DNA from: Thermoactinomycetaceae bacterium
Lineage (GTDB): Bacteria; Bacillota; Bacilli; Thermoactinomycetales; Thermoactinomycetaceae
Length of the DNA stretch: 64,000 nucleotides
Assembly (NCBI GenBank): GCA_025449975.1
Contig: JANWIG010000034.1
Span: 31,452 to 95,451 of the forward strand
Direction: 5' to 3'
Part shown: positions 1 through 64,000 of the stretch, piece by piece
How the letters are laid out: every line of letters starts with the position of its first letter
Position numbering within the stretch: position 1 is the stretch's first letter
The notes under the pieces: generated by a model
What the model was told of the DNA's origin: nothing
Databases searched by the model: none
Seen by the model: only the letters and a program-made list of their open reading frames with translations
Made by a program: the position numbers and the translations under genes

Positions 1-503
1 AATTTGCGCTCAAACAACTGGGGGGTTTGCACGGCCCATAGTTTGGAGCGATCAAGCGACTGCTCCACGTTCCCATCTCGGTCCACTTGTTTAATCGTAT
101 CTTTAACTGGAACCGCTAAAATAGCTGCTCGCCCATTTGGAATGATTCTCAGCAAACGATCCAAGGCCGTGGGGGTAACAAATGGTCGAACGGCATCATG
201 GACCATCACCCAGTCTGTATGTAAATATTTTAGACCTTCATAGACACTATCTTGTCGTTCACGACCCCCTTCGATCACATGGGTCACTTTTTGAATTCCG
301 TAATGCCTAATCAGTCTCTCTACTTCCGCTATTTCTTCCTTTTTGGTCACCACAACGATTTCACTTACAGCAGGATAGTTTTCAAACACCAATAAAGTAT
401 GAATAAAAATAGGCTTTTTTTCAAGCATTAAAAACTGCTTACTTTTTTTTGTTCCCATTCTTTTTCCTTGACCAGCCGCCGGAATCACAACTCCAATTTT
501 CAA
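1..503 (-). CDS. ispD: 2-C-methyl-D-erythritol 4-phosphate cytidylyltransferase IspD, C-terminus cut by window edge; not in ORF track
   Basis: Minus-strand translation from TTG at 503 reads MKIGVVIPAAGQGKRMG...KQFL...LWAVQTPQLFERK, typical IspD motifs. AAGGAG lies upstream. Sits next to yacL as in B. subtilis. Confidence 0.85.
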   Translation of the reverse strand, partial: MKIGVVIPAAGQGKRMGTKKSKQFLMLEKKPIFIHTLLVFENYPAVSEIVVVTKKEEIAEVERLIRHYGIQKVTHVIEGGRERQDSVYEGLKYLHTDWVMVHDAVRPFVTPTALDRLLRIIPNGRAAILAVPVKDTIKQVDRDGNVEQSLDRSKLWAVQTPQLFERK

Positions 504-564
504 ACTCCCATAACTCCTTTCAAGACAACAATGCCCGGTGGCTTAAAGCCACACGGGCGCTATA

Positions 565-1671
565 TTAAGTACCAGACTGAACGACACGTTCAAGCATTTT
601 GGGTTTTGCAAAAATCATCCGTCCTGCAGACGTTTGCAAGACACTCGTTACTAATACATCAATATGATTGCCGATAAAATCACGCCCACCTTCGATGACG
701 ATCATCGTACCGTCATCCAGATAAGCAACCCCTTGTCCGTGTTCTTTTCCATCTTTGATCACTTGTACATTGATCTCTTCTCCTGGCAACACAATCGGTT
801 TGACTGCGTTAGCCAAGTCATTAATGTTTAACACTTGGACACCTTGTAATTCACAAACCTTATTCAAATTAAAATCATTGGTGACCACTTTCCCCGAAAT
901 GACTTTCGCTAACTTTACCAGTTTGCTATCCACTTCGGTTACATCTTCAAAATCACCTTCATAAATCAACACTTTGATATCTAACTCTTTTTGAATTTTA
1001 TTTAGAATATCCAAACCTCGACGACCGCGATTCCGCTTTAACACATCGGAAGAGTCCGCAATATGTTGGAGTTCTTCTAAGACAAAACTAGGGATCACTA
1101 ATGTTCCCTCTAAAAATCCCGTTCGGCAAATATCTGCTATTCGTCCGTCGATAATCACACTCGTATCTAAAATTTTATGCTCAAACACTTCTTTATTTTC
1201 TTTTTTAGTATTTTTATCTTTCCCTTGACGTCCAAGAGTAAAAACAGAGATCAGTTCATCCCTCTTTTTATATCCTACGCGAAAGCCCAGATACCCAAGC
1301 AATCCGGATACAAGAAATGGAAGAACACTCTTTACACCTGGAATAGGCAAAAGGGACAAAGGCTGTTGAATAAGAAAAGCAATAATAAGTCCAATAATCA
1401 TTCCCAATGTCCCTAGCAGTCCATCCACCGTAGGAATTTTTATTAGTCGCTCTTCACTCCAACGGATCCATTTTACGACATGTTGTGTTAGCCATAAAGT
1501 AGCTAAGAAAGCTAGGATCGCGCCGATCCCTCCACCTATCAAGTGGGGATAAGGCACCTCACCGAAGTTTAGAGGAGATGTTTGAAGCATCTCAAATAGG
1601 GCAGGGCCAGCATAATAGCCGGCAGATGCTCCAATAACAATAAAAGCAAGTTGTACAAAACGTTTTAGCAT
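565..1671 (-). CDS. yacL: PIN/TRAM-domain membrane protein YacL
   Basis: N-terminal TM segments, then a PIN-like region (ILDTSVIIDGRI) and a C-terminal TRAM-like region. ATG at 1671 follows GGAGGTGG; the ORF-track start at 1701 is probably over-extended. Confidence 0.8.
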   Translation of the reverse strand: MLKRFVQLAFIVIGASAGYYAGPALFEMLQTSPLNFGEVPYPHLIGGGIGAILAFLATLWLTQHVVKWIRWSEERLIKIPTVDGLLGTLGMIIGLIIAFLIQQPLSLLPIPGVKSVLPFLVSGLLGYLGFRVGYKKRDELISVFTLGRQGKDKNTKKENKEVFEHKILDTSVIIDGRIADICRTGFLEGTLVIPSFVLEELQHIADSSDVLKRNRGRRGLDILNKIQKELDIKVLIYEGDFEDVTEVDSKLVKLAKVISGKVVTNDFNLNKVCELQGVQVLNINDLANAVKPIVLPGEEINVQVIKDGKEHGQGVAYLDDGTMIVIEGGRDFIGNHIDVLVTSVLQTSAGRMIFAKPKMLERVVQSGT

Positions 1672-1780
1672 AGGGGCTCCACCTCCTCTGACATCTAGCA
1701 AGTCTTAAATTCTTACTAATCATTATAGACAACTTATCAAAATGGAAACCCAGTTTATCTATATTTCTGCACGTTTCGCA

Positions 1781-2278
1781 CTACTTTTCAGCCTCATTCT
1801 TCGTTGGAACAATTCCCTCTAAAAGTTCGATCGCTTGTTCCTCTTTTAAATCACTTGCCAAAGCTAATTCGCTGATGAGAATTTGTTTTGCATTATCTAA
1901 CATTTTTCTTTCCCCGGTAGAAAGCCCTTTTTCTTCTTCACGAAACATCAGTGACTTGACAACATCGGCCACTTCGTAGATATCCCCGCTTTTCATCTTA
2001 TCCATATTGGTACGATAGCGCCGATTCCAATTGGCTGAATCATCTACTTCTTTTGTACGGATCCATTCTAATACCAATTTAACTGTATTCCGATCGATGA
2101 CTTCTCTTAAGCCAATATTTTCTACATTCTTGGTTGGAACCATTACTTTCATATCCCCGATTGGCATATGCATCACGTAATATTTTTGTGTTTCCCCTAA
2201 AATCTCTTTTTCTTCGATCGATTCAATGATGCCAGCTCCATACATGGGATAAACCACCTTATCGCCCACGCTAAACAA
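1781..2278 (-). CDS. CarD/CdnL family transcriptional regulator
   Basis: FSVGDKVVYPMYGAGIIESIEEKEILGE is the CarD_CdnL_TRCF N-terminal signature. TTG at 2278 follows GGGAGGTGG with about 6 nt spacing; the ORF-track start is 2323. Confidence 0.8.
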   Translation of the reverse strand: MFSVGDKVVYPMYGAGIIESIEEKEILGETQKYYVMHMPIGDMKVMVPTKNVENIGLREVIDRNTVKLVLEWIRTKEVDDSANWNRRYRTNMDKMKSGDIYEVADVVKSLMFREEEKGLSTGERKMLDNAKQILISELALASDLKEEQAIELLEGIVPTKNEAEK

Positions 2279-2428
2279 AATGGCCCACCTCCCAGGGGAA
2301 ATATCTATTTTCCAAGATATCACAAGAAAATTACAATGTCAACAAATAAAGAAACATATTAGCATATTATCATAAATCGCGTCAACACCTTTTCAATCTG
2401 TCGAACTCTTGTCTAATTTGACAAAAGA

Positions 2429-2458
2429 TTGACACTTGAAAACAAATATCGTTATAAT
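2429..2458 (+). promoter_or_regulatory. sigmaA-type promoter for the 2525 ORF
   Basis: TTGACA (2429-2434), 18 nt spacer, TATAAT (2453-2458). A second TTGACA is at 2418-2423. Confidence 0.6.
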
Positions 2459-2524
2459 GATATTACAAATAAAGTACAATTGTCCGTTTTGCCTGTTATT
2501 TTTCTAACAAAAGAGGTGTAGTTC

Positions 2525-2923
2525 ATGGAAGAGGATTCTACTCTTCAATCCTTCCAACAAAAAGTATCCGAATTATTGTTAAGACACCGAAGTTTTTTAG
2601 ATATCATATCAAAATTCCAAGAATCCAATGCACGTGTAAACCGTGCTTTGATCAAAGCGGTAACCGAATGCGGCTGTATCCAAGTTCACGGAGAGCGCCA
2701 GAACTTTCCCTCCTCCTTTTCACCCGCATGGTTAGCTAGCCAACTCAATACGCATCTACATGGAGATCTATGTGATCATTGTTTGGATATTGTCCGCTCG
2801 GAAATGGGTAAAAATCTATTTTATTTAGCTGCACTCTGCAATCTATTGGAACTCCGTTTGGATCAAGTGATTGACCAGGAGATGGCAAAGTTGCGCACCT
2901 TTGGAATCTTCAATCTGCGCTAA
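2525..2923 (+). CDS. Hypothetical Cys-rich protein (CGC ... CDHC), family not recognised
   Basis: 132 aa ORF with its own consensus promoter and GAGGTG RBS. C-terminal helices (EMGKNLFYLAALCNLLELRLDQV) loosely resemble MazG-like all-alpha NTP pyrophosphohydrolases. Confidence 0.55.
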   Translation: MEEDSTLQSFQQKVSELLLRHRSFLDIISKFQESNARVNRALIKAVTECGCIQVHGERQNFPSSFSPAWLASQLNTHLHGDLCDHCLDIVRSEMGKNLFYLAALCNLLELRLDQVIDQEMAKLRTFGIFNLR

Positions 2924-3027
2924 AATTAGAACCGATAATAACATTATACTTGAAATGGAGCAGATATATAAAACGATTTATAGAAAAAAGAAACCTTCCT
3001 CAAAACTTTCAAAATTCTTCCCAATAA

Positions 3028-3107
3028 AAAACAATCCAGCAAAAGACCACTGCAAAAATTTCACAATGTGATAAGGTTTTGCAGTAATCTCCCCAGCTGG
3101 ATTGTTT
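3028..3107. terminator. Nested long hairpin between convergent genes (bidirectional terminator candidate)
   Basis: Outer arms AAACAATCCAGC (3028-3040) and GCTGGATTGTTT (3096-3107). Inner arms CTGCAAAA (3050-3057) and TTTTGCAG (3077-3084). A/T runs on both flanks. Confidence 0.55.
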
Positions 3108-3136
3108 TCTATATCTATATACTTGATCCAAAATGG

Positions 3137-3817
3137 TTATTTGCGTCGTTTTTTTACTACTGATTTTTTGATACCATAGAGAGCGTACAATATTAATGGT
3201 ATGAAGAGAACTTTCGGCAATTCTTTGGGAAAATAAATCGCTGAGACTGCGATCGCGAGAAAGAACAGGCAAGCAAACACATAGACTGCTTTAGGAATAT
3301 CTTTCTTTTTAAAAGCAGGATATTTGATTTGACTCACCATTAGGTAGGATAGAAATAACATTGCTGCCATTGAAATATAAACATTTTGCAAATAAGGATT
3401 ATACAATGCTAAAGTTGCTAAAATCCCTCCAGCAGCCGTAATCGGCAACCCGATAAAATAACCCGGCTCACCAGGGTTCACATTGAAACGTGCTAATCTT
3501 AGAGCACCACAAATCGGAAATATGGCTGTAACAATCCACCCTTCCACTCCCGTAAACTTTAAGGCGGATACATACATAATGACCGCAGGAGCGACCCCAA
3601 ACGATATCACATCAGATAGTGAGTCCAGCTCTTTTCCAAACTCACTCTGCGTATTCAACATACGGGCAACCCGACCGTCTAATCCATCTAATAGCATCCC
3701 TATAATAACCATAATTGCTGCATATTCCCAATGCCCTTGAAATGCAAATAAAATCGCTATGATACCGAGAAATAAGTTCCCAACGGTAAAAAAGCTTGGC
3801 AATGCTCTCGCAAACAT
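3137..3817 (-). CDS. pssA: CDP-diacylglycerol--serine O-phosphatidyltransferase (CDP-alcohol phosphatidyltransferase family)
   Basis: DGLDGRVAR...ELDSLSDVISFG motif. Polytopic membrane protein of PssA-like length. Confidence 0.8.
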   Translation of the reverse strand: MFARALPSFFTVGNLFLGIIAILFAFQGHWEYAAIMVIIGMLLDGLDGRVARMLNTQSEFGKELDSLSDVISFGVAPAVIMYVSALKFTGVEGWIVTAIFPICGALRLARFNVNPGEPGYFIGLPITAAGGILATLALYNPYLQNVYISMAAMLFLSYLMVSQIKYPAFKKKDIPKAVYVFACLFFLAIAVSAIYFPKELPKVLFIPLILYALYGIKKSVVKKRRK

Positions 3818-3917
3818 AAAAGGGAACCTCCTAAACTCATCAAATACCGCTTTAGGCGGCTAACGCCCCCCTCTTTTACCCAAAAATCCATTCTATTTTA
3901 TATGTGTAGTTTCATTC

Positions 3918-3946
3918 ATTCTAGGTTATTTAGATATGTCTGTCAA
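3918..3946 (-). promoter_or_regulatory. sigmaA-type promoter for pssA
   Basis: Minus strand: TTGACA (3946-3941), 17 nt spacer, TAGAAT (3923-3918). Confidence 0.55.
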
Positions 3947-4441
3947 TAAAGACCTATACCTGAATTCTTCTCAATCTTTCCTTGTTCACACCTACTCTAA
4001 TCCATCCTAATCCTTCTACGACATCCACTTTTCGAGAATGGCTTTAAAATGGACAAAAAAATTTGATGAACATCGAAAGAATGTTCATTGGTCGATGAGG
4101 GTTCTAAATTAAAAACAATCCATACAGGAAACAAATTCATCTTCATCCAACTTGACTACTCCAATATACCCTAAAACTCAGCTCAATTGAAGACAATCCT
4201 ACAATTATTAGCAAATAATTTTTTTAATTTACCCAAGACTTCTACATTACCCACTGCTTTTAATGATGACACTCCTTCATAACCAAAATATGCTTCTTCC
4301 TCCATATCATTTACTAATTATTCCAGTGACATGCGATCTACTTTTTTAACTTCCCATTCCACACAAGGGCGGATCCCGAGAAACGCTCACTTTCATCTCC
4401 CCATTTCAAAGAGATTGCCGATGATGGACTTAATGCGCCTG

Positions 4442-5815
4442 TTATTTTACCAACGCCGCATCCAATGCTTCTCCTAATGTTTTCACGCCAACCAATTCCA
4501 CTCCAACCGGTGGTTGCCAACCTCGCAAATTTTTAATTGGTAAAATCACCCTTTTGAACCCCATGTTTACCGCTTCTGCCACACGCTGTTCCACCCGAGA
4601 GACAGCCCGAATCTCCCCTGTTAAGCCAACTTCACCAAAAAACAAATCGTGAGCCCCTGTCGCTTGATCCCGAAAACTGGATACCAAACTAACAGCGATT
4701 GCTAAGTCGACAGCTGGTTCATCCAAACGAACACCACCGACCACATTTAGATACGCATCTTGATTTTGCATAAAAAAACCGAGCCTTTTTTCAAGAACAG
4801 CCATGATCATCGTTACGCGATGGTGATCCACTCCGGTTGCCATTCGTTTGGGTGTGACAAAAGTGGTGGGTGTCACTAACGCCTGTAATTCCACCAGAAC
4901 AGGGCGAGTTCCTTCTATGCTGGCAACAACCGTCGTCCCTGGGACACCAACCGGTCGACCGGACAGGAAAATTTCCGAAGGATTATCTACCTCCACCAAT
5001 CCGATCTCTTTCATCTCAAAAACACCAATCTCATTGGTTGAACCAAAACGGTTTTTGACCGCTCGCAACACGCGAAACGTATGATGTCGTTCTCCTTCAA
5101 AATAAAGAACTGCGTCCACCATATGCTCCAGCATACGGGGTCCAGCGATCGCTCCCGCTTTGGTCACATGTCCCACAATAATCACCGCGACTCCCAAATT
5201 CTTCGCAATCCTCATCAACTGACTCGTACACTCCCGTACTTGAGAGACGGAACCAGGTGCCGAGGTAATTTCGGGATGAAACATCGTCTGAATGGAATCG
5301 ATAATCACTAGCTTTGGTCTCGTTTCTTCGATATACGTCTCAACAACGGTTAAATCCGTTTCGGATGCAACCATCACGGTCGAATGAATCGCTTGTAGCC
5401 GTTCTGCTCTTAAACGAATCTGCTCCAAGGATTCTTCCCCCGAAACATATAAAATCGGCATGCCCTTCTGAGCCAACTGATAAGTGGTTTGTAACAACAA
5501 TGTCGATTTTCCTATTCCAGGGTCCCCACCAACTAAAATCAATGATCCCGGGACGAGTCCTCCGCCAAGTACACGATTTAATTCTTTTATCCCTGTATCA
5601 AAGCGAGGCTCTTCTAGTTTTTCCACCTGCGTAATGGGCACTACTTTGCTGATTTGCATGTGAGTCTGCCGCGATGGACCCAATCGATGGGAAGCTGAAG
5701 TTTCTCGTTCCTCCATCATTGTATTCCAATTCTGACAACTCGGGCAACGCCCCATCCATTTTGGTGACTCATAACCACATTCTTGACAAACAAATCGTTT
5801 TTTGATTTTAGCCAA
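4442..5815 (-). CDS. radA: DNA repair protein RadA/Sms
   Basis: N-terminal zinc ribbon [18 protein letters not shown], Walker [15 protein letters not shown] motif and a Lon-like C-terminal domain. Confidence 0.95.
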
Positions 5816-6004
5816 TGTTCATTCCTCAATTCTTACAAGATACGATTCATTATACCAAATTTTTGGAATCAATCTAAACTTGATCTTTGTTAACTTTAAC
5901 CAAGCTTGTCCGAATGGTTTGCTGAACCAAAAAGGCAATGTCAACCCCATTCTCCTTATAAAAATCGGGCGACATTGCCTTTATTTATCACGATCTTTTT
6001 AAAG

Positions 6005-6574
6005 TTAAGGCTGAATGTTCCAAGTAGCGGAGCTATCTCCTTGCCTAATGGTTAAAATATATGTAGAAGATGCAAATGTATCAAAAACAAAAACTCCTCG
6101 TGTTATCTTTGTTCGCGCTGGAATTGTGGTTGTCACATAGTTGACCTCTGTCACACCATAAGGGCTATACTGTGCTTCTACCCTCCGACCATTTTGGTCC
6201 TCCAATACCACATTATCTCCATAAAGTCCAATTGGGTTATCTCCATTATTCGTAACGGTTGCATCTAAGATCACATATTTTTCATTTTTGGTTTGGCTCG
6301 TATCATTGCCTGTTGACTCACGAACGGAGTTGATTGTTATCGTCAAATCCCCTACTGTTTTGGTTTGACCTACTTCATCTGAACCTGATTGTGTTGAATC
6401 AATTGCATTGGGAGCTTGTTGACGATCCTCTCCACTATTTTGCGTTGCATCTTGACTGTTCGATGGAACATTTTGAGATGAATTAGTCGATGATGCTTGC
6501 TCCCCAATGCTGATCGAGCAACCGGTCAGAGTGAAAACAGTGATAAATGTGGCAAGCAACCATTTCCTTTTCAT
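6005..6574 (-). CDS. Lipoprotein, DUF4352-like
   Basis: Lipobox LTGC after a signal peptide, low-complexity S/N/Q linker, then a beta-rich domain. Confidence 0.65.
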   Translation of the reverse strand: MKRKWLLATFITVFTLTGCSISIGEQASSTNSSQNVPSNSQDATQNSGEDRQQAPNAIDSTQSGSDEVGQTKTVGDLTITINSVRESTGNDTSQTKNEKYVILDATVTNNGDNPIGLYGDNVVLEDQNGRRVEAQYSPYGVTEVNYVTTTIPARTKITRGVFVFDTFASSTYILTIRQGDSSATWNIQP

Positions 6575-6846
6575 CGCTAACTTCCCCCCAAAACATAATT
6601 AAACATTAACAATGTTAATATATTTACTTTCAATAAACAATAAATAATCTACTAAAAAGGTGAATTTTTTGTAGCAAATCGATATTTCCAATCATAATAT
6701 CGGATGAATGAATCATTATAATATTTCGTCTAAAAATGATAGTCCTATATTTCTCTTACTTCTCTTCTTATTTCGGTTGTGTCAAATCTAACATTATGTT
6801 AGATTTTTAAAAAAATATATGATTTGACTTTATAGATTGTGTCCAG

Positions 6847-6873
6847 AAAAAAAATGGGGCTTTTATACCCCAT
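6847..6873 (-). terminator. Rho-independent terminator overlapping the clpC stop codon
   Basis: Minus strand: ATGGGG, 8 nt loop, CCCCAT, then a T-run. Confidence 0.6.
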
Positions 6874-9316
6874 TTATTCGCAATTTATTCTTATTCTTTT
6901 TCTCCACAGTGAGACGATTGTTTTCTACCCCGATCACCACTTGATCTCCGCGACGAATGGTACCACGGAGAAGCTCCTCAGATAGACGATCCTCAATATG
7001 TTTTTGAATCGCTCGTCTCAGCGGTCTTGCGCCATAAGTTTGGTCAAATCCTTCTTTCGCCAAATATACTTTGGCCTCTTTTGTCAATGTAAAGTCGATA
7101 TCTTGCTCCAAGAGACGTTTCCGCAGTTGCTCAGCCATCAAAGAAACAATCTCTTGCAGGTCTTTTTCTTTTAATGTATGGAAGACAATCAAGTCATCTA
7201 CCCGGTTTAAAAACTCAGGACGGAAACTTTTCTTTAACTCTTCCATAACATTTTGTTTCATATTCTCATAGTCATCGCGATTATTCACCGATTGCGTAAA
7301 GCCTAGACGCGTATTTTTGCCGATCGAATGAGCACCGATATTGGAAGTCATGATAATGATCGTATTCCGGAAATCGACTGTTCGACCTTTCCCGTCTGTC
7401 AGTCGACCATCTTCTAGAACTTGCAGGAGAATATTAAACACTTCAGGATGTGCTTTCTCCACTTCATCAAAGAGGACAACCGAATAAGGTTTGCGACGCA
7501 CTTTTTCGGTTAACTGTCCACCTTCTTCATAACCCACATACCCAGGAGGGGAACCGATCAACCGGCTTGTCGCATGCTTCTCCATATATTCGGACATATC
7601 AATTCGAATCATCGCATCTTCTGCACCAAACATCGCTTCAGCTAAAGCACGAGCCAATTCGGTTTTTCCCACTCCCGTAGGACCGAGGAAGATAAATGAG
7701 CCAATTGGACGCTTGGGATCTTTTAACCCTGCTCGTGCCCGACGAATGGCTCGAGCGACGGATTTGACCGCTTCTTCCTGACCGATTACCCGACCATGCA
7801 AGATTTCCTCCAGTTTAAGTAATCGTTCGGTTTCTTCTTGAGCCAGTTTATTCACTGGGACCCCAGTCCAACTAGCTACAACCGTCGCAATATCTTCCGC
7901 CGTTACTTCCGAGTCCGTTTTTCCTTGCGCTTGTTTCCAATTGTTGCGCGTTTGATCTAGCTTCTCTCTTAACTTTTGCTCTTGGTCACGCAAGGCAGCT
8001 GCTTTTTCAAATTCCTGACTTTGAACAGCGGCATCTTTTTCTTTTTTCACCGCTTCCAACTGTTGTTCCAGCTTTTTCAGCTCAGGTGGAACGGTATAGG
8101 AAGATAAGCGAACTTTCGATGCTGCTTCATCGATCAAATCGATGGCTTTATCTGGGAGAAAACGATCGGTAATATAGCGGTCAGATAGTTTTACAGCCTG
8201 CTCAATCGCTTCATCGGTAATTTTTACACGGTGATGTGCTTCATAACGATCCCGCAGTCCTTCCAAAATGAGAATCGCTTCTTCTGGTGTCGGCTCATCG
8301 ACGCGAATCGGTTGGAAACGACGCTCCAAAGCCGCATCTTTTTCGATGTATTTACGGTATTCATCCAAAGTGGTTGCTCCGATGCATTGGAGTTCACCGC
8401 GAGCCAAGGCAGGTTTTAAAATATTGGAAGCATCGATAGCTCCTTCCGCTCCTCCGGCACCGATCAAGGTATGCAATTCATCGATAAAGAGGATAATGTT
8501 TCCAGCCTGCCGAATCTCATCCATGATCTTTTTCAAACGATCTTCAAATTCACCACGATATTTCGTCCCAGCGACTACCGTACCCATATCCAAGGTCATC
8601 ACACGTTTTCCGCGCAACGTTTCTGGAATCTCACCATCAATAATTTTTTGTGCCAAGCCTTCTGCTACTGCTGTTTTACCGACTCCAGGTTCTCCGATCA
8701 AAACAGGATTGTTTTTCGTTCGACGTGACAAGACTTGAATAACACGTTCAATTTCGTGGCTTCGACCAATTACTGGATCCAAGTTATTATCCCGGGCAGC
8801 TTGCGTTAAATCACGTGCCAAACTATCCAAGGTAGGTGTATTGGCATGGGTAGTCGTTCCTTGGTTTCCCCCAGTCAACTCGCTGCTACCGAGCAGTTGT
8901 AAAACTTGCTGACGCGCTTTATTTAAACTAATTCCTAAATTATTCAAAACACGGGCAGCTACTCCTTCTCCTTCACGGATCAATCCAAGGAGAATATGTT
9001 CCGTACCGACATAAGTGTGACCCAATTTTCTCGCTTCATCCATCGAGAGCTCAATCACTTTTTTGGCGCGAGGCGTGTAACCGATATTGCCAGTCTGTCC
9101 CGTTCCTCGACCAATCAGCGTTTCTACTTCTTTTTGGATTTTTTCCAATCCTAGTCCCAGTGCAACAAGCGCTTTGGCAGCAATCCCATCTCCTTCACGA
9201 ACCAGACCGAGCAGAATATGCTCTGTACCAATGCTATTGTGCCCTAGGCGTACTGCTTCTTCCTGAGCCAGTGCTAACACTTTTTGCGCTCTCTCTGTAA
9301 ACCGTCCAAATAACAT
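6863..9316 (-). CDS. clpC: ATP-dependent Clp protease ATP-binding subunit ClpC
   Basis: [14 protein letters not shown] start, two Clp_N repeats, two AAA+ modules ([16 protein letters not shown]) and a UVR-like linker. ATG at 9316 follows AGAGAGGTG; the ORF-track start at 9352 is over-extended. Confidence 0.97.
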
Positions 9317-9395
9317 AGAGTACACCTCTCTTATCGTAAAACTTGTTGACACATTTTTGGTTTCCTTACTTTACTCTCTGTAAAGCGCCGATTAA

Positions 9396-10487
9396 CTAGA
9401 CATCGCTCGACGGACGTCGATTATTTTCAAGTAAAAGTCTTTCACGAATGAGTTTTGCCCGTCGAACATCGCGCTCTTCCGGGTCCAAACGTTGTCCCGC
9501 ATATTGTTGTAGAAAGCCAGGTTGAATGAGTACCATCAATTCATTCATCACACCTGCTGAAACTTCTTTAATTAAATTTAAATCAACTCCCAAGCGAACA
9601 TCGGATAGCCGTTGCATCGCTTCTTTGGAATCCATGATCCGCGAATGAGCAAGGATCCCGTATGAGCGATGGACACGATCTTCCAATTCGAGTGTCGATT
9701 GATTTAAAATTCGTTTGCGTGCATTTAATTCATGTTCGATAATTTGCAGAACGACTCCTTGTAACTTGTCAATAATCTCCTCTTCAGACTGACCCAAGGT
9801 AACTTGGTTGGAAATCTGATATAATTGCCCCAACGCCTCGCTTCCCTCACCATAAATTCCCCGAACAGCTAGCCCTACTTGCGTAATGACGGGGAATAAA
9901 CGAGGAAGCTGTTGTGTCATGGCAAGTGCTGGGAGATGAACCATCACAGAAGCACGAATCCCTGTACCTAAGTTGGTCGGACAGCTAGTGAGATAGCCAC
10001 ATTGATCATCAAAAGCAAACGTAAAATGGGTTTCCAGCCAGTCATCCAATTGGCTAGCCATCTTCCAAGCTTTTTCCAGTTGCAAACCTGGGAAGAGGCA
10101 TTGGATGCGAATATGATCTTCCTCATTTATCATGATGCTGACGGATTCATCTTGACTTAATAAAACAGCACCATTTGGCGACTCTTCCGCCAATTGTGGA
10201 CTAATCAGATGTTTTTCCACCAAGACGCGCTTTTCAAATGGACTTAATTCACTCATTCGAACGAAGGTCGCACCTTCCAATGAGGGAAGATCCGATTTCT
10301 CTTTCCATACATCATGCACCATCCGAACGACTTCTTCTGCTCGCGATGCTGTACTTAAAGTAGGAAACGGCATTCCTGCTAAGTTTCTAGCGATCCGCAC
10401 TCTACTTGAAAAAACAATATCTGATTGTGGTCCTTTTACTTTCATCCATTCACAGACGGCATTTTCCAAAAAACGATGGAGTGACAC
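9396..10487 (-). CDS. mcsB: Protein arginine kinase McsB
   Basis: ATP:guanido phosphotransferase motifs (SSRVRIARN, NEEDHIRIQ, CPTNLGTG). GTG start after GGAGGGAG. Lies in the ctsR operon. Confidence 0.93.
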   Translation of the reverse strand: MSLHRFLENAVCEWMKVKGPQSDIVFSSRVRIARNLAGMPFPTLSTASRAEEVVRMVHDVWKEKSDLPSLEGATFVRMSELSPFEKRVLVEKHLISPQLAEESPNGAVLLSQDESVSIMINEEDHIRIQCLFPGLQLEKAWKMASQLDDWLETHFTFAFDDQCGYLTSCPTNLGTGIRASVMVHLPALAMTQQLPRLFPVITQVGLAVRGIYGEGSEALGQLYQISNQVTLGQSEEEIIDKLQGVVLQIIEHELNARKRILNQSTLELEDRVHRSYGILAHSRIMDSKEAMQRLSDVRLGVDLNLIKEVSAGVMNELMVLIQPGFLQQYAGQRLDPEERDVRRAKLIRERLLLENNRRPSSDV

Positions 10488-10502
10488 AAATCTCTCCCTC
10501 CC

Positions 10503-11024
10503 TCATTGCCCAAGTTGCTCTTGCAAAGCGCGAATCTGGTCTCGAAGCCGAGCTGCCTCCTCAAACTCCTCTGCCTGCACTTTACGAGCAAGTCTTTCCT
10601 TCAAAATTTCAAGTTGACGCCGAATTTTTAACTCACCTTTGGTTCGCTCTGGAATTTTTCCGCGATGAGTAGTATGCCCATGAATTCGTCTGAGCATCGG
10701 TTCCAAATGGGAACGAAATGTATAGTAACAATCACTACAGCCAAAACGACCAAATTTACCAAATTGATTATAGGTAATTCCACAAGTAGGACAACGCAGC
10801 GTTTGTGGTTTTAAGGTCGGTCGACTTTCATGATCAGAAAAAGACGGTTCCATATTTAAAAAGCTTGATAAGAGTTTTTGAAAGGAAAATCCACTTTCCA
10901 AAGTCGGCATTTCTCCTTTTTCATGCGCACAAATTTCACACAAGTACTGTTCTGTCTTATTCCCATTCACGATTTTGGTATAGTGAATAGTCGCTGGACG
11001 CTTTCCACATTCTGGGCAGAGCAT
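10503..11024 (-). CDS. mcsA: McsB activator McsA (zinc-finger plus UVR domain)
   Basis: Repeated CxxC pairs (CPECG, CEIC, CPTCG, CSDC) and a C-terminal UvrB/C-like motif EEFEEAARLRDQIRAL. Confidence 0.92.
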   Translation of the reverse strand: MLCPECGKRPATIHYTKIVNGNKTEQYLCEICAHEKGEMPTLESGFSFQKLLSSFLNMEPSFSDHESRPTLKPQTLRCPTCGITYNQFGKFGRFGCSDCYYTFRSHLEPMLRRIHGHTTHRGKIPERTKGELKIRRQLEILKERLARKVQAEEFEEAARLRDQIRALQEQLGQ

Positions 11025-11033
11025 ATTCCCTAG

Positions 11034-11507
11034 TCACTCTCCTTTATTGGCATATAAAATCGTAACCATCATCCGCATCATTCTAGCCCTAATTTGGTCG
11101 CGGAAGGGAATCGGAACCTGTAAGGTTTCTCTTGAAATCAAGTGACGCATCAAAGTCGCTTCTCGCTCTGTCATTAGCTTGTTTTCTTCAAAACGGCTAA
11201 TGATATGCTCTGCAGCATTTTGTGATATTGAGTGACCAACTTGTTCTAACAAATTGTCATAGTTCGTTGACTGGTGAGGTTGAAGAGGAACTTTACGGAT
11301 TCGGATAAAGCCGCCTCCGCCCCGTTTACTTTCCACGATATACCCTTTTTCAATCGTAAATCGCGTACTGATTACATAATTGATCTGAGAAGGAACACAT
11401 TGAAAAATATCAGCCAATTCACTACGTTTAATTTCAACTACACCGGAATCACTCTCGCTTAGGACTCTTTTGAGATAAAGCTCAATGATGTCCGAAATGC
11501 TACTCAT
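11034..11507 (-). CDS. ctsR: Class III stress gene repressor CtsR
   Basis: MSSISDIIELYLKRVL...IKRSELADIFQCVPSQINYVISTRF is the CtsR signature. First gene of the ctsR-mcsA-mcsB-clpC operon. Confidence 0.95.
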   Translation of the reverse strand: MSSISDIIELYLKRVLSESDSGVVEIKRSELADIFQCVPSQINYVISTRFTIEKGYIVESKRGGGGFIRIRKVPLQPHQSTNYDNLLEQVGHSISQNAAEHIISRFEENKLMTEREATLMRHLISRETLQVPIPFRDQIRARMMRMMVTILYANKGE

Positions 11508-11527
11508 CGGACATTCCTCCTGCTGAC

Positions 11528-11544
11528 TTTGACTATCTTTGACT
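11528..11544 (-). promoter_or_regulatory. CtsR operator (tandem heptad repeat)
   Basis: Minus strand reads AGTCAAAGATAGTCAAA, against the consensus RGTCAAANANRGTCAAA. It lies between the promoter and the ctsR RBS. Confidence 0.85.
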
Positions 11545-11554
11545 TTCTGATTTT

Positions 11555-11583
11555 ATTATATACAAAGTGCATTTATTTGCCAA
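11555..11583 (-). promoter_or_regulatory. sigmaA-type promoter of the ctsR operon
   Basis: Minus strand: TTGGCA (11583-11578), 17 nt spacer, TATAAT (11560-11555). Confidence 0.65.
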
Positions 11584-11657
11584 GTCAATTTCTAATTATT
11601 TTCCCTCTCTGATTTACTCTTATACCTGTCCTCAGCGATCATGGAAAGTTTTTGCTG

Positions 11658-12350
11658 CTACTCCACTCGAACTTTTTTGACTCCTTTGATGCGGCGAATG
11701 GGATCGATAATCTCTGTCGCTTGCATCTTTTCTTTGATCCGAATGGTAAATGTAATATCCAGTTGTTCACCTTCTTCTTCATCACGCTCTTCAATCTTTA
11801 CTTTTCTCACACTTGCGCCTTTTTGCGCCATCACCGTCGTCAACTCCGCCAAAATCCCTGGTTCATCGACAACCGTGACCCGAATAATTCGGAGGGATTT
11901 TTTTCTCCTTAAAATCCCTTCCATCCGATTTAAAAACTCTAAACTGACCAACACAATCGCTGTAGTTAGCAAGGCGCCAAACCAAAATCCGCTACCTACT
12001 GCTAAGCCAATCGCCGCGACTACCCAGAGCGAAGCAGCGGTCGTTAAACCACTGACTGTGACTCCTTGCCGCAAAATCGTCCCTGCTCCCAAAAAGCCGA
12101 TTCCACTGACTACCTGTGCGCTGATTCGACTAGGATCAAAACGAACCTGCGATTCATTCATAAACGCTGGAAAGCCATAGATTGAGATCAGCATAATCAA
12201 CGCAGATCCTACACTTACCAATATATGTGTACGAAAACCAGCGGGAGAATTGTTTAGTTCTCTTTCCCAACCTACAACTCCTCCTAAAATAGCAGCCATT
12301 CCCAAACGCAGGGCTGTCTCTTCATACGAAAGGGTCCAAACATCTGTCAT
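11658..12350 (-). CDS. MgtC/SapB family membrane protein
   Basis: RLGMAAILGGVVGWERE...AGFRTHILV is the MgtC N-terminal signature. A soluble C-terminal domain follows. Confidence 0.8.
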   Translation of the reverse strand: MTDVWTLSYEETALRLGMAAILGGVVGWERELNNSPAGFRTHILVSVGSALIMLISIYGFPAFMNESQVRFDPSRISAQVVSGIGFLGAGTILRQGVTVSGLTTAASLWVVAAIGLAVGSGFWFGALLTTAIVLVSLEFLNRMEGILRRKKSLRIIRVTVVDEPGILAELTTVMAQKGASVRKVKIEERDEEEGEQLDITFTIRIKEKMQATEIIDPIRRIKGVKKVRVE

Positions 12351-12396
12351 TCTCCCACCCCTTAAAAATCTACAGAAATGATTTTTTAAAAACAGA

Positions 12397-13059
12397 TCAT
12401 CTTTTTATAATGTCTAATAAATCACGAAAGGATGATACAATATAATCTGCTCCTTGTAGTTCATTTTTACTGCCAAACTGCGGAAATCCCTCATATTGAC
12501 AGCCAATCACTCGTAATCCATTTGCTTTCCCTGCTTCCACATCCGAGCGACGGTCCCCGATCATAAATCCTTCCTGAATCCCATGTTTCTCTATGCATTT
12601 GCTGACCAAGGTCGCTTTACTCTCCGTCTTATATTCTCCCGCTGCATAAACATCTACAAACAAATCTTCGATTTTTTCTGATTTCAGGACGCTTCGGACA
12701 TACGAGCCAAGCCCATTGCTAGCGATGAATAGACTCCAATCCCATTCGCGTGCCTTCTGAAGCGTCTCAACCACTCCTGGATACAGAGCTCCTCTCTTCT
12801 GTTTTAATAAAGCTAACTCGATTTCGAGTGATTTCCGATTCATCAGTTCACGGATGGTCTGATCCCCTTCCGGTAATAATTGATCCCACAACTGGTTTAA
12901 AGTCATTCCCGTTACTGCTAATATTTCTTCTCTCGTCGGAATACTACGATGATATTTCCCTTGTTGTTTCAGCCAGACAAAGGCTTCTTGAAAGGCAGGT
13001 ACGGCAACTTTTTCTGTTTGAAAAAGTGTTCCATCCAAATCGAAAATTAATGCTTTCAT
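12397..13059 (-). CDS. HAD-superfamily hydrolase (phosphatase-like)
   Basis: Motif I FDLDGTL and motif IV GDRRSDVEAGKANG. Confidence 0.8.
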   Translation of the reverse strand: MKALIFDLDGTLFQTEKVAVPAFQEAFVWLKQQGKYHRSIPTREEILAVTGMTLNQLWDQLLPEGDQTIRELMNRKSLEIELALLKQKRGALYPGVVETLQKAREWDWSLFIASNGLGSYVRSVLKSEKIEDLFVDVYAAGEYKTESKATLVSKCIEKHGIQEGFMIGDRRSDVEAGKANGLRVIGCQYEGFPQFGSKNELQGADYIVSSFRDLLDIIKR

Positions 13060-13240
13060 ATTAATGTTCCTCTTTCTACTGATATACTAATGATAAGTAG
13101 TCTTTTGTTTTGTTTCTATATTTTATCAGAAATAAATATACAAAAGAGAAAAACAAAAATTTATTTAACTTCCAATCAATCTCTAATTCTTACGATCACT
13201 TTTTCATAAACATGCAAAATAAAAAAAGGAGAATCTTTTT

Positions 13241-14089
13241 ATGTCTTATAAACAGATTAAAGCACTGATTCTTATTTTACCTACTGTCACGATTGGTCTA
13301 TGGGAGTACATTCGTCATGCCTTTTTACTTCCTTATATCTCCATGGATTTAGGAAATTGGCTCTCTCCGGTGATCGTCTTGTTTGTGACGCTCACTGTTG
13401 TTCGAAGATTATTTCTCACTTACGAACATCTCCAAGAAGAACTTGAAAAGGAAAAAGCAGAAAAAACCATTTTTCAAGAAAGAGAGAGAATCGCTCGCGA
13501 ACTTCACGATGGCATTGCCCAATCGCTTTTTCTTTATTCTGTGCAAATTAACCAGATGAAAAAACAGTATCCTTCTTTTGATTGGAGTAAATTAGAAAAA
13601 AGTCTGCGTCAAATGCACGATTATGTTCGACATGCGATCACCAATTTAAAAAATCCACCTGTTATCGATCAAAATCCTTGGAAATCGCAACTTACGAACT
13701 GGCTCGAACAGTATCAATTGGATACGGGACTCATCGTGAAAACAAATTTTTCCTATCCAGCTGAGCAACTAAATCCCAAGGAAAAAGTGGAGCTATTCGC
13801 TTGTACACAGGAAGCTTTAACCAATATTCGAAAACATGCCAAGGCCAAACACATTGAATTATCCTTGATCCCATGGGAAAATGGTTGGAAGTTAGAAATT
13901 ATAGACGATGGGATTGGTTTTAAGTCTGACCCACTTGATAACCCGAACCATTTTGGGCTAAAGATCATGAAAGAGCGAGCCAAAGAAATCGGTGCCACTT
14001 TTTCCTTTTATCGTCAAGGAAACCAAACGATTCTAGTCATTGCAAAGGGGGATAAAAAAAATGGAAACCTATCGGATCGTGATCGGTGA
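13241..14089 (+). CDS. Sensor histidine kinase, HisKA_3 (NarL-partner) type, probably intramembrane-sensing
   Basis: Two N-terminal TM helices with almost no external loop. H-box RIARELHDGIAQSL and HATPase_c motifs (NIRKHA, DDGIGF). Confidence 0.85.
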   Translation: MSYKQIKALILILPTVTIGLWEYIRHAFLLPYISMDLGNWLSPVIVLFVTLTVVRRLFLTYEHLQEELEKEKAEKTIFQERERIARELHDGIAQSLFLYSVQINQMKKQYPSFDWSKLEKSLRQMHDYVRHAITNLKNPPVIDQNPWKSQLTNWLEQYQLDTGLIVKTNFSYPAEQLNPKEKVELFACTQEALTNIRKHAKAKHIELSLIPWENGWKLEIIDDGIGFKSDPLDNPNHFGLKIMKERAKEIGATFSFYRQGNQTILVIAKGDKKNGNLSDRDR

Positions 14090-14720
14090 CGATCATGCAC
14101 ACGCCCGACAAGCAATGCGATTGATTTTAGAAAGTGATCCAGCTTTTGAAATCGTTGCGGAAGCAGAAAATGGCCTCGATGTGATTAAGCTGACGGAACA
14201 ATATATGCCAGATATGATTTTAATGGACATCAATATGCCAAAAATGAATGGTTTGGAGGCTACACGAATTATTAAATCACGCTTTCCATATGTAAAAATC
14301 ATTATGGTTACTGTCTCTGACGATGTATCTGACCTTTTTGAAGCGATTAAAAAAGGGGCCCAAGGATATTTGCTCAAAAACCTAAATCCTTCGATCTGGC
14401 TTGAGTACTTACACTCTCTTGCCCGTGATGATGCGGAAATGCCCAAAGAAGTCGCTCGGCGGATCCTAAATGAATTAAGTCCACCAAGCCAACCGATTGA
14501 AGACAGTGTTCTAACGGCGAGGGAACAAGAAATCCTCACACGAGTAGCGCAAGGGCTGAGTAATAAATCGATTGCTCAGGAATTATATATATCTGAGTAT
14601 ACGGTAAAAAACCATCTAAAAAATATCATGCAAAAATTGCATCTAAATAATCGCGTGCAATTAACGCGTTATGCCTATGAACATGGTTGGGTGCAACCGG
14701 ATCATTCAAAACAAAAATAG
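14061..14720 (+). CDS. LuxR/NarL-family response regulator
   Basis: Receiver domain (GDDH...DMILMDINMP) plus a C-terminal GerE/LuxR HTH (LTAREQEILTRVAQGLSNKSIAQELYISEYTVKNHLKNI). ATG at 14061 after AAGGGGG overlaps the kinase gene end. Confidence 0.9.
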   Translation: METYRIVIGDDHAHARQAMRLILESDPAFEIVAEAENGLDVIKLTEQYMPDMILMDINMPKMNGLEATRIIKSRFPYVKIIMVTVSDDVSDLFEAIKKGAQGYLLKNLNPSIWLEYLHSLARDDAEMPKEVARRILNELSPPSQPIEDSVLTAREQEILTRVAQGLSNKSIAQELYISEYTVKNHLKNIMQKLHLNNRVQLTRYAYEHGWVQPDHSKQK

Positions 14721-14792
14721 CTCAAACGAGGCATTGAGCAAATCGCCTGCCGTTTATATCATGAGTGAAGATAAAAAAAGGAGCAAATTCAG

Positions 14793-15233
14793 ATGAATAA
14801 ACTTACTTCAAGATTGATTACGATTCTCGCCCTTCTTACGATTGTCTTGCTTACTGCTTGTAATAATCAAACAGAAACCAACAACCAACAGCAACCATTA
14901 AGCCCTGATATGCTGCAATTTGGAAATTCACTTACGCTTGATTTCCAAGCTACTCCTGCCACAGTAGAGGCAGGAGAACCGGTTCAATTAAAGGTAAACA
15001 TCAAGCGCCAAAACGAACCAGCTACCGATGCAACGGTACAATTTGAGGTTTGGGAGAAAAGCAGCAAAGAAAAACATCAAATACTAGATGCCAAACACGA
15101 TGGACAAGGGGTCTATTCAACGAGTCAATCCTTTTCCCAAGAAGGGGAATATCTGGTTGTCGTACATGTAACTGCTCCCGGTGTTCACCAAATGGTGGAT
15201 GGCAAATTTCAAGTTGGACAAGGACAAAAATAG
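14793..15233 (+). CDS. Lipoprotein, YtkA/FixH-like
   Basis: Signal peptide with lipobox LTAC. The C-terminal beta domain resembles YtkA-like proteins (by eye, weak). Confidence 0.55.
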   Translation: MNKLTSRLITILALLTIVLLTACNNQTETNNQQQPLSPDMLQFGNSLTLDFQATPATVEAGEPVQLKVNIKRQNEPATDATVQFEVWEKSSKEKHQILDAKHDGQGVYSTSQSFSQEGEYLVVVHVTAPGVHQMVDGKFQVGQGQK

Positions 15234-15243
15234 TCTAATGAAG

Positions 15244-15291
15244 AAAAACACCTTCAAAAATCGAAGTTCGATTCAATGAAGGTGTTTTTTT
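15244..15291. terminator. Bidirectional rho-independent terminator
   Basis: AAAAACACCTTCA ... TGAAGGTGTTTTTTT, with A-run and T-run flanks, between the convergent lipoprotein and M50 genes. Confidence 0.8.
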
Positions 15292-15292
15292 G

Positions 15293-16522
15293 TCAACTGG
15301 TTGTTCTCTGAATTTGCTCGATATAGGGATAAGTCAAGACCATCATATATACCAATAAGGCGATCAACCCTACATAAGCAAACGTATATTGCAAACGCTT
15401 TTTCAAAGGAACTTTATAATATCTTTTTTCTTTCTCAATCACTTCTTCTTTGTCGATAAAAAATTGAATTTCGATATGCAGAAAAACCTGATCCGGATGC
15501 TGTAAATAAGTCTGGGTTTTTACCAGTTCGACCTTCTCAATTTGTCCTTCAAAACCTTTTAGCTGTTTAATCACCCCTACACCGGGGTACTCCACCTCTG
15601 CGATGCTCTCTCTTGTCACTAAATCACTATATTGTCGAAAAGCCAACAGGCGACGATGCTCTTCACCAGGAATCCAGACTCCATTTTGTAAGAATAATTC
15701 CTTTGGAACCTGGATCACATCCTTCATTTTAGTTGGCTTAATCCCTCTCCTCCTTTTGCGGAAACCAGCCCAAAGATCAAATACAAACAGTAAGTAGATA
15801 AATAGTAGGAGGAAACTTTTCAAATAGATCACGAGGATCAGACCGAGAACCAAGCCGACTACCCAAATCCAACGAGTAATCGCCACAACAATCCTACCTC
15901 CATCCATTGGATGAATAGGAAGAAGGTTAAATAGGTTGAGAAAAAAACCAAGCATGGCGACAGCGTAAAAGACATCATAGCCCGTCCATACACCTAATCC
16001 ATAGCATAGAAGCGCACCAATCGTTCCAATCAGCGGTCCTCCATAGGCAATGTAGGCTTCTGTCAAAGCGTCCTGCGGCTGACGCTTCAACATAATCAAG
16101 GCTCCTAAAAAAGGAATAAACGCCGGCGCTGTCACGGGTAATCCTTTTCGTTTTGCCGCCCATACATGCCCCATTTCATGAACCAACATCAGAATGACCA
16201 AGCCAAACGCTAGTTCAAAGGGATAAAGCAAAGCATACGCCCATACCGAAACCGCCAATGAAATCAACGTTCCACCAAATTTTCCTAGCTTCAGTAAGGG
16301 AAGCAATGATTTTAATTTACCGCCAAGACTAAGAAAAATCGCACCGAAGCCCAAGAGCCACGAAAGAATTTTCCCTCGTGGTTTTTTTGGTTTATTTTCA
16401 GCCAAAAAAGACGCTCCTTTCGAAGTTACATTCCAAGTCACGCTGCCGGCAAAACCTATTATTATTATGACAAAAAAATCAACATTTTTGTATAAGAAAT
16501 CCCTCGTCATAAAAGAGGACAC
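15293..16522 (-). CDS. M50 (site-2 protease family) membrane metalloprotease with a C-terminal extension
   Basis: HEMGHVWAAKRKG (HExxH) and NLLPIHPMDGG (NxxPxxxxDG) motifs in a polytopic core. A soluble region of about 125 aa and a terminal TM helix follow. Start is uncertain (GTG 16522 or ATG 16510, both with poor RBS). Confidence 0.8.
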   Translation of the reverse strand: MSSFMTRDFLYKNVDFFVIIIIGFAGSVTWNVTSKGASFLAENKPKKPRGKILSWLLGFGAIFLSLGGKLKSLLPLLKLGKFGGTLISLAVSVWAYALLYPFELAFGLVILMLVHEMGHVWAAKRKGLPVTAPAFIPFLGALIMLKRQPQDALTEAYIAYGGPLIGTIGALLCYGLGVWTGYDVFYAVAMLGFFLNLFNLLPIHPMDGGRIVVAITRWIWVVGLVLGLILVIYLKSFLLLFIYLLFVFDLWAGFRKRRRGIKPTKMKDVIQVPKELFLQNGVWIPGEEHRRLLAFRQYSDLVTRESIAEVEYPGVGVIKQLKGFEGQIEKVELVKTQTYLQHPDQVFLHIEIQFFIDKEEVIEKEKRYYKVPLKKRLQYTFAYVGLIALLVYMMVLTYPYIEQIQRTTS

Positions 16523-16646
16523 TCTACTAAAGAACTAGAAAGTTTGTTCTTAAGTAGAGAGCCCCCTCCTCTTGTAGAAAGTGATCTTTTCCCTATTTTA
16601 GTTCCTTGCACAGATTATTTCTCAATAGGAAATCCGTCACCTAGAC

Positions 16647-16844
16647 CTAGTTGTTTTGAATCGACTTGGTCATTTCTTTCTCTTCATCGAGCTCAAGTTG
16701 AATCGGAGGTAACTGAACCTTTTCTGGCTCCATTTGAAGTGGTGTACTTTTCACCAAAATGTTCGCCTTGCTTTGTCCAGCAAGCCACACTCCCACCAAA
16801 CAGATCATCCCCAGTAATAAAAAAAAGGATCTTTTTCTACTCAT
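16647..16844 (-). CDS. Small pre-protein with a Sec-type signal peptide (candidate secreted peptide)
   Basis: MSRKRSFFLLLGMICLVGVWLAGQSKA / NILVK...: basic n-region, hydrophobic core, SKA cleavage-like site, acidic tail of about 38 aa. AAGGGG sits 6 nt before the ATG at 16844, which is 15 nt after the upstream stop. Confidence 0.5.
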   Translation of the reverse strand: MSRKRSFFLLLGMICLVGVWLAGQSKANILVKSTPLQMEPEKVQLPPIQLELDEEKEMTKSIQNN

Positions 16845-16859
16845 AAACATCCCCTTGAC

Positions 16860-18815
16860 CTATAATGTTTCTGCTTTCTTCAGTCCCTCCTGAAACATTT
16901 TATTATTTGGATCTAGGAAAGTAATCTTACGAAAGACAGAAATGGCATCGGGTTTCTTCTTCAATGCTAGATATGTAAGTCCTAGTTGATAAAGATAATC
17001 GGTATTTTGTGAATCCAGACGAACGGCAGTAAGCGCCGCTTCGTTGGCCAATTCTGTTTCATTTAGGTAATAAAGGGCTTGTGACTGATAATGCCACGCT
17101 TCGGGTAACTTCTGGTTTTGCTTCGTTACTCCCTCCAAGACCTCTCTCGCCTTGATCGCCCAATGATCGAGCAATTCCTGTTTGTCTTCCCCTTTGGTTG
17201 TTTGATCTTTGGCAATTTCCTCTCTTTTCATTAAATAAAGTGCCCCCAATGTAATCTGAAAGTGAGGCTCTCCTTGATCATACTTAACTGCCATCCGTGC
17301 ATAATCGATGCCATCATCCAGCCGATCCAGGTGAGTCAAAAAAACAGCCAAATCATGATAATAGAGGGCTTGATCTTGATGCATATAAATTGCATAAGTT
17401 AAAATATTTACAGCTTTGGTATATTGCTTTAATGCAGCATAGATTTTTGCTTGATGATATAGATAACGAGGATCCTTATTATCAAGTTCCACTGCTTTTT
17501 CACTTGCTTTCTGCGCGGTCGCATAATCTTTTGCATAATATGCATGAACAGCTAGTGCATCAAAAATCCCTGCGTCTTGCGGGAACTTTTTACTTGCAGC
17601 CGTTAAGGTGAGCATACCCGATTTGTAATCTTTTGCTTCACCGTATAGATTGGCCAAATGAAGATAGTATTCTGCTTGATCCAAATCAGCGCTAAGCGCC
17701 TTTCTAGCCAAAATCGTTGATCCTTTTAGATCTTTTCGTTCCCAAGCTTTGACCGATTCTTGATACCAAGCAGCAGCTTGCTCTTTGTCATGCGAAATAT
17801 CAGAGTAGACAATGTTTTCCAAAGAATGGTCTGCCACTGTGACCGAATGTATTTTGATAATCGAAAAAATAAATGCAACTACGCACAAACTACTTACCAA
17901 AAGAAAAATCAACGGCTTGGGAATCGACTTTTTTGGCTTTTTCAACTTTTTTCGAACTACTTTTTTCTTACTTGGTGTGATTTTGTCAGACCATGTTTTC
18001 TTTTTCGTTTTTTGTACAATGTGCAAAGGCTGGATGAGATCAGATGAAATAAATGGACCAGAAGAATTTAGAGCAAAAATCGGTTTTTCATCCGCATATT
18101 CATAGGCTACTTTCCATAGCTCATGAATCCTCGGTCTTTTCAAACGGTTTGTCGCTTGTGTTCTTCCAAAGATCATTTTCAAATTGGGTGGAAGATCTTT
18201 TTCGATCTTCTGTAAAACCTGGGGATCATCCCAACGATTGAGTTCATACTTGTTCGATAACATCATATAAAAGAGCTGTCCCGCTTGGCGGACATCTTCG
18301 CGCTCATCATGTCCTTTTCGCGCATCTTCTGTGGCATGATGCGGGAGTAATCCATTCGGGCCACCATATAAAAATTTTACTTTTCCTTGGGGTGTAATAA
18401 TAATGTTATGGGAATCAACCAAGGCAAACTCACCTTGATCATAACATTTCATCAAATGACTGGTCACCATTTTCATAATATGAGCTGCTTCTCCTATTTT
18501 AAGAGGCGCAGCTTCGAGGAGATACATTTCCAACAGATGTCCTTCAATCTTCTCATACAGTTGATAGACTACTCCATCTTGGATGAAAACGTTAGCAATC
18601 GGATAAAAAATTTCTTCATTGCGGGACATTAGACTTTCTTTGATCTCCTCGTTGGAGTTATGTTGTAGCTTTACGGCATGAACCAAGCGTATGGAAGGAG
18701 ACATGGAAAAGTCTGCGGGATTTTTAACCAAATAAAATACACCATAGATAAAGGGAAAAACTTGTACTACCTTATATTTCTCACAGATCACGTCACCTTT
18801 CCTCTTAATCTCCAC
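16860..18815 (-). CDS. Membrane protein: N-terminal kinase-like (predicted pseudokinase) domain, one TM helix, C-terminal multi-TPR domain
   Basis: Kinase-fold landmarks are degenerate (FALVDSHNII in place of HRDxKPxN, KFLYGG in place of DFG). Lys-rich juxtamembrane stretch, TM helix LIFLLVSSLCVVAFIFSII, then about 8 TPR-like repeats. Confidence 0.7.
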   Translation of the reverse strand: MEIKRKGDVICEKYKVVQVFPFIYGVFYLVKNPADFSMSPSIRLVHAVKLQHNSNEEIKESLMSRNEEIFYPIANVFIQDGVVYQLYEKIEGHLLEMYLLEAAPLKIGEAAHIMKMVTSHLMKCYDQGEFALVDSHNIIITPQGKVKFLYGGPNGLLPHHATEDARKGHDEREDVRQAGQLFYMMLSNKYELNRWDDPQVLQKIEKDLPPNLKMIFGRTQATNRLKRPRIHELWKVAYEYADEKPIFALNSSGPFISSDLIQPLHIVQKTKKKTWSDKITPSKKKVVRKKLKKPKKSIPKPLIFLLVSSLCVVAFIFSIIKIHSVTVADHSLENIVYSDISHDKEQAAAWYQESVKAWERKDLKGSTILARKALSADLDQAEYYLHLANLYGEAKDYKSGMLTLTAASKKFPQDAGIFDALAVHAYYAKDYATAQKASEKAVELDNKDPRYLYHQAKIYAALKQYTKAVNILTYAIYMHQDQALYYHDLAVFLTHLDRLDDGIDYARMAVKYDQGEPHFQITLGALYLMKREEIAKDQTTKGEDKQELLDHWAIKAREVLEGVTKQNQKLPEAWHYQSQALYYLNETELANEAALTAVRLDSQNTDYLYQLGLTYLALKKKPDAISVFRKITFLDPNNKMFQEGLKKAETL

Positions 18816-18841
18816 CTTCCACCCTCCCTTTCTTCCTACCG

Positions 18842-19579
18842 CTAGCTCATCAATTGGCCCAATACCATATGCATTTCTTCGATACTTGGTCTCTCATTGG
18901 TATCAAAAGAAATTGCTTTTGAAATCAAATCAACGAGCGCTGGTGGACAATCTGGTACGTAATCAGTCACTTTAGGCGTTTGTAATCCACTCATCATCGG
19001 ATTGTTACCAGTGATCATCCAATACATCCGAACCCCCATCGTATAGGCATCGGAGGAGTTAATCATTTTAAGAATCGATTCCTCATCCCTTTTTCCCACA
19101 CTATATCCTCTTGGAAAAGCATGAATCGAACCACCATACATAAAGTAAATATCTCGCTGAGGCGTTACAAAAATATTCTGCGGGTGAAGCAACGCAAACT
19201 GCTTCTCGTTATATAATTGAAGTAGGTTATCCATAATCCCATACGAAACCCAGACCATGTCAGAAATGCGAAGTGGAACCGACTTCATCAATTGATAAGC
19301 CAATAGACTCCCTTCAATCTTTTCAAATACTTGATACAAAATACCATCTTCAATAAATACTTCTTTTATTGGACAGAAAATTCTTTCATGTCTTTCGTAT
19401 AGCAGCTCTTCTTTCAGTTGGTTGCGGAAGGTATGAACATCCATCGCATGAATATAGCGTGTAATCGTAAATCCATCTTGTTCTTCATCTGTATAATAAA
19501 GAATCCCGTTAACAAATGGGTACGAACTGATCACTCGGTACTGATCCCTGATTCTTTCATTTAGTCCTTTTGCTTCCAT
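18842..19579 (-). CDS. Soluble kinase-like protein (predicted pseudokinase), paralog of the N-terminal domain of the next gene
   Basis: Shares IF.PI..VFI.DG..YQ..EKIEG.LL and FAL....NI..TPQ....F.YGG with ORF 16860-18815. FALLHPQNIF replaces HRDxKPxN and there is no GxGxxG. Confidence 0.7.
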   Translation of the reverse strand: MEAKGLNERIRDQYRVISSYPFVNGILYYTDEEQDGFTITRYIHAMDVHTFRNQLKEELLYERHERIFCPIKEVFIEDGILYQVFEKIEGSLLAYQLMKSVPLRISDMVWVSYGIMDNLLQLYNEKQFALLHPQNIFVTPQRDIYFMYGGSIHAFPRGYSVGKRDEESILKMINSSDAYTMGVRMYWMITGNNPMMSGLQTPKVTDYVPDCPPALVDLISKAISFDTNERPSIEEMHMVLGQLMS

Positions 19580-19724
19580 AGTTAATATTCCCCTTCTAAC
19601 TCTTGTTTCCTATCTTAAAACACATTTTTTACGAAAAACGATTACCTATTTATTCTAACATGAAGTAGAAGTAGGTGAAATGGATCATTTCGATTTCACT
19701 CATCTAGGAACAGTCATAAACTTT

Positions 19725-19772
19725 TTATGATAAATTAAATTATTTATGATATTATATGATTTAATTTATGAT
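19725..19772. repeat. Four phased copies of T(T/A)ATGAT in a divergent promoter region
   Basis: TTATGAT at 19725, 19744 and 19766; ATATGAT at 19754. The 10-12 bp spacing of the last three suggests an operator array. Confidence 0.5.
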
Positions 19773-19830
19773 TGTTTAGATTGTTTTAGGAATAATCATG
19801 GGTTCTCCCCATGGCAAGTGAGGTTAGTAT

Positions 19831-21117
19831 ATGAACAACGACACATCTTTCAACCAGAAAAAAGCGATCCGTGCCTGGTACATGTATGATTGGGCAAATT
19901 CAGCATTTGCTACAACCATTATGGCTGCAGTCATGCCGATCTATTTTGCCAACGTAGCGAGTCATGGCTTAACAGAGGCTGAATCGACCGCATATTGGGG
20001 ATACACGCAATCGATCGCCTTGGTGATCATTGTTCTTTTATCACCGATCCTCGGAGCAATCGCTGACCAAACCAATGCAAAAAAAGGATTTTTGCGCTTT
20101 TTTACCTATATGGGAGTACTCGCCTGCCTTTTGATGTTTACCATTGATCAAGGGGAATGGTTGTGGGCAGCTATTTTGGTAACGATTGGTACCATTGGTT
20201 TTACAGGAGGCAATGTCTTTTATGATGCTTATTTAACGGATTTGGTTCCTGAAAGGGAGCGAGACCAAGCCTCTTCTCGTGGTTATGCCTATGGTTATCT
20301 TGGCGGCGGCTTATTACTTGCGCTCAACCTCATCATCATTTTAAAACCGGAGCTTTTCCACTTAAATACAACACAAGCTACACAAATCTCCTTCCTATCG
20401 GTTGGAATCTGGTGGTTTTTCTTTTCACTCCCCCTTTTCCGTTATGCTCCTAATGGGAAGAGCAATCTGACTGCAACTCCTTGGATCCCTTTGACCATTG
20501 GTGCTTTTAAACAAGTGGGTAACACCCTGCGCAAAGTAAGGCAACTTCCAGAGCTTTTTAAATTCCTGATTGCCTTTTGGTTCTTTAATGATGGAATCAA
20601 TACCATTATCAAAATGGCAACCATTTATGGAAGCAGCATTGGCATAGGGCAAACGCATCTAATCACCGCACTATTGATCACTCAATTTGTTGGGATCCCT
20701 TGTACGATCCTATTTGGTAAAGTCGCTGATAAAATGGGATCCAAAATCAGTCTTATCATTACGCTGTTTATCTACCTAGGAATTGTTATATTAGGATATT
20801 TCATGAAAAATGAAACACACTTTTACATTCTAGCTATATTGGTGGCATTGGTTCAAGGAGGAAGCCAAGCTTTAAGCCGTTCCATCTTTAGTAAAATGGT
20901 ACCCCAACAGCATAATGCGGAATTCTTTGGTTTTTATGGTCTAACCGGGAAATTCGCTGCGATCTTAGGACCTGCTACGTTCGCCTTTTTTACGCAAACG
21001 ATGGGATCGAGCCGATTTGGCATTATCTCCATCGCTATGTTCTTCCTTATCGGAATTATTCTTCTGTTCTTTGTTCATATCGAGAAAGGAAAAAGAGAAG
21101 CAGAAGCATATCAATAA
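19831..21117 (+). CDS. MFS transporter (UMF1/Atg22-like family by eye)
   Basis: About 12 TM helices; N-terminal AWYMYDWANSAF motif is typical of the UMF1 family. Confidence 0.75.
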   Translation: MNNDTSFNQKKAIRAWYMYDWANSAFATTIMAAVMPIYFANVASHGLTEAESTAYWGYTQSIALVIIVLLSPILGAIADQTNAKKGFLRFFTYMGVLACLLMFTIDQGEWLWAAILVTIGTIGFTGGNVFYDAYLTDLVPERERDQASSRGYAYGYLGGGLLLALNLIIILKPELFHLNTTQATQISFLSVGIWWFFFSLPLFRYAPNGKSNLTATPWIPLTIGAFKQVGNTLRKVRQLPELFKFLIAFWFFNDGINTIIKMATIYGSSIGIGQTHLITALLITQFVGIPCTILFGKVADKMGSKISLIITLFIYLGIVILGYFMKNETHFYILAILVALVQGGSQALSRSIFSKMVPQQHNAEFFGFYGLTGKFAAILGPATFAFFTQTMGSSRFGIISIAMFFLIGIILLFFVHIEKGKREAEAYQ

Positions 21118-21120
21118 AAA

Positions 21121-21155
21121 CCGGTTGTCTATACGACAGCCGGCTTTTATTTTTC
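21121..21155 (+). terminator. Rho-independent terminator after the MFS gene
   Basis: CCGGTTGTC, loop TATAC, GACAGCCGG, then CTTTTATTTTT. Confidence 0.75.
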
Positions 21156-21253
21156 ATGTATCATTTTTCATTTTTATGGAGATATTGAAAGCAAAGATCT
21201 TTTTACAGAACTTGATTTTTGGAGCAGACCAGATCGTCACATGAACGTTTCCT

Positions 21254-22126
21254 TTAGCTGTTGCTATATGGACGAACTTCTAAAAGTTGATCGACGGTCA
21301 CAAACTCATAACCTTCTTCTTTCAAATATTTAATCATTCTGGGTAACGCCTTCACCGTTGCGTCCCGTTTTCCGCCACCATCGTGCATCAGGATGATACT
21401 ACCCGACTGAACAGTGTTTTTGACAGCCTGTACAATCTCGGAAGATGTACGTCCTGGACGCCAATCATTGGTATCGACATCCCAGTTAATAATCGCATAT
21501 CCTTCTTTCTTTACAACTTTCGTTTTGCCAGTAATTCCACCGTAAGGAGGACGTAGTAGCATCACATTTTTCCCAGTCACTTCATGAATTTTCTCTTTCG
21601 TTCTCTGCAACTCTTTCTTGATGGCACTACTAGCTAAATCAGAGAGCAACGGATGGGTCCAAGTATGATTGGCAACGGTATGCCCTTCAGCAACTGTCCG
21701 CTTCAACAACTCCTTGCCCGATTCAATATTTTGACCAATCACAAAGAAAGTTGCTTTTACATCTTCTTCAGCTAAAATATCTAAGATTTTTGGCGTATAT
21801 TCATGGTGTGGACCATCATCAAAAGTAAGCGCAACCACTTTCTTTTTTCGTGAACCGTTCAAAATAATGTTCTTCTTTTCAAATTTTTCCAGTTTTTCAA
21901 GTTCCTCAGAAGTAAAAGGACGATCTTCCTTTACCTCAACTTCCTGCTCTGTCCCTTGCTGCTCTTCCTTTTGAGTGTTTCCAGTCGCAAATTGCTTTTG
22001 TTGCTCTACATCTGTTTTCGGTGGATCTTCTGTTTTAGCTGAATCGCCAAATAGACTACAGCCGGATAAGATCACACTGATTGCTAATAGCAAGGCGGCT
22101 ACTTTTTGCGCTCCCCTCATTTTCAC
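21254..22126 (-). CDS. Polysaccharide deacetylase (NodB homology) lipoprotein
   Basis: Lipobox LSGC, E/Q-rich linker, and NodB motifs LTFDDGP, HTVANHTWTHP, LRPPYG, ILMHD. Confidence 0.88.
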   Translation of the reverse strand: MKMRGAQKVAALLLAISVILSGCSLFGDSAKTEDPPKTDVEQQKQFATGNTQKEEQQGTEQEVEVKEDRPFTSEELEKLEKFEKKNIILNGSRKKKVVALTFDDGPHHEYTPKILDILAEEDVKATFFVIGQNIESGKELLKRTVAEGHTVANHTWTHPLLSDLASSAIKKELQRTKEKIHEVTGKNVMLLRPPYGGITGKTKVVKKEGYAIINWDVDTNDWRPGRTSSEIVQAVKNTVQSGSIILMHDGGGKRDATVKALPRMIKYLKEEGYEFVTVDQLLEVRPYSNS

Positions 22127-22260
22127 TCATTCTCCTCTGCTGTTCTATTGCCCACAGTGATCCATACCTTCAGGTAATATTTCTCTCTATTTCTTTTTAT
22201 CTCAGCTTGGGTCCATATGTTGACAAGACCATCATTGAAAGAATATCTTTTTAAGTATAA

Positions 22261-22294
22261 TTAAAAAGAGTAATTATCTATAAATAATTACTCT
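22261..22294 (-). terminator. Rho-independent terminator after ORF 22363-22800
   Basis: Perfect 11 bp arms AGAGTAATTAT / ATAATTACTCT, followed by a T-run on the minus strand. Confidence 0.65.
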
Positions 22295-22362
22295 TACTAT
22301 AGACTACACTATTTTTCAGCAATCGTTTCTCTTTTTTATGTCTAAAAATAAAACTTTTTTAT

Positions 22363-22800
22363 TTAAAACCATTTTCCGTTCATCAAATATGTATTATAAC
22401 GGGTTCCTTGCTCAAAACCATCATCAAGATTCTTCTCTCTTTGCTCTAAAAAGTCCTTTATTTGGTGAATTTTAATAATTCGGCTCTCCAGCTTTGGATC
22501 AAACCACCTATTCTGTAATGTTCGCATCCCTCTTTTCTGTTTTAACACTTCAAGATCATGATCGGAAAATCGATTGATTTTCTCTTTTAATAACCGATGA
22601 GTATCTTCGACCCAAGTTTCCTGATAATGTAACTTTGATCTAGACATGGGACACAACAGGATCAAACTCAGGCAGATCAACATGGGTAGGATCCATCTTC
22701 TATTCGCCAAACACTCTCCGTTACGAAAAACGTATAAAAAATCATAAAAATATCTATCTTCCTCCAATTTTACTGAATCCCGTCTCGTCAATCTTACCAA
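22363..22800 (-). CDS. Hypothetical protein with one hydrophobic segment
   Basis: ORF only; the longest form starts at TTG. Hydrophobic stretch ILPMLICLSLILLC, then a charged helical region. No family recognised. Confidence 0.4.
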   Translation of the reverse strand: MVRLTRRDSVKLEEDRYFYDFLYVFRNGECLANRRWILPMLICLSLILLCPMSRSKLHYQETWVEDTHRLLKEKINRFSDHDLEVLKQKRGMRTLQNRWFDPKLESRIIKIHQIKDFLEQREKNLDDGFEQGTRYNTYLMNGKWF

Positions 22801-23040
22801 CTACGATCGCACTCCACAGGCACACATTCCCTTATAACGCACGCTTCTTTCCATCGATGATCTACGCCATTCATGGGAATTACTTCTAGATACAATTATT
22901 TTCGTTTTTCGCTAACGGATTCCCTCCTTTCGATCACTCGATTTATAAACTTTTAACGTTTTTTGTGACCGTGATCCAACTTTCGATCAAAAAACATTGA
23001 ATAGTCGGATATATTTTATCAATATATCGTTTTTCTGGCA

Positions 23041-23080
23041 ATAAATGAAATAAATGGTAGACAGTCTTTCACTGTCTACC
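23041..23080 (-). terminator. Rho-independent terminator overlapping the J-like gene stop codon
   Basis: GGTAGACAG, 7 nt loop, CTGTCTACC, followed on the minus strand by ATTTATTTCATTT. Confidence 0.65.
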
Positions 23081-24419
23081 ATCCGCTTCTCTTTTTCAAA
23101 TAATTGAGGTAAAAATTGCGAACAAGCACAATGGGAACAACGATCACCCATATATAAAACATGAGGAGAAAGAAGACAGTCATCAAGAAAAAGCTCCCTA
23201 CTTTTCCGATCCGATTCCGTAACCACTCATATAAAAATGCAAAGTCCGATCGAAAACTCTTCCCTTGAGCCACTTTCTGAAAAATCCGCCAGACAGGACT
23301 ATATGCTGAGATAATATAAAGAATAGGATAAAGAAATAATGCAATGTAATTACTTAAAAGCGCAAAGTCCAAATGTACTGCTTGTGCATACTCGTTAGAA
23401 AGAGCCAAAATATTTAAAAGAATCAACAATGGAATCAGTGCTACCCAAACCCAACTGCCGGTAAACTTTCGTTTTTGTAACCATTTTATATTATCCAGTG
23501 CTGCATCGATTTTCGTTTGTAAAACGGGATCCGAAAAGGAATAGATCTTCGCCTGATGCAAAAGTGATTCTGACGTCTTAATATTTATATGGGAATGAAT
23601 CGGATAAATACCAGCCGGAAGGAAAGAATTTCCTGTGGAAATGGATGTCCAATCTTGAGTTGCAAACTTAAAGTAAGTACTCCCTAATTGCCGATTGACG
23701 ACTGGATCATTTGGGGCTGATTGCCGACATCTGTTCAAGTAGTCAATCGCTTTTTGCAGTTGGCCCATTTCGCTATATAAGACACCTAATTTATAAACAG
23801 CAGACAAATCTTGGTAATCCATTTCAAGCGCTTGAATATATGCGCGCTCTGCCTGATTCAAATTTTTTAGATTATAGTGTACATCTCCCAAAAAAGTATA
23901 ATAAGCAGGCTGAGGCTCTAACTCACAAGCTCGATGGATGGCGCCAATCGCTTCTTTTACTTCATTGTTTTGATAACGTGCTTGCCCCAATAAAGCCCAT
24001 GCTTCAGCATAATTAGGTACTTGATCAATCAGCCTTTGAGCTAATAACAGCGCATCTACCGTTCTTCCTTGCTTTAAAAGCTCCCAGCCATTTCCTATTT
24101 CCTGTTGGATTTCGGATAAATCGATCTCTGATTGTGATATATCATTAGAACTTGTAGAAGCATCATCGACAGAGTTTGCAGTCAGACTCAACGTATAATC
24201 TTTTAATGATTGATCGTATTCCCGCCTCCGCTCTGGATCTAACAAAGTCGTTTCCACTTGCTCTAACAGCCGTACCATCCGCTCAGCTTCTTGTCGCTTC
24301 TCAAATGAAGGGGAGTTAGTACGTTGGGTCCATTTGCGTAGTTCTCCATAGAGGATCCGGCGAATTTCTTCGTCTGAGGCCATTGAGGAAACATTTAACA
24401 GTTCATAATAGTTCTGCAT
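23076..24419 (-). CDS. J-like domain (no HPD), TPR repeats and a C-terminal multi-TM membrane anchor
   Basis: N-terminus NYYELLNVSSMASDEEIRR...LLDPERRREYD follows the J-domain helix pattern, but TQR occupies the HPD position. TPR-like repeats at about aa 110-250; 3-4 TM helices at the C-terminus. Confidence 0.75.
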   Translation of the reverse strand: MQNYYELLNVSSMASDEEIRRILYGELRKWTQRTNSPSFEKRQEAERMVRLLEQVETTLLDPERRREYDQSLKDYTLSLTANSVDDASTSSNDISQSEIDLSEIQQEIGNGWELLKQGRTVDALLLAQRLIDQVPNYAEAWALLGQARYQNNEVKEAIGAIHRACELEPQPAYYTFLGDVHYNLKNLNQAERAYIQALEMDYQDLSAVYKLGVLYSEMGQLQKAIDYLNRCRQSAPNDPVVNRQLGSTYFKFATQDWTSISTGNSFLPAGIYPIHSHINIKTSESLLHQAKIYSFSDPVLQTKIDAALDNIKWLQKRKFTGSWVWVALIPLLILLNILALSNEYAQAVHLDFALLSNYIALFLYPILYIISAYSPVWRIFQKVAQGKSFRSDFAFLYEWLRNRIGKVGSFFLMTVFFLLMFYIWVIVVPIVLVRNFYLNYLKKRSGW

Positions 24420-24442
24420 ATTGTCAACGTTCCTTCTCTTTT

Positions 24443-25966
24443 TTAACTAATGACTAACTTACCAACCCGTTCTTGTTTTTGTTTTACCTCTTCCTCGGTT
24501 AAATTGGATTTACGATCAATATCTAACTCACCCAAGCGTTTACGTGCGGTTAAGTCGTATACAGATACATGGATAATTCCATCCCGATCATACTCAAAGA
24601 TCACTTCAAGAGGAGCGCCTTTCGGATATGGAGGAACTTTAATGAGAGCCTCACCCACTACCTTGACATAATCCTTATGTGTGTCTTCCCCTTCTGTTAC
24701 TTTGACATGCAGTTCTGTCTGATTATCGACGGCTGTCGAGAAATAACCACTCGCCCGTGCAGGAATAACTGTATCTTTTTTGAGAATGATCGAGTTCACA
24801 TCGACTCCATCCTCATTTAAAGCTAACACACCCAAACTATGTGAATTAACGTCCTCTACATTGATATCTGGGAAGAATGGCGGAACATCCGAACCCGTTC
24901 TACCTTGCTTTTTGTAGATCAACATACCTTGGATCGCTGCTCCCATCGCAACAACTTCATCTGGATTCACATCCAAAGAAGGAGTCAAACCAGTGACACG
25001 TTGAATCATCTCTGGAACGGATTTCATCCGTGTGGATCCACCCACCAACAGGACACGGTCGATATCGCTCCATTGCAATCCTGCATCTTCTAAGACGAAT
25101 TGCATAATGGTTTGGGTTTGACGTAGCAAATGAGCAGTAATCTCTTCAAATTTCTGTCTGGTCAAGGTAACCCGACCATTTACCCCATTGGCCGACAAGA
25201 AGACTTGCGTGCTGTCCAGCCGTGAAATGTTTTTCTTGGCAATCTCTGCTTTATCTCGCAAATCTTGTTCCAGAACGGCATCATCGAGTAGATCAATTCC
25301 GCCCATTTTCTTAAACTCGTCATTTAGATAGTTCATAATACAGTTATCCCAATCAAAACCACCTAAGTTTTTAGAGCCACCGGTCGAAAGTACCCGCAGA
25401 CCATCTGGATTGAGCCTCATAATTGTTACATCAAAGGTACCTCCTCCGAGATCATAAACTAAGATCGTTTGCTGCAGATGCATTTTGTCCAATCCATAAG
25501 CCAATGCAGCCGCAGTCGGTTCGTTGATAATTCGAAGTACATTCAATCCTGCAATCCGTCCAGCATCTTGTGTCGCTTTACGCTGAGCATCGTCAAAATA
25601 AGCTGGAACGGTAATCACTGCATCGGTGATCGGCTCTCCTAACAATGTTTCGGCATCCTCTTTCAATCTTCGTAAAATCATGGCCGAAATTTCTTCAGGG
25701 GTATAAACTTCATTCTGCTCTGTGCGAAACTTCCAATTTTTATCACCAAGCTGTCGTTTTACAAACTGGACCACATTCAGCGGGTTAGCAACTGCCGAAC
25801 GTTTGGCGATGCTACCGACGATCGGACCAGAATGATCAAATAAAACAACAGATGGGGTAATTCTTTCGCCATCACGGTTGATCAATATTTCCGGTCTCCC
25901 GTACTTATTCACAACCGCCAAAGCAGAAAAGGTTGTACCTAAGTCAATCCCCACGACTCTTCCCAT
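24443..25966 (-). CDS. Hsp70-family ATPase, short form lacking most of the alpha-helical lid
   Basis: GIDLGTTFS, TVPAYFDDAQRKATQDAG, IINEPTAAALAYG, DLGGGTFDV and LVGGSTRM motifs, plus a beta substrate-binding domain. Only 507 aa, whereas I recall about 610 aa for DnaK. Confidence 0.9.
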   Translation of the reverse strand: MGRVVGIDLGTTFSALAVVNKYGRPEILINRDGERITPSVVLFDHSGPIVGSIAKRSAVANPLNVVQFVKRQLGDKNWKFRTEQNEVYTPEEISAMILRRLKEDAETLLGEPITDAVITVPAYFDDAQRKATQDAGRIAGLNVLRIINEPTAAALAYGLDKMHLQQTILVYDLGGGTFDVTIMRLNPDGLRVLSTGGSKNLGGFDWDNCIMNYLNDEFKKMGGIDLLDDAVLEQDLRDKAEIAKKNISRLDSTQVFLSANGVNGRVTLTRQKFEEITAHLLRQTQTIMQFVLEDAGLQWSDIDRVLLVGGSTRMKSVPEMIQRVTGLTPSLDVNPDEVVAMGAAIQGMLIYKKQGRTGSDVPPFFPDINVEDVNSHSLGVLALNEDGVDVNSIILKKDTVIPARASGYFSTAVDNQTELHVKVTEGEDTHKDYVKVVGEALIKVPPYPKGAPLEVIFEYDRDGIIHVSVYDLTARKRLGELDIDRKSNLTEEEVKQKQERVGKLVIS

Positions 25967-26136
25967 TTCTTTTTCACGCTCCTTTGACAGAAAGTAACAT
26001 CAAATCAAATAAGCCATTCTCCACTGTTTCCATACGTTAATATAATAACCCTTTGGGATGGTCTGAAGGAAGACCATGAAAACCACCAAATGAAAAACAA
26101 CTCCCAACGATAAACTCATTGGGATGTTTTCCGAGC

Positions 26137-26751
26137 TTAGGGTTTATATTTTTTTATGACTACTTCTTCTGGGCGCAATAGAACATCTTTATATTTGAAC
26201 CCATGGCGTACTACTTCTACTACATAGTTATCCTCTTGAGGATTGGATGTTTGAACCACTCCGATGACTTGCTGTTTGCTCGGATCAAAGATTGGAGATG
26301 GGCAAACAATCAGCTCCACACTCCTACGATATAAAATTTCGATCAACTCATGACTTAATGACTCTAGCAAGTTGGTGATCTCAGGTGAAGCAGATCCATT
26401 GTTGACTTTTTCTTTATAAATATTATTCATCCGATCAATAAGCAGAATTAAGTCAATATACAGGGGACGAAGTTGATTCAGTTCCCGATCTTGTTTTAGT
26501 TCGTCCATTTCTTGATACAGCCGTTCAAAAGCCGCTTCTTTAGTCTTGTCATTTTTTAATCGTGATTCAAACAAACGCACTAAAGAGTTAAAGTTCGATT
26601 GCAGTTGTGACAAAAAAGAGAGAACTTGCTTCTCTTGTAAAGGTTCATTCCTTCTATGCATATCTTCCCTAGACATCCGAAATCTCATCCGTCTAGATTC
26701 TTGTGGAACGAGGTGGCCAGTAATTTCGTTTCTCCCTTTGTTGGGATCCAT
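26137..26751 (-). CDS. GrpE-like nucleotide exchange factor (divergent)
   Basis: Coiled-coil N-terminal half. C-terminus ...SPIFDPSKQQVIGVVQT...VVEVVRHGFKYKDVLLRPEEVVI matches the GrpE beta-domain pattern (FDP..H.A / G(Y/F)...R.LRPA.V.V). GGGAGGAA RBS. Confidence 0.7.
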   Translation of the reverse strand: MDPNKGRNEITGHLVPQESRRMRFRMSREDMHRRNEPLQEKQVLSFLSQLQSNFNSLVRLFESRLKNDKTKEAAFERLYQEMDELKQDRELNQLRPLYIDLILLIDRMNNIYKEKVNNGSASPEITNLLESLSHELIEILYRRSVELIVCPSPIFDPSKQQVIGVVQTSNPQEDNYVVEVVRHGFKYKDVLLRPEEVVIKKYKP

Positions 26752-27451
26752 AGCTGTTCCTCCCTATTACTAGTTTACAACTCTCATCTCCAGAATCCTA
26801 GTATAGTAGAAGTATTTCTAAAAATTACTTCAATATTAAGCATTGTTTAAAAAAACGTCTGTTTATTCCCTCTTTTTCTCATACTTCCTTTAGTTTTAAT
26901 TTCGAAGCGGATGATATAGTTATTGGTCATTATAATTCGTTTCCAATAAATAAACAAGTAATTGGAACACAATGGGGACCGTAGAGTACTTTAATTGACC
27001 AACTTCAGACTTTCCATGCTCGATGAACATATTTGCATTCATCAAAATTATAACTCCATTATCTATTTGCTATTATTTTATCATTTACAATGGGATGAGA
27101 ATATCTTTTTTAACAAAGTTTATTTTACACTATCTGATGACATCTTTAAAAGAAAGCGTTTTCTCCAGCTATTCGAACCTCACATTTTACAACTATGTAA
27201 GTGAAACCACTTTATCTGTCATAAATCACTAAAGAAATACCCGATTTCCCCAAAAAGTATGCATCATATTTTTGGTAATTTAGCCTCATTAAACCCATTT
27301 ACTTCTATCTTTCTGAAAAACTGAAATAATTAACATACTAAAATACATGGTAATAATTACATTTTTAACATTTTAATTCATTAATAGCAATAAAAAAGCC
27401 TATTTTTTAATAGAGATGCACTTCTATCCTAAAGAAATGCATCTCAGCAAC

Positions 27452-29972
<2,521 letters not shown>

Positions 29973-30070
29973 GGTTCCTCCTCCTTTCTGTTATCATTCT
30001 GAAAAGCCCTGCTTCCTTTTGCATGACTTACGATCCTCATGATCTACAGCGAGTGAGGGCTTTCACGTCT

Positions 30071-30595
30071 TTATATCTGCTTAAGAAGTAAAAATTTTTT
30101 ATTTAATCGCTTGATTTTTTGTGTTGGTGGTAACTGTTTCAGCCACTCGGTGATGGTTTTGTTCGTTCCCGGGATCCATAGGTCTCCAGCGATCTCCAAT
30201 AAGGGAATGAGAACAAAGCCGCGCTCAACCATTCGCGGGTGGGGAATCTTAAGATCCACTTCATCCACCAATCGCTCCTCATATAACAAAATATCGATAT
30301 CGATGTTCCGAGGACCAAAGCGAACCGTTCGCACGCGTTTAAGCTCCTTTTCTACTTCCAGCACTTGTTCCAATAGGCTTCGCGGTGACAAGGTAGTGAT
30401 GATTCGGACTACCATATTGTAAAAGGGTGGCTGATTAAGATAACCAACTGGGCTAGTCTCATACAGATCAGAGATCTCCTGCAAATCAATCCCGTTTATT
30501 TGTTCTAAGCGTTGGATCGCTTGCCGGAGATTGCTCTCACGATCTCCTAAGTTAGTCCCTAAACCAAGATAGACAGACGATGTTTGCTTATCCAT
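30071..30595 (-). CDS. folK: 2-amino-4-hydroxy-6-hydroxymethyldihydropteridine pyrophosphokinase
   Basis: YLGLGTNLGDR...RFGPRNIDIDILLY...PHPRM HPPK motifs. Confidence 0.93.
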   Translation of the reverse strand: MDKQTSSVYLGLGTNLGDRESNLRQAIQRLEQINGIDLQEISDLYETSPVGYLNQPPFYNMVVRIITTLSPRSLLEQVLEVEKELKRVRTVRFGPRNIDIDILLYEERLVDEVDLKIPHPRMVERGFVLIPLLEIAGDLWIPGTNKTITEWLKQLPPTQKIKRLNKKFLLLKQI

Positions 30596-30950
30596 TGCTC
30601 CTCACAATCTCTACCCCAACTGACTGATAATGTCCGGCAATTGGAGGATCTGGTTTGGTGACGCGAACCATAATCTCTCCAATCAACGGAAATTGCATCA
30701 GAATCTTTTGGGCAATATTTTCTGCTAATGTCTCAATTAGTTTAACACAGGTAGTCTCTACTTCTTCTTTGACGATCTGATAAACTCGGCTATAGTCCAC
30801 TGTCTTTTTTAGATCATCCTGTAAGGCCGCTTCCTTCAAAGACAAACGCATTTCCAAATCGACACAGAAACGTTGTCCAAGCCGATTCTCTTCCGGATAA
30901 ACACCGTGATATCCGTAAAATAACATCTGATTAAATAGAATTTTATCCAT
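30588..30950 (-). CDS. folB: Dihydroneopterin aldolase
   Basis: MDKILFNQMLFYGYHGVYPEENRLGQRF is the FolB signature. The ATG at 30950 overlaps the folP stop; the ORF-track start at 30992 is over-extended. Confidence 0.9.
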   Translation of the reverse strand: MDKILFNQMLFYGYHGVYPEENRLGQRFCVDLEMRLSLKEAALQDDLKKTVDYSRVYQIVKEEVETTCVKLIETLAENIAQKILMQFPLIGEIMVRVTKPDPPIAGHYQSVGVEIVRSNG

Positions 30951-31794
30951 TGCCTGTACTCCCCTCAGGTAGAGGTCCATACAACATGGCATCCATCATC
31001 TTACAGACACGAACCATCTCTCTTACATCATGGACACGCATGATCTGGCAGCCTTTAACGATTCCCAAAGCGACAGTGGCAGCAGTTCCTTCTAGCCGTT
31101 CTTCAGGAGGTAAGTTTAATGTTTTCCCAATCAATGATTTCCGTGAAGTCCCTAATAATACAGGATAACCTAACTCTACAATTTTCTCTAGACTCCGCAT
31201 CACTTCTAAGTTTTGTTCATAGGTCTTCCCAAAACCGATCCCTGGATCTAAGATGATATTCTCTTTTCTAACACCCGATTTACGCATTTGCTCGACAGAA
31301 AACAGCAGATCTGTCTGGATCTCTTCGATTAGGGAATCGTATTGGGGAATTTCTCGATTATGCATCAGCACAATCGGCACATCAAACTCCGCAGCAACAC
31401 GCGCCATATCGGGATCTTTCCGACCACCCCAAATATCATTGATGAGATGAGCACCCGCTTGAATCGCTTGTTTCGCTACTTCCGCTTTATAAGTGTCAAT
31501 GGAAATCGGCAAGTCTACTTCTTGGGCAATCCGTTCAATAACCGGAATAACTCGCTCTAATTCTTCTTCCAACTGAACCGGTTGATAATTGGGTCGTGTC
31601 GACTCTCCACCAATATCGAGCAGATCCGCGCCATCCGCTTTCAATTGATATGCTCTCTCCAGCGCTTTTTCAACCGTATTGTATTTTCCACCATCGGAAA
31701 ATGAATCAGGAGTAACATTGATAATTCCCATTACCCATGTTTTTTTTCTTAATGGAAAACGATATTTTCCGATTGTCAACACCTGCTGATTCAT
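30943..31794 (-). CDS. folP: Dihydropteroate synthase
   Basis: MGIINVTPDSFSDGG...DIGGESTRP...INDIWGG Pterin_bind motifs. Confidence 0.95.
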   Translation of the reverse strand: MNQQVLTIGKYRFPLRKKTWVMGIINVTPDSFSDGGKYNTVEKALERAYQLKADGADLLDIGGESTRPNYQPVQLEEELERVIPVIERIAQEVDLPISIDTYKAEVAKQAIQAGAHLINDIWGGRKDPDMARVAAEFDVPIVLMHNREIPQYDSLIEEIQTDLLFSVEQMRKSGVRKENIILDPGIGFGKTYEQNLEVMRSLEKIVELGYPVLLGTSRKSLIGKTLNLPPEERLEGTAATVALGIVKGCQIMRVHDVREMVRVCKMMDAMLYGPLPEGSTGNG

Positions 31795-31822
31795 CCCTTA
31801 TTCCTCCTGATACCTTTTATGA

Positions 31823-32392
31823 TTAACAATAATGGGAAAGGAAATTGCGCAGCATTTGTTTGCCACCCTCGCTTAAAATGGATTCGGGATGAAATTGTAC
31901 CCCTTCGATCGGAAGACTGCGATGACGCAACCCCATGATTTCCCCTGAGCTGCTTTTCGCACTTACTTCCAAGACATCGGGTACGTTCTTATGATTTACC
32001 AACAACGAGTGATATCTCGTCGCTGTAAGTGGCGAAGCAAGATCACGAAAGATCGTTTTTTGATCATGGAAAACCTCTGATGTTTTCCCATGCATTAATT
32101 GCTCTGCTTGGATCACTTCACCACCAAACGCTTGAGCGATCGTTTGATGTCCCAAACATACACCTAAAATCGGGAACTGACTACCCAATTTTTTAACTAC
32201 GTCTAAACAAATCCCTGCTTTATCTGGATCTCCCGGTCCTGGGGAGAGAACGATCATCTTTGGTGACTTTTTTTCAATCTCTTCAACCGTTATTTGATCA
32301 TTGCGAACCACTTCAACTTCTTCACCTAATTCACCTAGATATTGTACCAGGTTATAGGTAAAAGAGTCATAATTATCAATTACGAGAATCAT
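31823..32392 (-). CDS. pabA: Aminodeoxychorismate/anthranilate synthase glutamine amidotransferase component
   Basis: MILVIDNYDSFTYNLVQYL...GVCLGHQ...FHPES class-I GATase triad motifs. Confidence 0.92.
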   Translation of the reverse strand: MILVIDNYDSFTYNLVQYLGELGEEVEVVRNDQITVEEIEKKSPKMIVLSPGPGDPDKAGICLDVVKKLGSQFPILGVCLGHQTIAQAFGGEVIQAEQLMHGKTSEVFHDQKTIFRDLASPLTATRYHSLLVNHKNVPDVLEVSAKSSSGEIMGLRHRSLPIEGVQFHPESILSEGGKQMLRNFLSHYC

Positions 32393-32442
32393 TCATATTC
32401 TCCCCCATCTAGCAGCTGATTTTCTTATTTTAGCATAGGAAA

Positions 32443-32482
32443 CTAAAAAAAGAAAAAACTGCTGATTCCTCTTCAGCAGTTT
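32443..32482 (-). terminator. Rho-independent terminator after cysK
   Basis: AAACTGCTGA, 7 nt loop, TCAGCAGTTT, followed by a long T-run on the minus strand. Confidence 0.8.
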
Positions 32483-32540
32483 CAACGTATGAATAAGGTC
32501 CCCAATTTATTTTCTCATCCACTCGAAAGACCAAAATTTT

Positions 32541-33467
32541 TTAGTCAAATTGATAGAGGGCAGTAGTTAAATAACGTTCCCCGTTACTGGGGATCACAGC
32601 GATTACTTTTTTCCCTTCTCCTAGGCGACGCGCAATTCGTGTAGCCGCAGCCACAGCAGCTCCAGAAGAAATACCAACCAAGATCCCTTCTTCTTTCGCC
32701 ACTCTCCGCGCCCAATGAAATGCCTCTTCATCCGAGACTTGCAATACTTCATCGTAGACTGAGGTATCCAAGATATCAGGAACAAAGCCTGCACCGATTC
32801 CTTGAATCTTATGTGGTCCTTTTTCTCCACCGGAGAGAACAGGTGAAGAAGCTGGTTCCACAGCAGCAATATGAACATTCGGAAAACGTTCTTTTAAAAC
32901 ACGTCCAACCCCTGTTACGGTTCCTCCTGTACCAACTCCCGAAACAAATGCATCGATTTGCCCTTGAGCCTGTTCCACAATTTCCAGAGCGGTTCCTTCG
33001 AAATGCGCTTTTACATTATCCGGATTTTTAAATTGTTGGGGAACAAAGAAATTTGGATTTTCCTTTTTAATCTCTTCCGCCTTCCGAATCGCTCCACCCA
33101 TTCCTTCCGCGCCAGGAGTTAAAACAAGCTCTGCACCATATGCTCTTAATAGATTTTTACGTTCATTACTCATCGTTTCTGGCATAACCAAAATGGCTCT
33201 ATATCCTTTCACAGCAGCAACCATCGCTAAGCCAATCCCAGTATTCCCACTCGTTGGCTCGAGAATGGTATCTCCTGGTTTCAACTCTCCCCGTTTTTCG
33301 GCTTCTTCAATCATGCTTATGGCGATCCGATCCTTTACACTGCCACCAGGATTAAAAAATTCTAACTTTAAGTATATATCGGCATCGGCTTTACCAACGA
33401 TCCGATTTAATTTTACCAAAGGAGTTTGACCGATTAATTCTAATATATTATTTGCTACAATTGCCAT
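32541..33467 (-). CDS. cysK: Cysteine synthase A (O-acetylserine sulfhydrylase)
   Basis: [12 protein letters not shown]...NPGGSVKDR...[13 protein letters not shown]-enzyme motifs. Confidence 0.95.
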
Positions 33468-33589
33468 TTAAAATCCCCCTATTCCGAGTAAGAATATTGC
33501 TTTTATCAAGTTTAGCCTACAATAAAAACTTTTGTCAATATGTTTTTGAGCAAACATCAACTTTATTCTGCAACCACCTCGATCACAAA

Positions 33590-33628
33590 GACAAAAATCC
33601 CTTCTGAATAACGATTCGGAAGGGATTT
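33590..33628 (-). terminator. Rho-independent terminator after hslO
   Basis: AAATCCCTTC, 14 nt loop, GAAGGGATTT, then a T-run on the minus strand. Confidence 0.8.
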
Positions 33629-33635
33629 TGATCGC

Positions 33636-34505
33636 TTAGAGTTTTTCCTTTACCTTTTCCAACTCTTTGCGAGAAAAATGGTATTTATCATTGCAAAAGT
33701 GACAAACCACTTCCGCCTCACCTTGCTCCCTAATGATCGACTCAATTTCTTCTTTCCCTAGACTCATTAGCATCGCTTCCGTTTTGCTTCTCGAACAATG
33801 ACAATGAAATCTCGTTTCCCGTTTCTCCAGGAGCTGTGTCTCTTCTCCCAATAACCGGTATAGAAGATCCTCCGGTGTGATTCCTTCTGCTAAGAGATCA
33901 GTGATGGAGTGGAGATGTCCAATATTTTGTTCCAAAGCTCGAATATTTTCCTCCGTAGCTCCTGGTAACACTTGAATAATAAATCCTCCTGCCACTAAAA
34001 TTCTCTGATTATGAACCAACACACCTAAACCTACTGCCGAGGGAATCTGTTCAGAAGCGGTAAAATAATAAGCGAAATCCTCTGCAATCTCGCCCGAAAT
34101 AATCGGCGAATTGCCTTGATATGGATTTTTCAGTCCAATATCGCGTGAAACATAGATGGTACCTTGGCCTACTCCACCAGCTACATCCAACTTGCCTTGC
34201 TCGTTTAAGGGCAACATAACCTCTGGGTGATCAATCATCCCACGAACTTCTCCACGTCCATTCGCATCAACACGAATGGTCCCCAGAGGACCATCTCCCA
34301 TGATTTGAATACTCAAACGATCTTCTTCTTGTTTTAACATGGCTCCCATCAATGCTCCCGCTGTCGCTGTACGTCCAAGAGCAGCACTGGCTAAAGGCAT
34401 GGTTTGATGCCTTTGTTGCAACTCTTGCACCAATTGCGTAGTTAAAGCGGCCACTCCTCTGACCAAACCATCTTTTGAGATCCCACTTACCGTATAATTT
34501 TGCAT
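33636..34505 (-). CDS. hslO: Redox-regulated chaperone Hsp33
   Basis: C-terminal zinc centre CHCS ... CHFC. Length and N-terminal domain are typical of Hsp33. Confidence 0.93.
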   Translation of the reverse strand: MQNYTVSGISKDGLVRGVAALTTQLVQELQQRHQTMPLASAALGRTATAGALMGAMLKQEEDRLSIQIMGDGPLGTIRVDANGRGEVRGMIDHPEVMLPLNEQGKLDVAGGVGQGTIYVSRDIGLKNPYQGNSPIISGEIAEDFAYYFTASEQIPSAVGLGVLVHNQRILVAGGFIIQVLPGATEENIRALEQNIGHLHSITDLLAEGITPEDLLYRLLGEETQLLEKRETRFHCHCSRSKTEAMLMSLGKEEIESIIREQGEAEVVCHFCNDKYHFSRKELEKVKEKL

Positions 34506-34522
34506 ATCATCGACTCCAGTCC

Positions 34523-35308
34523 TTATTTTTTATATGAATTGGGTGCAGTATTCCGTTGATAGATTAGGCGCAATCCTTCTAACGTTAAAAAAGGGTGAAC
34601 GACATCGATCTTCTTGCTACTGGCACCGATCAATTCCGATAGTTCACCAGTTGCCACGACAGTAGCTCGTTTTCTCAATAACTCTTTCATTCGTGATACA
34701 ATCCCGTCGACTAAACCGACAAATCCAAAAAAGATACCGGATTGGACCGCTTGTACTGTACTTTTGCCTACAACATTTCTCGGCTTAATGATTTCTACCC
34801 TTGTTATTTTGGAAGCTTGCTGATACAAAGCTTCTGCTGAAATCTCCAAGCCAGGGGCAATCGCGCCCCCCTGATAGTTTCCTCTTTCATCGATAAAACA
34901 GAAAGTCGTTGCCGTCCCCAGATCGACAATAATCACAGGCGGACCGTATAACTCGATGGCTGCTACTGCATTGGCAATGCGATCCGCTCCAACTTCTCGC
35001 GGACTATCGTATTTAATATTGAGGCCCGTTTTTACTCCTGGACCTAAAATAATCGGCTTCATTTGCAGATACTTTTCAATCATCCTTTTTAAGGTATGCG
35101 TTAGAGGCGGAACCACCGAGGCAATGATTGCTCCAGTTAGCTGAGTAAATTCCATTCCTACATCAGTCATTAAATTTTTCAAGGTCATCGCATACTCATC
35201 TTCCGTTCTCTTTGGATCGGACCTCATATACCAGTGATAAAGCAAATTTTTCTGTTTGTAAACTCCAAAAACAATGTTTGTATTTCCTACATCCACAGCC
35301 AACAACAT
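34523..35308 (-). CDS. coaX: Type III pantothenate kinase
   Basis: MLLAVDVGNTN...GADRIANAVAA...VDLGTATT motifs. Confidence 0.93.
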   Translation of the reverse strand: MLLAVDVGNTNIVFGVYKQKNLLYHWYMRSDPKRTEDEYAMTLKNLMTDVGMEFTQLTGAIIASVVPPLTHTLKRMIEKYLQMKPIILGPGVKTGLNIKYDSPREVGADRIANAVAAIELYGPPVIIVDLGTATTFCFIDERGNYQGGAIAPGLEISAEALYQQASKITRVEIIKPRNVVGKSTVQAVQSGIFFGFVGLVDGIVSRMKELLRKRATVVATGELSELIGASSKKIDVVHPFLTLEGLRLIYQRNTAPNSYKK

Positions 35309-35372
35309 GAAAGAGCACCCCTCTATTCATCAAAAGAATAATAAAGAGAGGGGAGATTCCCCTCTCTACGAT

Positions 35373-37379
35373 TTAGATATCTTCCTTTTTGTCCTCGATT
35401 CGACTGGTTGACGGTGGAGGAAAAGCCGATGATGGAGCATATCCAGAGGATAATTTCTCCGAAACAGTAGTGGATTCAGGTTGCTCAGCTTTCTCCTCTT
35501 TATCACCTTTACTTTGAATATTTACAACTGCCCCCTCATCATCCAACTTACCGTGTTCAATAAGTTGTTTGATTTGCTCCTCATCCAATGTTTCACGGAC
35601 AAGCAGAGTTTCAGCCAATAATTCTAGCTTTTCTCGATGTTCCAACAAGAGATTCTTAGCTCTGTCATAACATTTCCGAATCATCTCTTGCATCTCCATA
35701 TCGATCTCATAAGCGATCTTGTCACTATAGTTTTGCTCATGACCTAAGTCACGACCAAGGAAGACATGACCGGAAGAACGACCATACAACATCGTAGCTA
35801 ATTTATCGCTCATTCCATATTCTGTGATCATCGCTCTAACAATGGAAGTCGCTTTTTCAAAATCATTGCTGGCTCCGGTACTTACTTCACCAAAGATAAT
35901 CTCCTCGGCAACGCGACCACCCAATAAGCCAGTCACTCGATCCAATAATTCATTCTTCGTTGCCAAGAAGCGATCCTCTTTCGGCAACATCATTGCATAA
36001 CCACCGGCTTGACCTCGAGGGACAATGGTTACCTTATGCACAACATCGGCATTTTCACAATAGTAACCCACCAGTGTATGACCTGCTTCGTGATAAGCGA
36101 CAATCCTTCTTTCTTTTTCGCTGATTACCCGACTCTTCTTTTGTGGTCCAGCGATGACGCGATCGATTGCTTCGTCAATTTCTCCCATTGTAATTTTATC
36201 TTTATTGGCCCTAGCAGCTAATAGAGCCGCTTCGTTCAATAAGTTTTCGAGATCAGCTCCAGAGAAACCAGTGGTCCGTTGAGCGACAACACTTAGTTTC
36301 ACGTTATCCGCTAAAGGTTTGTTCCGCGCATGAACTTTTAGAACCGCTTCACGCCCTTTTACGTCGGGGCGATTCACTAAGATTTGACGGTCAAAACGTC
36401 CTGGACGCAGTAAGGCAGGATCCAAAATATCCGGACGGTTGGTTGCGGCAATCATGATAATTCCAGAGTTGGCATCAAATCCATCCATCTCTACCAGCAA
36501 CTGGTTCAACGTTTGCTCACGCTCATCATGACCTCCACCGAGCCCCGCGCCACGTTGACGACCTACTGCATCAATCTCATCAATAAAAATAATACAAGGG
36601 GCATTTTTCTTCGCCTGTTCAAAGAGGTCACGAACCCGTGAAGCCCCTACCCCTACAAACATCTCAACAAAGTCAGAACCACTGATCGAGAAGAAAGGTA
36701 CTCTCGCCTCGCCAGCCACTGCTCGTGCCAACAAGGTTTTCCCTGTACCAGGTGGTCCAACAAGCAAAACACCTTTCGGGATCCGTGCTCCCATCTTCAC
36801 AAAACGTCGATTATCTTTCAAAAACTCTACAATCTCAATTAACTCTGCCTTCTCTTCATCCGCACCGGCAACGTCATTAAATGTCACACTTTTTTTATCT
36901 TCATTATAGAGCTTGGCTTTACTTTTGCCGAAGTTCATCACTCGACTGCCGCCGCCCTGAGCTTGATTCAATAGGAAGAAAATAAGTAAAAGTACAAGGA
37001 CAATCGGTATAACGGAAGTAAACAAAGTGAGCCAGACTGAATCGCTCTTCGCTTTTTCCGTTACGATTGTATTGATTTTACCGGACTGATGTGCCTTTTC
37101 TAATTCATCAAACACGCGATCACTCAGCGGTGCTTGTGAAACAAAAGGCTTCGGCTTTCCATCCTGTTTTTGCTTATATTCTCCTTCAATATGGTAAGTT
37201 GATCCTTCTGGGCGCAGTGTAACTTTTGCGAAGTCTCCCTGATTGAGTTTGGTTCTATACACATCGTAACTCAATTGCTCGGTTTGTGAGCCTGAATTCG
37301 CAATCATATTAATAACGCCGATGACTACTAAAAAAAGAATGATATAGAGTATTCCATGCCTGAGGAAGTTTCTATTCAT
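35373..37379 (-). CDS. ftsH: ATP-dependent zinc metalloprotease FtsH
   Basis: Two TM helices, AAA module [11 protein letters not shown], and the HEAGH zinc site. Confidence 0.97.
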
Positions 37380-37469
37380 TCCGGGCCTCCTCTCAATCCA
37401 CTTATATCATTGTATCATAGGCAAACATTCACACTCAATAGGTCAATAAAGATCAAAGAGTATACAAAA

Positions 37470-38009
37470 CTACGATTGATAAAGCTCCTTTTTTAACACA
37501 CCAATATATGGTAAATTACGGTACCGCTCGGCAAAGTCCGTTCCATATCCAACGATATATTTATTGGGAATAACAAAGCCGCAATAATCGGGAGTCAGAT
37601 CCGTTTGTCGCCGATCTGGTTTATCAAGTAGGGTAACAGCTTTAACAGACTTGGCTTTTCTTGTTTTCATCAGTGTGATCAAGTGACGAAGCGTCAAGCC
37701 TGTATCGACAATGTCTTCAATGATTAAAACATCTCTACCTTCTACTGGAGTATCCAAGTCCTTTAAAATCCGGACGACTCCCGATGTTTCTGCAGAATTA
37801 CCATAACTGGAGACAGCCATATAATCCATTTGCAATGGAAAATCCATTGCTCGCGTAAGATCAGCCATAAATGGTACAGCCCCTTTTAAAATACAGACGC
37901 ACAAAGGATTTTTCTCACTATATTCCTTGCGCAGCTCTTTGGCTAGCTCTTTGATTCGCTGTTGGATTTTCTCTTCAGAAATCAGTATTTCCTCCAAATC
38001 TGGATGCAT
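37470..38009 (-). CDS. hpt: Hypoxanthine-guanine phosphoribosyltransferase
   Basis: PRPP-binding motif [13 protein letters not shown]. Sits between tilS and ftsH as in B. subtilis. Confidence 0.93.
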
Positions 38010-38199
38010 GTGTCCCCGCCACTAAAAAATAGAAAAAAATATTAAAGCGGATATACGCCTTTTCATTCCCTTCTATTCCGGTGGCAGATTCTCACCTCTC
38101 TTTTTTCAAAGATTACTATGTTGACTGTTATATCTTCGATCGGATGTTGATCATATCTCTGCTGATCTTGGTTAACAAAAAGCGATCTGCTCTCTCCCA

Positions 38200-39627
38200 T
38201 TAAGTAGATCTATTTTCATCTTCATGCCAAAGAAAACACAATATGCATTTGGTCTCCGATGAAATGGGGGCTAAACTGGATCGCCTAATTCCCGGTAACC
38301 AAATAATTTCTTCTCCTAATACTACAACGGGTTGAAACCGCCTCAAGTGTCTAGGGATTTTCTCTTCCATTAAGACTTTTTTTAACTTTTTACTTCCACT
38401 CATTCCAAAAAGACGGATTCGATCACCTGGTTTTCTGGAACGAACATACAATAGTTGATCGAGGGGCAATTGGTCCGCGTCGAATACAGCTGAACTTTCC
38501 GACTGTCTCCACTCATCATGCAAACGATCCGTGAAAAATATTTCCATTTTCCCTCCATACTGAGGAAGGGAGGTCGTTCCGGGAACAGTTAAAAGGATTT
38601 TCTCATCCCTGGGAGAATGGTCCCTTTCCATATCCAGTCTTTTAAAGCAAAGCTGATCATATTCTCGAATGGCAATCATATGCTTAGCCAACTGAATCTG
38701 CGCAGATGGATGTGAAGAAAGAGCAAGTGATCGGGCTTGCTCTATGGTTTCCAAAGTTATTTCCACATTTGTTCCATCATTCACAAGACAATTTAATATT
38801 AGTTTAACCAATCGCCTTTGTAAAGCAACGAACAAACTGCGATATCTTCGACAATCAATCCGAATTTCATCCACTTCTCGACTGATAACAACTTGATCCC
38901 ACGCCTCTTGGACAAGATCCCGCCAAACTTTTTCTTCTTCTTTTACAATGTCGCTCAATTGTAAGATAGCTTCATTTACTTTATTATTATATTTTTTTAG
39001 TTGCGGAATAAGCTGCAAGCGAATTCGGTTACGTGTATAATAGAGCGAATCATTGCTCTGATCATGACGGGGATGCAGATTTTCTTGTAAACAGTATGCC
39101 TCAATCAGACTTTTATTCACCCTTAAAAGAGGACGAATAATCTCCATTCCTTTCCAAGATCTTCGCTGCTTGATCCCGCTTAATCCACTTACGCTGGTGC
39201 CGCGAATCAGCCGCATCAAGATCGTTTCCACTTGATCATCCGCATGATGAGCCAATACGATCTTCTTGATCTTCCATCGCTTGGCTGTTTGCGCAAAAGC
39301 TTGGTAGCGCAATTTTCGGGCTACCGCTTGTTTATTGCCACCTGAACGTAAAGCCTGGTCCACATCCACTCGCTCAATATGACAGGGAATCTCCCATTTT
39401 TTGCAGTAATCAGCAACATACTGGGCATCTTCATCACTTTCCTGTCCTCGTAACTGATGATTCACATGAACCACATGTACTTTCCATTTCCCTTTATGGG
39501 ATAACCTCCGCAATCCATCTAACAGTGCGATTGAATCCGGTCCTCCCGATACTCCTACCAAAATTTTTTCATGTGGCGCAATCAAACAGTGATGTTTTAT
39601 TTCCCTTTCTAGTTGATCTAAAAACAA
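38200..39627 (-). CDS. tilS: tRNA(Ile)-lysidine synthase
   Basis: PP-loop VGVSGGPDS and a TilS C-terminal domain. Likely TTG start at 39627 after GAGGGGAAG; the ORF track extends to 39675. Confidence 0.9.
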   Translation of the reverse strand: MFLDQLEREIKHHCLIAPHEKILVGVSGGPDSIALLDGLRRLSHKGKWKVHVVHVNHQLRGQESDEDAQYVADYCKKWEIPCHIERVDVDQALRSGGNKQAVARKLRYQAFAQTAKRWKIKKIVLAHHADDQVETILMRLIRGTSVSGLSGIKQRRSWKGMEIIRPLLRVNKSLIEAYCLQENLHPRHDQSNDSLYYTRNRIRLQLIPQLKKYNNKVNEAILQLSDIVKEEEKVWRDLVQEAWDQVVISREVDEIRIDCRRYRSLFVALQRRLVKLILNCLVNDGTNVEITLETIEQARSLALSSHPSAQIQLAKHMIAIREYDQLCFKRLDMERDHSPRDEKILLTVPGTTSLPQYGGKMEIFFTDRLHDEWRQSESSAVFDADQLPLDQLLYVRSRKPGDRIRLFGMSGSKKLKKVLMEEKIPRHLRRFQPVVVLGEEIIWLPGIRRSSLAPISSETKCILCFLWHEDENRST

Positions 39628-39990
39628 TCTGATCTTCCCCTCATCACAAAAAAAGCCAGAAAATACCGAGATCACTTCTCAGCAAGCTTCCAGCCATTTA
39701 CTCAAGACAGAATCAACCTCTCATCTCAAAAGATGATTCTTCTCTTTTTTATTGGCTTTTGCTCAACAAATGGCAATGTTCTGTTTCCATTACGAAAAAC
39801 TTACAAAACGCTACGAGTTTCTGTTTGCCTCCTAGTTCAGTTTCCGGCCGCACCCTTACAGACTACTACAGTTTAATGGAACACTCCACAGGTGTAAAGT
39901 TCCCGTGTCATTCAGGGGACCCTAGATATCGTTTTGCAGGTGACTAACAAGGCGATTCAACCTTCTGTATGTAATTACTACATACATCTA

Positions 39991-40052
39991 TTATTATCCT
40001 GTATTTTTAGACATAAATAGAGGCGCAAAACGATACAATTTTATTATCCTGT
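39991..40052. repeat. Perfect 12-nt direct repeat TTATTATCCTGT, copies exactly 50 bp apart
   Basis: Copies at 39991-40002 and 40041-40052, each followed by a T-rich tract. A neighbouring perfect palindrome TGTATGTA/TACATACA lies at 39966-39986. Confidence 0.6.
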
Positions 40053-40089
40053 CTCTTTTTGCTCATCGGTCAGAGCAATTGATGAACTA

Positions 40090-42549
40090 TTATTCAACGA
40101 CCTGTACTCTTTCTAGTCTTGGCATATTGGCAACTTGAACGGTGGACCATTCCGAAGCATAATTTTCAATTTTAGCAACAATCACCGTCATATCATCTTG
40201 AATCTTTCCACCATGAGATTGAATCACTTTTTCCAATAGGGCATCGGCAAAAACCTGTGGGTCTTTGGTTGAAATTTGCGAAATCAAACGCTGGATGATC
40301 AGTTCCTTGTTGGGAAGATGGCGAGGAGCATCATAGATGCCATCTGTCATCAAAATCAACATATCTCCAGCTTCCAACGGCATTTCGATCGAGTCGATCT
40401 CAATTTCATTTAAAATACCGATCGGTGGATTTGAAGAATGGAGGGTGATCACTTTTTTGTTACGTTTTATAAAGCCTGGTGTAGACGCGATCTTCATAAA
40501 CCGCGCATGCGCTGTGTTTAAGTCGACAATCGCTAAGTCAATGGTAGCAAACATCTCCTCTGCCGAACGCATTCGCAAAATGGCATTGACTGTTTCTACC
40601 GCCTTTTTCTCATTGACTCCAACCTGCAGCAACCGACGAAGCAACTTAAGAGCAGAACTACTCTCTTCTTGCGCTCGCGCTCCGTTTCCCATTCCATCGC
40701 TCAAGGCGACGGCATATTTGCTTGTGCCTAGATTCATACAACAGTAACTATCCCCCGATACAAAGCCATTTCCCTTGGCTACCGTTGCCACACCGGTCTT
40801 TAGTGTATATCTTTGGGCAGATCCCAACGTAATGATTGAACTAGCCGATTGATCTTGCACAACCTTACGGAAAACAGCAATCGGTTCTCCCACCATCTCT
40901 GTTAACAAAGGAACCACCCTTTGTTGGCAAGCCGTAATCCCCTCATCTCCCACCATTAACAATTCAATTTCAATTCGCCCTTCTTCCAAACTAATCACAT
41001 CGACTCGCTGGATCGGTAAGTCGAGCTCAGCCAATGCTTCGCGGATCTGATCCTCTTTCGCTGCTTGCCGCTTTGTTTCATACCGAATCTCTTCAGCCAG
41101 CTTTTCCAATACCTCAGCCATCCCCGTGAGTTGCTCAGAGACCAGACGTTGTGAGTCCTTGATCTTCTTTTTCCAATAAACGCTCTGTCCGTGATAGGCA
41201 TACCTCTCTTGCATTGCCGAAAGAAGTCTTTCGGGACGCATACAGCTATCAAGCCATCCGGATGGAACAGGAATAAGTGGTCGATCCCCTTTCGTTTCAA
41301 TAATGGTCATTAAATCAGTCATTCCTTGAAACGTCTTGATGATGTCCTTTTCCCAGCAGCGTGAAAAAGATGGGCATCCTACACAAGCGTTCTCCATTAC
41401 TTCACTCATCAAATGATGAACGAAATTTTCACCTTCTTTGCATTCTCTCGCCACATCCCAGCGGAAGCTCTGCGCCAGTTCTGAAAAAAGGCTGGTAAAC
41501 TGCTCAATTTTCATTGCTGTAATATCGCGCAAGCGGCGTACATATGCTTGATGAGCCGTTTGATTTTCCAACGTTCCTGGGATCCATTTGGATATTTTTT
41601 GGAGAAAAGTACGCGGAGTGAGCCAATACAGGAGGATCGCACTACTCGTTTCCAGGAGAGAAAACCACATCGCCTCGCTGATCCCCTGATAAAAATGAAT
41701 AAAAGTTGCTCCAAGCAAAAAGCCAAATGGCGCTCCAAAGAACCGATTTTCTTTCATGAGGCCAGCCAGTAATCCCGATAAGGCCAGCAGGCTAATCTCA
41801 ATCGTTCCCATCGGATTGACTAGACATAGGATCAGACCAGCTACCACTCCCATCGTTGTTCCCAACAATGCGCCACCCGTCCATGCTAATAACAAAACGG
41901 CATACTGAGTAATGATCTGAACCACGGACAAATTCCAGACAAACCAACCCATCGTACCCGTGATGGCAGCGCCTAACAAGACGACTAAACAAATCATTTC
42001 ATCTGTTCGCAAAGACAAACGCTGCTTTTTGACAGTAAAAAGCGGAATGGCCTTCATAAAAATCAAGGTGAAAACCCAACTGAGAAATACGTCCAAACTC
42101 GCTAAAAGCAGCTGCTCATTATGAAATCCTCCCCACCAAAAATAGAGAAGATAACCGATGATTCCACTGAAGAGCACAACGGTAGGAGCATAATGGATCT
42201 GTCCTTTTCCCATCCACTGCATTCCCTTTTGAAATACGAGCAGAAGGAGCAAAAAACAGGAAAGCCGAATGGTGTGGACCATATCCAAAGTGGATGCTCC
42301 TGCCAATACGGATAACAACACGATTGGCCAACTCTTCCGTCCCAAATATAATACCACTGCAAAAAAGGCGAGCGCAAAAGGAGAAACAGAGTCTAAGAGC
42401 AACGTTCTTCCCAGTAAAAAACCAATACAAATAATCGGAATATTCCACATATGAAGCAAACGGTTTGTCCACCGTTTCTTGTTTACTACCCATTTCTCTA
42501 ACCAAGGACCTTTTTTCCTTTTTTCTACCAACGTTTTCAATCCGTCCAC
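40090..42549 (-). CDS. spoIIE: Stage II sporulation protein E (PP2C phosphatase with a polytopic membrane domain)
   Basis: About 10 N-terminal TM helices and a C-terminal PP2C domain (SGDSY...LSDGMGNG...TDG...DDMT). Start is approximate: GTG 42549 or TTG 42540. Confidence 0.93.
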   Translation of the reverse strand: MDGLKTLVEKRKKGPWLEKWVVNKKRWTNRLLHMWNIPIICIGFLLGRTLLLDSVSPFALAFFAVVLYLGRKSWPIVLLSVLAGASTLDMVHTIRLSCFLLLLLVFQKGMQWMGKGQIHYAPTVVLFSGIIGYLLYFWWGGFHNEQLLLASLDVFLSWVFTLIFMKAIPLFTVKKQRLSLRTDEMICLVVLLGAAITGTMGWFVWNLSVVQIITQYAVLLLAWTGGALLGTTMGVVAGLILCLVNPMGTIEISLLALSGLLAGLMKENRFFGAPFGFLLGATFIHFYQGISEAMWFSLLETSSAILLYWLTPRTFLQKISKWIPGTLENQTAHQAYVRRLRDITAMKIEQFTSLFSELAQSFRWDVARECKEGENFVHHLMSEVMENACVGCPSFSRCWEKDIIKTFQGMTDLMTIIETKGDRPLIPVPSGWLDSCMRPERLLSAMQERYAYHGQSVYWKKKIKDSQRLVSEQLTGMAEVLEKLAEEIRYETKRQAAKEDQIREALAELDLPIQRVDVISLEEGRIEIELLMVGDEGITACQQRVVPLLTEMVGEPIAVFRKVVQDQSASSIITLGSAQRYTLKTGVATVAKGNGFVSGDSYCCMNLGTSKYAVALSDGMGNGARAQEESSSALKLLRRLLQVGVNEKKAVETVNAILRMRSAEEMFATIDLAIVDLNTAHARFMKIASTPGFIKRNKKVITLHSSNPPIGILNEIEIDSIEMPLEAGDMLILMTDGIYDAPRHLPNKELIIQRLISQISTKDPQVFADALLEKVIQSHGGKIQDDMTVIVAKIENYASEWSTVQVANMPRLERVQVVE

Positions 42550-42573
42550 CCCTTAAGCCGTTTTTTACCGACT

Positions 42574-42606
42574 ATTATAGCGAGGGGAGATCGAATTGTT
42601 TGTCAA
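42574..42606 (-). promoter_or_regulatory. spoIIE promoter with an over-long 21-bp spacer
   Basis: Minus strand: TTGACA (42606-42601), 21 nt spacer, TATAAT (42579-42574). As I recall, the Spo0A-activated B. subtilis spoIIE promoter has the same unusual spacing. Confidence 0.65.
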
Positions 42607-42631
42607 ATTAACTGACTGAATCATAAGTTTT

Positions 42632-42648
42632 TTACGACATTTTCGCCT
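42632..42648 (-). promoter_or_regulatory. Tandem Spo0A-box-like sites upstream of the spoIIE -35
   Basis: Minus strand reads AGGCGAAAATGTCGTA, two 0A-like heptads against the consensus TGNCGAA. A perfect TGTCGAA lies on the + strand at 42762-42768, and TGTCGCA on the minus strand at 42791-42797. Confidence 0.55.
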
Positions 42649-42825
42649 ATATTTTAAAGCTTTTGTTGTCTGCGCATTTGACGGTTTTTTTCTAATAAGA
42701 ATCATTTTCTACGATAACAACAAAAAAGCTTCCCCAAAAGCGGAGAAGAAAGGAGAAATTTTGTCGAAATCACTCAAATAAATAAGGGAATGCGACAAAA
42801 CTTCCAAATGAACGAGCCAATCACT

Positions 42826-43308
42826 TCATTGTTTTAATTTTCCTGCCAAAGGGTACATGGTTGCTTCTTGAATAAACGAAGGAATCAGCTTTTTCTCAGT
42901 GGTTAATTGCAGCATCCGGTGGAGCGTATGCAAAGCATAAACCTGTTGCTTTTTTTTTAAGTGATTTTTTTCAATGGAGTCCGCAAACTCATCCACATCT
43001 AGTAGATGATAGCTTCCATCTGGATAAACGATTAAATCGAGAAGTAAGTCAACCATAACATAACGAAGACGGCCTACCTGATGCATTTCCATTACATCGC
43101 AGTAGTAATAAAGAAATTCTCCAGACCGTTTAAATACTTTCGAAATGGTGTACCCTTTTTTCACAAAGTAATAAGTAAGAAAAATTCGCTTTCCATCCGG
43201 ATTGGCATACTGTGTAGCAAAACAATGTCTTCCTCGCCAGTCACGTACTAGCTCTGAATACGTCTTATTCATTGTCGTAAATTTAATTTTCTTTATTACT
43301 ACATTCAC
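42826..43308 (-). CDS. DUF402 domain protein (FomD/Ntdp-like nucleotide phosphatase family)
   Basis: YYYCDVM...VDLLLDLIVYPDGSYHLLDVDEFADSI fits the DUF402 core pattern. GTG at 43308 follows GGGAG; the ORF-track start is 43320. Confidence 0.6.
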   Translation of the reverse strand: MNVVIKKIKFTTMNKTYSELVRDWRGRHCFATQYANPDGKRIFLTYYFVKKGYTISKVFKRSGEFLYYYCDVMEMHQVGRLRYVMVDLLLDLIVYPDGSYHLLDVDEFADSIEKNHLKKKQQVYALHTLHRMLQLTTEKKLIPSFIQEATMYPLAGKLKQ

Positions 43309-43367
43309 GTAAACTCCCACACTTTCCTGGAAAGCACCTAGGATGATCGCTATTCCCTTATAGGATG

Positions 43368-43416
43368 AAAAAAAAGGCGACTTCCCAGTCCTACATACGA
43401 AGGACGGTAATTCGCC
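43368..43416 (-). terminator. Rho-independent terminator after the tRNA pair
   Basis: GGCGA...TCGCC outer stem around an internal helix, followed by eight T on the minus strand. Confidence 0.7.
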
Positions 43417-43432
43417 TTATCTTTATCAACTT

Positions 43433-43509
43433 TGGTAGCGGTGGAGGGGCTCGAACCCCCGACCTCACGGGTATGAACCGTACGCTCTAGCCAGCTGAGC
43501 TACACCGCC
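43433..43509 (-). tRNA. tRNA-Met (elongator, anticodon CAT), CCA encoded
   Basis: Reverse complement GGCGGTGTAGCTCAGCTGGCTAGAGCGTACGGTTCATACCCGTGAGGTCGGGGGTTCGAGCCCCTCCACCGCTACCA folds as a cloverleaf. It closely matches my recollection of B. subtilis elongator tRNA-Met. Confidence 0.92.
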
Positions 43510-43514
43510 AAAAT

Positions 43515-43590
<76 letters not shown>

Positions 43591-43621
43591 TCAATTATTC
43601 ATTTAGCTGCGAACATTTATT

Positions 43622-43650
43622 ATTATATCTAGCGCACAGAATAAAGTCAA
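43622..43650 (-). promoter_or_regulatory. sigmaA-type promoter for the tRNA pair
   Basis: Minus strand: TTGACT (43650-43645), 17 nt spacer, TATAAT (43627-43622), about 30 nt upstream of the tRNA-fMet 5' end. Confidence 0.7.
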
Positions 43651-43887
43651 GCAAAAAAATAAATATTTATTTCTTTTTCTTTCAGGCGGAAGTAGCCTCT
43701 AAAGAGGCTACTGTCAAGCGAACCATGTGGGACGGGTGATGGTACACCTCTAAACTTGGGCATTGTTCAAAACGGAAACGGACTGCCAACGCGAATGACC
43801 CAAGAATCCCACAGCTTCAGCCGTGTGGAGTGTCAAATGTTACGACAGTTTGATGAAACACTCCACTGGCATAAATTCTCGCGTAGC

Positions 43888-44286
43888 TCATTCCTCCTCC
43901 AGCTTCTTCTCTTTCCCCTCTTCATTTTCATTGATCTCTGGTTTTACATAACCAAGCTTATGAGCCAATTCCATTAAATAGTTCTCATCATTTAACTGCT
44001 TGACTTTTTCTTTCAATTGACCAGTCTGTTGCTGAGCAATACTTAATTCCTGTTTTTTCTGCACTAATACCTCTTGCTTATCCCAGATCCGGAATTGTTG
44101 GATCGCAATCTGCACAATTGCCCAGCTAAAAACAAATACCATTATCGCTAGCCATGTAAAGCGTCTACGTCGTGTAGCTGGATGTAATTTTTGTTTGATG
44201 TTGGTTGGCTCGTTTTTTCGTTCTACCGTCTGACCCTGAGGGGAACGAAAAGCAAGCACCTTACGATTTTTGGACTTCGCTGCCAT
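43888..44286 (-). CDS. divIC: Septum formation initiator DivIC/FtsB family
   Basis: Basic N-terminus, a single TM helix, and a coiled coil (QKKQELSIAQQQTGQLKEKVKQLNDENYLMELA). Follows yabQ as in B. subtilis. Confidence 0.85.
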   Translation of the reverse strand: MAAKSKNRKVLAFRSPQGQTVERKNEPTNIKQKLHPATRRRRFTWLAIMVFVFSWAIVQIAIQQFRIWDKQEVLVQKKQELSIAQQQTGQLKEKVKQLNDENYLMELAHKLGYVKPEINENEEGKEKKLEEE

Positions 44287-44313
44287 TCATTTCACCCCTT
44301 TTTCAAATTGAAT

Positions 44314-44832
44314 TCACTTCTTTTTTCCCCATTTATTTACCACTTGGTGAATTCGTTGAAGATAAGGTAAGATCAAACGATGTACTGTTTTAAAGATCCA
44401 ACCGATTGGGAACATCACTATTTTCAAGATAGAAAGAATCAGTTTAGTGATTAGTTGATAGATTAGCTTAAGCGGTTTCAAAATCAGTTGTCGAATCAAT
44501 AACCATATCCAACCGAGTAGGATCTCAATTCCATCAATTAGTCCTCTAATCAATCGTTGAAATATTCGACTTAGCCAACGATAGTAGCAAAACAGTCCTG
44601 CAAGGATGGCAATAAAAATATAAAAGCGTAACTGCCCCCAATTACTCCACATAAGCAAAAGAAAAACCAGACCAGCGGATCCAAACCAGTATAAAAGATC
44701 GATCAGAGAAACGATCCATCCTCTTAGACGCAACCGAATACGCAATGCTTGATATGTATCCAAAATCGCTCCCAACAAAAAACCGGATCCGAACATAACA
44801 AGCATGGTAATGGTCTGTGTTTGTAAACTCAC
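44314..44832 (-). CDS. yabQ: Spore cortex biosynthesis membrane protein YabQ
   Basis: LQTQTITMLVMFGSGFLLGAILDTY...GQLRFYIFIAIL parallels the B. subtilis YabQ N-terminus. Overlaps the yabP stop. Confidence 0.85.
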   Translation of the reverse strand: MSLQTQTITMLVMFGSGFLLGAILDTYQALRIRLRLRGWIVSLIDLLYWFGSAGLVFLLLMWSNWGQLRFYIFIAILAGLFCYYRWLSRIFQRLIRGLIDGIEILLGWIWLLIRQLILKPLKLIYQLITKLILSILKIVMFPIGWIFKTVHRLILPYLQRIHQVVNKWGKKK

Positions 44833-45143
44833 CGGAATAGCCTTCCTAAAAAGTTTTTCTGTTTTTGTGCTCGTGGGAGTGAGGCATCAAAATAATGAAA
44901 CTCGGTAAAGTGGCCTTCAATGGCGACATTACCCAATTCCAGATCTAAGTTTTTTATATGCAAGTCTTGTCCACGAAACCCAAGAAATCCACAATCTGTT
45001 TGTAATAGAAACTCTTCACTATCAAAGCATTCTACACTAACTACACCGCTGACTTCTAGGAGATTACGGTTCGTGAGGACGATTTCGTGCTTCCCTTGCC
45101 CTACTTCTTCCACCATAACAAGTACCTCCTTCTCTTGGTACAT
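44829..45143 (-). CDS. yabP: Sporulation protein YabP
   Basis: LTNRNLLEVSGVVSVECFDSEEFLLQT..G.L.FRGQDLHIKNLDLE fits the YabP/YqfC family pattern. Confidence 0.85.
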   Translation of the reverse strand: MYQEKEVLVMVEEVGQGKHEIVLTNRNLLEVSGVVSVECFDSEEFLLQTDCGFLGFRGQDLHIKNLDLELGNVAIEGHFTEFHYFDASLPRAQKQKNFLGRLFR

Positions 45144-45144
45144 G

Positions 45145-45438
45145 TTATGGACAAAACCCTCGGCTTAGAACATTGGAACCGGAATCCAACCTTTCTTCTT
45201 TGATCAGTTTAAACATCGTGCTCGCCTCATCTTTACGGACATTTTCACTAAGCTTAGCCACTTCGACCGTAACCACTTTTTGACCGAACTGAATGGTTAA
45301 CTGATCACCGACGGATACCTCCGTTCCAGCTTTCGCAACTCTTCCATTCACCTGTACTCGTCCTTGATCACATACTTCTTTTGCTAAAGTTCGTCGTTTG
45401 ATGATCCGAGAAACCTTTAGAAATTTGTCTAATCTCAT
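45145..45438 (-). CDS. yabO: S4-domain RNA-binding protein YabO (Hsp15-like)
   Basis: MRLDKFLKVSRIIKRRTLAKEVCDQGRVQVNGRVAK is the S4 domain signature. The ORF-track start at 45573 is over-extended. Confidence 0.85.
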   Translation of the reverse strand: MRLDKFLKVSRIIKRRTLAKEVCDQGRVQVNGRVAKAGTEVSVGDQLTIQFGQKVVTVEVAKLSENVRKDEASTMFKLIKEERLDSGSNVLSRGFCP

Positions 45439-45559
45439 TTCATAACCCTTTCCAGATCGTTTTATAATGGTTACCCGCTTTTTTCCTGCCGTAATCCTCC
45501 CTCGCTTTTTAAAAATATCCCCTGTTGATTTCGCGAAGGGAAGAAAAAAACCTTCCAAT

Positions 45560-47071
45560 TTATGGTTTCTCATCCACCGCCTCGGTAGAATGTTTTTTCA
45601 TTTTGGCTTCTCTCTGTTTGGCTTCGTTCCACCATGCATCTAATTGAGACATTTCTACTTCTTGGATTTTCTTTTCTAATCTTCGAGCCTTTTCTTCTAT
45701 ATAGCGAAAACGACGAGCAAATTTCTGCGTTGCTCGAAGCAAAGCAATTTCCGGATTGATCTCATACTTTCGAGCGACCGATGTCAAAATAAAGAAGAGA
45801 TCACCAATCTCATCCTCTTGCTCCACTTTGGTCTTAGCTGCCCTTAGTTCAGCTAATTCTTCTTCTACCTTCATTAAAATCTGTTCTTTACTTTCCCAAT
45901 CAAAGCCCACTTTTGCCGCCTTTTTATGTTGTTCTAGCGCATAAAGCAGCACTGGCAAGCCTTTTGATATTTCATCCAAGATTGACTTTCTACCTTGACT
46001 TTCTTCTTTTCGTTCTTGCTGTTTGATTTGTTCCCAGCTTGCTTTCACTTCTTCCGCTGTTTCAAGACGCTGTTCTCCAAAGACATGCGGATGTCGACGA
46101 ATCATCTTTTCGGTTAACACTTTGATCACTTCATAAATATCAAATAGCCCTTCTTCATCGGCGATTTGAGAGTGTAACAATACTTGTAGCAAAACATCCC
46201 CTAGTTCCTCCAAAATCGCCTCCGGATCTTCACGATGAATCGCTTCAATCAGTTCATACGACTCTTCCAGTAAATAAGGTAACAAACTGGTATGTGTTTG
46301 CTTCCGATCCCAAGGGCATCCCTGAGGACTCCTCAAATAAGCAATGACTTGGGTCAAATAGTCAAATCGTCGATAAAGAATTTCTTCTTGTTTGACAGGC
46401 GGCAAGTAAATGGAAGTCAAGTCCGTAAATGGATCGTCCATCCGATCCAACTCATAAAGAGGAAGGCGAATAATCTTCTCTTCATTGGTCACTCCGGCAG
46501 CCGTTACAATAAACACCTCATAATCATCCGGATAGACTTCCATCAAAGTCAACTTGACATCGGAAGCAACCAAACGATGATAGACTTGCCCAATCAAGAT
46601 ATGAAGCTCGGGATTGATCAATTCGCTTCTTAATTCTGTTCCATCCAATAAAGCAAATCCTTCGATCGGATCAATCCCAAGTCGAGCAAATAAAATGTCT
46701 AAGAAGCTGCCTCCGCCTCGGATATCCACTTCAATTCCACTTTCCCGTGCCATCATCAATAGCAACTGAACCGTTTTTTCAGCTACCATGGGATGACCTG
46801 GAACAGCATAGACCACCGTGCCATATGTATTCGCAAACATGATCAGTCTCTGCGTTATTTCTTGATAAACAGCAGAAAAATCTTGACTTAGTTCATATAA
46901 CTCGTCAAAGGTTTGAAAATCGATTCTCTTTTCTTGAAGCCAACGAACGACTGGATGTTTGGCTGTCCTTAGCCAAATATGGTTGTACTGACTCAAAGTA
47001 GCTAAAGTTCCAATTGGTAATGCAGTTTCATCTCCAAAACCTAATCCGACGACAATTACTTTCTTTTTCAT
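45560..47071 (-). CDS. yabN: Tetrapyrrole-methylase-like plus MazG fusion protein (YabN)
   Basis: N-terminal TP_methylase-like fold (VVGLGFGD) and tandem MazG domains (CPWDRKQTH..., EELGDVLLQVLLH, RRHPHVFG). Confidence 0.9.
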   Translation of the reverse strand: MKKKVIVVGLGFGDETALPIGTLATLSQYNHIWLRTAKHPVVRWLQEKRIDFQTFDELYELSQDFSAVYQEITQRLIMFANTYGTVVYAVPGHPMVAEKTVQLLLMMARESGIEVDIRGGGSFLDILFARLGIDPIEGFALLDGTELRSELINPELHILIGQVYHRLVASDVKLTLMEVYPDDYEVFIVTAAGVTNEEKIIRLPLYELDRMDDPFTDLTSIYLPPVKQEEILYRRFDYLTQVIAYLRSPQGCPWDRKQTHTSLLPYLLEESYELIEAIHREDPEAILEELGDVLLQVLLHSQIADEEGLFDIYEVIKVLTEKMIRRHPHVFGEQRLETAEEVKASWEQIKQQERKEESQGRKSILDEISKGLPVLLYALEQHKKAAKVGFDWESKEQILMKVEEELAELRAAKTKVEQEDEIGDLFFILTSVARKYEINPEIALLRATQKFARRFRYIEEKARRLEKKIQEVEMSQLDAWWNEAKQREAKMKKHSTEAVDEKP

Positions 47072-47083
47072 TTTTTTCCTCCT

Positions 47084-48694
47084 CTACGAACGAAGTAAAC
47101 GCCATTTATATAAAATCGGTACAATCCTTTTCTTTAACGAAGGGAGTTGCTCTAGATCCATCAACGTGACTACTTTAAAGCGGAAGATCGCCCAAATAAA
47201 TACATAAATGGCAACTGCAATCGAACAAAGAACGGTGACTGTCATTTCCAAACGCAATGGAAGTCCTTGCACAAACCATTGAACACTTTCCATTGTCACA
47301 TAAGTAGCGCCCGTCATCAGACTAACAGCAACCACCAACTTTTTTAGAAAGCCACTCGATTTCAAAGAGACGTCGATCTTTCGCAAGGCAAGAAAATTGA
47401 AAAACGTAGCAATGGCATAAGAAACAACCGTTGCAATAGCAGCCCCTTTAATATCAAACCAAGGAATCAATAACAAATTACCAATCCATTTGATCACCGC
47501 TCCGATTATTAGCGTGATCGCTGGTAAATACACTTTGCCAAATCCTTGTAAAATGCCTGTCGAAGTCATATTCAAAGTTAAAAAAATGACTGATAAGGCA
47601 ACAATCGCTAAAGCATCCGAACCTAAATCATCTTTGAATAACATAATATTGGTAGGCATCGCAATGACACTTAGACCGATTGCTGCGGGCAAACCAGTTA
47701 GCCATGTGATTCGAATGGCCAGCCGCGCCCGATCTTTCGCTTCCTGTTCATTTTGCTTAGCTCTAGCCTCGGCGATCGCTGGAACAATCGACAAAGAGAG
47801 CGAAGTAGCAAAAAAAGCGGCAAATTGAATCAATGGTTGTCCGCGATCAAATACTCCTTTATAGACAACAGCAGCCTGACTTCCTATTTTTTCGGTTAAA
47901 ACATTGGCCACCGTAAAGGCATCTACCAGCGAAAAAAGAGGAATCACCAAGGACCCCATGCAAATGGGAAAGGAGAGCAGAAGAATTTTCTTCATCATCT
48001 TTCCATAACTCTCCTTTGGCTGGTCATGTAATGACGATGATGGTTCCTCCAATTTCATCTTTCTTTCCTTTATAAGGTAGACCAGCAAAACGATAATCGC
48101 AGCGCTCGCTCCAGTCACCGCTCCAAAAATAGCTCCAGCACTAGCATAGAGAATTCCCAATCCCAAGTCCATCAGATACCAAGACAGGAATAGAATGGTA
48201 CAAACACGAGTAAATTGCTCAATCGATTGAGAAATGGCTGTTGGAAACATATTTTGTCTCCCTTGAAAATAACCGCGAATGGCTGCGGCGATCGGAACCA
48301 ATAACAATGCAAACGATACGGTTTGAATAGGTAAGGTAAGAAGCTCACGGTTACCCATCCACCCTGCCAATTTACCCGCTCCGAAAAATAACAAACAAAA
48401 GAAAACGGATCCGATGATAAACAATGTTACCATCGAAAACTTCATCACTTTTTTTGCTCCAAGTTCATCTTCCCTAGCTAGTCGTTCCGAAACAATTTTA
48501 GAAATCGCTACGGGTAGTCCTGCTGTAGCGATCGCTAATAATGTACTATACAAAGGATATACTTGTTGATATATAAACATTCCCTCATTGCCAGTAATAT
48601 TTTGATAAGGAATGCGGTAAGCAGCACCTAAGATTTTACAAAATAACGTAGCAAATCCTAAGATAGCAGCTCCTTTGATAAAGGACTGACTCAT
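47084..48694 (-). CDS. yabM: MOP-superfamily polysaccharide/lipid-II flippase-like protein (SpoVB/MurJ-like, YabM position)
   Basis: About 14 TM helices. N-terminus FIKGAAILGFATLFCKILGAAYRIP is typical of the family. Synteny between spoVT and yabN. Confidence 0.8.
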   Translation of the reverse strand: MSQSFIKGAAILGFATLFCKILGAAYRIPYQNITGNEGMFIYQQVYPLYSTLLAIATAGLPVAISKIVSERLAREDELGAKKVMKFSMVTLFIIGSVFFCLLFFGAGKLAGWMGNRELLTLPIQTVSFALLLVPIAAAIRGYFQGRQNMFPTAISQSIEQFTRVCTILFLSWYLMDLGLGILYASAGAIFGAVTGASAAIIVLLVYLIKERKMKLEEPSSSLHDQPKESYGKMMKKILLLSFPICMGSLVIPLFSLVDAFTVANVLTEKIGSQAAVVYKGVFDRGQPLIQFAAFFATSLSLSIVPAIAEARAKQNEQEAKDRARLAIRITWLTGLPAAIGLSVIAMPTNIMLFKDDLGSDALAIVALSVIFLTLNMTSTGILQGFGKVYLPAITLIIGAVIKWIGNLLLIPWFDIKGAAIATVVSYAIATFFNFLALRKIDVSLKSSGFLKKLVVAVSLMTGATYVTMESVQWFVQGLPLRLEMTVTVLCSIAVAIYVFIWAIFRFKVVTLMDLEQLPSLKKRIVPILYKWRLLRS

Positions 48695-48735
48695 TTCCCC
48701 TGATTGATCTCCTTTCTCCCATGCACTGTTTTTTC

Positions 48736-48765
48736 ATTATACAAGAGCATAAAGAGAATCGGCAA
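48736..48765 (-). promoter_or_regulatory. sigmaA-type promoter (extended -10) for yabM
   Basis: Minus strand: TTGCCG, 18 nt spacer ending in TG, TATAAT. Confidence 0.5.
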
Positions 48766-48839
48766 AGAACAAAAGAAAAAGGAGACTTCCACTTAGAAAG
48801 TCACCCACAACACATTTCATGTATCAAACACATGGAAAT

Positions 48840-49382
48840 TTATTGTTCCATTTGTTTACCTAAAAACGAAGCTACTGTACTGGCAATCTTCAATTCTAGT
48901 TCACCAAGTCTTTCTCCATCTGTTTTGGATAACAAAATGACGGCTCCTATCGGATCTCCACCTGCATTAATCGGCACGATCACATAGGATACATACTCAT
49001 CCGGTGAACCTTTGATTATCTCCACTGTCGATGTATTGCTCTCTATATGCGATTTACGTTGTTCCATACAGTTTTCAACAATTTCACCTATCGGTTTATG
49101 AAGATACTCTTTTTTAGAGGCTCCTGCTGCTGCTATTACTTGATCACGATCGGAAAATAAGGTAATATGATGTAAATTTTCGTATAAGGCTTCAGATATT
49201 TCTTGAGCAAAATCACTTAACTCTCCAATCGGAGAGTATTTTTTTAAAATCACCTCTCCATCACGATCAACAAAAATCTCTAGCGGGTCCCCTTCTCTAA
49301 TCCGAAGCGTTCGACGAATTTCTTTAGGAATCACCACACGACCTAAATCATCGATCCGACGAACGATACCGGTTGCTTTCAT
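48840..49382 (-). CDS. spoVT: Stage V sporulation regulator SpoVT (AbrB-type)
   Basis: MKATGIVRRIDDLGRVVIPKEIRRTLRIREGDPLEIF is a SpoVT/AbrB swapped-hairpin N-terminus, followed by a GAF-like C-terminal domain. Confidence 0.95.
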   Translation of the reverse strand: MKATGIVRRIDDLGRVVIPKEIRRTLRIREGDPLEIFVDRDGEVILKKYSPIGELSDFAQEISEALYENLHHITLFSDRDQVIAAAGASKKEYLHKPIGEIVENCMEQRKSHIESNTSTVEIIKGSPDEYVSYVIVPINAGGDPIGAVILLSKTDGERLGELELKIASTVASFLGKQMEQ

Positions 49383-49444
49383 ATTTTAAGCTGCCCCTCT
49401 TTCATTTTAAATTAGATTATAAGTCCCTGATCTTTTTCTGTTTT

Positions 49445-49474
49445 TAGTATGAATCTGCTGGGAAAATATTATTC
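49445..49474 (-). promoter_or_regulatory. sigmaG-type forespore promoter for spoVT
   Basis: Minus strand: GAATA, 18 nt spacer, CATACTA, matching the consensus GHATR-18-CATXHTA. Confidence 0.7.
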
Positions 49475-49528
49475 GAATAACAAAAAGCAACTGCAAAACC
49501 AAAAACTCCATTTCAAAAATAAATCAAA

Positions 49529-49557
49529 AAACCACCTAACTCAGAGTTAGGTGGTTT
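49529..49557 (-). terminator. Rho-independent terminator after the PrsA-like gene
   Basis: AAACCACCTAAC, 5 nt loop, GTTAGGTGGTTT, then a T-run on the minus strand. Confidence 0.85.
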
Positions 49558-49577
49558 CTACTGGTTTCCATCATTCT

Positions 49578-50558
49578 TTATAACAATGGCTTCACTTTCG
49601 CCTCTTTTTCTAAAATCTCCATAAAAATTTGGTTTCCTTGTGTATATTTCACTTCATCACTGGCTTGATCAAGCGACTGTTCCTTACGGTCAGCAACTTT
49701 TAAAATATGATAGCCATACTCCGTTTTTACGGGATCACTCACTTGATTGAGAGGGATGGTCTTGGCAGTATCTGCAAATTCTTTGACAAACTGATCAACT
49801 GGCCCTTCAATCAGTCCGCCTTTTTCCTTCGTACCTGGATCATCGGAGTATTGTTTAGCCAGCTTAGCAAAGTCTTCACCCTGATCCAGCTTGCTTTTCA
49901 CTTCATCAGCACGTTTTTTCGCCTCTGCATCTGTCCGGTTATCTTCGGAAGCGGTCGATATCAGAATATGATATACCTTGACATGTTGATAGGTTTGACC
50001 TTTCATTTTTTCATCGATGTAATCTTTAATGCGTAGTTCTTCGAGAATGTGATTCCGAAGATCTTCCTTCGTAAACCCTTTGCCCTTGATCGCTTCTTCT
50101 AGGTTTTTGGGATTTTCTTCACTAAAAATATTGTTTTTGGCACTTTCCTCCAGCGTCTTCATCTCTTCATCGATCTTTTTGGTCGAAGGGCTATTCGGAT
50201 CGGCTTTACTCAAAATGTATTTTCGTGTTCCGTAATGCTCCAAGAGATTTTTCTTTAATTCGGTCAATTGTTTTTGGACCTCTGGATCTTCCAGAAGAAA
50301 TCCCATTTGAATATCCATAAACCCTAAAATATTGATATACCGATTTAACTCTCCCTCTGTAACCTTTCCACCATTATATTCGCCAATTACCTTATTACTT
50401 TTGGTATCTAGTGGGAGGATGGATTTCATTTCAGTCTCTGCATTTTCTGTCTTTGTTGCTTCCTCTTTTTCTTGTGTGTTACAGCCTACCAATAGCAACG
50501 GCAGTGCGACCAGCAGGAAAATCAAGCCGGTCCGCATCCGTTTATTCCACTGCCACAT
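49578..50558 (-). CDS. PrsA-like parvulin peptidyl-prolyl isomerase lipoprotein
   Basis: Lipobox LLVGC and a PPIC rotamase motif (HILISTA...GGLIEGPVDQFVKEF...YGYHILKV). ATG at 50558 follows AAAGGAG and overlaps the mfd end. Confidence 0.85.
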   Translation of the reverse strand: MWQWNKRMRTGLIFLLVALPLLLVGCNTQEKEEATKTENAETEMKSILPLDTKSNKVIGEYNGGKVTEGELNRYINILGFMDIQMGFLLEDPEVQKQLTELKKNLLEHYGTRKYILSKADPNSPSTKKIDEEMKTLEESAKNNIFSEENPKNLEEAIKGKGFTKEDLRNHILEELRIKDYIDEKMKGQTYQHVKVYHILISTASEDNRTDAEAKKRADEVKSKLDQGEDFAKLAKQYSDDPGTKEKGGLIEGPVDQFVKEFADTAKTIPLNQVSDPVKTEYGYHILKVADRKEQSLDQASDEVKYTQGNQIFMEILEKEAKVKPLL

Positions 50559-53500
50559 TTTCAATTGCTCCTTTCGTTTTGGGAACCTCTTCATACTTCA
50601 TCAAAAATTGTTCCACCAGCTCAAGTGTTTCTTTTGAGCTTAGTCCATCCACCTTAAAAATCACTCCAACCCGTTGTCCAGAGGCAAAGCGAATCCGCCG
50701 TGGGAAAAGTTGTGCAATTTGAAACAACTTCGCACCATCAATCGACTTCGTTTGTTCAGGATAAAACATCAGCGAGATTTCTTTTCCTTTTTGTTCAATT
50801 GATTCTACGCCATACTTCCTAGCGTATGCACGGATTTTAGCGATTAATAGCAAGCTCTCAACAGGTTCAGGCAGACTTCCAAATCGATCAATAATCTCTT
50901 CTTCTAGTTCTTTTACTTCTTCTAAACTGGTGGTCGAACGAATCTTCTTGTACAGCTCAATCTTTTGCTTTTCATCTTGGATATAGTCTGACGGCAGATA
51001 AGCATCTGCGGTCAACTCAATTTGTGGTTCTTTCTCTTTCTCTTCCTGTTTCTTTCCTTGCAATTCAGCTACTGCTTCTTTCAACATCTGACTATATAAC
51101 TCAAAACCAACTGTTACAATATGACCATGTTGCTCTGCACCCAATATGTTTCCTGCCCCGCGAATACTTAAGTCGCGCATAGCAATTTTAAATCCAGAAC
51201 CAAGCTCAGTAAACTCTTTGATCGCTTGTAATCTCTTTTCAGCAGCTTCTGATAACACTTTATCTCGTTGGTAAGTAAAGTATGCATAGGCAATCCGATT
51301 GGATCGTCCCACTCGACCACGTAGTTGGTATAACTGCGATAAGCCCATCTTATCTGCGTTATATATTATTAACGTATTTACATTGGGAATGTCTACACCT
51401 GTTTCAATAATTGTCGTACTTACTAACACATCGTACTCACCATCAAGAAAATCCAACATCACTTTCTCTAACTCTGTTTCCGACATCTGCCCATGCGCTA
51501 CCGCTACCCGCGCATCGGGAACCAGCATCCGAATTTGCTCTGCCATTTGTTCAATATTTTGCACTTGATTATATAAGAAATAAACTTGCCCTCCACGGGC
51601 TAACTCCCGTTCGATCGCTTCACGAACAAGCGCTCCCGAATATTCCAACACATAAGTTTGCACAGGAAAGCGGTTTTCCGGTGGCGTTTCGATCACCGAC
51701 AAATCGCGAACACCCATCATCGCCATATGCAATGTTCGGGGAATAGGGGTAGCTGTGAGCGTCAAAACGTCGATATTATGTTTTAATTGTTTGATTCTTT
51801 CTTTATGTTTGACTCCAAAGCGCTGTTCTTCATCAATAATCAGCAATCCCAAGTCTTTAAAAGTGATATCTTTGGATAGCAAGCGATGAGTACCAATCAC
51901 AATGTCAACGGTTCCATTTTTTGCCCCAAGAATGGTCTCTCTTTGCTCCTTACGTGTCCGGAAACGACTCAATACATGAATGGTCACTGGAAAATCGACA
52001 AATCGCTCCTTAAAGGTTTCATAGTGCTGTTGCGCCAAAATCGTCGTGGGTACCAAAACGGCCACTTGTTTTCCATCCATTGCCGCCTTGAATGCTGCAC
52101 GAACAGCTACTTCCGTCTTTCCATAGCCCACATCCCCGCACAATAAGCGATCCATTGGCTGCGGCTTTTCCATATCTGCTTTTATCTCATTAATCGAGCG
52201 CAATTGATCCGGCGTTTCTTCATACGGAAACATCGCCTCAAACTCTTTTTGATAGGGGGTGTCTTTCGAAAAACTGTATCCCTTGGCTTCTTGCCTTTTG
52301 GCATATAACTCAATCAAGTCTTGAGCAATGTCCTCCACAGAAGAACGCACTTTATTTTTGACTTTACTCCATTCACTGCCACCCAAACTATAAATGCGTG
52401 GGGTTTTCTCTTCACTGCCAACATACTTTTGCACTTGATCGATTTGCTCAACAGGTACATATAGTTTGTCATTTCCTGCGTATTGAATGAGCAAATAATC
52501 TTTATGCATTCCTCCAACACTTAGGGTTTCAATGCCAGCATACCGTCCAATTCCATGATTGACATGGACAACATAATCACCTGGTTTTAGTTCTTGATAG
52601 TCTTTAATTTTTTCAGCATGATCCAGTTTCGAAGAGCGGCGAACTCTTCGTTGCTTTTGTGTAAAGACTTCCGTTTCCGTGATGACAGCCAAACGCAACG
52701 TGTTCATTTCAAAACCATTTTGTAAGCTTCCGATCCGGATCACCGGTTTTCCAGCTACGGGAACCTGATTGGAATAATCACGCGAAATTTCCATCCCATA
52801 ATCCGTGAGAACGCGTTCTAATCGTTCCAGTCTCTCTTCACTGCTGGCAACGAAGACGACGCGGAAATTGGATTTAACCCAACGATCCCACTCTGCTTTT
52901 AATACATGCATTTGACCATGGAACTGCTGCATTCCCCGACAGATAAATTGCACCAGATTTTGGGGCTGAGTCCCAGGCGCTTGCCGCATAAAAATCGATA
53001 GATAAATGCGCTGATATTGTGTTTTGTTAACGATATCATCATATGAAAGGGAAAGGCGCAATTGCGGTAAAAACTCCCCTTGCTGTAAAAGAGCCGTTTG
53101 CCATTCGCCTTCTTCTTTCTCCATCTGTTTCGCACTTTCTGTAATTCGCGAAGGCTCATCTAAGATAAAGACCACATCATTGGGCAAATAATCGACCAAA
53201 CTGACACAGTCCGGATAAATTTGAGAAATATACTTATAAATTCCAGCAAATTGACTACCATTTTTTAATTGTTCAATTTCCCAACTAATATTTTCCTTTA
53301 ATTTTTTCTTTAATTTCACATCTTTCACTACAGCTAATCGCTCTTCTAACAATTGTTCTACCCGTTCAGCAGCGGCAACCAGTCTTTCCGGTTCAGCAAA
53401 CAATTCACGTGCTGGAGGGACGATCACCTTCTTCGTTGTCTGAATGGAGCGCTGGGTACTCGCCGAAAAATAACGAATGGAATCGATTTCATCATCAAAC

Positions 53501-54087
53501 CACTCAATCCGAACGGGATCTGGAAAAGTTACTGGATAAATATCTACAATTCCTCCGCGAACACTAAACTCTCCAGGCTTTTCAACCATCTCCACCCGTT
53601 CATAACCTATTTTCACCAAATGTGTAACAACGTGATCGATCTCCTTTTGTTTGCCAATCTCAAAGGTAAGATGGCTTTGTGCAAAAATTTGCTTTGGTGG
53701 GAACAATTTGCGCAATCCAGAAAAAGGGACGACCAAAACTCCTCGAAACCCCTGCGATAACCTATATAAGACATCGATTCGCTCTCCCAGTGTCTCATGG
53801 CTAGATAAAGCAATCTCCGTCGTCACAAGCTCATTAGCTGGATATAGCAGGATCTTTTCTTTTGGGAGTAATTCCAATAGATCTTCCGTTACTTTTTGCG
53901 CTTGGTTTAAATTATGGGTCACAAGCAAAAGAGGACGCTTAAGCTCTTCAAATAAGGAAGCTATATAGATCGCTCGAGCTGTGCCTGTTAATCCAACGAC
54001 CAGTTGTTCCCTTAAATGATTTCTTATTCCGATCACCGTTGACTGAAAATCCTGATCTTGCCTAAAAAGATAAGTAAAAGAACCCAA
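50542..54087 (-). CDS. mfd: Transcription-repair coupling factor Mfd
   Basis: UvrB-homology N-terminus, CarD_TRCF RNAP-interacting domain, and SF2 helicase motifs (GDVGYGKTEVA, DEEQRFG), plus a TRCF C-terminal domain. Confidence 0.97.
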   Translation of the reverse strand: MGSFTYLFRQDQDFQSTVIGIRNHLREQLVVGLTGTARAIYIASLFEELKRPLLLVTHNLNQAQKVTEDLLELLPKEKILLYPANELVTTEIALSSHETLGERIDVLYRLSQGFRGVLVVPFSGLRKLFPPKQIFAQSHLTFEIGKQKEIDHVVTHLVKIGYERVEMVEKPGEFSVRGGIVDIYPVTFPDPVRIEWFDDEIDSIRYFSASTQRSIQTTKKVIVPPARELFAEPERLVAAAERVEQLLEERLAVVKDVKLKKKLKENISWEIEQLKNGSQFAGIYKYISQIYPDCVSLVDYLPNDVVFILDEPSRITESAKQMEKEEGEWQTALLQQGEFLPQLRLSLSYDDIVNKTQYQRIYLSIFMRQAPGTQPQNLVQFICRGMQQFHGQMHVLKAEWDRWVKSNFRVVFVASSEERLERLERVLTDYGMEISRDYSNQVPVAGKPVIRIGSLQNGFEMNTLRLAVITETEVFTQKQRRVRRSSKLDHAEKIKDYQELKPGDYVVHVNHGIGRYAGIETLSVGGMHKDYLLIQYAGNDKLYVPVEQIDQVQKYVGSEEKTPRIYSLGGSEWSKVKNKVRSSVEDIAQDLIELYAKRQEAKGYSFSKDTPYQKEFEAMFPYEETPDQLRSINEIKADMEKPQPMDRLLCGDVGYGKTEVAVRAAFKAAMDGKQVAVLVPTTILAQQHYETFKERFVDFPVTIHVLSRFRTRKEQRETILGAKNGTVDIVIGTHRLLSKDITFKDLGLLIIDEEQRFGVKHKERIKQLKHNIDVLTLTATPIPRTLHMAMMGVRDLSVIETPPENRFPVQTYVLEYSGALVREAIERELARGGQVYFLYNQVQNIEQMAEQIRMLVPDARVAVAHGQMSETELEKVMLDFLDGEYDVLVSTTIIETGVDIPNVNTLIIYNADKMGLSQLYQLRGRVGRSNRIAYAYFTYQRDKVLSEAAEKRLQAIKEFTELGSGFKIAMRDLSIRGAGNILGAEQHGHIVTVGFELYSQMLKEAVAELQGKKQEEKEKEPQIELTADAYLPSDYIQDEKQKIELYKKIRSTTSLEEVKELEEEIIDRFGSLPEPVESLLLIAKIRAYARKYGVESIEQKGKEISLMFYPEQTKSIDGAKLFQIAQLFPRRIRFASGQRVGVIFKVDGLSSKETLELVEQFLMKYEEVPKTKGAIENVAVE

Positions 54088-54343
54088 TTCTTTGTTCCCC
54101 CTCTGCTAGCTTTCATACAATAGGAAAGAAGCCTCAGCTTGTCATAGCCAAGGCTGTTTTCAATATAGTCAGAAAACGGTACCCTGAACTTGGACTACCC
54201 ACCCCATATAACTTAAGAAAAAGACCTTGATTTATTTTATAAATAATAAAAAAGAAACTCTATGTTTGAAAGAAGGTTTCCACTATTTATGATAAAAGTG
54301 CAGTCTTGCAAATTTTTTGCAAGACCTAAGATAAGTCATAAAT

Positions 54344-54574
54344 TTAATGAAACAAGGATGGTAGCAAAGCACGTTCTGGATGCCCTTCAAGTACTTCTTG
54401 ACATGATTCACACACAATATGGACATGGTAATTTCCAAAGATATCACTGGTTATTATATCTTTCCGTTCCTCTGGGGTCAACTGATCAAAGCCTAATTCT
54501 GACTCTGTCAACGTCTCTGAGTCAATTCGACCCATGTGAACGTGACAATAACGGCAAATATATTCTATCGCCAT
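54344..54574 (-). CDS. fin: Anti-sigma-F factor Fin (YabK family)
   Basis: MAIEYICRYCHVHMGRID...HIVCESCQEVL, a four-Cys small protein. Sits between pth and mfd as in B. subtilis. Confidence 0.85.
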   Translation of the reverse strand: MAIEYICRYCHVHMGRIDSETLTESELGFDQLTPEERKDIITSDIFGNYHVHIVCESCQEVLEGHPERALLPSLFH

Positions 54575-54650
54575 CCATATGCCCTCCCCGAAAAGAATAT
54601 TCCGATTCCTAGTATCACCGGTAATTCTTTTCGTTATACATCGGGAGGAA

Positions 54651-55217
54651 TTACTTTCGCTTATTAAATTTATTCATCGCTGTAACAAAGTCAGTAGAAA
54701 CCCACTCTTCAACTGCTTGGGTAGCCGCGATAGCTGCTTCTTTAGCAATTCCTTTCTCCATTTCTGAAAACGATGACAACACATAGTCTGGAACTGCTTG
54801 ATCAGCAGGAGGAGGACCAATTCCAATCTTGATCCGTTTAAACTGATCTGTTTTTAAATGAGCGATCACTGATTTCATCCCATTATGTCCTCCGGCACTT
54901 CCCTTTAAGCGCAATCGTACTTGCCCGAGAGGTAAATCCAAGTCATCATAAATCACAACCAAGTCTTCAATATTTCCTTTAAAAAATTGAAGAATCGGTC
55001 CGACAGCTTCCCCGGATCGGTTCATATATGTAAGCGGTTTAATTAACATCACCTTTTCGTTATGGACCATTCCTTCTCCGATGAAAGATCGCCATTTTCC
55101 CGTTTTTACGGGGATTCCCCATCGTTTACTTAGCTCATCGATCACCCAGAATCCAATATTATGACGCGTATTTTGATACTTCTCTCCCGGATTTCCTAAT
55201 CCGACAATCCATTTCAT
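54651..55217 (-). CDS. pth: Peptidyl-tRNA hydrolase
   Basis: MKWIVGLGNPGEKYQNTRHNIGF signature. ATG at 55217 follows GGTGGAGGA; the ORF-track start at 55340 is over-extended. Confidence 0.95.
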   Translation of the reverse strand: MKWIVGLGNPGEKYQNTRHNIGFWVIDELSKRWGIPVKTGKWRSFIGEGMVHNEKVMLIKPLTYMNRSGEAVGPILQFFKGNIEDLVVIYDDLDLPLGQVRLRLKGSAGGHNGMKSVIAHLKTDQFKRIKIGIGPPPADQAVPDYVLSSFSEMEKGIAKEAAIAATQAVEEWVSTDFVTAMNKFNKRK

Positions 55218-55287
55218 TTTTTCCTCCACCATTTCGCATATCAGAAGATAAGGCGCAATGTGTGTAAACTGCGCCTTTTTTGACATG

Positions 55288-56235
55288 TTAATCAAATAGC
55301 TTACTAACCGACTGTTCGTTATGCACACGAGTAATCGCATTGCTAATGAGTGATGCGATCGATAATACTTTAATTTTATCCAGCTTTTTATGATCAGGTA
55401 ATGGAATGGTATCCGTCACAATCATTTCCTTGATCGCGGAATCGCGAATCCGATCGATCGCTGGACCAGAAAAGACGGGGTGTGTACAACAAGCATAAAC
55501 TTCTTCAGCTCCATATTCCATAAGGGCATTGGCCGCTAAAGTAATGGTTCCAGCTGTATCGATAATGTCATCGATAATAATCGCCTTTCGACCGCGTACA
55601 TCCCCGACAATATTCATCACTTCGGCCACATTTGGTTTCGGCCGTCTTTTATCGATAATCGCAATCGGCGCCTTTAAACGCTCAGCTAGTCGGCGAGCAC
55701 GAATCACTCCGCCATGATCCGGTGAAACAACAACAATATTCTCAAGACCCTTTTGTTTAAAGTAATCCGCCAAAATCGGCACTCCCAGTAGATGATCAAC
55801 GGGAATATTAAAAAAGCCTTGAATCTGAGTAGCATGTAGATCCATCGTAATCACACGATCGACACCGGCTGTTTGAATCAAATTGGCCACCAGTTTTGCT
55901 GTTATGGGATCACGAGCACGAGCCTTCCGATCTTGACGTGCATAGCCATAATAGGGAATCACCACATTGATCGTCCCTGCCGAAGCCCGACGAAGTGCAT
56001 CTACCATGACCAACAATTCCATCAAATGTTGATTAACGGGATCACAGGTAGATTGAATCACATAAACGTCTGCACCTCGCACACTCTCATTCAATTGTAT
56101 GCAAATTTCTCCGTCACTAAACTTCCCTACGTGAGCGTCTCCTAGCGGAATCCCAATGAGTTCACAGATCGTTTTAGCAAGGTTTGGATTCGAATTACAA
56201 CTAAAAACCTTTAGGCGCCTTGTTTGAACCGACAT
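55288..56235 (-). CDS. prs: Ribose-phosphate pyrophosphokinase
   Basis: [13 protein letters not shown]...[10 protein letters not shown]...[11 protein letters not shown] motifs. Confidence 0.96.
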
Positions 56236-56254
56236 GACGAACTTTCCTCCAATT

Positions 56255-57646
56255 TTATTTATGCGTTTTGCTCCGTATTTTTTTCATTATTTTGGATGCA
56301 TAATCTAGTTTATTGGTTTGTCTCTCTCTCGCAATCGCTAAAGCATTTTCTGGAACATTTTTGGTGATTGTAGAGCCAGCTGCAATATATGCTCCTCTTT
56401 CAACTGTAACGGGAGCAATCAAATTGGTATTGCAACCCACAAAAGCGTCGTCTTCAATTTTAGTAAGATTTTTATCTATTCCATTATAGTTTACCGTAAT
56501 GACACCACAACCAATATTTACATTTTTACCAACCTCAGCGTCACCCACATAGGCCAAATGGGAGATTTTAGACCCTTCGCCGATTCTAGCCTTCTTCACA
56601 TCCACAAAGCAACCAAGTTTGGTCTGCGAACCAATCTCTGATCCAGGACGAACATATGTAAATGGACCGACCTTCGACTGATCAGCTACTTGGCTCTGAT
56701 CTAATACGGCATATTTAATCACCGTCTGATCCGCGACTACTACATCTGTTAGATCCGCACTCGGGCCAATATGACACTGCTTTCCGATCACCGTTTGACC
56801 TCGTAAAAATGTGTTTGGTTCAATGACCGTATCTTCCCCAATCACTACATCGGTTTCAATATAGGTATTGGTTGGATCGACAATGGTCACTCCATTAACC
56901 ATATGTTGATGCAAAATGCGTTGACGCATAATCGCTTCCGCTTGTGCAAGTTGAACCCGATCATTGACACCAAGGGCTTCATTTTCATCGGCAATCACCT
57001 TAGCAGCAATCCGCTCACCTTGTTCTTGCAAGAGAGATAAAACATCAGGAAGGTAATATTCTCCTTGGGCATTATCATTCTTTACTTCTTCTATAACTGA
57101 AAATAATTTTTGATTGTCAAAACAAAACGTACCTGTATTTACTTCACGAATCGCTCGTTCTTCTTCCGTTGCATCTTTATGCTCAACAATCCGTTCTACG
57201 CTTCCATCGAATCGGCGGACAATCCGACCATATCCAGTAGGGTCTTCAAGTTCCGCTGTCAATACTGTTGCTGCAGCACCTGATTGTTTATGTTCCTCAA
57301 TAAAAGATCTTAATGTTTCTACTGTAAAAAGAGGGGTATCTCCATTTAAAACTAACGTAATGCCTTCTTTCTCTGCTAATAGCGGTTTCGCTTGTAAAAC
57401 AGCATGAGCAGTCCCCAATTGTTCCGTTTGTTCAGCAAAAAGAGCTCGATCTCCTAAGTGTTCTTGTACTGCTTCTTTTAAATGACCAACCACCAAAATC
57501 GTCTTTGATGTACCCAACCGCTCCAAATGATCAACGATATGATCGATCATTGGCTTACCGCATATTGGATGAAGCACCTTATGCTTGCTTGACTTCATCC
57601 GTGTTCCTTTTCCTGCAGCCAAAATGACTGCATATAACTCTGACAT
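56255..57646 (-). CDS. glmU: Bifunctional UDP-N-acetylglucosamine pyrophosphorylase / GlcN-1-P acetyltransferase
   Basis: [15 protein letters not shown]-terminus and C-terminal left-handed beta-helix hexapeptide repeats. The ORF-track start at 57724 is over-extended. Confidence 0.95.
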
Positions 57647-57810
57647 CTCGGTCTGCCCCCCATTTCTACACAACTTCCTTTTCAAATATATCCTAAAGCA
57701 TGTGCATTTACAATAAGGGACCAACGAAGTTATTTTGATATAAAAATAATACTTATTTCCTAATGGACATTTCTCATCTCATCTACCTATATTGCCTTAA
57801 AATGGCACAT

Positions 57811-57840
57811 AAAAAACGGCTCCTATTTTGGATAGAGCCG
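57811..57840 (-). terminator. Rho-independent terminator about 135 nt downstream of spoVG
   Basis: CGGCTC, 12 nt loop, GAGCCG, then TTTTTT on the minus strand. Confidence 0.65.
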
Positions 57841-57977
57841 CTTTATGAACTACTTCGCCAATCAATAGCGAGCTTTTCGTTTCATCGAATCGACTATGTC
57901 GTTTTCTCCACAAAGGCACGTTCCATACCTCGTCTAACCATCTACCACATGAAAAAGGAAATCCCTATTTTCCATTC

Positions 57978-58274
57978 TTAAACTGTGGCACTCTGAGACA
58001 AACTGATCTCTGGTTTGGGGTCATCGACCCGATGGTACTCCGCCAATACAGCCGCTTCGATCTTCTCGCGACTCATCGGCGAAATCGGATGCGCGATATC
58101 CCGAAATTCTCCATCAGGTGTACGCTTGCTTGGCATGGCCACAAACATCCCATTATTTCCATCAATTACACGGATATCGTGAACCACGAATTCACTATCA
58201 ATCGTAATGGATGCAATCGCACGCATCCGTCCTTCACGATTGACCTTCCGAAGGCGAACATCAGTAATTTCCAA
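57978..58274 (-). CDS. spoVG: Septation protein SpoVG
   Basis: [63 protein letters not shown] closely matches my recollection of B. subtilis SpoVG. TTG at 58274 follows AGGTGGTG. Confidence 0.95.
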
Positions 58275-58313
58275 AAGAAACACCACCTATTCTCAAAGAT
58301 GTCTTATTTTCAC

Positions 58314-58339
58314 ATTCGAGATAGGTTATGTTATTTCCT
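58314..58339 (-). promoter_or_regulatory. sigmaH-type promoter for spoVG
   Basis: Minus strand: AGGAAAT (-35), 14 nt, CGAAT (-10). This fits the pattern RNAGGAWWW ... GAAT; spoVG is a classical sigmaH gene in B. subtilis. Confidence 0.55.
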
Positions 58340-58404
58340 GCTAAAATATGGATAAATTAGTTTTTTTTAACTATCCACTTCGGCTGTTTCGTGTTCGCTT
58401 TTGT

Positions 58405-58782
58405 CTACTTCTTACGCATAGCTACTACTTCCATTTCAATCAATACATCTTTCGGCAAACGAGCCACTTCTACACAAGAACGCGCGGGTTTATGATCTGC
58501 AAAATATTGACCGTAAATCTCGTTGATGGTAGCAAATTGCTCCATATCTTTAATAAATAAGGTTGTTTTGATCACATGACGAAGATCCGAACCCGCTGCC
58601 TCTAGGACGGCAGAAATATTTTTGAGCACTTGGTGCGTCTGTATTTCAATCTCCGTACCCACGATCTCTCCTTCAGGTGTAAGCGGAATCTGACCCGATG
58701 TATAAATCAAATCACCTACCTGAATCGCTTGAACATAAGGCCCGATCGCTTGTGGCGCTTGGGTGGTTTCAATTTTTTTCAT
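58405..58782 (-). CDS. ridA: RidA/YjgF-family reactive intermediate deaminase (YabJ)
   Basis: [12 protein letters not shown]...GQIPL...[19 protein letters not shown] signature. Overlaps the purR end as in the purR-yabJ operon. Confidence 0.92.
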
Positions 58783-59611
58783 ATTTTTTTCCTCCTAAAT
58801 CTAAAAAATTTCCTAGTTCCACGCGAATCTTTCGTTCTTTGATATCGACATCAGTCACTTTAACCAGGGATACATATGAATCCACTAACTTGACATTCGC
58901 TGGTGAGTCGACCATTACACCAACTCCGACAACTTTTGCTTTAAATTCACTTAAAAGCTCCATCATGCCTAGAATTGTTCCTCCCGCTTTCATAAAATCA
59001 TCAATAATCAGCACACGGGAACCCTCTGGCAAACTGCGTCTTGACAAAGAAAGTTGTTTCATTCGACGACTCGAACCTGAAACAGTATTTACGGTAACCA
59101 CAGAGCCTTCGGTGACTCGGTATTCATTCCGTACAATCACGACGGGAGCACGCAAATAATAAGCAACGGCATAAGCCAACGGAATTCCTTTGGTCTCTAC
59201 TGTCATGATGACATCAATCTTTTCCTCCGAAAATACCGTTGCCCATATATGTCCGATTTGCTCCAATAGATCGATATTGCCAAGTAAATCCGACATATAT
59301 AAAAAGCCACCAGGCAAAATACGCTCAGGATTGGAGAGTTGTACACACAAATCATCCAAAACCGCTTTTGCTTGATCTAAGCTAAGTTTGGGAATATATC
59401 GGACTCCTCCAGCGGCTCCTGTCACTGTTTCTAATAAACCATAGCCTTCTCTCGTCATAACCTCATCGATGATTGCCAAATCTTCACTGATCGATGACTT
59501 CGCTGAAGAATACTTTTGTGCAAAGTACGTTAGCGGGATGAGTTGGTGCGGTCGTGCCAACAATTGTTTTAGCATATCAATTAGACGAGCACTCCGCTTC
59601 CATTTGGCCAT
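58769..59611 (-). CDS. purR: Purine operon repressor PurR
   Basis: [42 protein letters not shown]-terminal wHTH plus a PRT-like domain ([13 protein letters not shown]). ATG at 59611 follows GGAGG. Confidence 0.93.
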
Positions 59612-59650
59612 GAAATACCTCCGCATATCCGTTTATCTGACGGAAATATA

Positions 59651-60529
59651 TCACTTCGTCAGTCCTTGATCAAGTATACCTAACATTCTGACCGCAAAAA
59701 CCTGCTGACAAAAACCTCGTAAGCTATTTACGATCCGTGGTACCCGCGACTCATTTCGCACCAAACCAAATACGGTAGGACCACTTCCAGACATCAGCAC
59801 GCCATCGGCTCCAAACTGAATCATTTTCTCCTTAATTTTCTTCACTTCTGGGTGCATCTTCATCGTAATCGGTTCAATGACATTGACGAGCAATTTGGTC
59901 ATTGCATCGTAATCGCCCTGCTTAATCGCTTCAACCATTTTTTCCGTAGAAGGACGTAGCTTGATTTCGTTTACACGAATTTGGCGAAATACATCTGCAG
60001 TTGAAACGCCATGAACCGGTTTGGCTAGTACAATCCAACAGGGAGGCGGAGGAGGTAATGGAGTTAAAATTTCTCCTCTTCCTCTGGCAATCGCTGTATT
60101 GCTATAGACACAAAAAGGGACATCTGAACCGATCTCTGCCCCGATTTTAGCAAGTTCCTTTAAGCTAAGTCCAAGCCCCCATAATTTATTTAAACCTCTT
60201 AAGGTAGCGGCAGCATCACTACTTCCTCCAGCCAACCCTCCTGCAACAGGAATCTGCTTTGAAATATAGATCGAAACACCTTTTTTGATTCCCAATTTTT
60301 CTTTTAGCATCTTCGCCGCTAAATAAGCTAGATTCCGTTCGTCTTGCGGTACAAGTCCAGAGCTACTTTCTAATAAAATGACATCATCAGGTAATGGATG
60401 TAAATCGATCCGATCTGCTAAATCGATCGTCGTCATCACCATCTCTAGCTCATGATAGCCATCATTGCGTTTGTATAATACATCTAATGTTAGGTTTATT
60501 TTCGCTGGTGCTTTCTCTGATATGTACAT
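59651..60529 (-). CDS. ispE: 4-diphosphocytidyl-2-C-methyl-D-erythritol kinase
   Basis: [11 protein letters not shown]...[20 protein letters not shown] kinase motifs. The ORF-track start at 60556 is over-extended. Confidence 0.93.
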
Positions 60530-60766
60530 ATCTCCCCACCTTTTTCTAAACTTCACACAGTCTCATCCTTTTATCAAATAGAGGAAGCCTAATTTTTTGC
60601 CATAAGGAGACTTTATGTGCACATTTGTATCATTAGCTGTACTATTTTAGAAATGTAACAGTGCCAACATAACAAATAAGCTTTTTTATCGGCAAAGTTG
60701 TTCAAAATAAAAGAGACAATCGTTTTTATTTTATCATAAGTGCCGCTAGCTCCAATCAAAAAATAA

Positions 60767-60792
60767 CACCCTACATCAAAAGATGTAGGGTG
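60767..60792 (-). terminator. Rho-independent terminator after sspF
   Basis: CACCCTACATC, loop AAAA, GATGTAGGGTG, then a T-run on the minus strand. Confidence 0.85.
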
Positions 60793-60807
60793 TACCCTAT
60801 TATCTCA

Positions 60808-61002
60808 CTACCTATTTCCGCTTGAATTTGTTTGTTTAGCCAACTGTTCCTCGGCGATTTCAATTGCCCTGCGTACCATGTTTCCGGCGTCACGGGTTCG
60901 AATACCACCCCAGCCTTCTTTTTGCACGACATCATAAAATCCCAATTCTTTCGCTAGCTCAACCTTTAAGGCCTCCGACATAACACCGCGTCTACGCGCC
61001 AT
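60808..61002 (-). CDS. sspF: Alpha/beta-type small acid-soluble spore protein
   Basis: [22 protein letters not shown]...[20 protein letters not shown] closely parallels B. subtilis SspF. Same position between veg and ispE. Confidence 0.92.
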
Positions 61003-61116
61003 TATTAAGCCCTCCTCGATTCAAGCGGGATTGTCATAGGGCATTCTTATTATGTTCAACTTTTTATATTCTAATCATTTATCGGTTTATGATAGAATTA
61101 TATTGAACATAAAAAA

Positions 61117-61138
61117 ATAGAACACAAAGGTGTTCTAT
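61117..61138 (-). terminator. Rho-independent terminator overlapping the veg stop
   Basis: ATAGAACAC, 4 nt loop, GTGTTCTAT, then a T-run on the minus strand. Confidence 0.8.
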
Positions 61139-61422
61139 TTTTGCGTTTCTTTTACGTACCTGACAAGGATCGGTTCATTCTCATTATTGAGAACGGTTAA
61201 CTCTACAGACTCCGTCAGAATATCAGCGTAACTGTATGAAACGCGTTTAAATGCGTGCTGGTCTTCGTCTAATTTTACAATAAACACGGATGGGTATGTT
61301 TCCTCCAAAATCCCAGTACGCTCAATGGTCTTTCGTCGGCCGCTATTGGCTCTTAGGCGAATTTTTTGCCCAATGTAGCCATCCAACGTACATTTAATTT
61401 CCGATAGCGCATTTCTACCCAT
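61135..61422 (-). CDS. veg: Veg protein (biofilm formation stimulator)
   Basis: [47 protein letters not shown] is the Veg signature. Confidence 0.93.
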
Positions 61423-61524
61423 GACTTACGACCACCTCACTTATAGAAGATTATACTACATGAGGTCGTCGTAAGTCAAATTTAAGTATTATAGCAAGGA
61501 GACAATCATTTTGTCAATCGATTT

Positions 61525-61998
61525 TTATTTCGTAAATCGGTCAGCAACCGCACTCGCCGCATAGGATTCCGGTTTGATTTTGGCGGTATATCCCACCGAT
61601 GTAACCCATCCAACCACTTCTTGAATAATCTTCCTCGTTTCACCTTTTTGTCCGACATCGAGATGAATTTCCATGGGAAAGTCGGAAAAGAATCGAAAAA
61701 ATCCTTTTTCCTTCAGTAGCTCTACACATGACAAACTATACTCTGTCTCACGGTAAATCCGATAACGCAAGTCACGTATAGCTCGATGAGGAATGCGGGT
61801 ATAGTAAAAAACTGCTCCATTCCCCAGACGATGAACAATAATGGCCGTGACAAAAAGCGTCTCATCCCCTCTCGTCTGCGAGTCCGTTCCAATCACAACC
61901 TTATAATCCGCGTCTGGATCTTCCCGCACATAAGACTGAATCTGTCCGATCATCTGCTCAATGCTACATCTTCCTTTTCGCGGATGGAAAAAGTCCAA
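61525..61998 (-). CDS. DUF458 / YkuK-family RNase H-like protein
   Basis: YKVVIGTDSQ...FVTAIIVHR...GAVFYY...HLDVG pattern. Likely TTG start at 61998 after AGGAGGGG; the ORF track extends to 62040. Confidence 0.65.
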   Translation of the reverse strand: MDFFHPRKGRCSIEQMIGQIQSYVREDPDADYKVVIGTDSQTRGDETLFVTAIIVHRLGNGAVFYYTRIPHRAIRDLRYRIYRETEYSLSCVELLKEKGFFRFFSDFPMEIHLDVGQKGETRKIIQEVVGWVTSVGYTAKIKPESYAASAVADRFTK

Positions 61999-62036
61999 CT
62001 TAACCCCTCCTATATTCATCCGCAGACAACAGATCC

Positions 62037-62906
62037 TCAATCGGTTGACTGATGGGAATAGATTACTTTGGCTAATGATGCAAATTCTTCCAATCCAAGC
62101 GTTTCTCCTCTTCTTTTTGGATCAATTCCTGCAGATGTCAGCCACCCAGCTATTTCGCTTTTGGTGACAGAAGAAAATAAGCCACTCTGCAATGCATTGA
62201 CCAGTACCTTTCTACGTTGCCCAAAAGAAGCTCGTACTATGTTGAAAAACAATTTTTCATCCGGAATCTGGACTGCCGGTTCTTGACGAATATCCAGCTT
62301 AACAACAGCTGAGTCTACTTGCGGACGAGGGATAAACACAGTGTTAGGGACACGGGTGATGATCGATGGCTTTGCATAATACTGAACAAGTACAGATAAT
62401 GAGCCATACTCTTTGGTACCTGGTCTAGCTATCAACCGTTCCGCTACTTCTTTTTGAATCATAATCACGATATTATGCAGTGGTAACTTTTGTTCTAATA
62501 AATGAATTAAAATCGGCGAAGTAACATAATAGGGAAGATTAGCGACAACATGTAAAGTGTCAACCTCAGGAAAACGAGTAGCAATCACCTGATGAAAATC
62601 GACTTGAAGCGCATCCCCATGAATCACTTCAACCTTTTCTCGATCGACAAACAACTCTCGCAAGATGGGAAGCAAACGTTGATCCAGTTCAATCGCAATT
62701 ACTTTTTTGGCAACTTGAGCCAACTGCTCGGTTAACGCCCCGATTCCGGGTCCAATTTCGATCACACCTGAGTCTTCCGACAAGTCTGCTGCCTGCACAA
62801 TCTCCATTAAGATATTGCCATCTGTAAGAAAGTTTTGTCCCAAACTCTTCTTCAGCGTAATCCCATGCCTTTTTAGAATCTCACGAGTTCGTCCGGGTAT
62901 CATCAT
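62037..62906 (-). CDS. rsmA: 16S rRNA (adenine1518/1519-N6) dimethyltransferase
   Basis: TREILKRHGITLKKSLGQNFL...IEIGPGIGALT motifs. Start is approximate (ATG 62906 or 62903). Confidence 0.93.
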   Translation of the reverse strand: MMIPGRTREILKRHGITLKKSLGQNFLTDGNILMEIVQAADLSEDSGVIEIGPGIGALTEQLAQVAKKVIAIELDQRLLPILRELFVDREKVEVIHGDALQVDFHQVIATRFPEVDTLHVVANLPYYVTSPILIHLLEQKLPLHNIVIMIQKEVAERLIARPGTKEYGSLSVLVQYYAKPSIITRVPNTVFIPRPQVDSAVVKLDIRQEPAVQIPDEKLFFNIVRASFGQRRKVLVNALQSGLFSSVTKSEIAGWLTSAGIDPKRRGETLGLEEFASLAKVIYSHQSTD

Positions 62907-63477
62907 TTGTCGCATAGCCAGCATCCTTTCTTACTCGGTTGATCACTTGAAACAATTCGTTTCTACTGACCCCAAGAATCCGTAATTGCTTAAACAACTT
63001 TTTGGCATTCCCATAGCTGATACATAAATGCCCTGCTACTTGCTCTCGAAACCAACGGGAATCCTTCGAACCTAAAAATCCTAACTCCAAGTACTCCTGC
63101 CAAGTGATCGGCGCCTCCCATTCTCCTTCTTCAGCGGGAGTCCTCACTTGTTCCAAAGCGGCAATAATCGCTTCTTTTGAAGCATGTTCGATCCCAATCT
63201 TCCCTTTTCCTTTTGCCAATTCTTGGGGAATAAATGCGTGTTTGACCTGAGGCACCTGCTCGGTAATCATGCGACGAATCCTTTCCCCTGCATAGTCCGG
63301 ATCGGTAAAAACAATCACCCCCCGCACTTCTTGGGCTCGTCTAATCTCCGTCAGTACCTGCTCACTTAGGGCTGATCCCCTTGTCTCGATCGTATCTGCC
63401 TCAACAGCTTTCTTTACCGCGATCGTATCATTTCTTCCTTCTACTACAATCACTTCTTTTATTCTCTTAATCGACAA
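62881..63477 (-). CDS. rnmV: Ribonuclease M5 (Toprim domain)
   Basis: IKEVIVVEGRNDT...VIVFTDPDYAGERIR Toprim motifs. TTG start after AAAGAGG. Confidence 0.9.
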   Translation of the reverse strand: MSIKRIKEVIVVEGRNDTIAVKKAVEADTIETRGSALSEQVLTEIRRAQEVRGVIVFTDPDYAGERIRRMITEQVPQVKHAFIPQELAKGKGKIGIEHASKEAIIAALEQVRTPAEEGEWEAPITWQEYLELGFLGSKDSRWFREQVAGHLCISYGNAKKLFKQLRILGVSRNELFQVINRVRKDAGYATNDDTRTNS

Positions 63478-63530
63478 CAGATAAACCTCTTTCTAACTAA
63501 CGATATATTGCTAACTATTAATATAATTTT

Positions 63531-64000
63531 TCATTTAATACCAAATAACCGTTTCCCATTTTCCATTGTTCGTTCAGCTAATTGTTCGTATGAAATCCCC
63601 CTTAGCTTTGCAATCTGTTTCGCAACCAGATGGACATACCCCGTTTCATTTCGTTTCCCTCGATAAGGATGCGGCGCCAAATAAGGACAATCGGTTTCGA
63701 TCAGCAAGCGATTGTCAGGAACATTTTTGGCGATTTCTTTCGGTAACTTCGCATTTTTAAAAGTAACCGGTCCCCCCAAACCGATATAAAAATTAAGTTC
63801 CAGACAAGCTTCCATAAAGGCAAGGTCACCACTAAAACAATGCATCACCCCGCCTACTTCCTTAGCATTCTCTTCCCGAAGAATATGTAATACATCTTCA
63901 TGAGCATCCCGATCATGGATCACAATGGGAAGCTGAACCTCTCTCGCCAATCGAATCTGCTGGCGAAAAACCTCTTTTTGCACCTCACGCGGTGCATTAT
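63531..64000 (-). CDS. tatD: TatD-family metal-dependent hydrolase (YabD), N-terminus beyond the window
   Basis: QKEVFRQQIRLAREVQLPIVIHDRDA...GVMHCFSG...LLIETDCPYLAP motifs. The reading frame stays open to the window edge. Confidence 0.9.
   Translation of the reverse strand, partial: NAPREVQKEVFRQQIRLAREVQLPIVIHDRDAHEDVLHILREENAKEVGGVMHCFSGDLAFMEACLELNFYIGLGGPVTFKNAKLPKEIAKNVPDNRLLIETDCPYLAPHPYRGKRNETGYVHLVAKQIAKLRGISYEQLAERTMENGKRLFGIK

Follow-up and report, generated by a model that had tools for sequence, protein, structure and literature searches.

The 64,000-nucleotide stretch of Thermoactinomycetaceae DNA analyzed here (the window) contains four co-directional minus-strand open reading frames (ORFs), which raise the question of whether they form one functional unit and what role their products may have. 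The initial annotation read the four genes, encoding two kinase-like proteins (g1 and g2), a small secreted protein (g3), and an M50 protease, as a single peptide-signaling unit. The ORFs were verified at 18842-19579, 16860-18815, 16647-16850, and 15293-16522, and the short gaps described, namely, 26 nt between g1 and g2 and 9 or 15 nt between the g2 stop and g3, agreed with these coordinates. From the comparison of related loci, however, the predicted operon comprises only the three genes g1-g2-g3, with the M50 gene outside it.

A consensus scan placed a candidate sigma-A-type promoter of putative function at 19652..19679 on the minus strand (TTCACC, a 16-nt spacer, and the extended -10 element TGtTAGAAT, of the form TGnTAGAAT), and every related locus, those of Kroppenstedtia and Marininema included, has a TGnTA(G/C)AAT element ~70 to 100 nt 5' of its first gene. 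Across related loci, g1 and g2 overlapped by 1 to 8 nt or were separated by ~26 nt, and g2 and g3 overlapped by 4 to 29 nt or were at most 24 nt apart. Translational coupling of g2 to g1 (upstream) and g3 (downstream) is predicted for one subclade, which consists of Thermoflavimicrobium, Thermoactinomyces, Laceyella, and Lihuaxuella, the loci of which contain g1, and of Shimazuella, which lacks it. The co-occurrence expected of the four genes in related genomes was found in part: g1 (except in Shimazuella), g2, and g3 occur together in this subclade, but M50 does not consistently accompany them.

The two pseudokinases and the TPR ectodomain

The first gene (g1; 18842..19579, minus strand) encodes a 245-amino-acid protein in which no hydrophobic segment was found and which profile and sequence comparisons identified as a soluble Hanks-type pseudokinase, paralogous to the N-terminal domain of g2 (~30% identity). 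A profile of g1 and the g2 N-domain retrieved S. aureus PknB/Stk1 from the PDB (E value of 1.5e-14), with HRD aligned to F-A-L and DFG to Y-G-G. In g1 and the g2 N-domain, HRD is replaced by (F/L)(A/T)(L/I) and DFG by (F/L)(Y/H)GG, both without the Asp, and neither kinase-like domain has a Gly-rich loop or a conserved beta3 Lys. As the initial annotation had proposed, the two proteins are therefore predicted to carry catalytically dead, paralogous kinase folds of the PknB/Stk1 type.

The g2 protein (651 amino acids; ORF 16860-18815, minus strand) possesses all the elements first assigned to it, namely, a kinase-like domain, a Lys-rich stretch, one transmembrane (TM) helix, and about eight TPRs, now counted as ~8.5 repeats. 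The pseudokinase domain (residues 1 to 240; 18096..18815), predicted to be cytoplasmic and matched to PknB/Stk1 by PDB profile, was modeled by AF2 with a pLDDT of 87.4 and a pTM of 0.87, and its best Foldseek matches were Stk1/PknB (E value of 1e-12). The Lys-rich juxtamembrane stretch (residues ~270 to 301) is located just N-terminal to the single TM helix (residues ~302 to 322; 17850..17912), which was identified from the hydropathy and charge of 20 homologues. At g3-linked loci, 7 to 14 K/R were counted in the 30 residues preceding this helix, and 0 to 3 K/R and 4 to 7 D/E afterwards. The 15 g3-linked homologues and the paralogue L015 show this bias; distant loci that contain g2 only show it to a lesser degree. 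Because of the K/R bias before the TM helix, the positive-inside rule predicts an N-in/C-out orientation with an extracytoplasmic TPR domain, in agreement with the topology originally suggested.

The TPR domain (16863..17786, minus strand), recognized by Pfam TPR families, was modeled by AF2 with a pLDDT of 95.2 as a continuous superhelix of 17 helices. Its best Foldseek matches were the 8-repeat consensus TPR (CTPR8) and the TPR superhelix of OGT, and no RRNPP receptor was present among the top 50 matches. Superhelices of the CTPR8 and OGT types hold extended peptides in their groove.

The secreted peptide and the distribution of the g2 family

The g3 gene (16647..16844, minus strand) starts at ATG 16844, with the ribosome-binding site AAGGGG 6 nt before it, and encodes a 65-aa pre-peptide. 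Its Sec signal peptide has n, h, and c regions and a predicted AxA-type cleavage site after SKA. The gene is annotated in the NCBI and JGI records, and a homologous ORF was found immediately 3' of g2 in 14 of the 16 first-round loci and in L023, an 88%-identical relative. The conserved core, NILVKSTPLQMEPEKVQLPPIQ in the window, follows the consensus I/V-x-V-K/R/Q-T/S-P-x-L-Q/E-M-E-x-E/D in 15 genomes and persists across genera with g2 proteins that are only 33 to 40% identical. Between the window and the 88% relative, g3 is 100% identical over GQSKANILVKSTPLQMEPEKV, whereas the signal peptide and the tail diverge. A small ORF for a pre-protein of ~65 aa with a classical Sec signal peptide had been described correctly. 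The acidic tail of ~38 aa, however, is not a conserved trait: the mature peptide has 38 aa in the window, but in Thermoflavimicrobium daqui and T. dichotomicum, its closest named relatives, g3 stops after a 24-aa mature peptide, mature lengths in the subclade span 24 to 45 aa, and the net charge among relatives varies from 0 to -5. On sequence grounds, g3 is a genuine conserved peptide, with predicted Sec-type secretion and tight coupling to g2.

At an E value of ≤1e-10, the g2 family has only 29 representatives among 1.84 billion, and all named ones belong to the Thermoactinomycetaceae. Four genera (Kroppenstedtia, Marininema, Melghirimyces, and Hazenella) contain g2 without g1 and g3, and the family-wide conserved core consists of g2 only. 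Since these four genera have g2 without g3, the ancestral TPR ligand of g2 cannot be g3, which weakens a peptide-sensing reading. We found no charge complementarity between g3 and the g2 ectodomain and no clean ligand-specific signature in this ectodomain.

Known systems and possible roles of g2

The best sequence and structure matches of the g2 N-domain are the transmembrane Hanks-type Ser/Thr kinases PknB/Stk1/PrkC of Gram-positive bacteria, which share with g2 a cytoplasmic kinase fold, a juxtamembrane linker, a single TM helix, and an extracellular sensor. In contrast to these kinases, g2 lacks the Gly loop, the HRD Asp, and the DFG Asp, its beta3 Lys is not conserved, it carries a TPR superhelix in place of extracellular PASTA repeats, and it is accompanied by g1, its soluble paralogue, and by the secreted g3. 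Pseudokinases without the VAIK Lys, HRD Asp, and DFG Asp and kinases with C-terminal TPRs are known classes; the bSTK atlas contains the pseudokinase families ActPs1-3, CP1, DYD, DLHK, and GLW and the TPR-bearing families Strep1/2, PknG, GN-NS1, and Myxo1 (10.1101/2025.01.12.632604, PMC12599244). Compared by description, none of the 7 listed pseudokinase families is both TPR-bearing and confined to the Firmicutes (DYD occurs in actinobacteria as well as firmicutes), and no listed TPR family is presented as a pseudokinase of Firmicutes. The g2-type family was probably missed by the sampling of this atlas because it falls below the Pfam Pkinase threshold (17.6 versus 31.7 bits).

The RRNPP cassettes (Rap-Phr, NprR-NprX, and PlcR-PapR) resemble g2-g3 in that a TPR gene is followed, often with an overlap, by the gene of a small Sec-exported pro-peptide. 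However, the RRNPP TPR domain is cytoplasmic, whereas that of g2 is predicted to be outside the membrane; the effector is an HTH domain or phosphatase instead of a pseudokinase; and the peptide is a C-terminal 5- to 8-mer, whereas conservation in g3 falls on the core at the N-terminal end of the mature region. In plants, CLV2/CORYNE, a receptor pseudokinase with its partner, perceives secreted CLE peptides (PMC4983110). The likeness to g2-g3 is a functional analogy only (a membrane pseudokinase and a secreted peptide, with g3 binding as a proposal), as ectodomain and peptide are non-homologous.

EssB/YukC (T7SSb) and TraF (pIP501 T4SS) combine, like g2, an N-in pseudokinase, one TM helix, and an extracellular helical TPR-like domain, and they are non-catalytic interaction hubs (PMC9600267, PMC13037476, PMC12599244). 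In neither fold nor sequence are they the nearest relatives of g2, as they are missing from the top PDB matches, and no T7SS or T4SS genes were found in the g2 neighborhood. It is conceivable, although rather unlikely, that g2 mainly serves as a scaffold or structural component of the envelope in the mycelial Thermoactinomycetaceae, for example for cell-wall or polar-growth machinery, with g1 and g3 as stoichiometric accessory subunits. EssB/YukC for the T7SS and the MviN pseudokinase domain in mycobacteria serve as models for such a role. The conservation of g2 by itself and the housekeeping-type extended -10 promoter are consistent with it, as are the documented membrane pseudokinase hubs YukC and TraF (PMC9600267, PMC13037476) and the loci of Kroppenstedtia and Marininema, where g2 adjoins a GT4 glycosyltransferase gene and a DivIVA-domain gene, facing a sortase-MFS operon. 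However, this GT4/DivIVA neighborhood is not retained in the clade of the window, secretion-system or cell-wall genes were not found in the window's operon, and Foldseek and HMM comparisons place the g2 domain with PknB/Stk1 and not with EssB. Translational coupling suggests equimolar subunits but is compatible with signaling too, since rap-phr signaling cassettes likewise have overlapping genes.

The M50 neighbor and the proposed role of the operon

The fourth gene (15293..16405, minus strand) encodes, as annotated, an M50 site-2 protease, which matched Pfam Peptidase_M50 (E value of 5e-18) and MjS2P 3B4R (E value of 7.5e-11) and bears HExxH and NxxPxxxxDGG. Homologues and a 4-way DNA alignment fix its start at TTG 16405 (370 aa), behind the ribosome-binding site GAAAGGAG at 16421-16414; the 409-aa ORF from GTG 16522 was rejected as over-extended, TTG 16405 being conserved in relatives. 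Because of this start, the gap before the M50 gene measures 241 nt and not 124 nt, and it carries what had been overlooked, a terminator-like stem-loop followed by UUUU (16508..16566, minus strand; -26.2 kcal/mol, z of -6.36, equaled by 0/200 shuffles), which would close g1-g2-g3. A stem-loop is predicted at the matching place in L023, and ten related genomes (L001, L003-L010, and L012) have predicted terminator hairpins with a stem and U-run 0 to 25 nt 3' of g3. These are stronger and more canonical than that of the window, which has G-U-rich outer pairs and a short U-run and is located 81 nt past the g3 stop; partial read-through from g3 into M50 may occur in the window. The strong bidirectional hairpin reported at 15244-15291 was recovered (-23.3 kcal/mol, z of -6.16), bordered by an A-run and a U-run, as a predicted terminator common to M50 and the convergent ytkA-like gene.

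It is improbable that the four genes form one peptide-signaling module in which the M50 protease either matures g3 or cuts the g2 TM helix, freeing the pseudokinase domain (regulated intramembrane proteolysis). M50 does adjoin g3 co-directionally in the window, Thermoflavimicrobium, Thermoactinomyces, and two Laceyella species, its catalytic motifs are retained, and the type-II N-in topology of g2 is typical for S2P substrates. Apart from the hairpins described above, gene order argues against such a module: M50 is missing from the Shimazuella g2 locus, is on another contig in Hazenella, and lies 3.4 to 4.8 kb off in Laceyella putida and Lihuaxuella, beyond tRNA-Ala and an ABC-transporter cluster; it is tRNA-Ala and/or this cluster (yip1-yknX-ABC-ftsX-like, 3 to 5 kb) that separates it from g3 in other genera (Laceyella and Lihuaxuella). 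In L003, L007, L008, L017, and L018, M50 is preceded by terminators of its own, and it has more than 3,600 homologues (including those of Effusibacillus, Aneurinibacillus, and Desmospora) and orthologues of 45 to 50% identity in many Bacillales without g1-g3. Its adjacency reflects regional synteny, since synteny is just as strong for the MFS, ytkA, and two-component genes on its flanks. M50 thus appears to be an independently transcribed, broadly conserved, housekeeping-type Bacillales gene, which would adjoin g3 here only through loss of the intervening tRNA-Ala and transporter cluster. Eep-like release of a pheromone from the signal peptide is disfavored as well, as conservation in g3 lies in the mature region and, unlike in Eep substrates, the signal peptide is the variable part.

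An anti-phage or other defense kinase-like system is highly improbable: the weak PADLOC and NCBIfam matches of the C-lobe to PD-T4-6 and Mad6/MADS6 kinases (E values of 1e-5 to 1e-8, 20 to 32 bits) are far under the family cut-offs (e.g., 32 versus 460 bits) and amount to general similarity of kinase folds, g1 and g2 are without catalytic residues, and the locus keeps its chromosomal place beside ctsR-clpC from genus to genus and is not in a variable island.

The explanation that we consider best, and to which we give an even chance, is a three-gene operon with g2 as a non-catalytic transmembrane receptor or scaffold and g3 as a candidate TPR ligand. As the core protein, g2 would join a PknB-derived dead kinase in the cytoplasm to the 8.5-repeat TPR domain outside by way of the Lys-rich linker and its single TM helix. 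The superhelix would bind an extended extracellular polypeptide; in the g3-bearing subclade, the ~20 conserved core residues of mature g3 are the best candidate for it. Ligand occupancy may shift the association of the g2 pseudokinase domain with g1, its putative partner, or with itself, and the output would be a non-phosphorylating scaffold or allosteric effect. The g1-g2-g3 operon is conserved and limited to the Thermoactinomycetaceae, and the function proposed for it in this family, peptide sensing, is plausible.

Pseudokinase domains and the TPR ectodomain

All four minus-strand ORFs that the initial annotation had joined into a peptide-sensing operon are present in the window: g1 (18842-19579, 245 aa), g2 (16860-18815, 651 aa), the small ORF g3 (16647-16850, likely start ATG 16844), and an M50 protease ORF listed at 15293-16522 from GTG 16522. 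Searches of Pfam and NCBIfam returned only sub-threshold kinase matches for g1 and g2. The g1 protein and the N-terminal domain of g2 are paralogues with ~30% identity, and a joint profile (22 sequences) compared with the PDB matched Staphylococcus aureus PknB/Stk1 (E 1.5e-14) and StkP (1e-6). The AF2 model of g2 residues 1 to 245 (pLDDT 87, pTM 0.87) gave Stk1/PknB in Foldseek (E 1e-12), with Mycobacterium tuberculosis PknB also among the best PDB matches. Both approaches revealed a bilobal protein kinase fold.

The HRD Asp, the DFG Asp, the beta3 Lys, and the GxGxxG loop of active Hanks-type Ser/Thr kinases were not found in these domains. The PDB profile alignment placed HRDIKPQN over F-A-L-V-D-P-Q-N, with the catalytic Asp replaced by Leu/Ile, and DFG over Y-G-G. 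Throughout the g1/g2 sequences, the HRD equivalent reads F/L-A/T-L/I, the DFG equivalent (L/M)(Y/F/H)GG, and the Gly-rich loop equivalent FPFVxG, and the beta3 position (aa 49) is not conserved (K/E/Q/D/A in 22 sequences). Taken together, the fold, the PknB/Stk1 matches, and the lost catalytic residues identify g1 and the g2 N-domain as pseudokinases of the Hanks type with an origin in the PknB lineage.

The g2 protein contains a single hydrophobic segment (aa ~302-322). Its g3-linked homologues carry 7 to 14 K/R in the 30 residues before this segment and 0 to 3 K/R plus 4 to 7 D/E after it, a bias that is weaker in distant g2-only proteins. This distribution of charges supports a predicted N-in/C-out orientation, and thus the proposal that the TPR region faces the extracytoplasmic side. 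Residues ~345 to 651 gave clear TPR matches (Pfam, NCBIfam), and the ectodomain model is a continuous 17-helix TPR superhelix (pLDDT 95) that resembles an 8-repeat consensus TPR and the OGT TPR domain in Foldseek; no RRNPP receptor structure was among its 50 best fold matches. A comparison of g3-linked and g3-less g2 proteins for ligand-specific ectodomain residues was confounded by phylogeny, since the g3-less Shimazuella paralogue keeps the same residues.

An exhaustive phmmer search with g1 against 1.84 billion representatives retrieved 29 proteins at E <= 1e-10, below which the scores dropped sharply to ordinary kinases (E ~1e-5). Except for a few entries that are short or fragmentary, these proteins are either of the g1 type (244 to 267 aa) or of the g2 type; TPRs were present in all eight g2-type proteins scanned (586 to 727 aa), and all named family members belong to the Thermoactinomycetaceae. 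The presence of g2 without g1 and g3 in Kroppenstedtia, Marininema, Melghirimyces, and Hazenella points to g2 as the ancestral core, to which g1, a predicted duplicate of the g2 N-domain, and g3 were added later. In Hazenella coriacea (L017, contig SMAG01000004), a gene for a g1-type pseudokinase of 244 aa lies at positions 1-249, ~6 kb upstream of M50 and not on the contig that carries g2. Linkage to g2 is thus not obligatory for g1-type genes, which also stand apart from it in Polycladospora and Staphylospora.

In Kroppenstedtia and Marininema, g2 adjoins genes for a GT4 glycosyltransferase and a DivIVA-domain protein, opposite a sortase-MFS operon. An MFS/ATG22-like transporter gene, divergent from g1 in the window (19831-21117, +), is the most constant neighbor of g2 (~15/20 loci) and forms an operon with the sortase gene in these two genera; a functional link or a common regulatory region is possible. 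Downstream of g2 in Kroppenstedtia pulmonis (L020, 12210-17225), five paralogues of ~275 aa are encoded in tandem, and three of them match Imm49 faintly or weakly; an AHH nuclease toxin gene and Imm11 lie near the Marininema locus. These are polymorphic-toxin immunity clusters. The window also encodes, in a row at 23076-26751 (-), a GrpE-like protein (204 aa), a short Hsp70 (507 aa), and a J-domain plus TPR protein (447 aa), which look like a noncanonical chaperone trio. Synteny extends to Shimazuella for the Hsp70/J-TPR pair and to T. vulgaris/intermedius for the Hsp70 gene.

The g3 peptide and the g1-g2-g3 transcription unit

Pfam and NCBIfam searches with g3 returned nothing. Because a word-index homology search found only g3 itself and one relative, its conservation was established by tblastn and ORF inspection of the loci. 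A homologous ORF directly follows g2 in 14 of the 16 genome loci and in an 88%-identical metagenomic relative (15 genomes), which indicates that g3 is a real gene, as judged from sequence conservation. The RBS AAGGGG lies directly against the first ATG of the small ORF and 6 nt before the second, so that the product is likely the 65-aa form from ATG 16844, which is also the form on record in NCBI. On inspection, the 15 aligned sequences display the basic n-region, hydrophobic h-region, and small-x-small cleavage site of Sec-secreted peptides. They share the core (I/V)x(V)(K/R/Q)(T/S/V)PxL(Q/E)M(E/Q)(P/L)(E/D)x(I/V)..P(I/L/V)(P/Q), the mature peptide of the window beginning with NILVKSTPLQMEPEKVQLPPIQ, and diverge in the signal peptide and the C-terminal tail. 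The secreted miniprotein described initially is thus a conserved Sec-type product; the acidic tail ascribed to it is absent in Thermoflavimicrobium species.

The spacings reported for the window are correct (26 nt between g1 and g2; 9 or 15 nt between g2 and g3). Across the loci, g1 and g2 overlap or lie ~26 nt apart, and g3 either overlaps the g2 stop by 4 to 29 nt or starts at most 24 nt beyond it. In the window, the g2 stop TAG is in frame with g3 (16844-16862, -), with only TAG-VKG(-MF) between them, and read-through would fuse the g3 peptide to the TPR domain; this arrangement is not conserved, the overlaps in other genomes being out of frame.

Every locus examined has an extended -10 element, TGnTA(G/C)AAT, 70 to 100 nt upstream of the first gene. 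For the window, the promoter scan gave positions 19660-19652 (-), preceded by the -35 sequence TTCACC. Upstream of the extended -10 element, at a distance that varies, the motif TTCTACT(C/T)T recurs (window 19661-19675, -; equivalent positions in L003-L010) and may bind a regulator. At the other end, a canonical hairpin with a U-tract is predicted 0 to 25 nt after the g3 stop in ten related loci (L001, L003-L010, and L012). The window has a predicted stem-loop followed by UUUU at 16566-16508 (-; -26.2 kcal/mol, z -6.36), and one is predicted at the corresponding place in the metagenomic relative. The window hairpin overlaps GTG 16522, which both the ORF list and the initial annotation had taken as the M50 start. 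An Rfam scan of window positions 15000-20200 identified no RNA family.

Known systems and a possible receptor function

By homology, the closest known proteins are the PknB/Stk1 receptor kinases, from which g2 differs in having lost catalysis and in carrying TPRs instead of PASTA domains. By architecture, the closest are the EssB/YukC/TraF membrane pseudokinases (PMC9600267, PMC13037476), and g2 has the EssB/YukC-type order of pseudokinase, TM segment, and extracellular helical domain. However, g2 is not their nearest relative and its gene context differs: EssB/YukC was not among the best 60 of 199 PDB sequence matches (E <= 1) or the 50 fold matches listed, and instead of the T7SS genes (EssC, WXG100), the neighbors encode the MFS transporter, M50, YtkA, and a two-component system.

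By gene arrangement, RRNPP cassettes are closest, as a gene for a small Sec-exported propeptide adjoins a TPR gene (g3 after g2, 15 genomes). In RRNPP systems, Opp takes the mature oligopeptide back into the cell, where it binds in the groove of the TPR receptor. That receptor is cytoplasmic and has an HTH or a phosphatase as its effector domain; in g2, by contrast, the TPRs are C-terminal to a predicted N-in TM segment and the N-domain is a pseudokinase. Two recent surveys catalog bacterial STKs and pseudokinases, including families of pseudokinases and of TPR-bearing kinases, and neither describes a Firmicutes TPR pseudokinase (10.1101/2025.01.12.632604, PMC12599244). Both started from the Pfam Pkinase threshold, which the g1/g2 family does not reach. 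A literature search retrieved no paper on pseudokinases in Thermoactinomyces and none on a bacterial pseudokinase with extracellular TPRs.

Considering the folds, dead active sites, topology bias, gene coupling, conservation, and transcription signals, the product of g1-g2-g3 may be a noncatalytic transmembrane receptor or scaffold. The TPR superhelix of g2 would bind an extended extracellular polypeptide, with the core of g3 as the leading candidate in the clade of the window, and the cytoplasmic pseudokinase would relay its state through association with g1. We hold this overall picture with moderate confidence; that it extends to true autocrine or quorum sensing of a peptide seems rather unlikely. 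The most specific version, in which g2 and g3 form a cell surface receptor-ligand pair, the TPRs sense the operon's own secreted peptide outside, and the signal passes without phosphorylation via re-pairing with g1, is similarly improbable. If true, it would be a Gram-positive peptide-signaling route distinct from RRNPP systems (import, cytoplasmic TPR) and from Agr/Com (histidine kinases). The main rival is that g1-g2-g3 forms a structural scaffold of the envelope, g1 and g3 being its stoichiometric subunits, which we regard as doubtful though somewhat more probable than peptide sensing. No consistent pattern emerged when the ectodomain and mature g3 were compared for complementary charges.

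The M50 gene and the significance of the family

The fourth protein is a Peptidase_M50 (Pfam E 5e-18) with HExxH and NxxPxxxxDG in a polytopic membrane core, aligned to MjS2P (3B4R) as HEMGH and NLLPIHPMDGG. Its homologues all begin with MxE(N/D/E)xSKKPR and are 358 to 375 aa long, its RBS GAAAGGAG and TTG are invariant in a four-way DNA alignment, and the longer frame is broken by a 1-nt upstream indel in the metagenomic relative. These data place the predicted start at TTG 16405, 241 nt after g3; the 409-aa ORF from GTG 16522 is over-extended by 39 codons (16406-16522, -). A strong hairpin was confirmed 3' of the gene (-23.3 kcal/mol, z -6.2).

The initial annotation had M50 cotranscribed with g3 without an intervening terminator, a reading contradicted by the hairpin with U-run predicted in the window, by the canonical terminators of the ten related loci, and by a tRNA-Ala gene between g3 and M50 in four loci (three Laceyella species and Lihuaxuella). 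In L. putida and Lihuaxuella, a yip1-yknX-ABC-ftsX-like cluster additionally separates the two genes, and the same cluster is upstream of M50 in Hazenella and Desmospora; in several genomes, the terminator of the upstream gene precedes M50. Nor do all four genes co-occur: Shimazuella has a carbamoyltransferase-like gene in place of M50, g2 and M50 are on separate contigs in Hazenella, and among the >3600 M50 homologues there are full-length orthologues (45 to 50% identity) in Effusibacillus, Aneurinibacillus, Ammoniphilus, Desmospora, and others without g2, many M50 genomes lacking g1-g3. The whole block is syntenic (MFS(-), g1, g2, g3, M50, ytkA(-), RR(-), HK(-), HAD, mgtC, ctsR-mcsA-mcsB), so that adjacency by itself carries no information. 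The 110-nt stretch from the post-g3 hairpin to the M50 RBS differs little from that of the 88%-identical relative, and inspection by eye upstream of M50 in the window gave no convincing match to a sigma-A or sporulation-sigma promoter. M50 is a neighbor and not a member of the g1-g2-g3 unit, and a four-gene module including it is very unlikely. A defense role is hardly credible, since defense-system libraries gave generic kinase similarity only.

Convergent with M50 and sharing a bidirectional terminator with it, genes for a HisKA_3 histidine kinase, a LuxR-type response regulator, and a YtkA-like lipoprotein (13241-15233, +) are syntenic in nearly all loci, including that of Shimazuella without M50. 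The ctsR-mcsA-mcsB-clpC stress operon (6863-11507, -), preceded by the HAD and MgtC genes, belongs to the same synteny block.

The initial observations and their interpretation thus held in part, for the ORFs, the topology, and g3, and failed for M50 membership; the M50 start is corrected, and a tempting but unsupported protease-peptide link is removed. Bacterial pseudokinases are barely characterized, and the g1-g2-g3 family, small and conserved, with three genes bounded by a clear promoter and terminator, lends itself to testing. Work on it could show how a PknB-type receptor works after the loss of catalysis and whether an extracellular TPR domain reads a co-encoded secreted peptide. Because the family is confined to the Thermoactinomycetaceae, it may bear on the unusual growth habit of these mycelial, spore-forming bacteria.

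Follow-up and report, generated by a model that had tools for sequence, protein, structure and literature searches.

Three consecutive minus-strand genes in a Thermoactinomycetaceae genome, lying in a window of 64,000 nucleotides (the whole stretch of DNA analysed), encode a GrpE-like protein, a short Hsp70 and a membrane-anchored J-like protein, and raise the question of whether they form a dedicated chaperone set or the remains of the housekeeping operon. The review literature counts DnaK, HscA and HscC as the prokaryotic Hsp70s, and specialised Hsp70s are said to dispense with exchange factors. Our analysis indicates that this triad probably encodes a dedicated, accessory Hsp70 machine in addition to the housekeeping DnaK system, and that it is the minimal form, inherited vertically, of a wider family of modules.

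Gene products and non-coding elements

The gene arrangement given in the original prediction was recovered (Table 1), including the 23 nt that separate the hsp70 stop from the J-like start, a gap that contains a GAAGGA ribosome-binding site, and the terminator hairpin at the J-like stop. The grpE-like start is preceded by a strong GGGAGG ribosome-binding site. The sequence of the hairpin between grpE-like and hsp70, which is possibly a partial terminator or attenuator, is kept in locus L006, T. dichotomicum and T. daqui. Furthermore, the 45-nt block upstream of grpE-like is nearly identical in the window (one substitution) and in the same three sequences, whose intergenic DNA on either side of the block diverges. 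Within it lies the imperfect palindrome GAAGTAATTT-N4-AAATACTTC, and no sigma-A spacing fits; since the RNA fold of the block is not significant, a DNA site is more likely than an RNA element.

Table 1. Features of the locus, by position in the window
Feature	Position	Strand	Description
Conserved 45-nt block 5' of grpE-like	26794..26838	minus	candidate promoter or operator
grpE-like gene	26137-26751	minus	204 aa; GrpE-like nucleotide-exchange factor (NEF) paralog
Hairpin and U-run between grpE-like and hsp70	26102..26124	minus	-15.5 kcal/mol, z = -4.9
Short hsp70 gene	24443-25966	minus	507 aa; lid-less Hsp70 (NBD, linker, SBD-beta, one helix)
J/TPR/TM adaptor gene	23076-24419	minus	447 aa; J-like domain, TPR repeats, three TM segments
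J-like domain, aa 1-75	24195..24419	minus	HPD position reads S-P-S, in conserved motif RTN[SA]P
TPR array, aa 101-253	23661..24119	minus	about 5 repeats and a capping helix; several Pfam TPR families
C-terminal membrane anchor	23079..23459	minus	three hydrophobic segments; conserved basic loop (PILYIISAYSP...)
Intrinsic terminator (overlaps J-like stop codon)	23052..23084	minus	14 bp, -24.2 kcal/mol, z = -8.2

The first product had been described as a divergent GrpE-like protein with a C-terminal FDP...LRP pattern, and it indeed matches Pfam GrpE (PF01025; E = 8e-16; 58.6 bits, with the cut-off at 25.8; profile positions 17 to 165 of 165) and aligns with the GrpE chain of G. kaustophilus (PDB 4ANI_A, 3.7e-7), that pattern included. 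Since it stays far under the cut-off of every NCBIfam GrpE equivalog (43 versus 176, for example), it is a GrpE paralog. Its family is present across the Thermoactinomycetaceae, with the same spread as that of the 507-aa Hsp70.

The second product matches Pfam HSP70 (PF00012; E = 1.7e-144, 482.7 bits) over profile positions 1 to 511 of 599 and shows the features of the superfamily, namely, an actin-like NBD with the phosphate-1, phosphate-2 and adenosine motifs, followed by a beta-sandwich. As originally predicted, all the nucleotide-binding motifs are intact (GIDLGTT, K70, NEPTAA, DLGGGTFD and GGSTRM) and the lid is missing: the AF2 model (pLDDT 91, pTM 0.88) comprises the NBD, the SBD-beta and a single helix (491 to 503) in a docked arrangement, with the chain ending after helix A. 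In the peptide pocket, F426, A429 and Q433 are kept and the replacements are conservative (V436 to L, I438 to V). The equivalents of K55, R56 and E267 are retained, with E264 replaced by D; the keeping of these DnaK-type residues, which slow nucleotide release, explains the retention of a GrpE-type exchange factor of its own. The alignments thus point to a DnaK-derived protein with an intact catalytic site and a largely intact peptide-binding beta-sandwich. The DnaK linker VLLLDVTPLS reads I-N-V-E-DVNSHS in the short Hsp70, and because the hydrophobic VLLL stretch, needed for DnaK allostery, is only half kept (I-N-V-E), the short Hsp70 may run a different cycle, or it may serve as a holdase or switch.

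For the third product, the J-like N terminus, TPR repeats, C-terminal TM helices and missing HPD that had been proposed were all borne out by Pfam matches, alignments and hydropathy, the last giving three hydrophobic segments (about residues 322 to 343, 352 to 372 and 408 to 436), whose helices have low confidence in the AF2 model. The N terminus scores 29.3 bits against Pfam DnaJ (PF00226, cut-off 27.8), matches solved J domains (DNAJB8 at 1.1e-5) and is modelled with helices I to IV at residues 4 to 8, 16 to 33, 39 to 59 and 62 to 87 (pLDDT 79 to 91). The H-P-D motif is absent from the adaptor in every alignment (orthologs, DnaJ, DNAJB8 and sister proteins); the loop joining helices II and III reads T-N-S-P-S, and [SA]-P-x is conserved in 9/9 orthologs. 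Proteins of the sister cassettes described below retain HPN, HPD or HPE in the matching columns of the alignment. As the model retains the four-helix J fold and His-Pro-Asp is lost, the protein should properly be named J-like, and a domain without the His and Asp of HPD would not be expected to stimulate the ATPase in the canonical way. This domain is the best-conserved part of the adaptor (41 to 71% identity in the more distant orthologs, 93% in the nearest, L006). The TPR array (AF2 pLDDT about 90; Foldseek top matches are TPR proteins) evolves faster, with 24 to 55% identity in the more distant orthologs. A contact between the TPRs and the Hsp70 tail is unsupported, because the ortholog alignment contains no invariant carboxylate-clamp-like Lys, Asn or Arg in the array.

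Placement among Hsp70s and conservation in the family

The short Hsp70 missed the NCBIfam DnaK equivalogs NF001413 (498 versus a cut-off of 648) and TIGR02350 (493 versus 822), as well as the HscA equivalog TIGR01991 (369 versus 708.6), and no NCBIfam HscC model occurred among its matches. Its identity is 36% to E. coli HscA and 34% to E. coli HscC. In a bootstrapped NJ tree with HscC as the outgroup, canonical DnaK excluded all short Hsp70s in 99/100 replicates, and the short Hsp70s excluded DnaK, HscA and HscC in 78/100, which places the protein outside all three. Assignment to DnaK was thus rejected on the missed cut-offs, the lack of a full lid and the position outside the DnaK clade; assignment to HscA was rejected on score, identity and the absence of isc genes from the neighbourhood in the window; and assignment to HscC was rejected on identity, the position outside its clade and the co-encoded GrpE paralog.

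The triad keeps its order (GrpE-Hsp70-J/TPR/TM) in T. dichotomicum, T. daqui, Staphylospora marina and a number of metagenome contigs, and throughout the Thermoactinomycetaceae it occupies one and the same locus, lysS–ctsR. Wherever the upstream DNA of a J/TPR/TM ortholog could be read, the gene immediately before it encoded a short Hsp70. The co-conservation on which the original prediction depended was found in every relative examined. The Hsp70 family is fixed at 507 aa, with 72 to 86% identity over at least 8 named genera. Between the window and T. dichotomicum or S. marina, identity is 85 or 73% for the Hsp70, 85 or 78% for LysS and 52 or 32% for the adaptor, so that the Hsp70 is conserved to the same degree as LysS. 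These data point to the triad of the Thermoactinomycetaceae as a minimal, vertically inherited form of a wider module family.

In the window, the triad is flanked by lysS, a small ORF and genes for a deacetylase, an MFS transporter and pseudokinases. In two genera the triad is followed by Tad-pilus genes, in others by genes of the deacetylase, MFS and pseudokinase types; the flanks of the relatives contain no consistently linked neighbour gene within the family.

Alternative readings of the locus

The least probable explanation is that the triad is the sole dnaK/grpE of the organism, i.e., a degenerate housekeeping operon. This would agree with the nearest solved structure to the Hsp70 being a Firmicute DnaK (2V7Y, 3.7e-121) and with the Gram-positive-type deletion in its NBD. 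However, no HrcA gene lies near the triad, the 64-kb window contains no CIRCE at up to 3 mismatches and neither a DnaJ-type protein nor a second Hsp70, two short Hsp70s adjoin within one cassette in other bacteria, the genome note of Thermoactinomyces daqus lists two copies each of DnaK and GrpE and a single DnaJ (PMC4290991), and dnaK is near universal, being present in 98.9% of bacteria (PMC11019930). Together with the missed cut-offs and the separate clade, these findings support the view, already advanced in the original prediction, of an accessory Hsp70/NEF/J-like set rather than the housekeeping hrcA-grpE-dnaK-dnaJ operon. It is also highly improbable that the triad belongs to the HscC/DjlB/DjlC system or to the HSP70 theme of the GAP1-N2 double-GTPase systems. 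As in E. coli, where HscC stands beside the membrane-anchored DjlB and DjlC, a specialised Hsp70 with a presumed membrane role accompanies a membrane-anchored J partner; both Hsp70s carry an insertion in loop L1,2 of SBD-beta, and HPD is altered in both kinds of partner (HPE in DjlB/DjlC). Nevertheless, the identity to HscC is low; HscC keeps a shortened lid, is without the GrpE signature, functions without GrpE and needs no NEF, whereas the lid-less Hsp70 comes with a GrpE paralog; and DjlB/DjlC are tail-anchored by one helix and have no TPR array, different from an adaptor with three TM segments and such an array. The GAP1-N2 neighbourhoods are listed as combining an HSP70 and its own GrpE, sometimes with a second, truncated HSP70, with DnaJ- or TPR-bearing partners, in Firmicutes and Actinobacteria of multicellular habit and with a membrane-proximal role (Kaur et al. 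2020, PMC7159879). These systems have a DO-GTPase, GAP1 and FNIII repeats, whereas none of the three was found among the neighbours in the window or in the 8- to 10-kb flanks of the relatives (GAP1 being judged by the lack of an unassigned large ORF, with no public HMM in the libraries used); the adaptor is modelled as all-helical except for one beta-hairpin, and the large cassettes have an FtsK/HerA-like ATPase instead.

These extended cassettes (L004, L009, L016, L019, L022, L023 and L031) encode GrpE, Hsp70A, Hsp70B, a J/TPR/TM protein, a zinc-ribbon/TM (ZnR-TM) protein, the ATPase (about 1,000 aa) and a last gene that varies by locus, with HExxH in one and two other, unrelated conserved C-terminal types. 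They suggest a reading that we consider unlikely, in which part of an anti-phage or toxin-deploying conflict system was reduced or domesticated to give the triad: short Hsp70s, GrpE and J/TPR/TM adaptors would regulate the ATPase and variable effectors, and the role of the triad here would remain one of defence or sensing, with partners possibly encoded elsewhere. A TPR-CHAT protease gene upstream of the cassette in L023, a copy of the module on a Rhodococcus plasmid adjoining Tn7-like genes, the fast evolution of the TPR part and the filamentous habit of the Thermoactinomycetaceae, a family of spore-formers, are consistent with it. In addition, Kaur et al. 2020 (PMC7159879) connect HSP70, GrpE and DnaJ/TPR with conflict systems in bacteria of multicellular habit. 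Against this reading, the triad of the Thermoactinomycetaceae has a single, constant position on the chromosome, surrounded by housekeeping genes, homologs of the ATPase or the effectors occur neither within 8 to 10 kb nor anywhere in the whole window, and the LysS-like conservation of the Hsp70 differs from that of typical, patchy defence genes. Moreover, none of the three proteins matches the defence models of PADLOC-DB v2, against which the cassette ATPase gives generic HerA and mad8 matches only, and the module is absent from the IMG/VR viral contigs. It is also conceivable, though unlikely, that the triad is the conserved core of an undescribed, membrane-associated, Hsp70-powered system of Gram-positive bacteria, in which chaperone cycling would gate or feed an FtsK/HerA-type pump for defence or toxin export. 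The full system would comprise one or more short, lid-less Hsp70s with a dedicated GrpE, J/TPR/TM adaptors that either have HPN or are HPD-less, a ZnR-TM protein, the pump and variable effector-like proteins; the core would have been domesticated in the Thermoactinomycetaceae for a cellular task, and the S-P-S J-like domain would represent a non-canonical coupling of J fold and Hsp70.

Putative working of the triad and its known counterparts

As a dedicated accessory set, the triad is most likely a membrane-tethered, client-specific Hsp70 machine; from its architecture we infer membrane recruitment, client selection by the TPRs and the mode of ATPase activation. The adaptor would be the targeting subunit, whose J-like domain docks the Hsp70, whose TPR array selects one or more clients and whose three C-terminal TM helices hold the assembly at the cytoplasmic face of the membrane. 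It would deliver Hsp70-ATP to a membrane-proximal client, where hydrolysis could be triggered non-canonically, by the client, or with the help of the cell's HPD-bearing DnaJ. The lack of a lid may allow fast binding and release, or the holding of bulky segments, and the GrpE paralog would reset the Hsp70 ATPase.

A functional analogy, with homology limited to the shared domain families, is offered by the mitochondrial import motor, in which mtHsp70 and the GrpE-type NEF Mge1 are held at the membrane by the anchored J proteins Pam18 and Pam16, the latter being J-like, without HPD, and acting together with the HPD-bearing Pam18. However, mtHsp70 has a lid, whereas the short Hsp70 has neither a lid nor a known translocon partner. 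The J-TPR co-chaperones (cyanobacterial Sll1384 and eukaryotic DNAJC3/DNAJC7) likewise join a J domain to a TPR module that binds clients or partners but, different from the adaptor, they are soluble proteins with HPD retained, and no Hsp70 and NEF of their own are encoded with them. In M. xanthus, an accessory DnaK paralog, MxDnaK2 (MXAN_6671, which we take to be SglK), has a second NEF on the adjacent locus tag (MXAN_6672, presumably the GrpE homolog GrpS). Different from the short Hsp70, MxDnaK2 belongs to the full-length, lid-bearing DnaKs of PRK00290 type and uses HPD-bearing JDPs, and its operon has no J/TPR/TM adaptor. Its substrate set is non-overlapping and differently enriched in membrane proteins (PMC11019930). 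The claim that a GrpE paralog combined with a TPR-containing, HPD-less, membrane-bound J-like partner is unusual thus stands with respect to the literature but not in sequence space, where the family is widespread, and M. xanthus provides a precedent for the GrpE paralog.

The locus belongs to a large and diverse radiation of lid-less Hsp70s (about 500 to 540 aa) outside DnaK, HscA and HscC, and short bacterial Hsp70 systems are a large and essentially unstudied group. These Hsp70s keep a private GrpE and have J-fold adaptors that are without HPD yet strongly constrained. In the sister cassettes, the association with FtsK/HerA-type ATPases and with variable end proteins points to a conflict or export system, driven by chaperones, that is as yet unexplored. 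The triad itself offers a natural test case for the role of the Hsp70 lid, for the action of a J fold on Hsp70 without HPD and for the targeting of Hsp70 to bacterial membranes.

The triad genes and the classification of the Hsp70

The three consecutive minus-strand open reading frames (ORFs) of the original prediction were found exactly where it had placed them. They encode a GrpE-like protein, an Hsp70 and a third protein, here called the adaptor, in which a J-like domain precedes tetratricopeptide repeats (TPRs) and transmembrane (TM) segments. The GrpE-like protein also matches the GrpE chain of PDB 4ANI (3.7e-7), and it lies far under all the equivalog cut-offs for housekeeping GrpE (at best 43 vs. 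176 bits). In the adaptor, the DnaJ match is weak yet over threshold (29.3 vs. 27.8 bits) and, together with the TPR matches and three hydrophobic segments close to the C terminus, it bears out the anticipated architecture of a J-like N terminus, TPRs and C-terminal TM helices. The 23 nt that separate the stop codon of hsp70 from the start of the J-like gene were likewise found, with a GAAGGA ribosome-binding site in them, as was the terminator over the J-like stop codon, a hairpin whose 14-bp stem leads into a U-rich tail (-24.2 kcal/mol, z = -8.2).

Positions of the triad genes and of the other features discussed (window coordinates unless another record is named)
Feature	Coordinates	Strand	Match or content
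GrpE-like protein, 204 aa	26137-26751	-	Pfam GrpE 8e-16, 58.6 bits (cut-off 25.8)
Hsp70, 507 aa	24443-25966	-	PF00012 1.7e-144; match ends at profile position 511/599
Adaptor, 447 aa	23076-24419	-	DnaJ match at residues 3-69; TPR matches at about 110-250
Small ORF downstream of the triad	22363-22800	-	Conserved part of about 100 aa
Two neighbouring kinase-like ORFs	16860-19579	-	245 aa and 651 aa
Conserved block upstream of grpE-like	26794-26838	-	45 nt
Gap from lysS to grpE-like	26752-27451		About 700 nt, AT rich
Two adjacent tRNA genes	43436-43590	-	
Tad/Flp-pilus-like cluster, T. dichotomicum	L001 11535-17012		Directly after the triad
Tad/Flp-pilus-like cluster, S. marina	L010 13219-18924		Directly after the triad
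Module on Rhodococcus pseudokoreensis plasmid (L038)	NZ_CP070617.1 69175-77339		

The Hsp70 scored below the curated cut-offs for DnaK (498 vs. 648 and 493 vs. 822) and for HscA (369 vs. 708). When 1.84 billion representatives were scanned in full with HMMER, the nearest clusters were mainly of 495 to 540 aa, with canonical DnaKs of 596 to 647 aa interspersed by score. In a neighbor-joining (NJ) tree, the canonical DnaKs, that of E. coli among them, group in one separate clade, with HscA and HscC outside, and the window Hsp70 nests deep within a radiation of lidless Hsp70s of about 500 to 540 aa (short Hsp70s). Of 100 NJ bootstrap replicates with 50 taxa, 99 kept every short Hsp70 out of canonical DnaK, 78 kept DnaK, HscA and HscC out of the short Hsp70s, and 85 had the 507-aa family monophyletic with its "Hsp70B" relatives. 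As to clade, where the original prediction had named DnaK, HscA, HscC or another, the triad Hsp70 is, on profile scores and NJ placement, a member of none of the three.

The claim that this is not the housekeeping operon holds, given the missed DnaK cut-offs, the NJ separation of DnaK and the window itself: as predicted, no CIRCE-like sequence occurs in the 64 kb, with up to three mismatches allowed, and tblastn across the same 64 kb found neither a DnaJ-type protein nor a second Hsp70. It appears very unlikely that the triad Hsp70 is the sole dnaK of the genome, because, besides the cut-offs and the tree, the genome note of the relative Thermoactinomyces daqus lists two DnaK, two GrpE and one DnaJ (PMC4290991), the count expected from a canonical operon plus the Hsp70/GrpE pair of the triad, and 98.9% of bacteria have dnaK, according to PMC11019930.

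Predicted structure of the Hsp70 and of the adaptor

All the catalytic motifs of the nucleotide-binding domain are kept across 117 members of the Hsp70 family, in line with the intact motifs first described. In particular, K55, R56 and E267 (DnaK numbering) are retained and E264 is replaced by D; since DnaK residues of the K55/R56/E264/E267 type, as summarized in a review, shut the nucleotide cleft and impose dependence on a nucleotide exchange factor (NEF), their retention fits a private GrpE. Relative to E. coli DnaK, the IIB loop lacks six residues; an insertion is present in loop L1,2, as it is in HscC. In the peptide pocket, F426, A429 and Q433 are kept, with conservative replacements of V436 by L and of I438 by V, and the hydrophobic linker VLLLDVTPLS of DnaK becomes I-N-V-E-DVNSHS, where DVNSHS is a family signature. 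The AlphaFold2 (AF2) model (pLDDT 91, pTM 0.88) has docked domains and a chain that stops after helix A, so that the lid, most of which had been predicted to be missing, is absent. With the sequences set flush at the C terminus, the tail shows a conserved pattern ([RK]-Φ-[AGS]-K-Φ-A-[IV]-[SNG]); clamping of this tail by the TPR array in EEVD–TPR style was considered but is not supported, as the tail is helix A in the model and the TPRs contain no invariant clamp-like Lys, Asn or Arg.

The N terminus of the adaptor adopts a four-helix J topology in the AF2 model, and every ortholog aligned reads R-T-N-[SA]-P-x at the HPD position. Judged by this alignment, the J domain lacks the HPD, as originally described. 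In sister cassettes that share the helix-III signature, the aligned residues are H-P-N, H-P-D or H-P-E, so that in the adaptor the Pro has been kept, His has changed to S or A, and Asp to S, Q or H. The J-like domain is the best-conserved part in every ortholog compared (41 to 71% vs. 24 to 55% for the TPRs, more distant orthologs), which argues for a kept contact with Hsp70 and against decay. Foldseek searches of the adaptor gave generic TPR matches only, and nothing matched its post-TPR or TM parts.

Genomic context, co-conservation and regulation

The triad lies just downstream of lysS, in the order …pabA-folP-folB-folK-dusB-lysS … ctsR-mcsA-mcsB-clpC, which is that of the usual origin-proximal region of Bacillales. 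Full-length relatives of the adaptor are few, all on contigs of Thermoactinomycetaceae or other Bacillota. The GrpE-Hsp70-adaptor order is kept after lysS in Thermoflavimicrobium dichotomicum, T. daqui and the complete genome of Staphylospora marina (CP034118.1); a close metagenomic relative shows full synteny and the same triad order, and on one contig the trio is followed by ctsR-mcsAB-clpC. By BLAST of all fetched loci, a short Hsp70 lies immediately 5' of every adaptor ortholog with readable upstream DNA, and the GrpE gene is in the cluster wherever the sequence suffices. Thus, the objection that the three genes are not co-conserved fails, because both the triad order and the pairing of short Hsp70 and adaptor are kept across relatives.

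The Hsp70 is 507 aa long without exception, at 72 to 86% identity, in at least eight named genera of Thermoactinomycetaceae, and the spread of the GrpE paralog across the family equals its own; a contig scan with query-specific Hsp70 peptides matched two Thermoflavimicrobium genomes only. Identities between the window and T. dichotomicum or S. marina are 85 and 73% for Hsp70, 85 and 78% for LysS, 86 and 59% for the GrpE paralog, and 52 and 32% for the adaptor. Conservation of the Hsp70 is on par with that of LysS, the GrpE paralog is intermediate and the adaptor evolves fast.

Several neighbouring features were also recorded. The Tad/Flp-pilus-like cluster of T. dichotomicum and S. marina comprises a CpaE-like ATPase, a prepilin peptidase, a T2SSE and two T2SSF genes, and is absent from the window. 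The small ORF downstream of the triad has a hydrophobic N terminus, a possible start at an internal Met and no family match, with weak homologs 3' of the triad in L001 (T. dichotomicum), L006 (the nearest relative contig) and L011. The larger kinase-like ORF combines a kinase-like N terminus, a TM segment and TPRs; catalytic-loop and DFG positions of the pair look degenerate by eye (HPQN, VDSHN, no DFG Asp), so that both are probably pseudokinases, and similar ORFs recur near the triad in L006, L011 and L003. An Rfam search of the window matched its two tRNAs alone, and the gap upstream of the grpE-like gene contains no credible ORF.

Within this gap, the conserved block is near-identical in T. 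dichotomicum and T. daqui, with diverged flanks, and holds an imperfect palindrome, GAAGTAATTT-N4-AAATACTTC. No spacing fitted a sigma-A, sigma-H or sporulation promoter; given the lack of standard sigma-A spacing, we regard the block as a candidate operator. Together with a conserved hairpin and U-run between the grpE-like gene and hsp70 (-15.5 kcal/mol, z = -4.9), it suggests a regulator specific to the triad and a partial uncoupling of the grpE-like gene from the other two. As no CIRCE was seen, control by HrcA is not expected.

Extended cassettes and interpretation of the triad

A metagenome scan with adaptor alignment A2 (A1 being too divergent for pattern scanning), followed by locus annotation, showed the triad to be the minimal form of a wider module family. 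An extended cassette on seven independent contigs (L004, L009, L016, L019, L022, L023 and L031) encodes GrpE, Hsp70A (about 515 to 530 aa), Hsp70B (about 507 aa), the J/TPR/TM protein and a zinc-ribbon/TM protein, sometimes fused to a second HPD-less J-like domain. After these come an FtsK/HerA-like ATPase (about 1000 aa) and a terminal gene that varies from locus to locus in its conserved C-terminal portion (HExxH in L023, where a TPR-CHAT protease gene lies upstream). A four-gene form without the ATPase occurs on one spore-former contig. The actinobacterial, plasmid-borne module of Rhodococcus, with Hsp70 (510 aa), J(HPN)/TPR/TM (369 aa), GrpE (173 aa) and FtsK/SpoIIIE (930 aa), adjoins Tn7-like tnsA, DDE transposase, tniB and tniQ genes. 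Metagenome loci L024 to L030, some on apparently human-gut contigs, are laid out as Hsp70 (520 aa), J (HPN), Hsp70 (516 aa), J/TPR (HPD or HPE) and GrpE (256 aa), with His-Pro retained in their J domains. PADLOC gave no match for the triad and has no model of the extended system, and IMG/VR viral contigs contained unrelated J domains only and no copy of the module. The literature searched described neither triad nor extended cassette beyond Kaur et al. 2020 (PMC7159879), who count among the themes of GAP1-N2 double-GTPase conflict systems one in which HSP70 and GrpE, along with a truncated HSP70, accompany proteins fused to DnaJ or TPRs, and who draw no link between FtsK/HerA and HSP70.

The best-supported reading, which we consider fairly probable, takes the triad for a dedicated Hsp70 machine tethered to the membrane. 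In it, the adaptor would anchor in the membrane, its J-like domain would dock the lidless Hsp70, its TPRs would present clients, and the GrpE paralog would reset the Hsp70 ATPase; with no HPD and a half-polar linker, hydrolysis could be triggered by the client alone, by host DnaJ or by a co-evolved S-P-S contact. In the main rival reading, the triad would be either a relic or a working part of an extended-type conflict system, a view that draws some support from the fast-evolving TPRs and the mobile relatives of the family. However, the fixed chromosomal site in Thermoactinomycetaceae, the LysS-like conservation of the Hsp70 and the lack of ATPase and effector genes point to domestication within the family. 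None of the extra cassette components occurs in the window or in the 8- to 10-kb flanks of the Thermoactinomycetaceae loci, and we consider this rival rather unlikely. Sole-housekeeping status and membership of HscC, weighed against the scores and tree described, are each highly improbable, as is membership of the GAP1-N2 systems; the triad lacks the GTPase, GAP1 and FNIII genes by which those systems are defined.

A dedicated machine of this kind would resemble, by analogy, the mitochondrial mtHsp70/Mge1/Pam18/Pam16 motor. The triad may also be likened to other specialized Hsp70 sets, namely the HscC–DjlB/DjlC set of the E. coli membrane and MxDnaK2 of M. xanthus with its adjacently numbered NEF (PMC11019930). 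The triad is uncharacterized, although public genomes already carry generic annotations for it ("Hsp70 family protein," "nucleotide exchange factor GrpE" and "tetratricopeptide repeat protein"). With a GrpE of its own, it runs counter to the generalization, made in a review, that specialized bacterial Hsp70s have shed their NEF.
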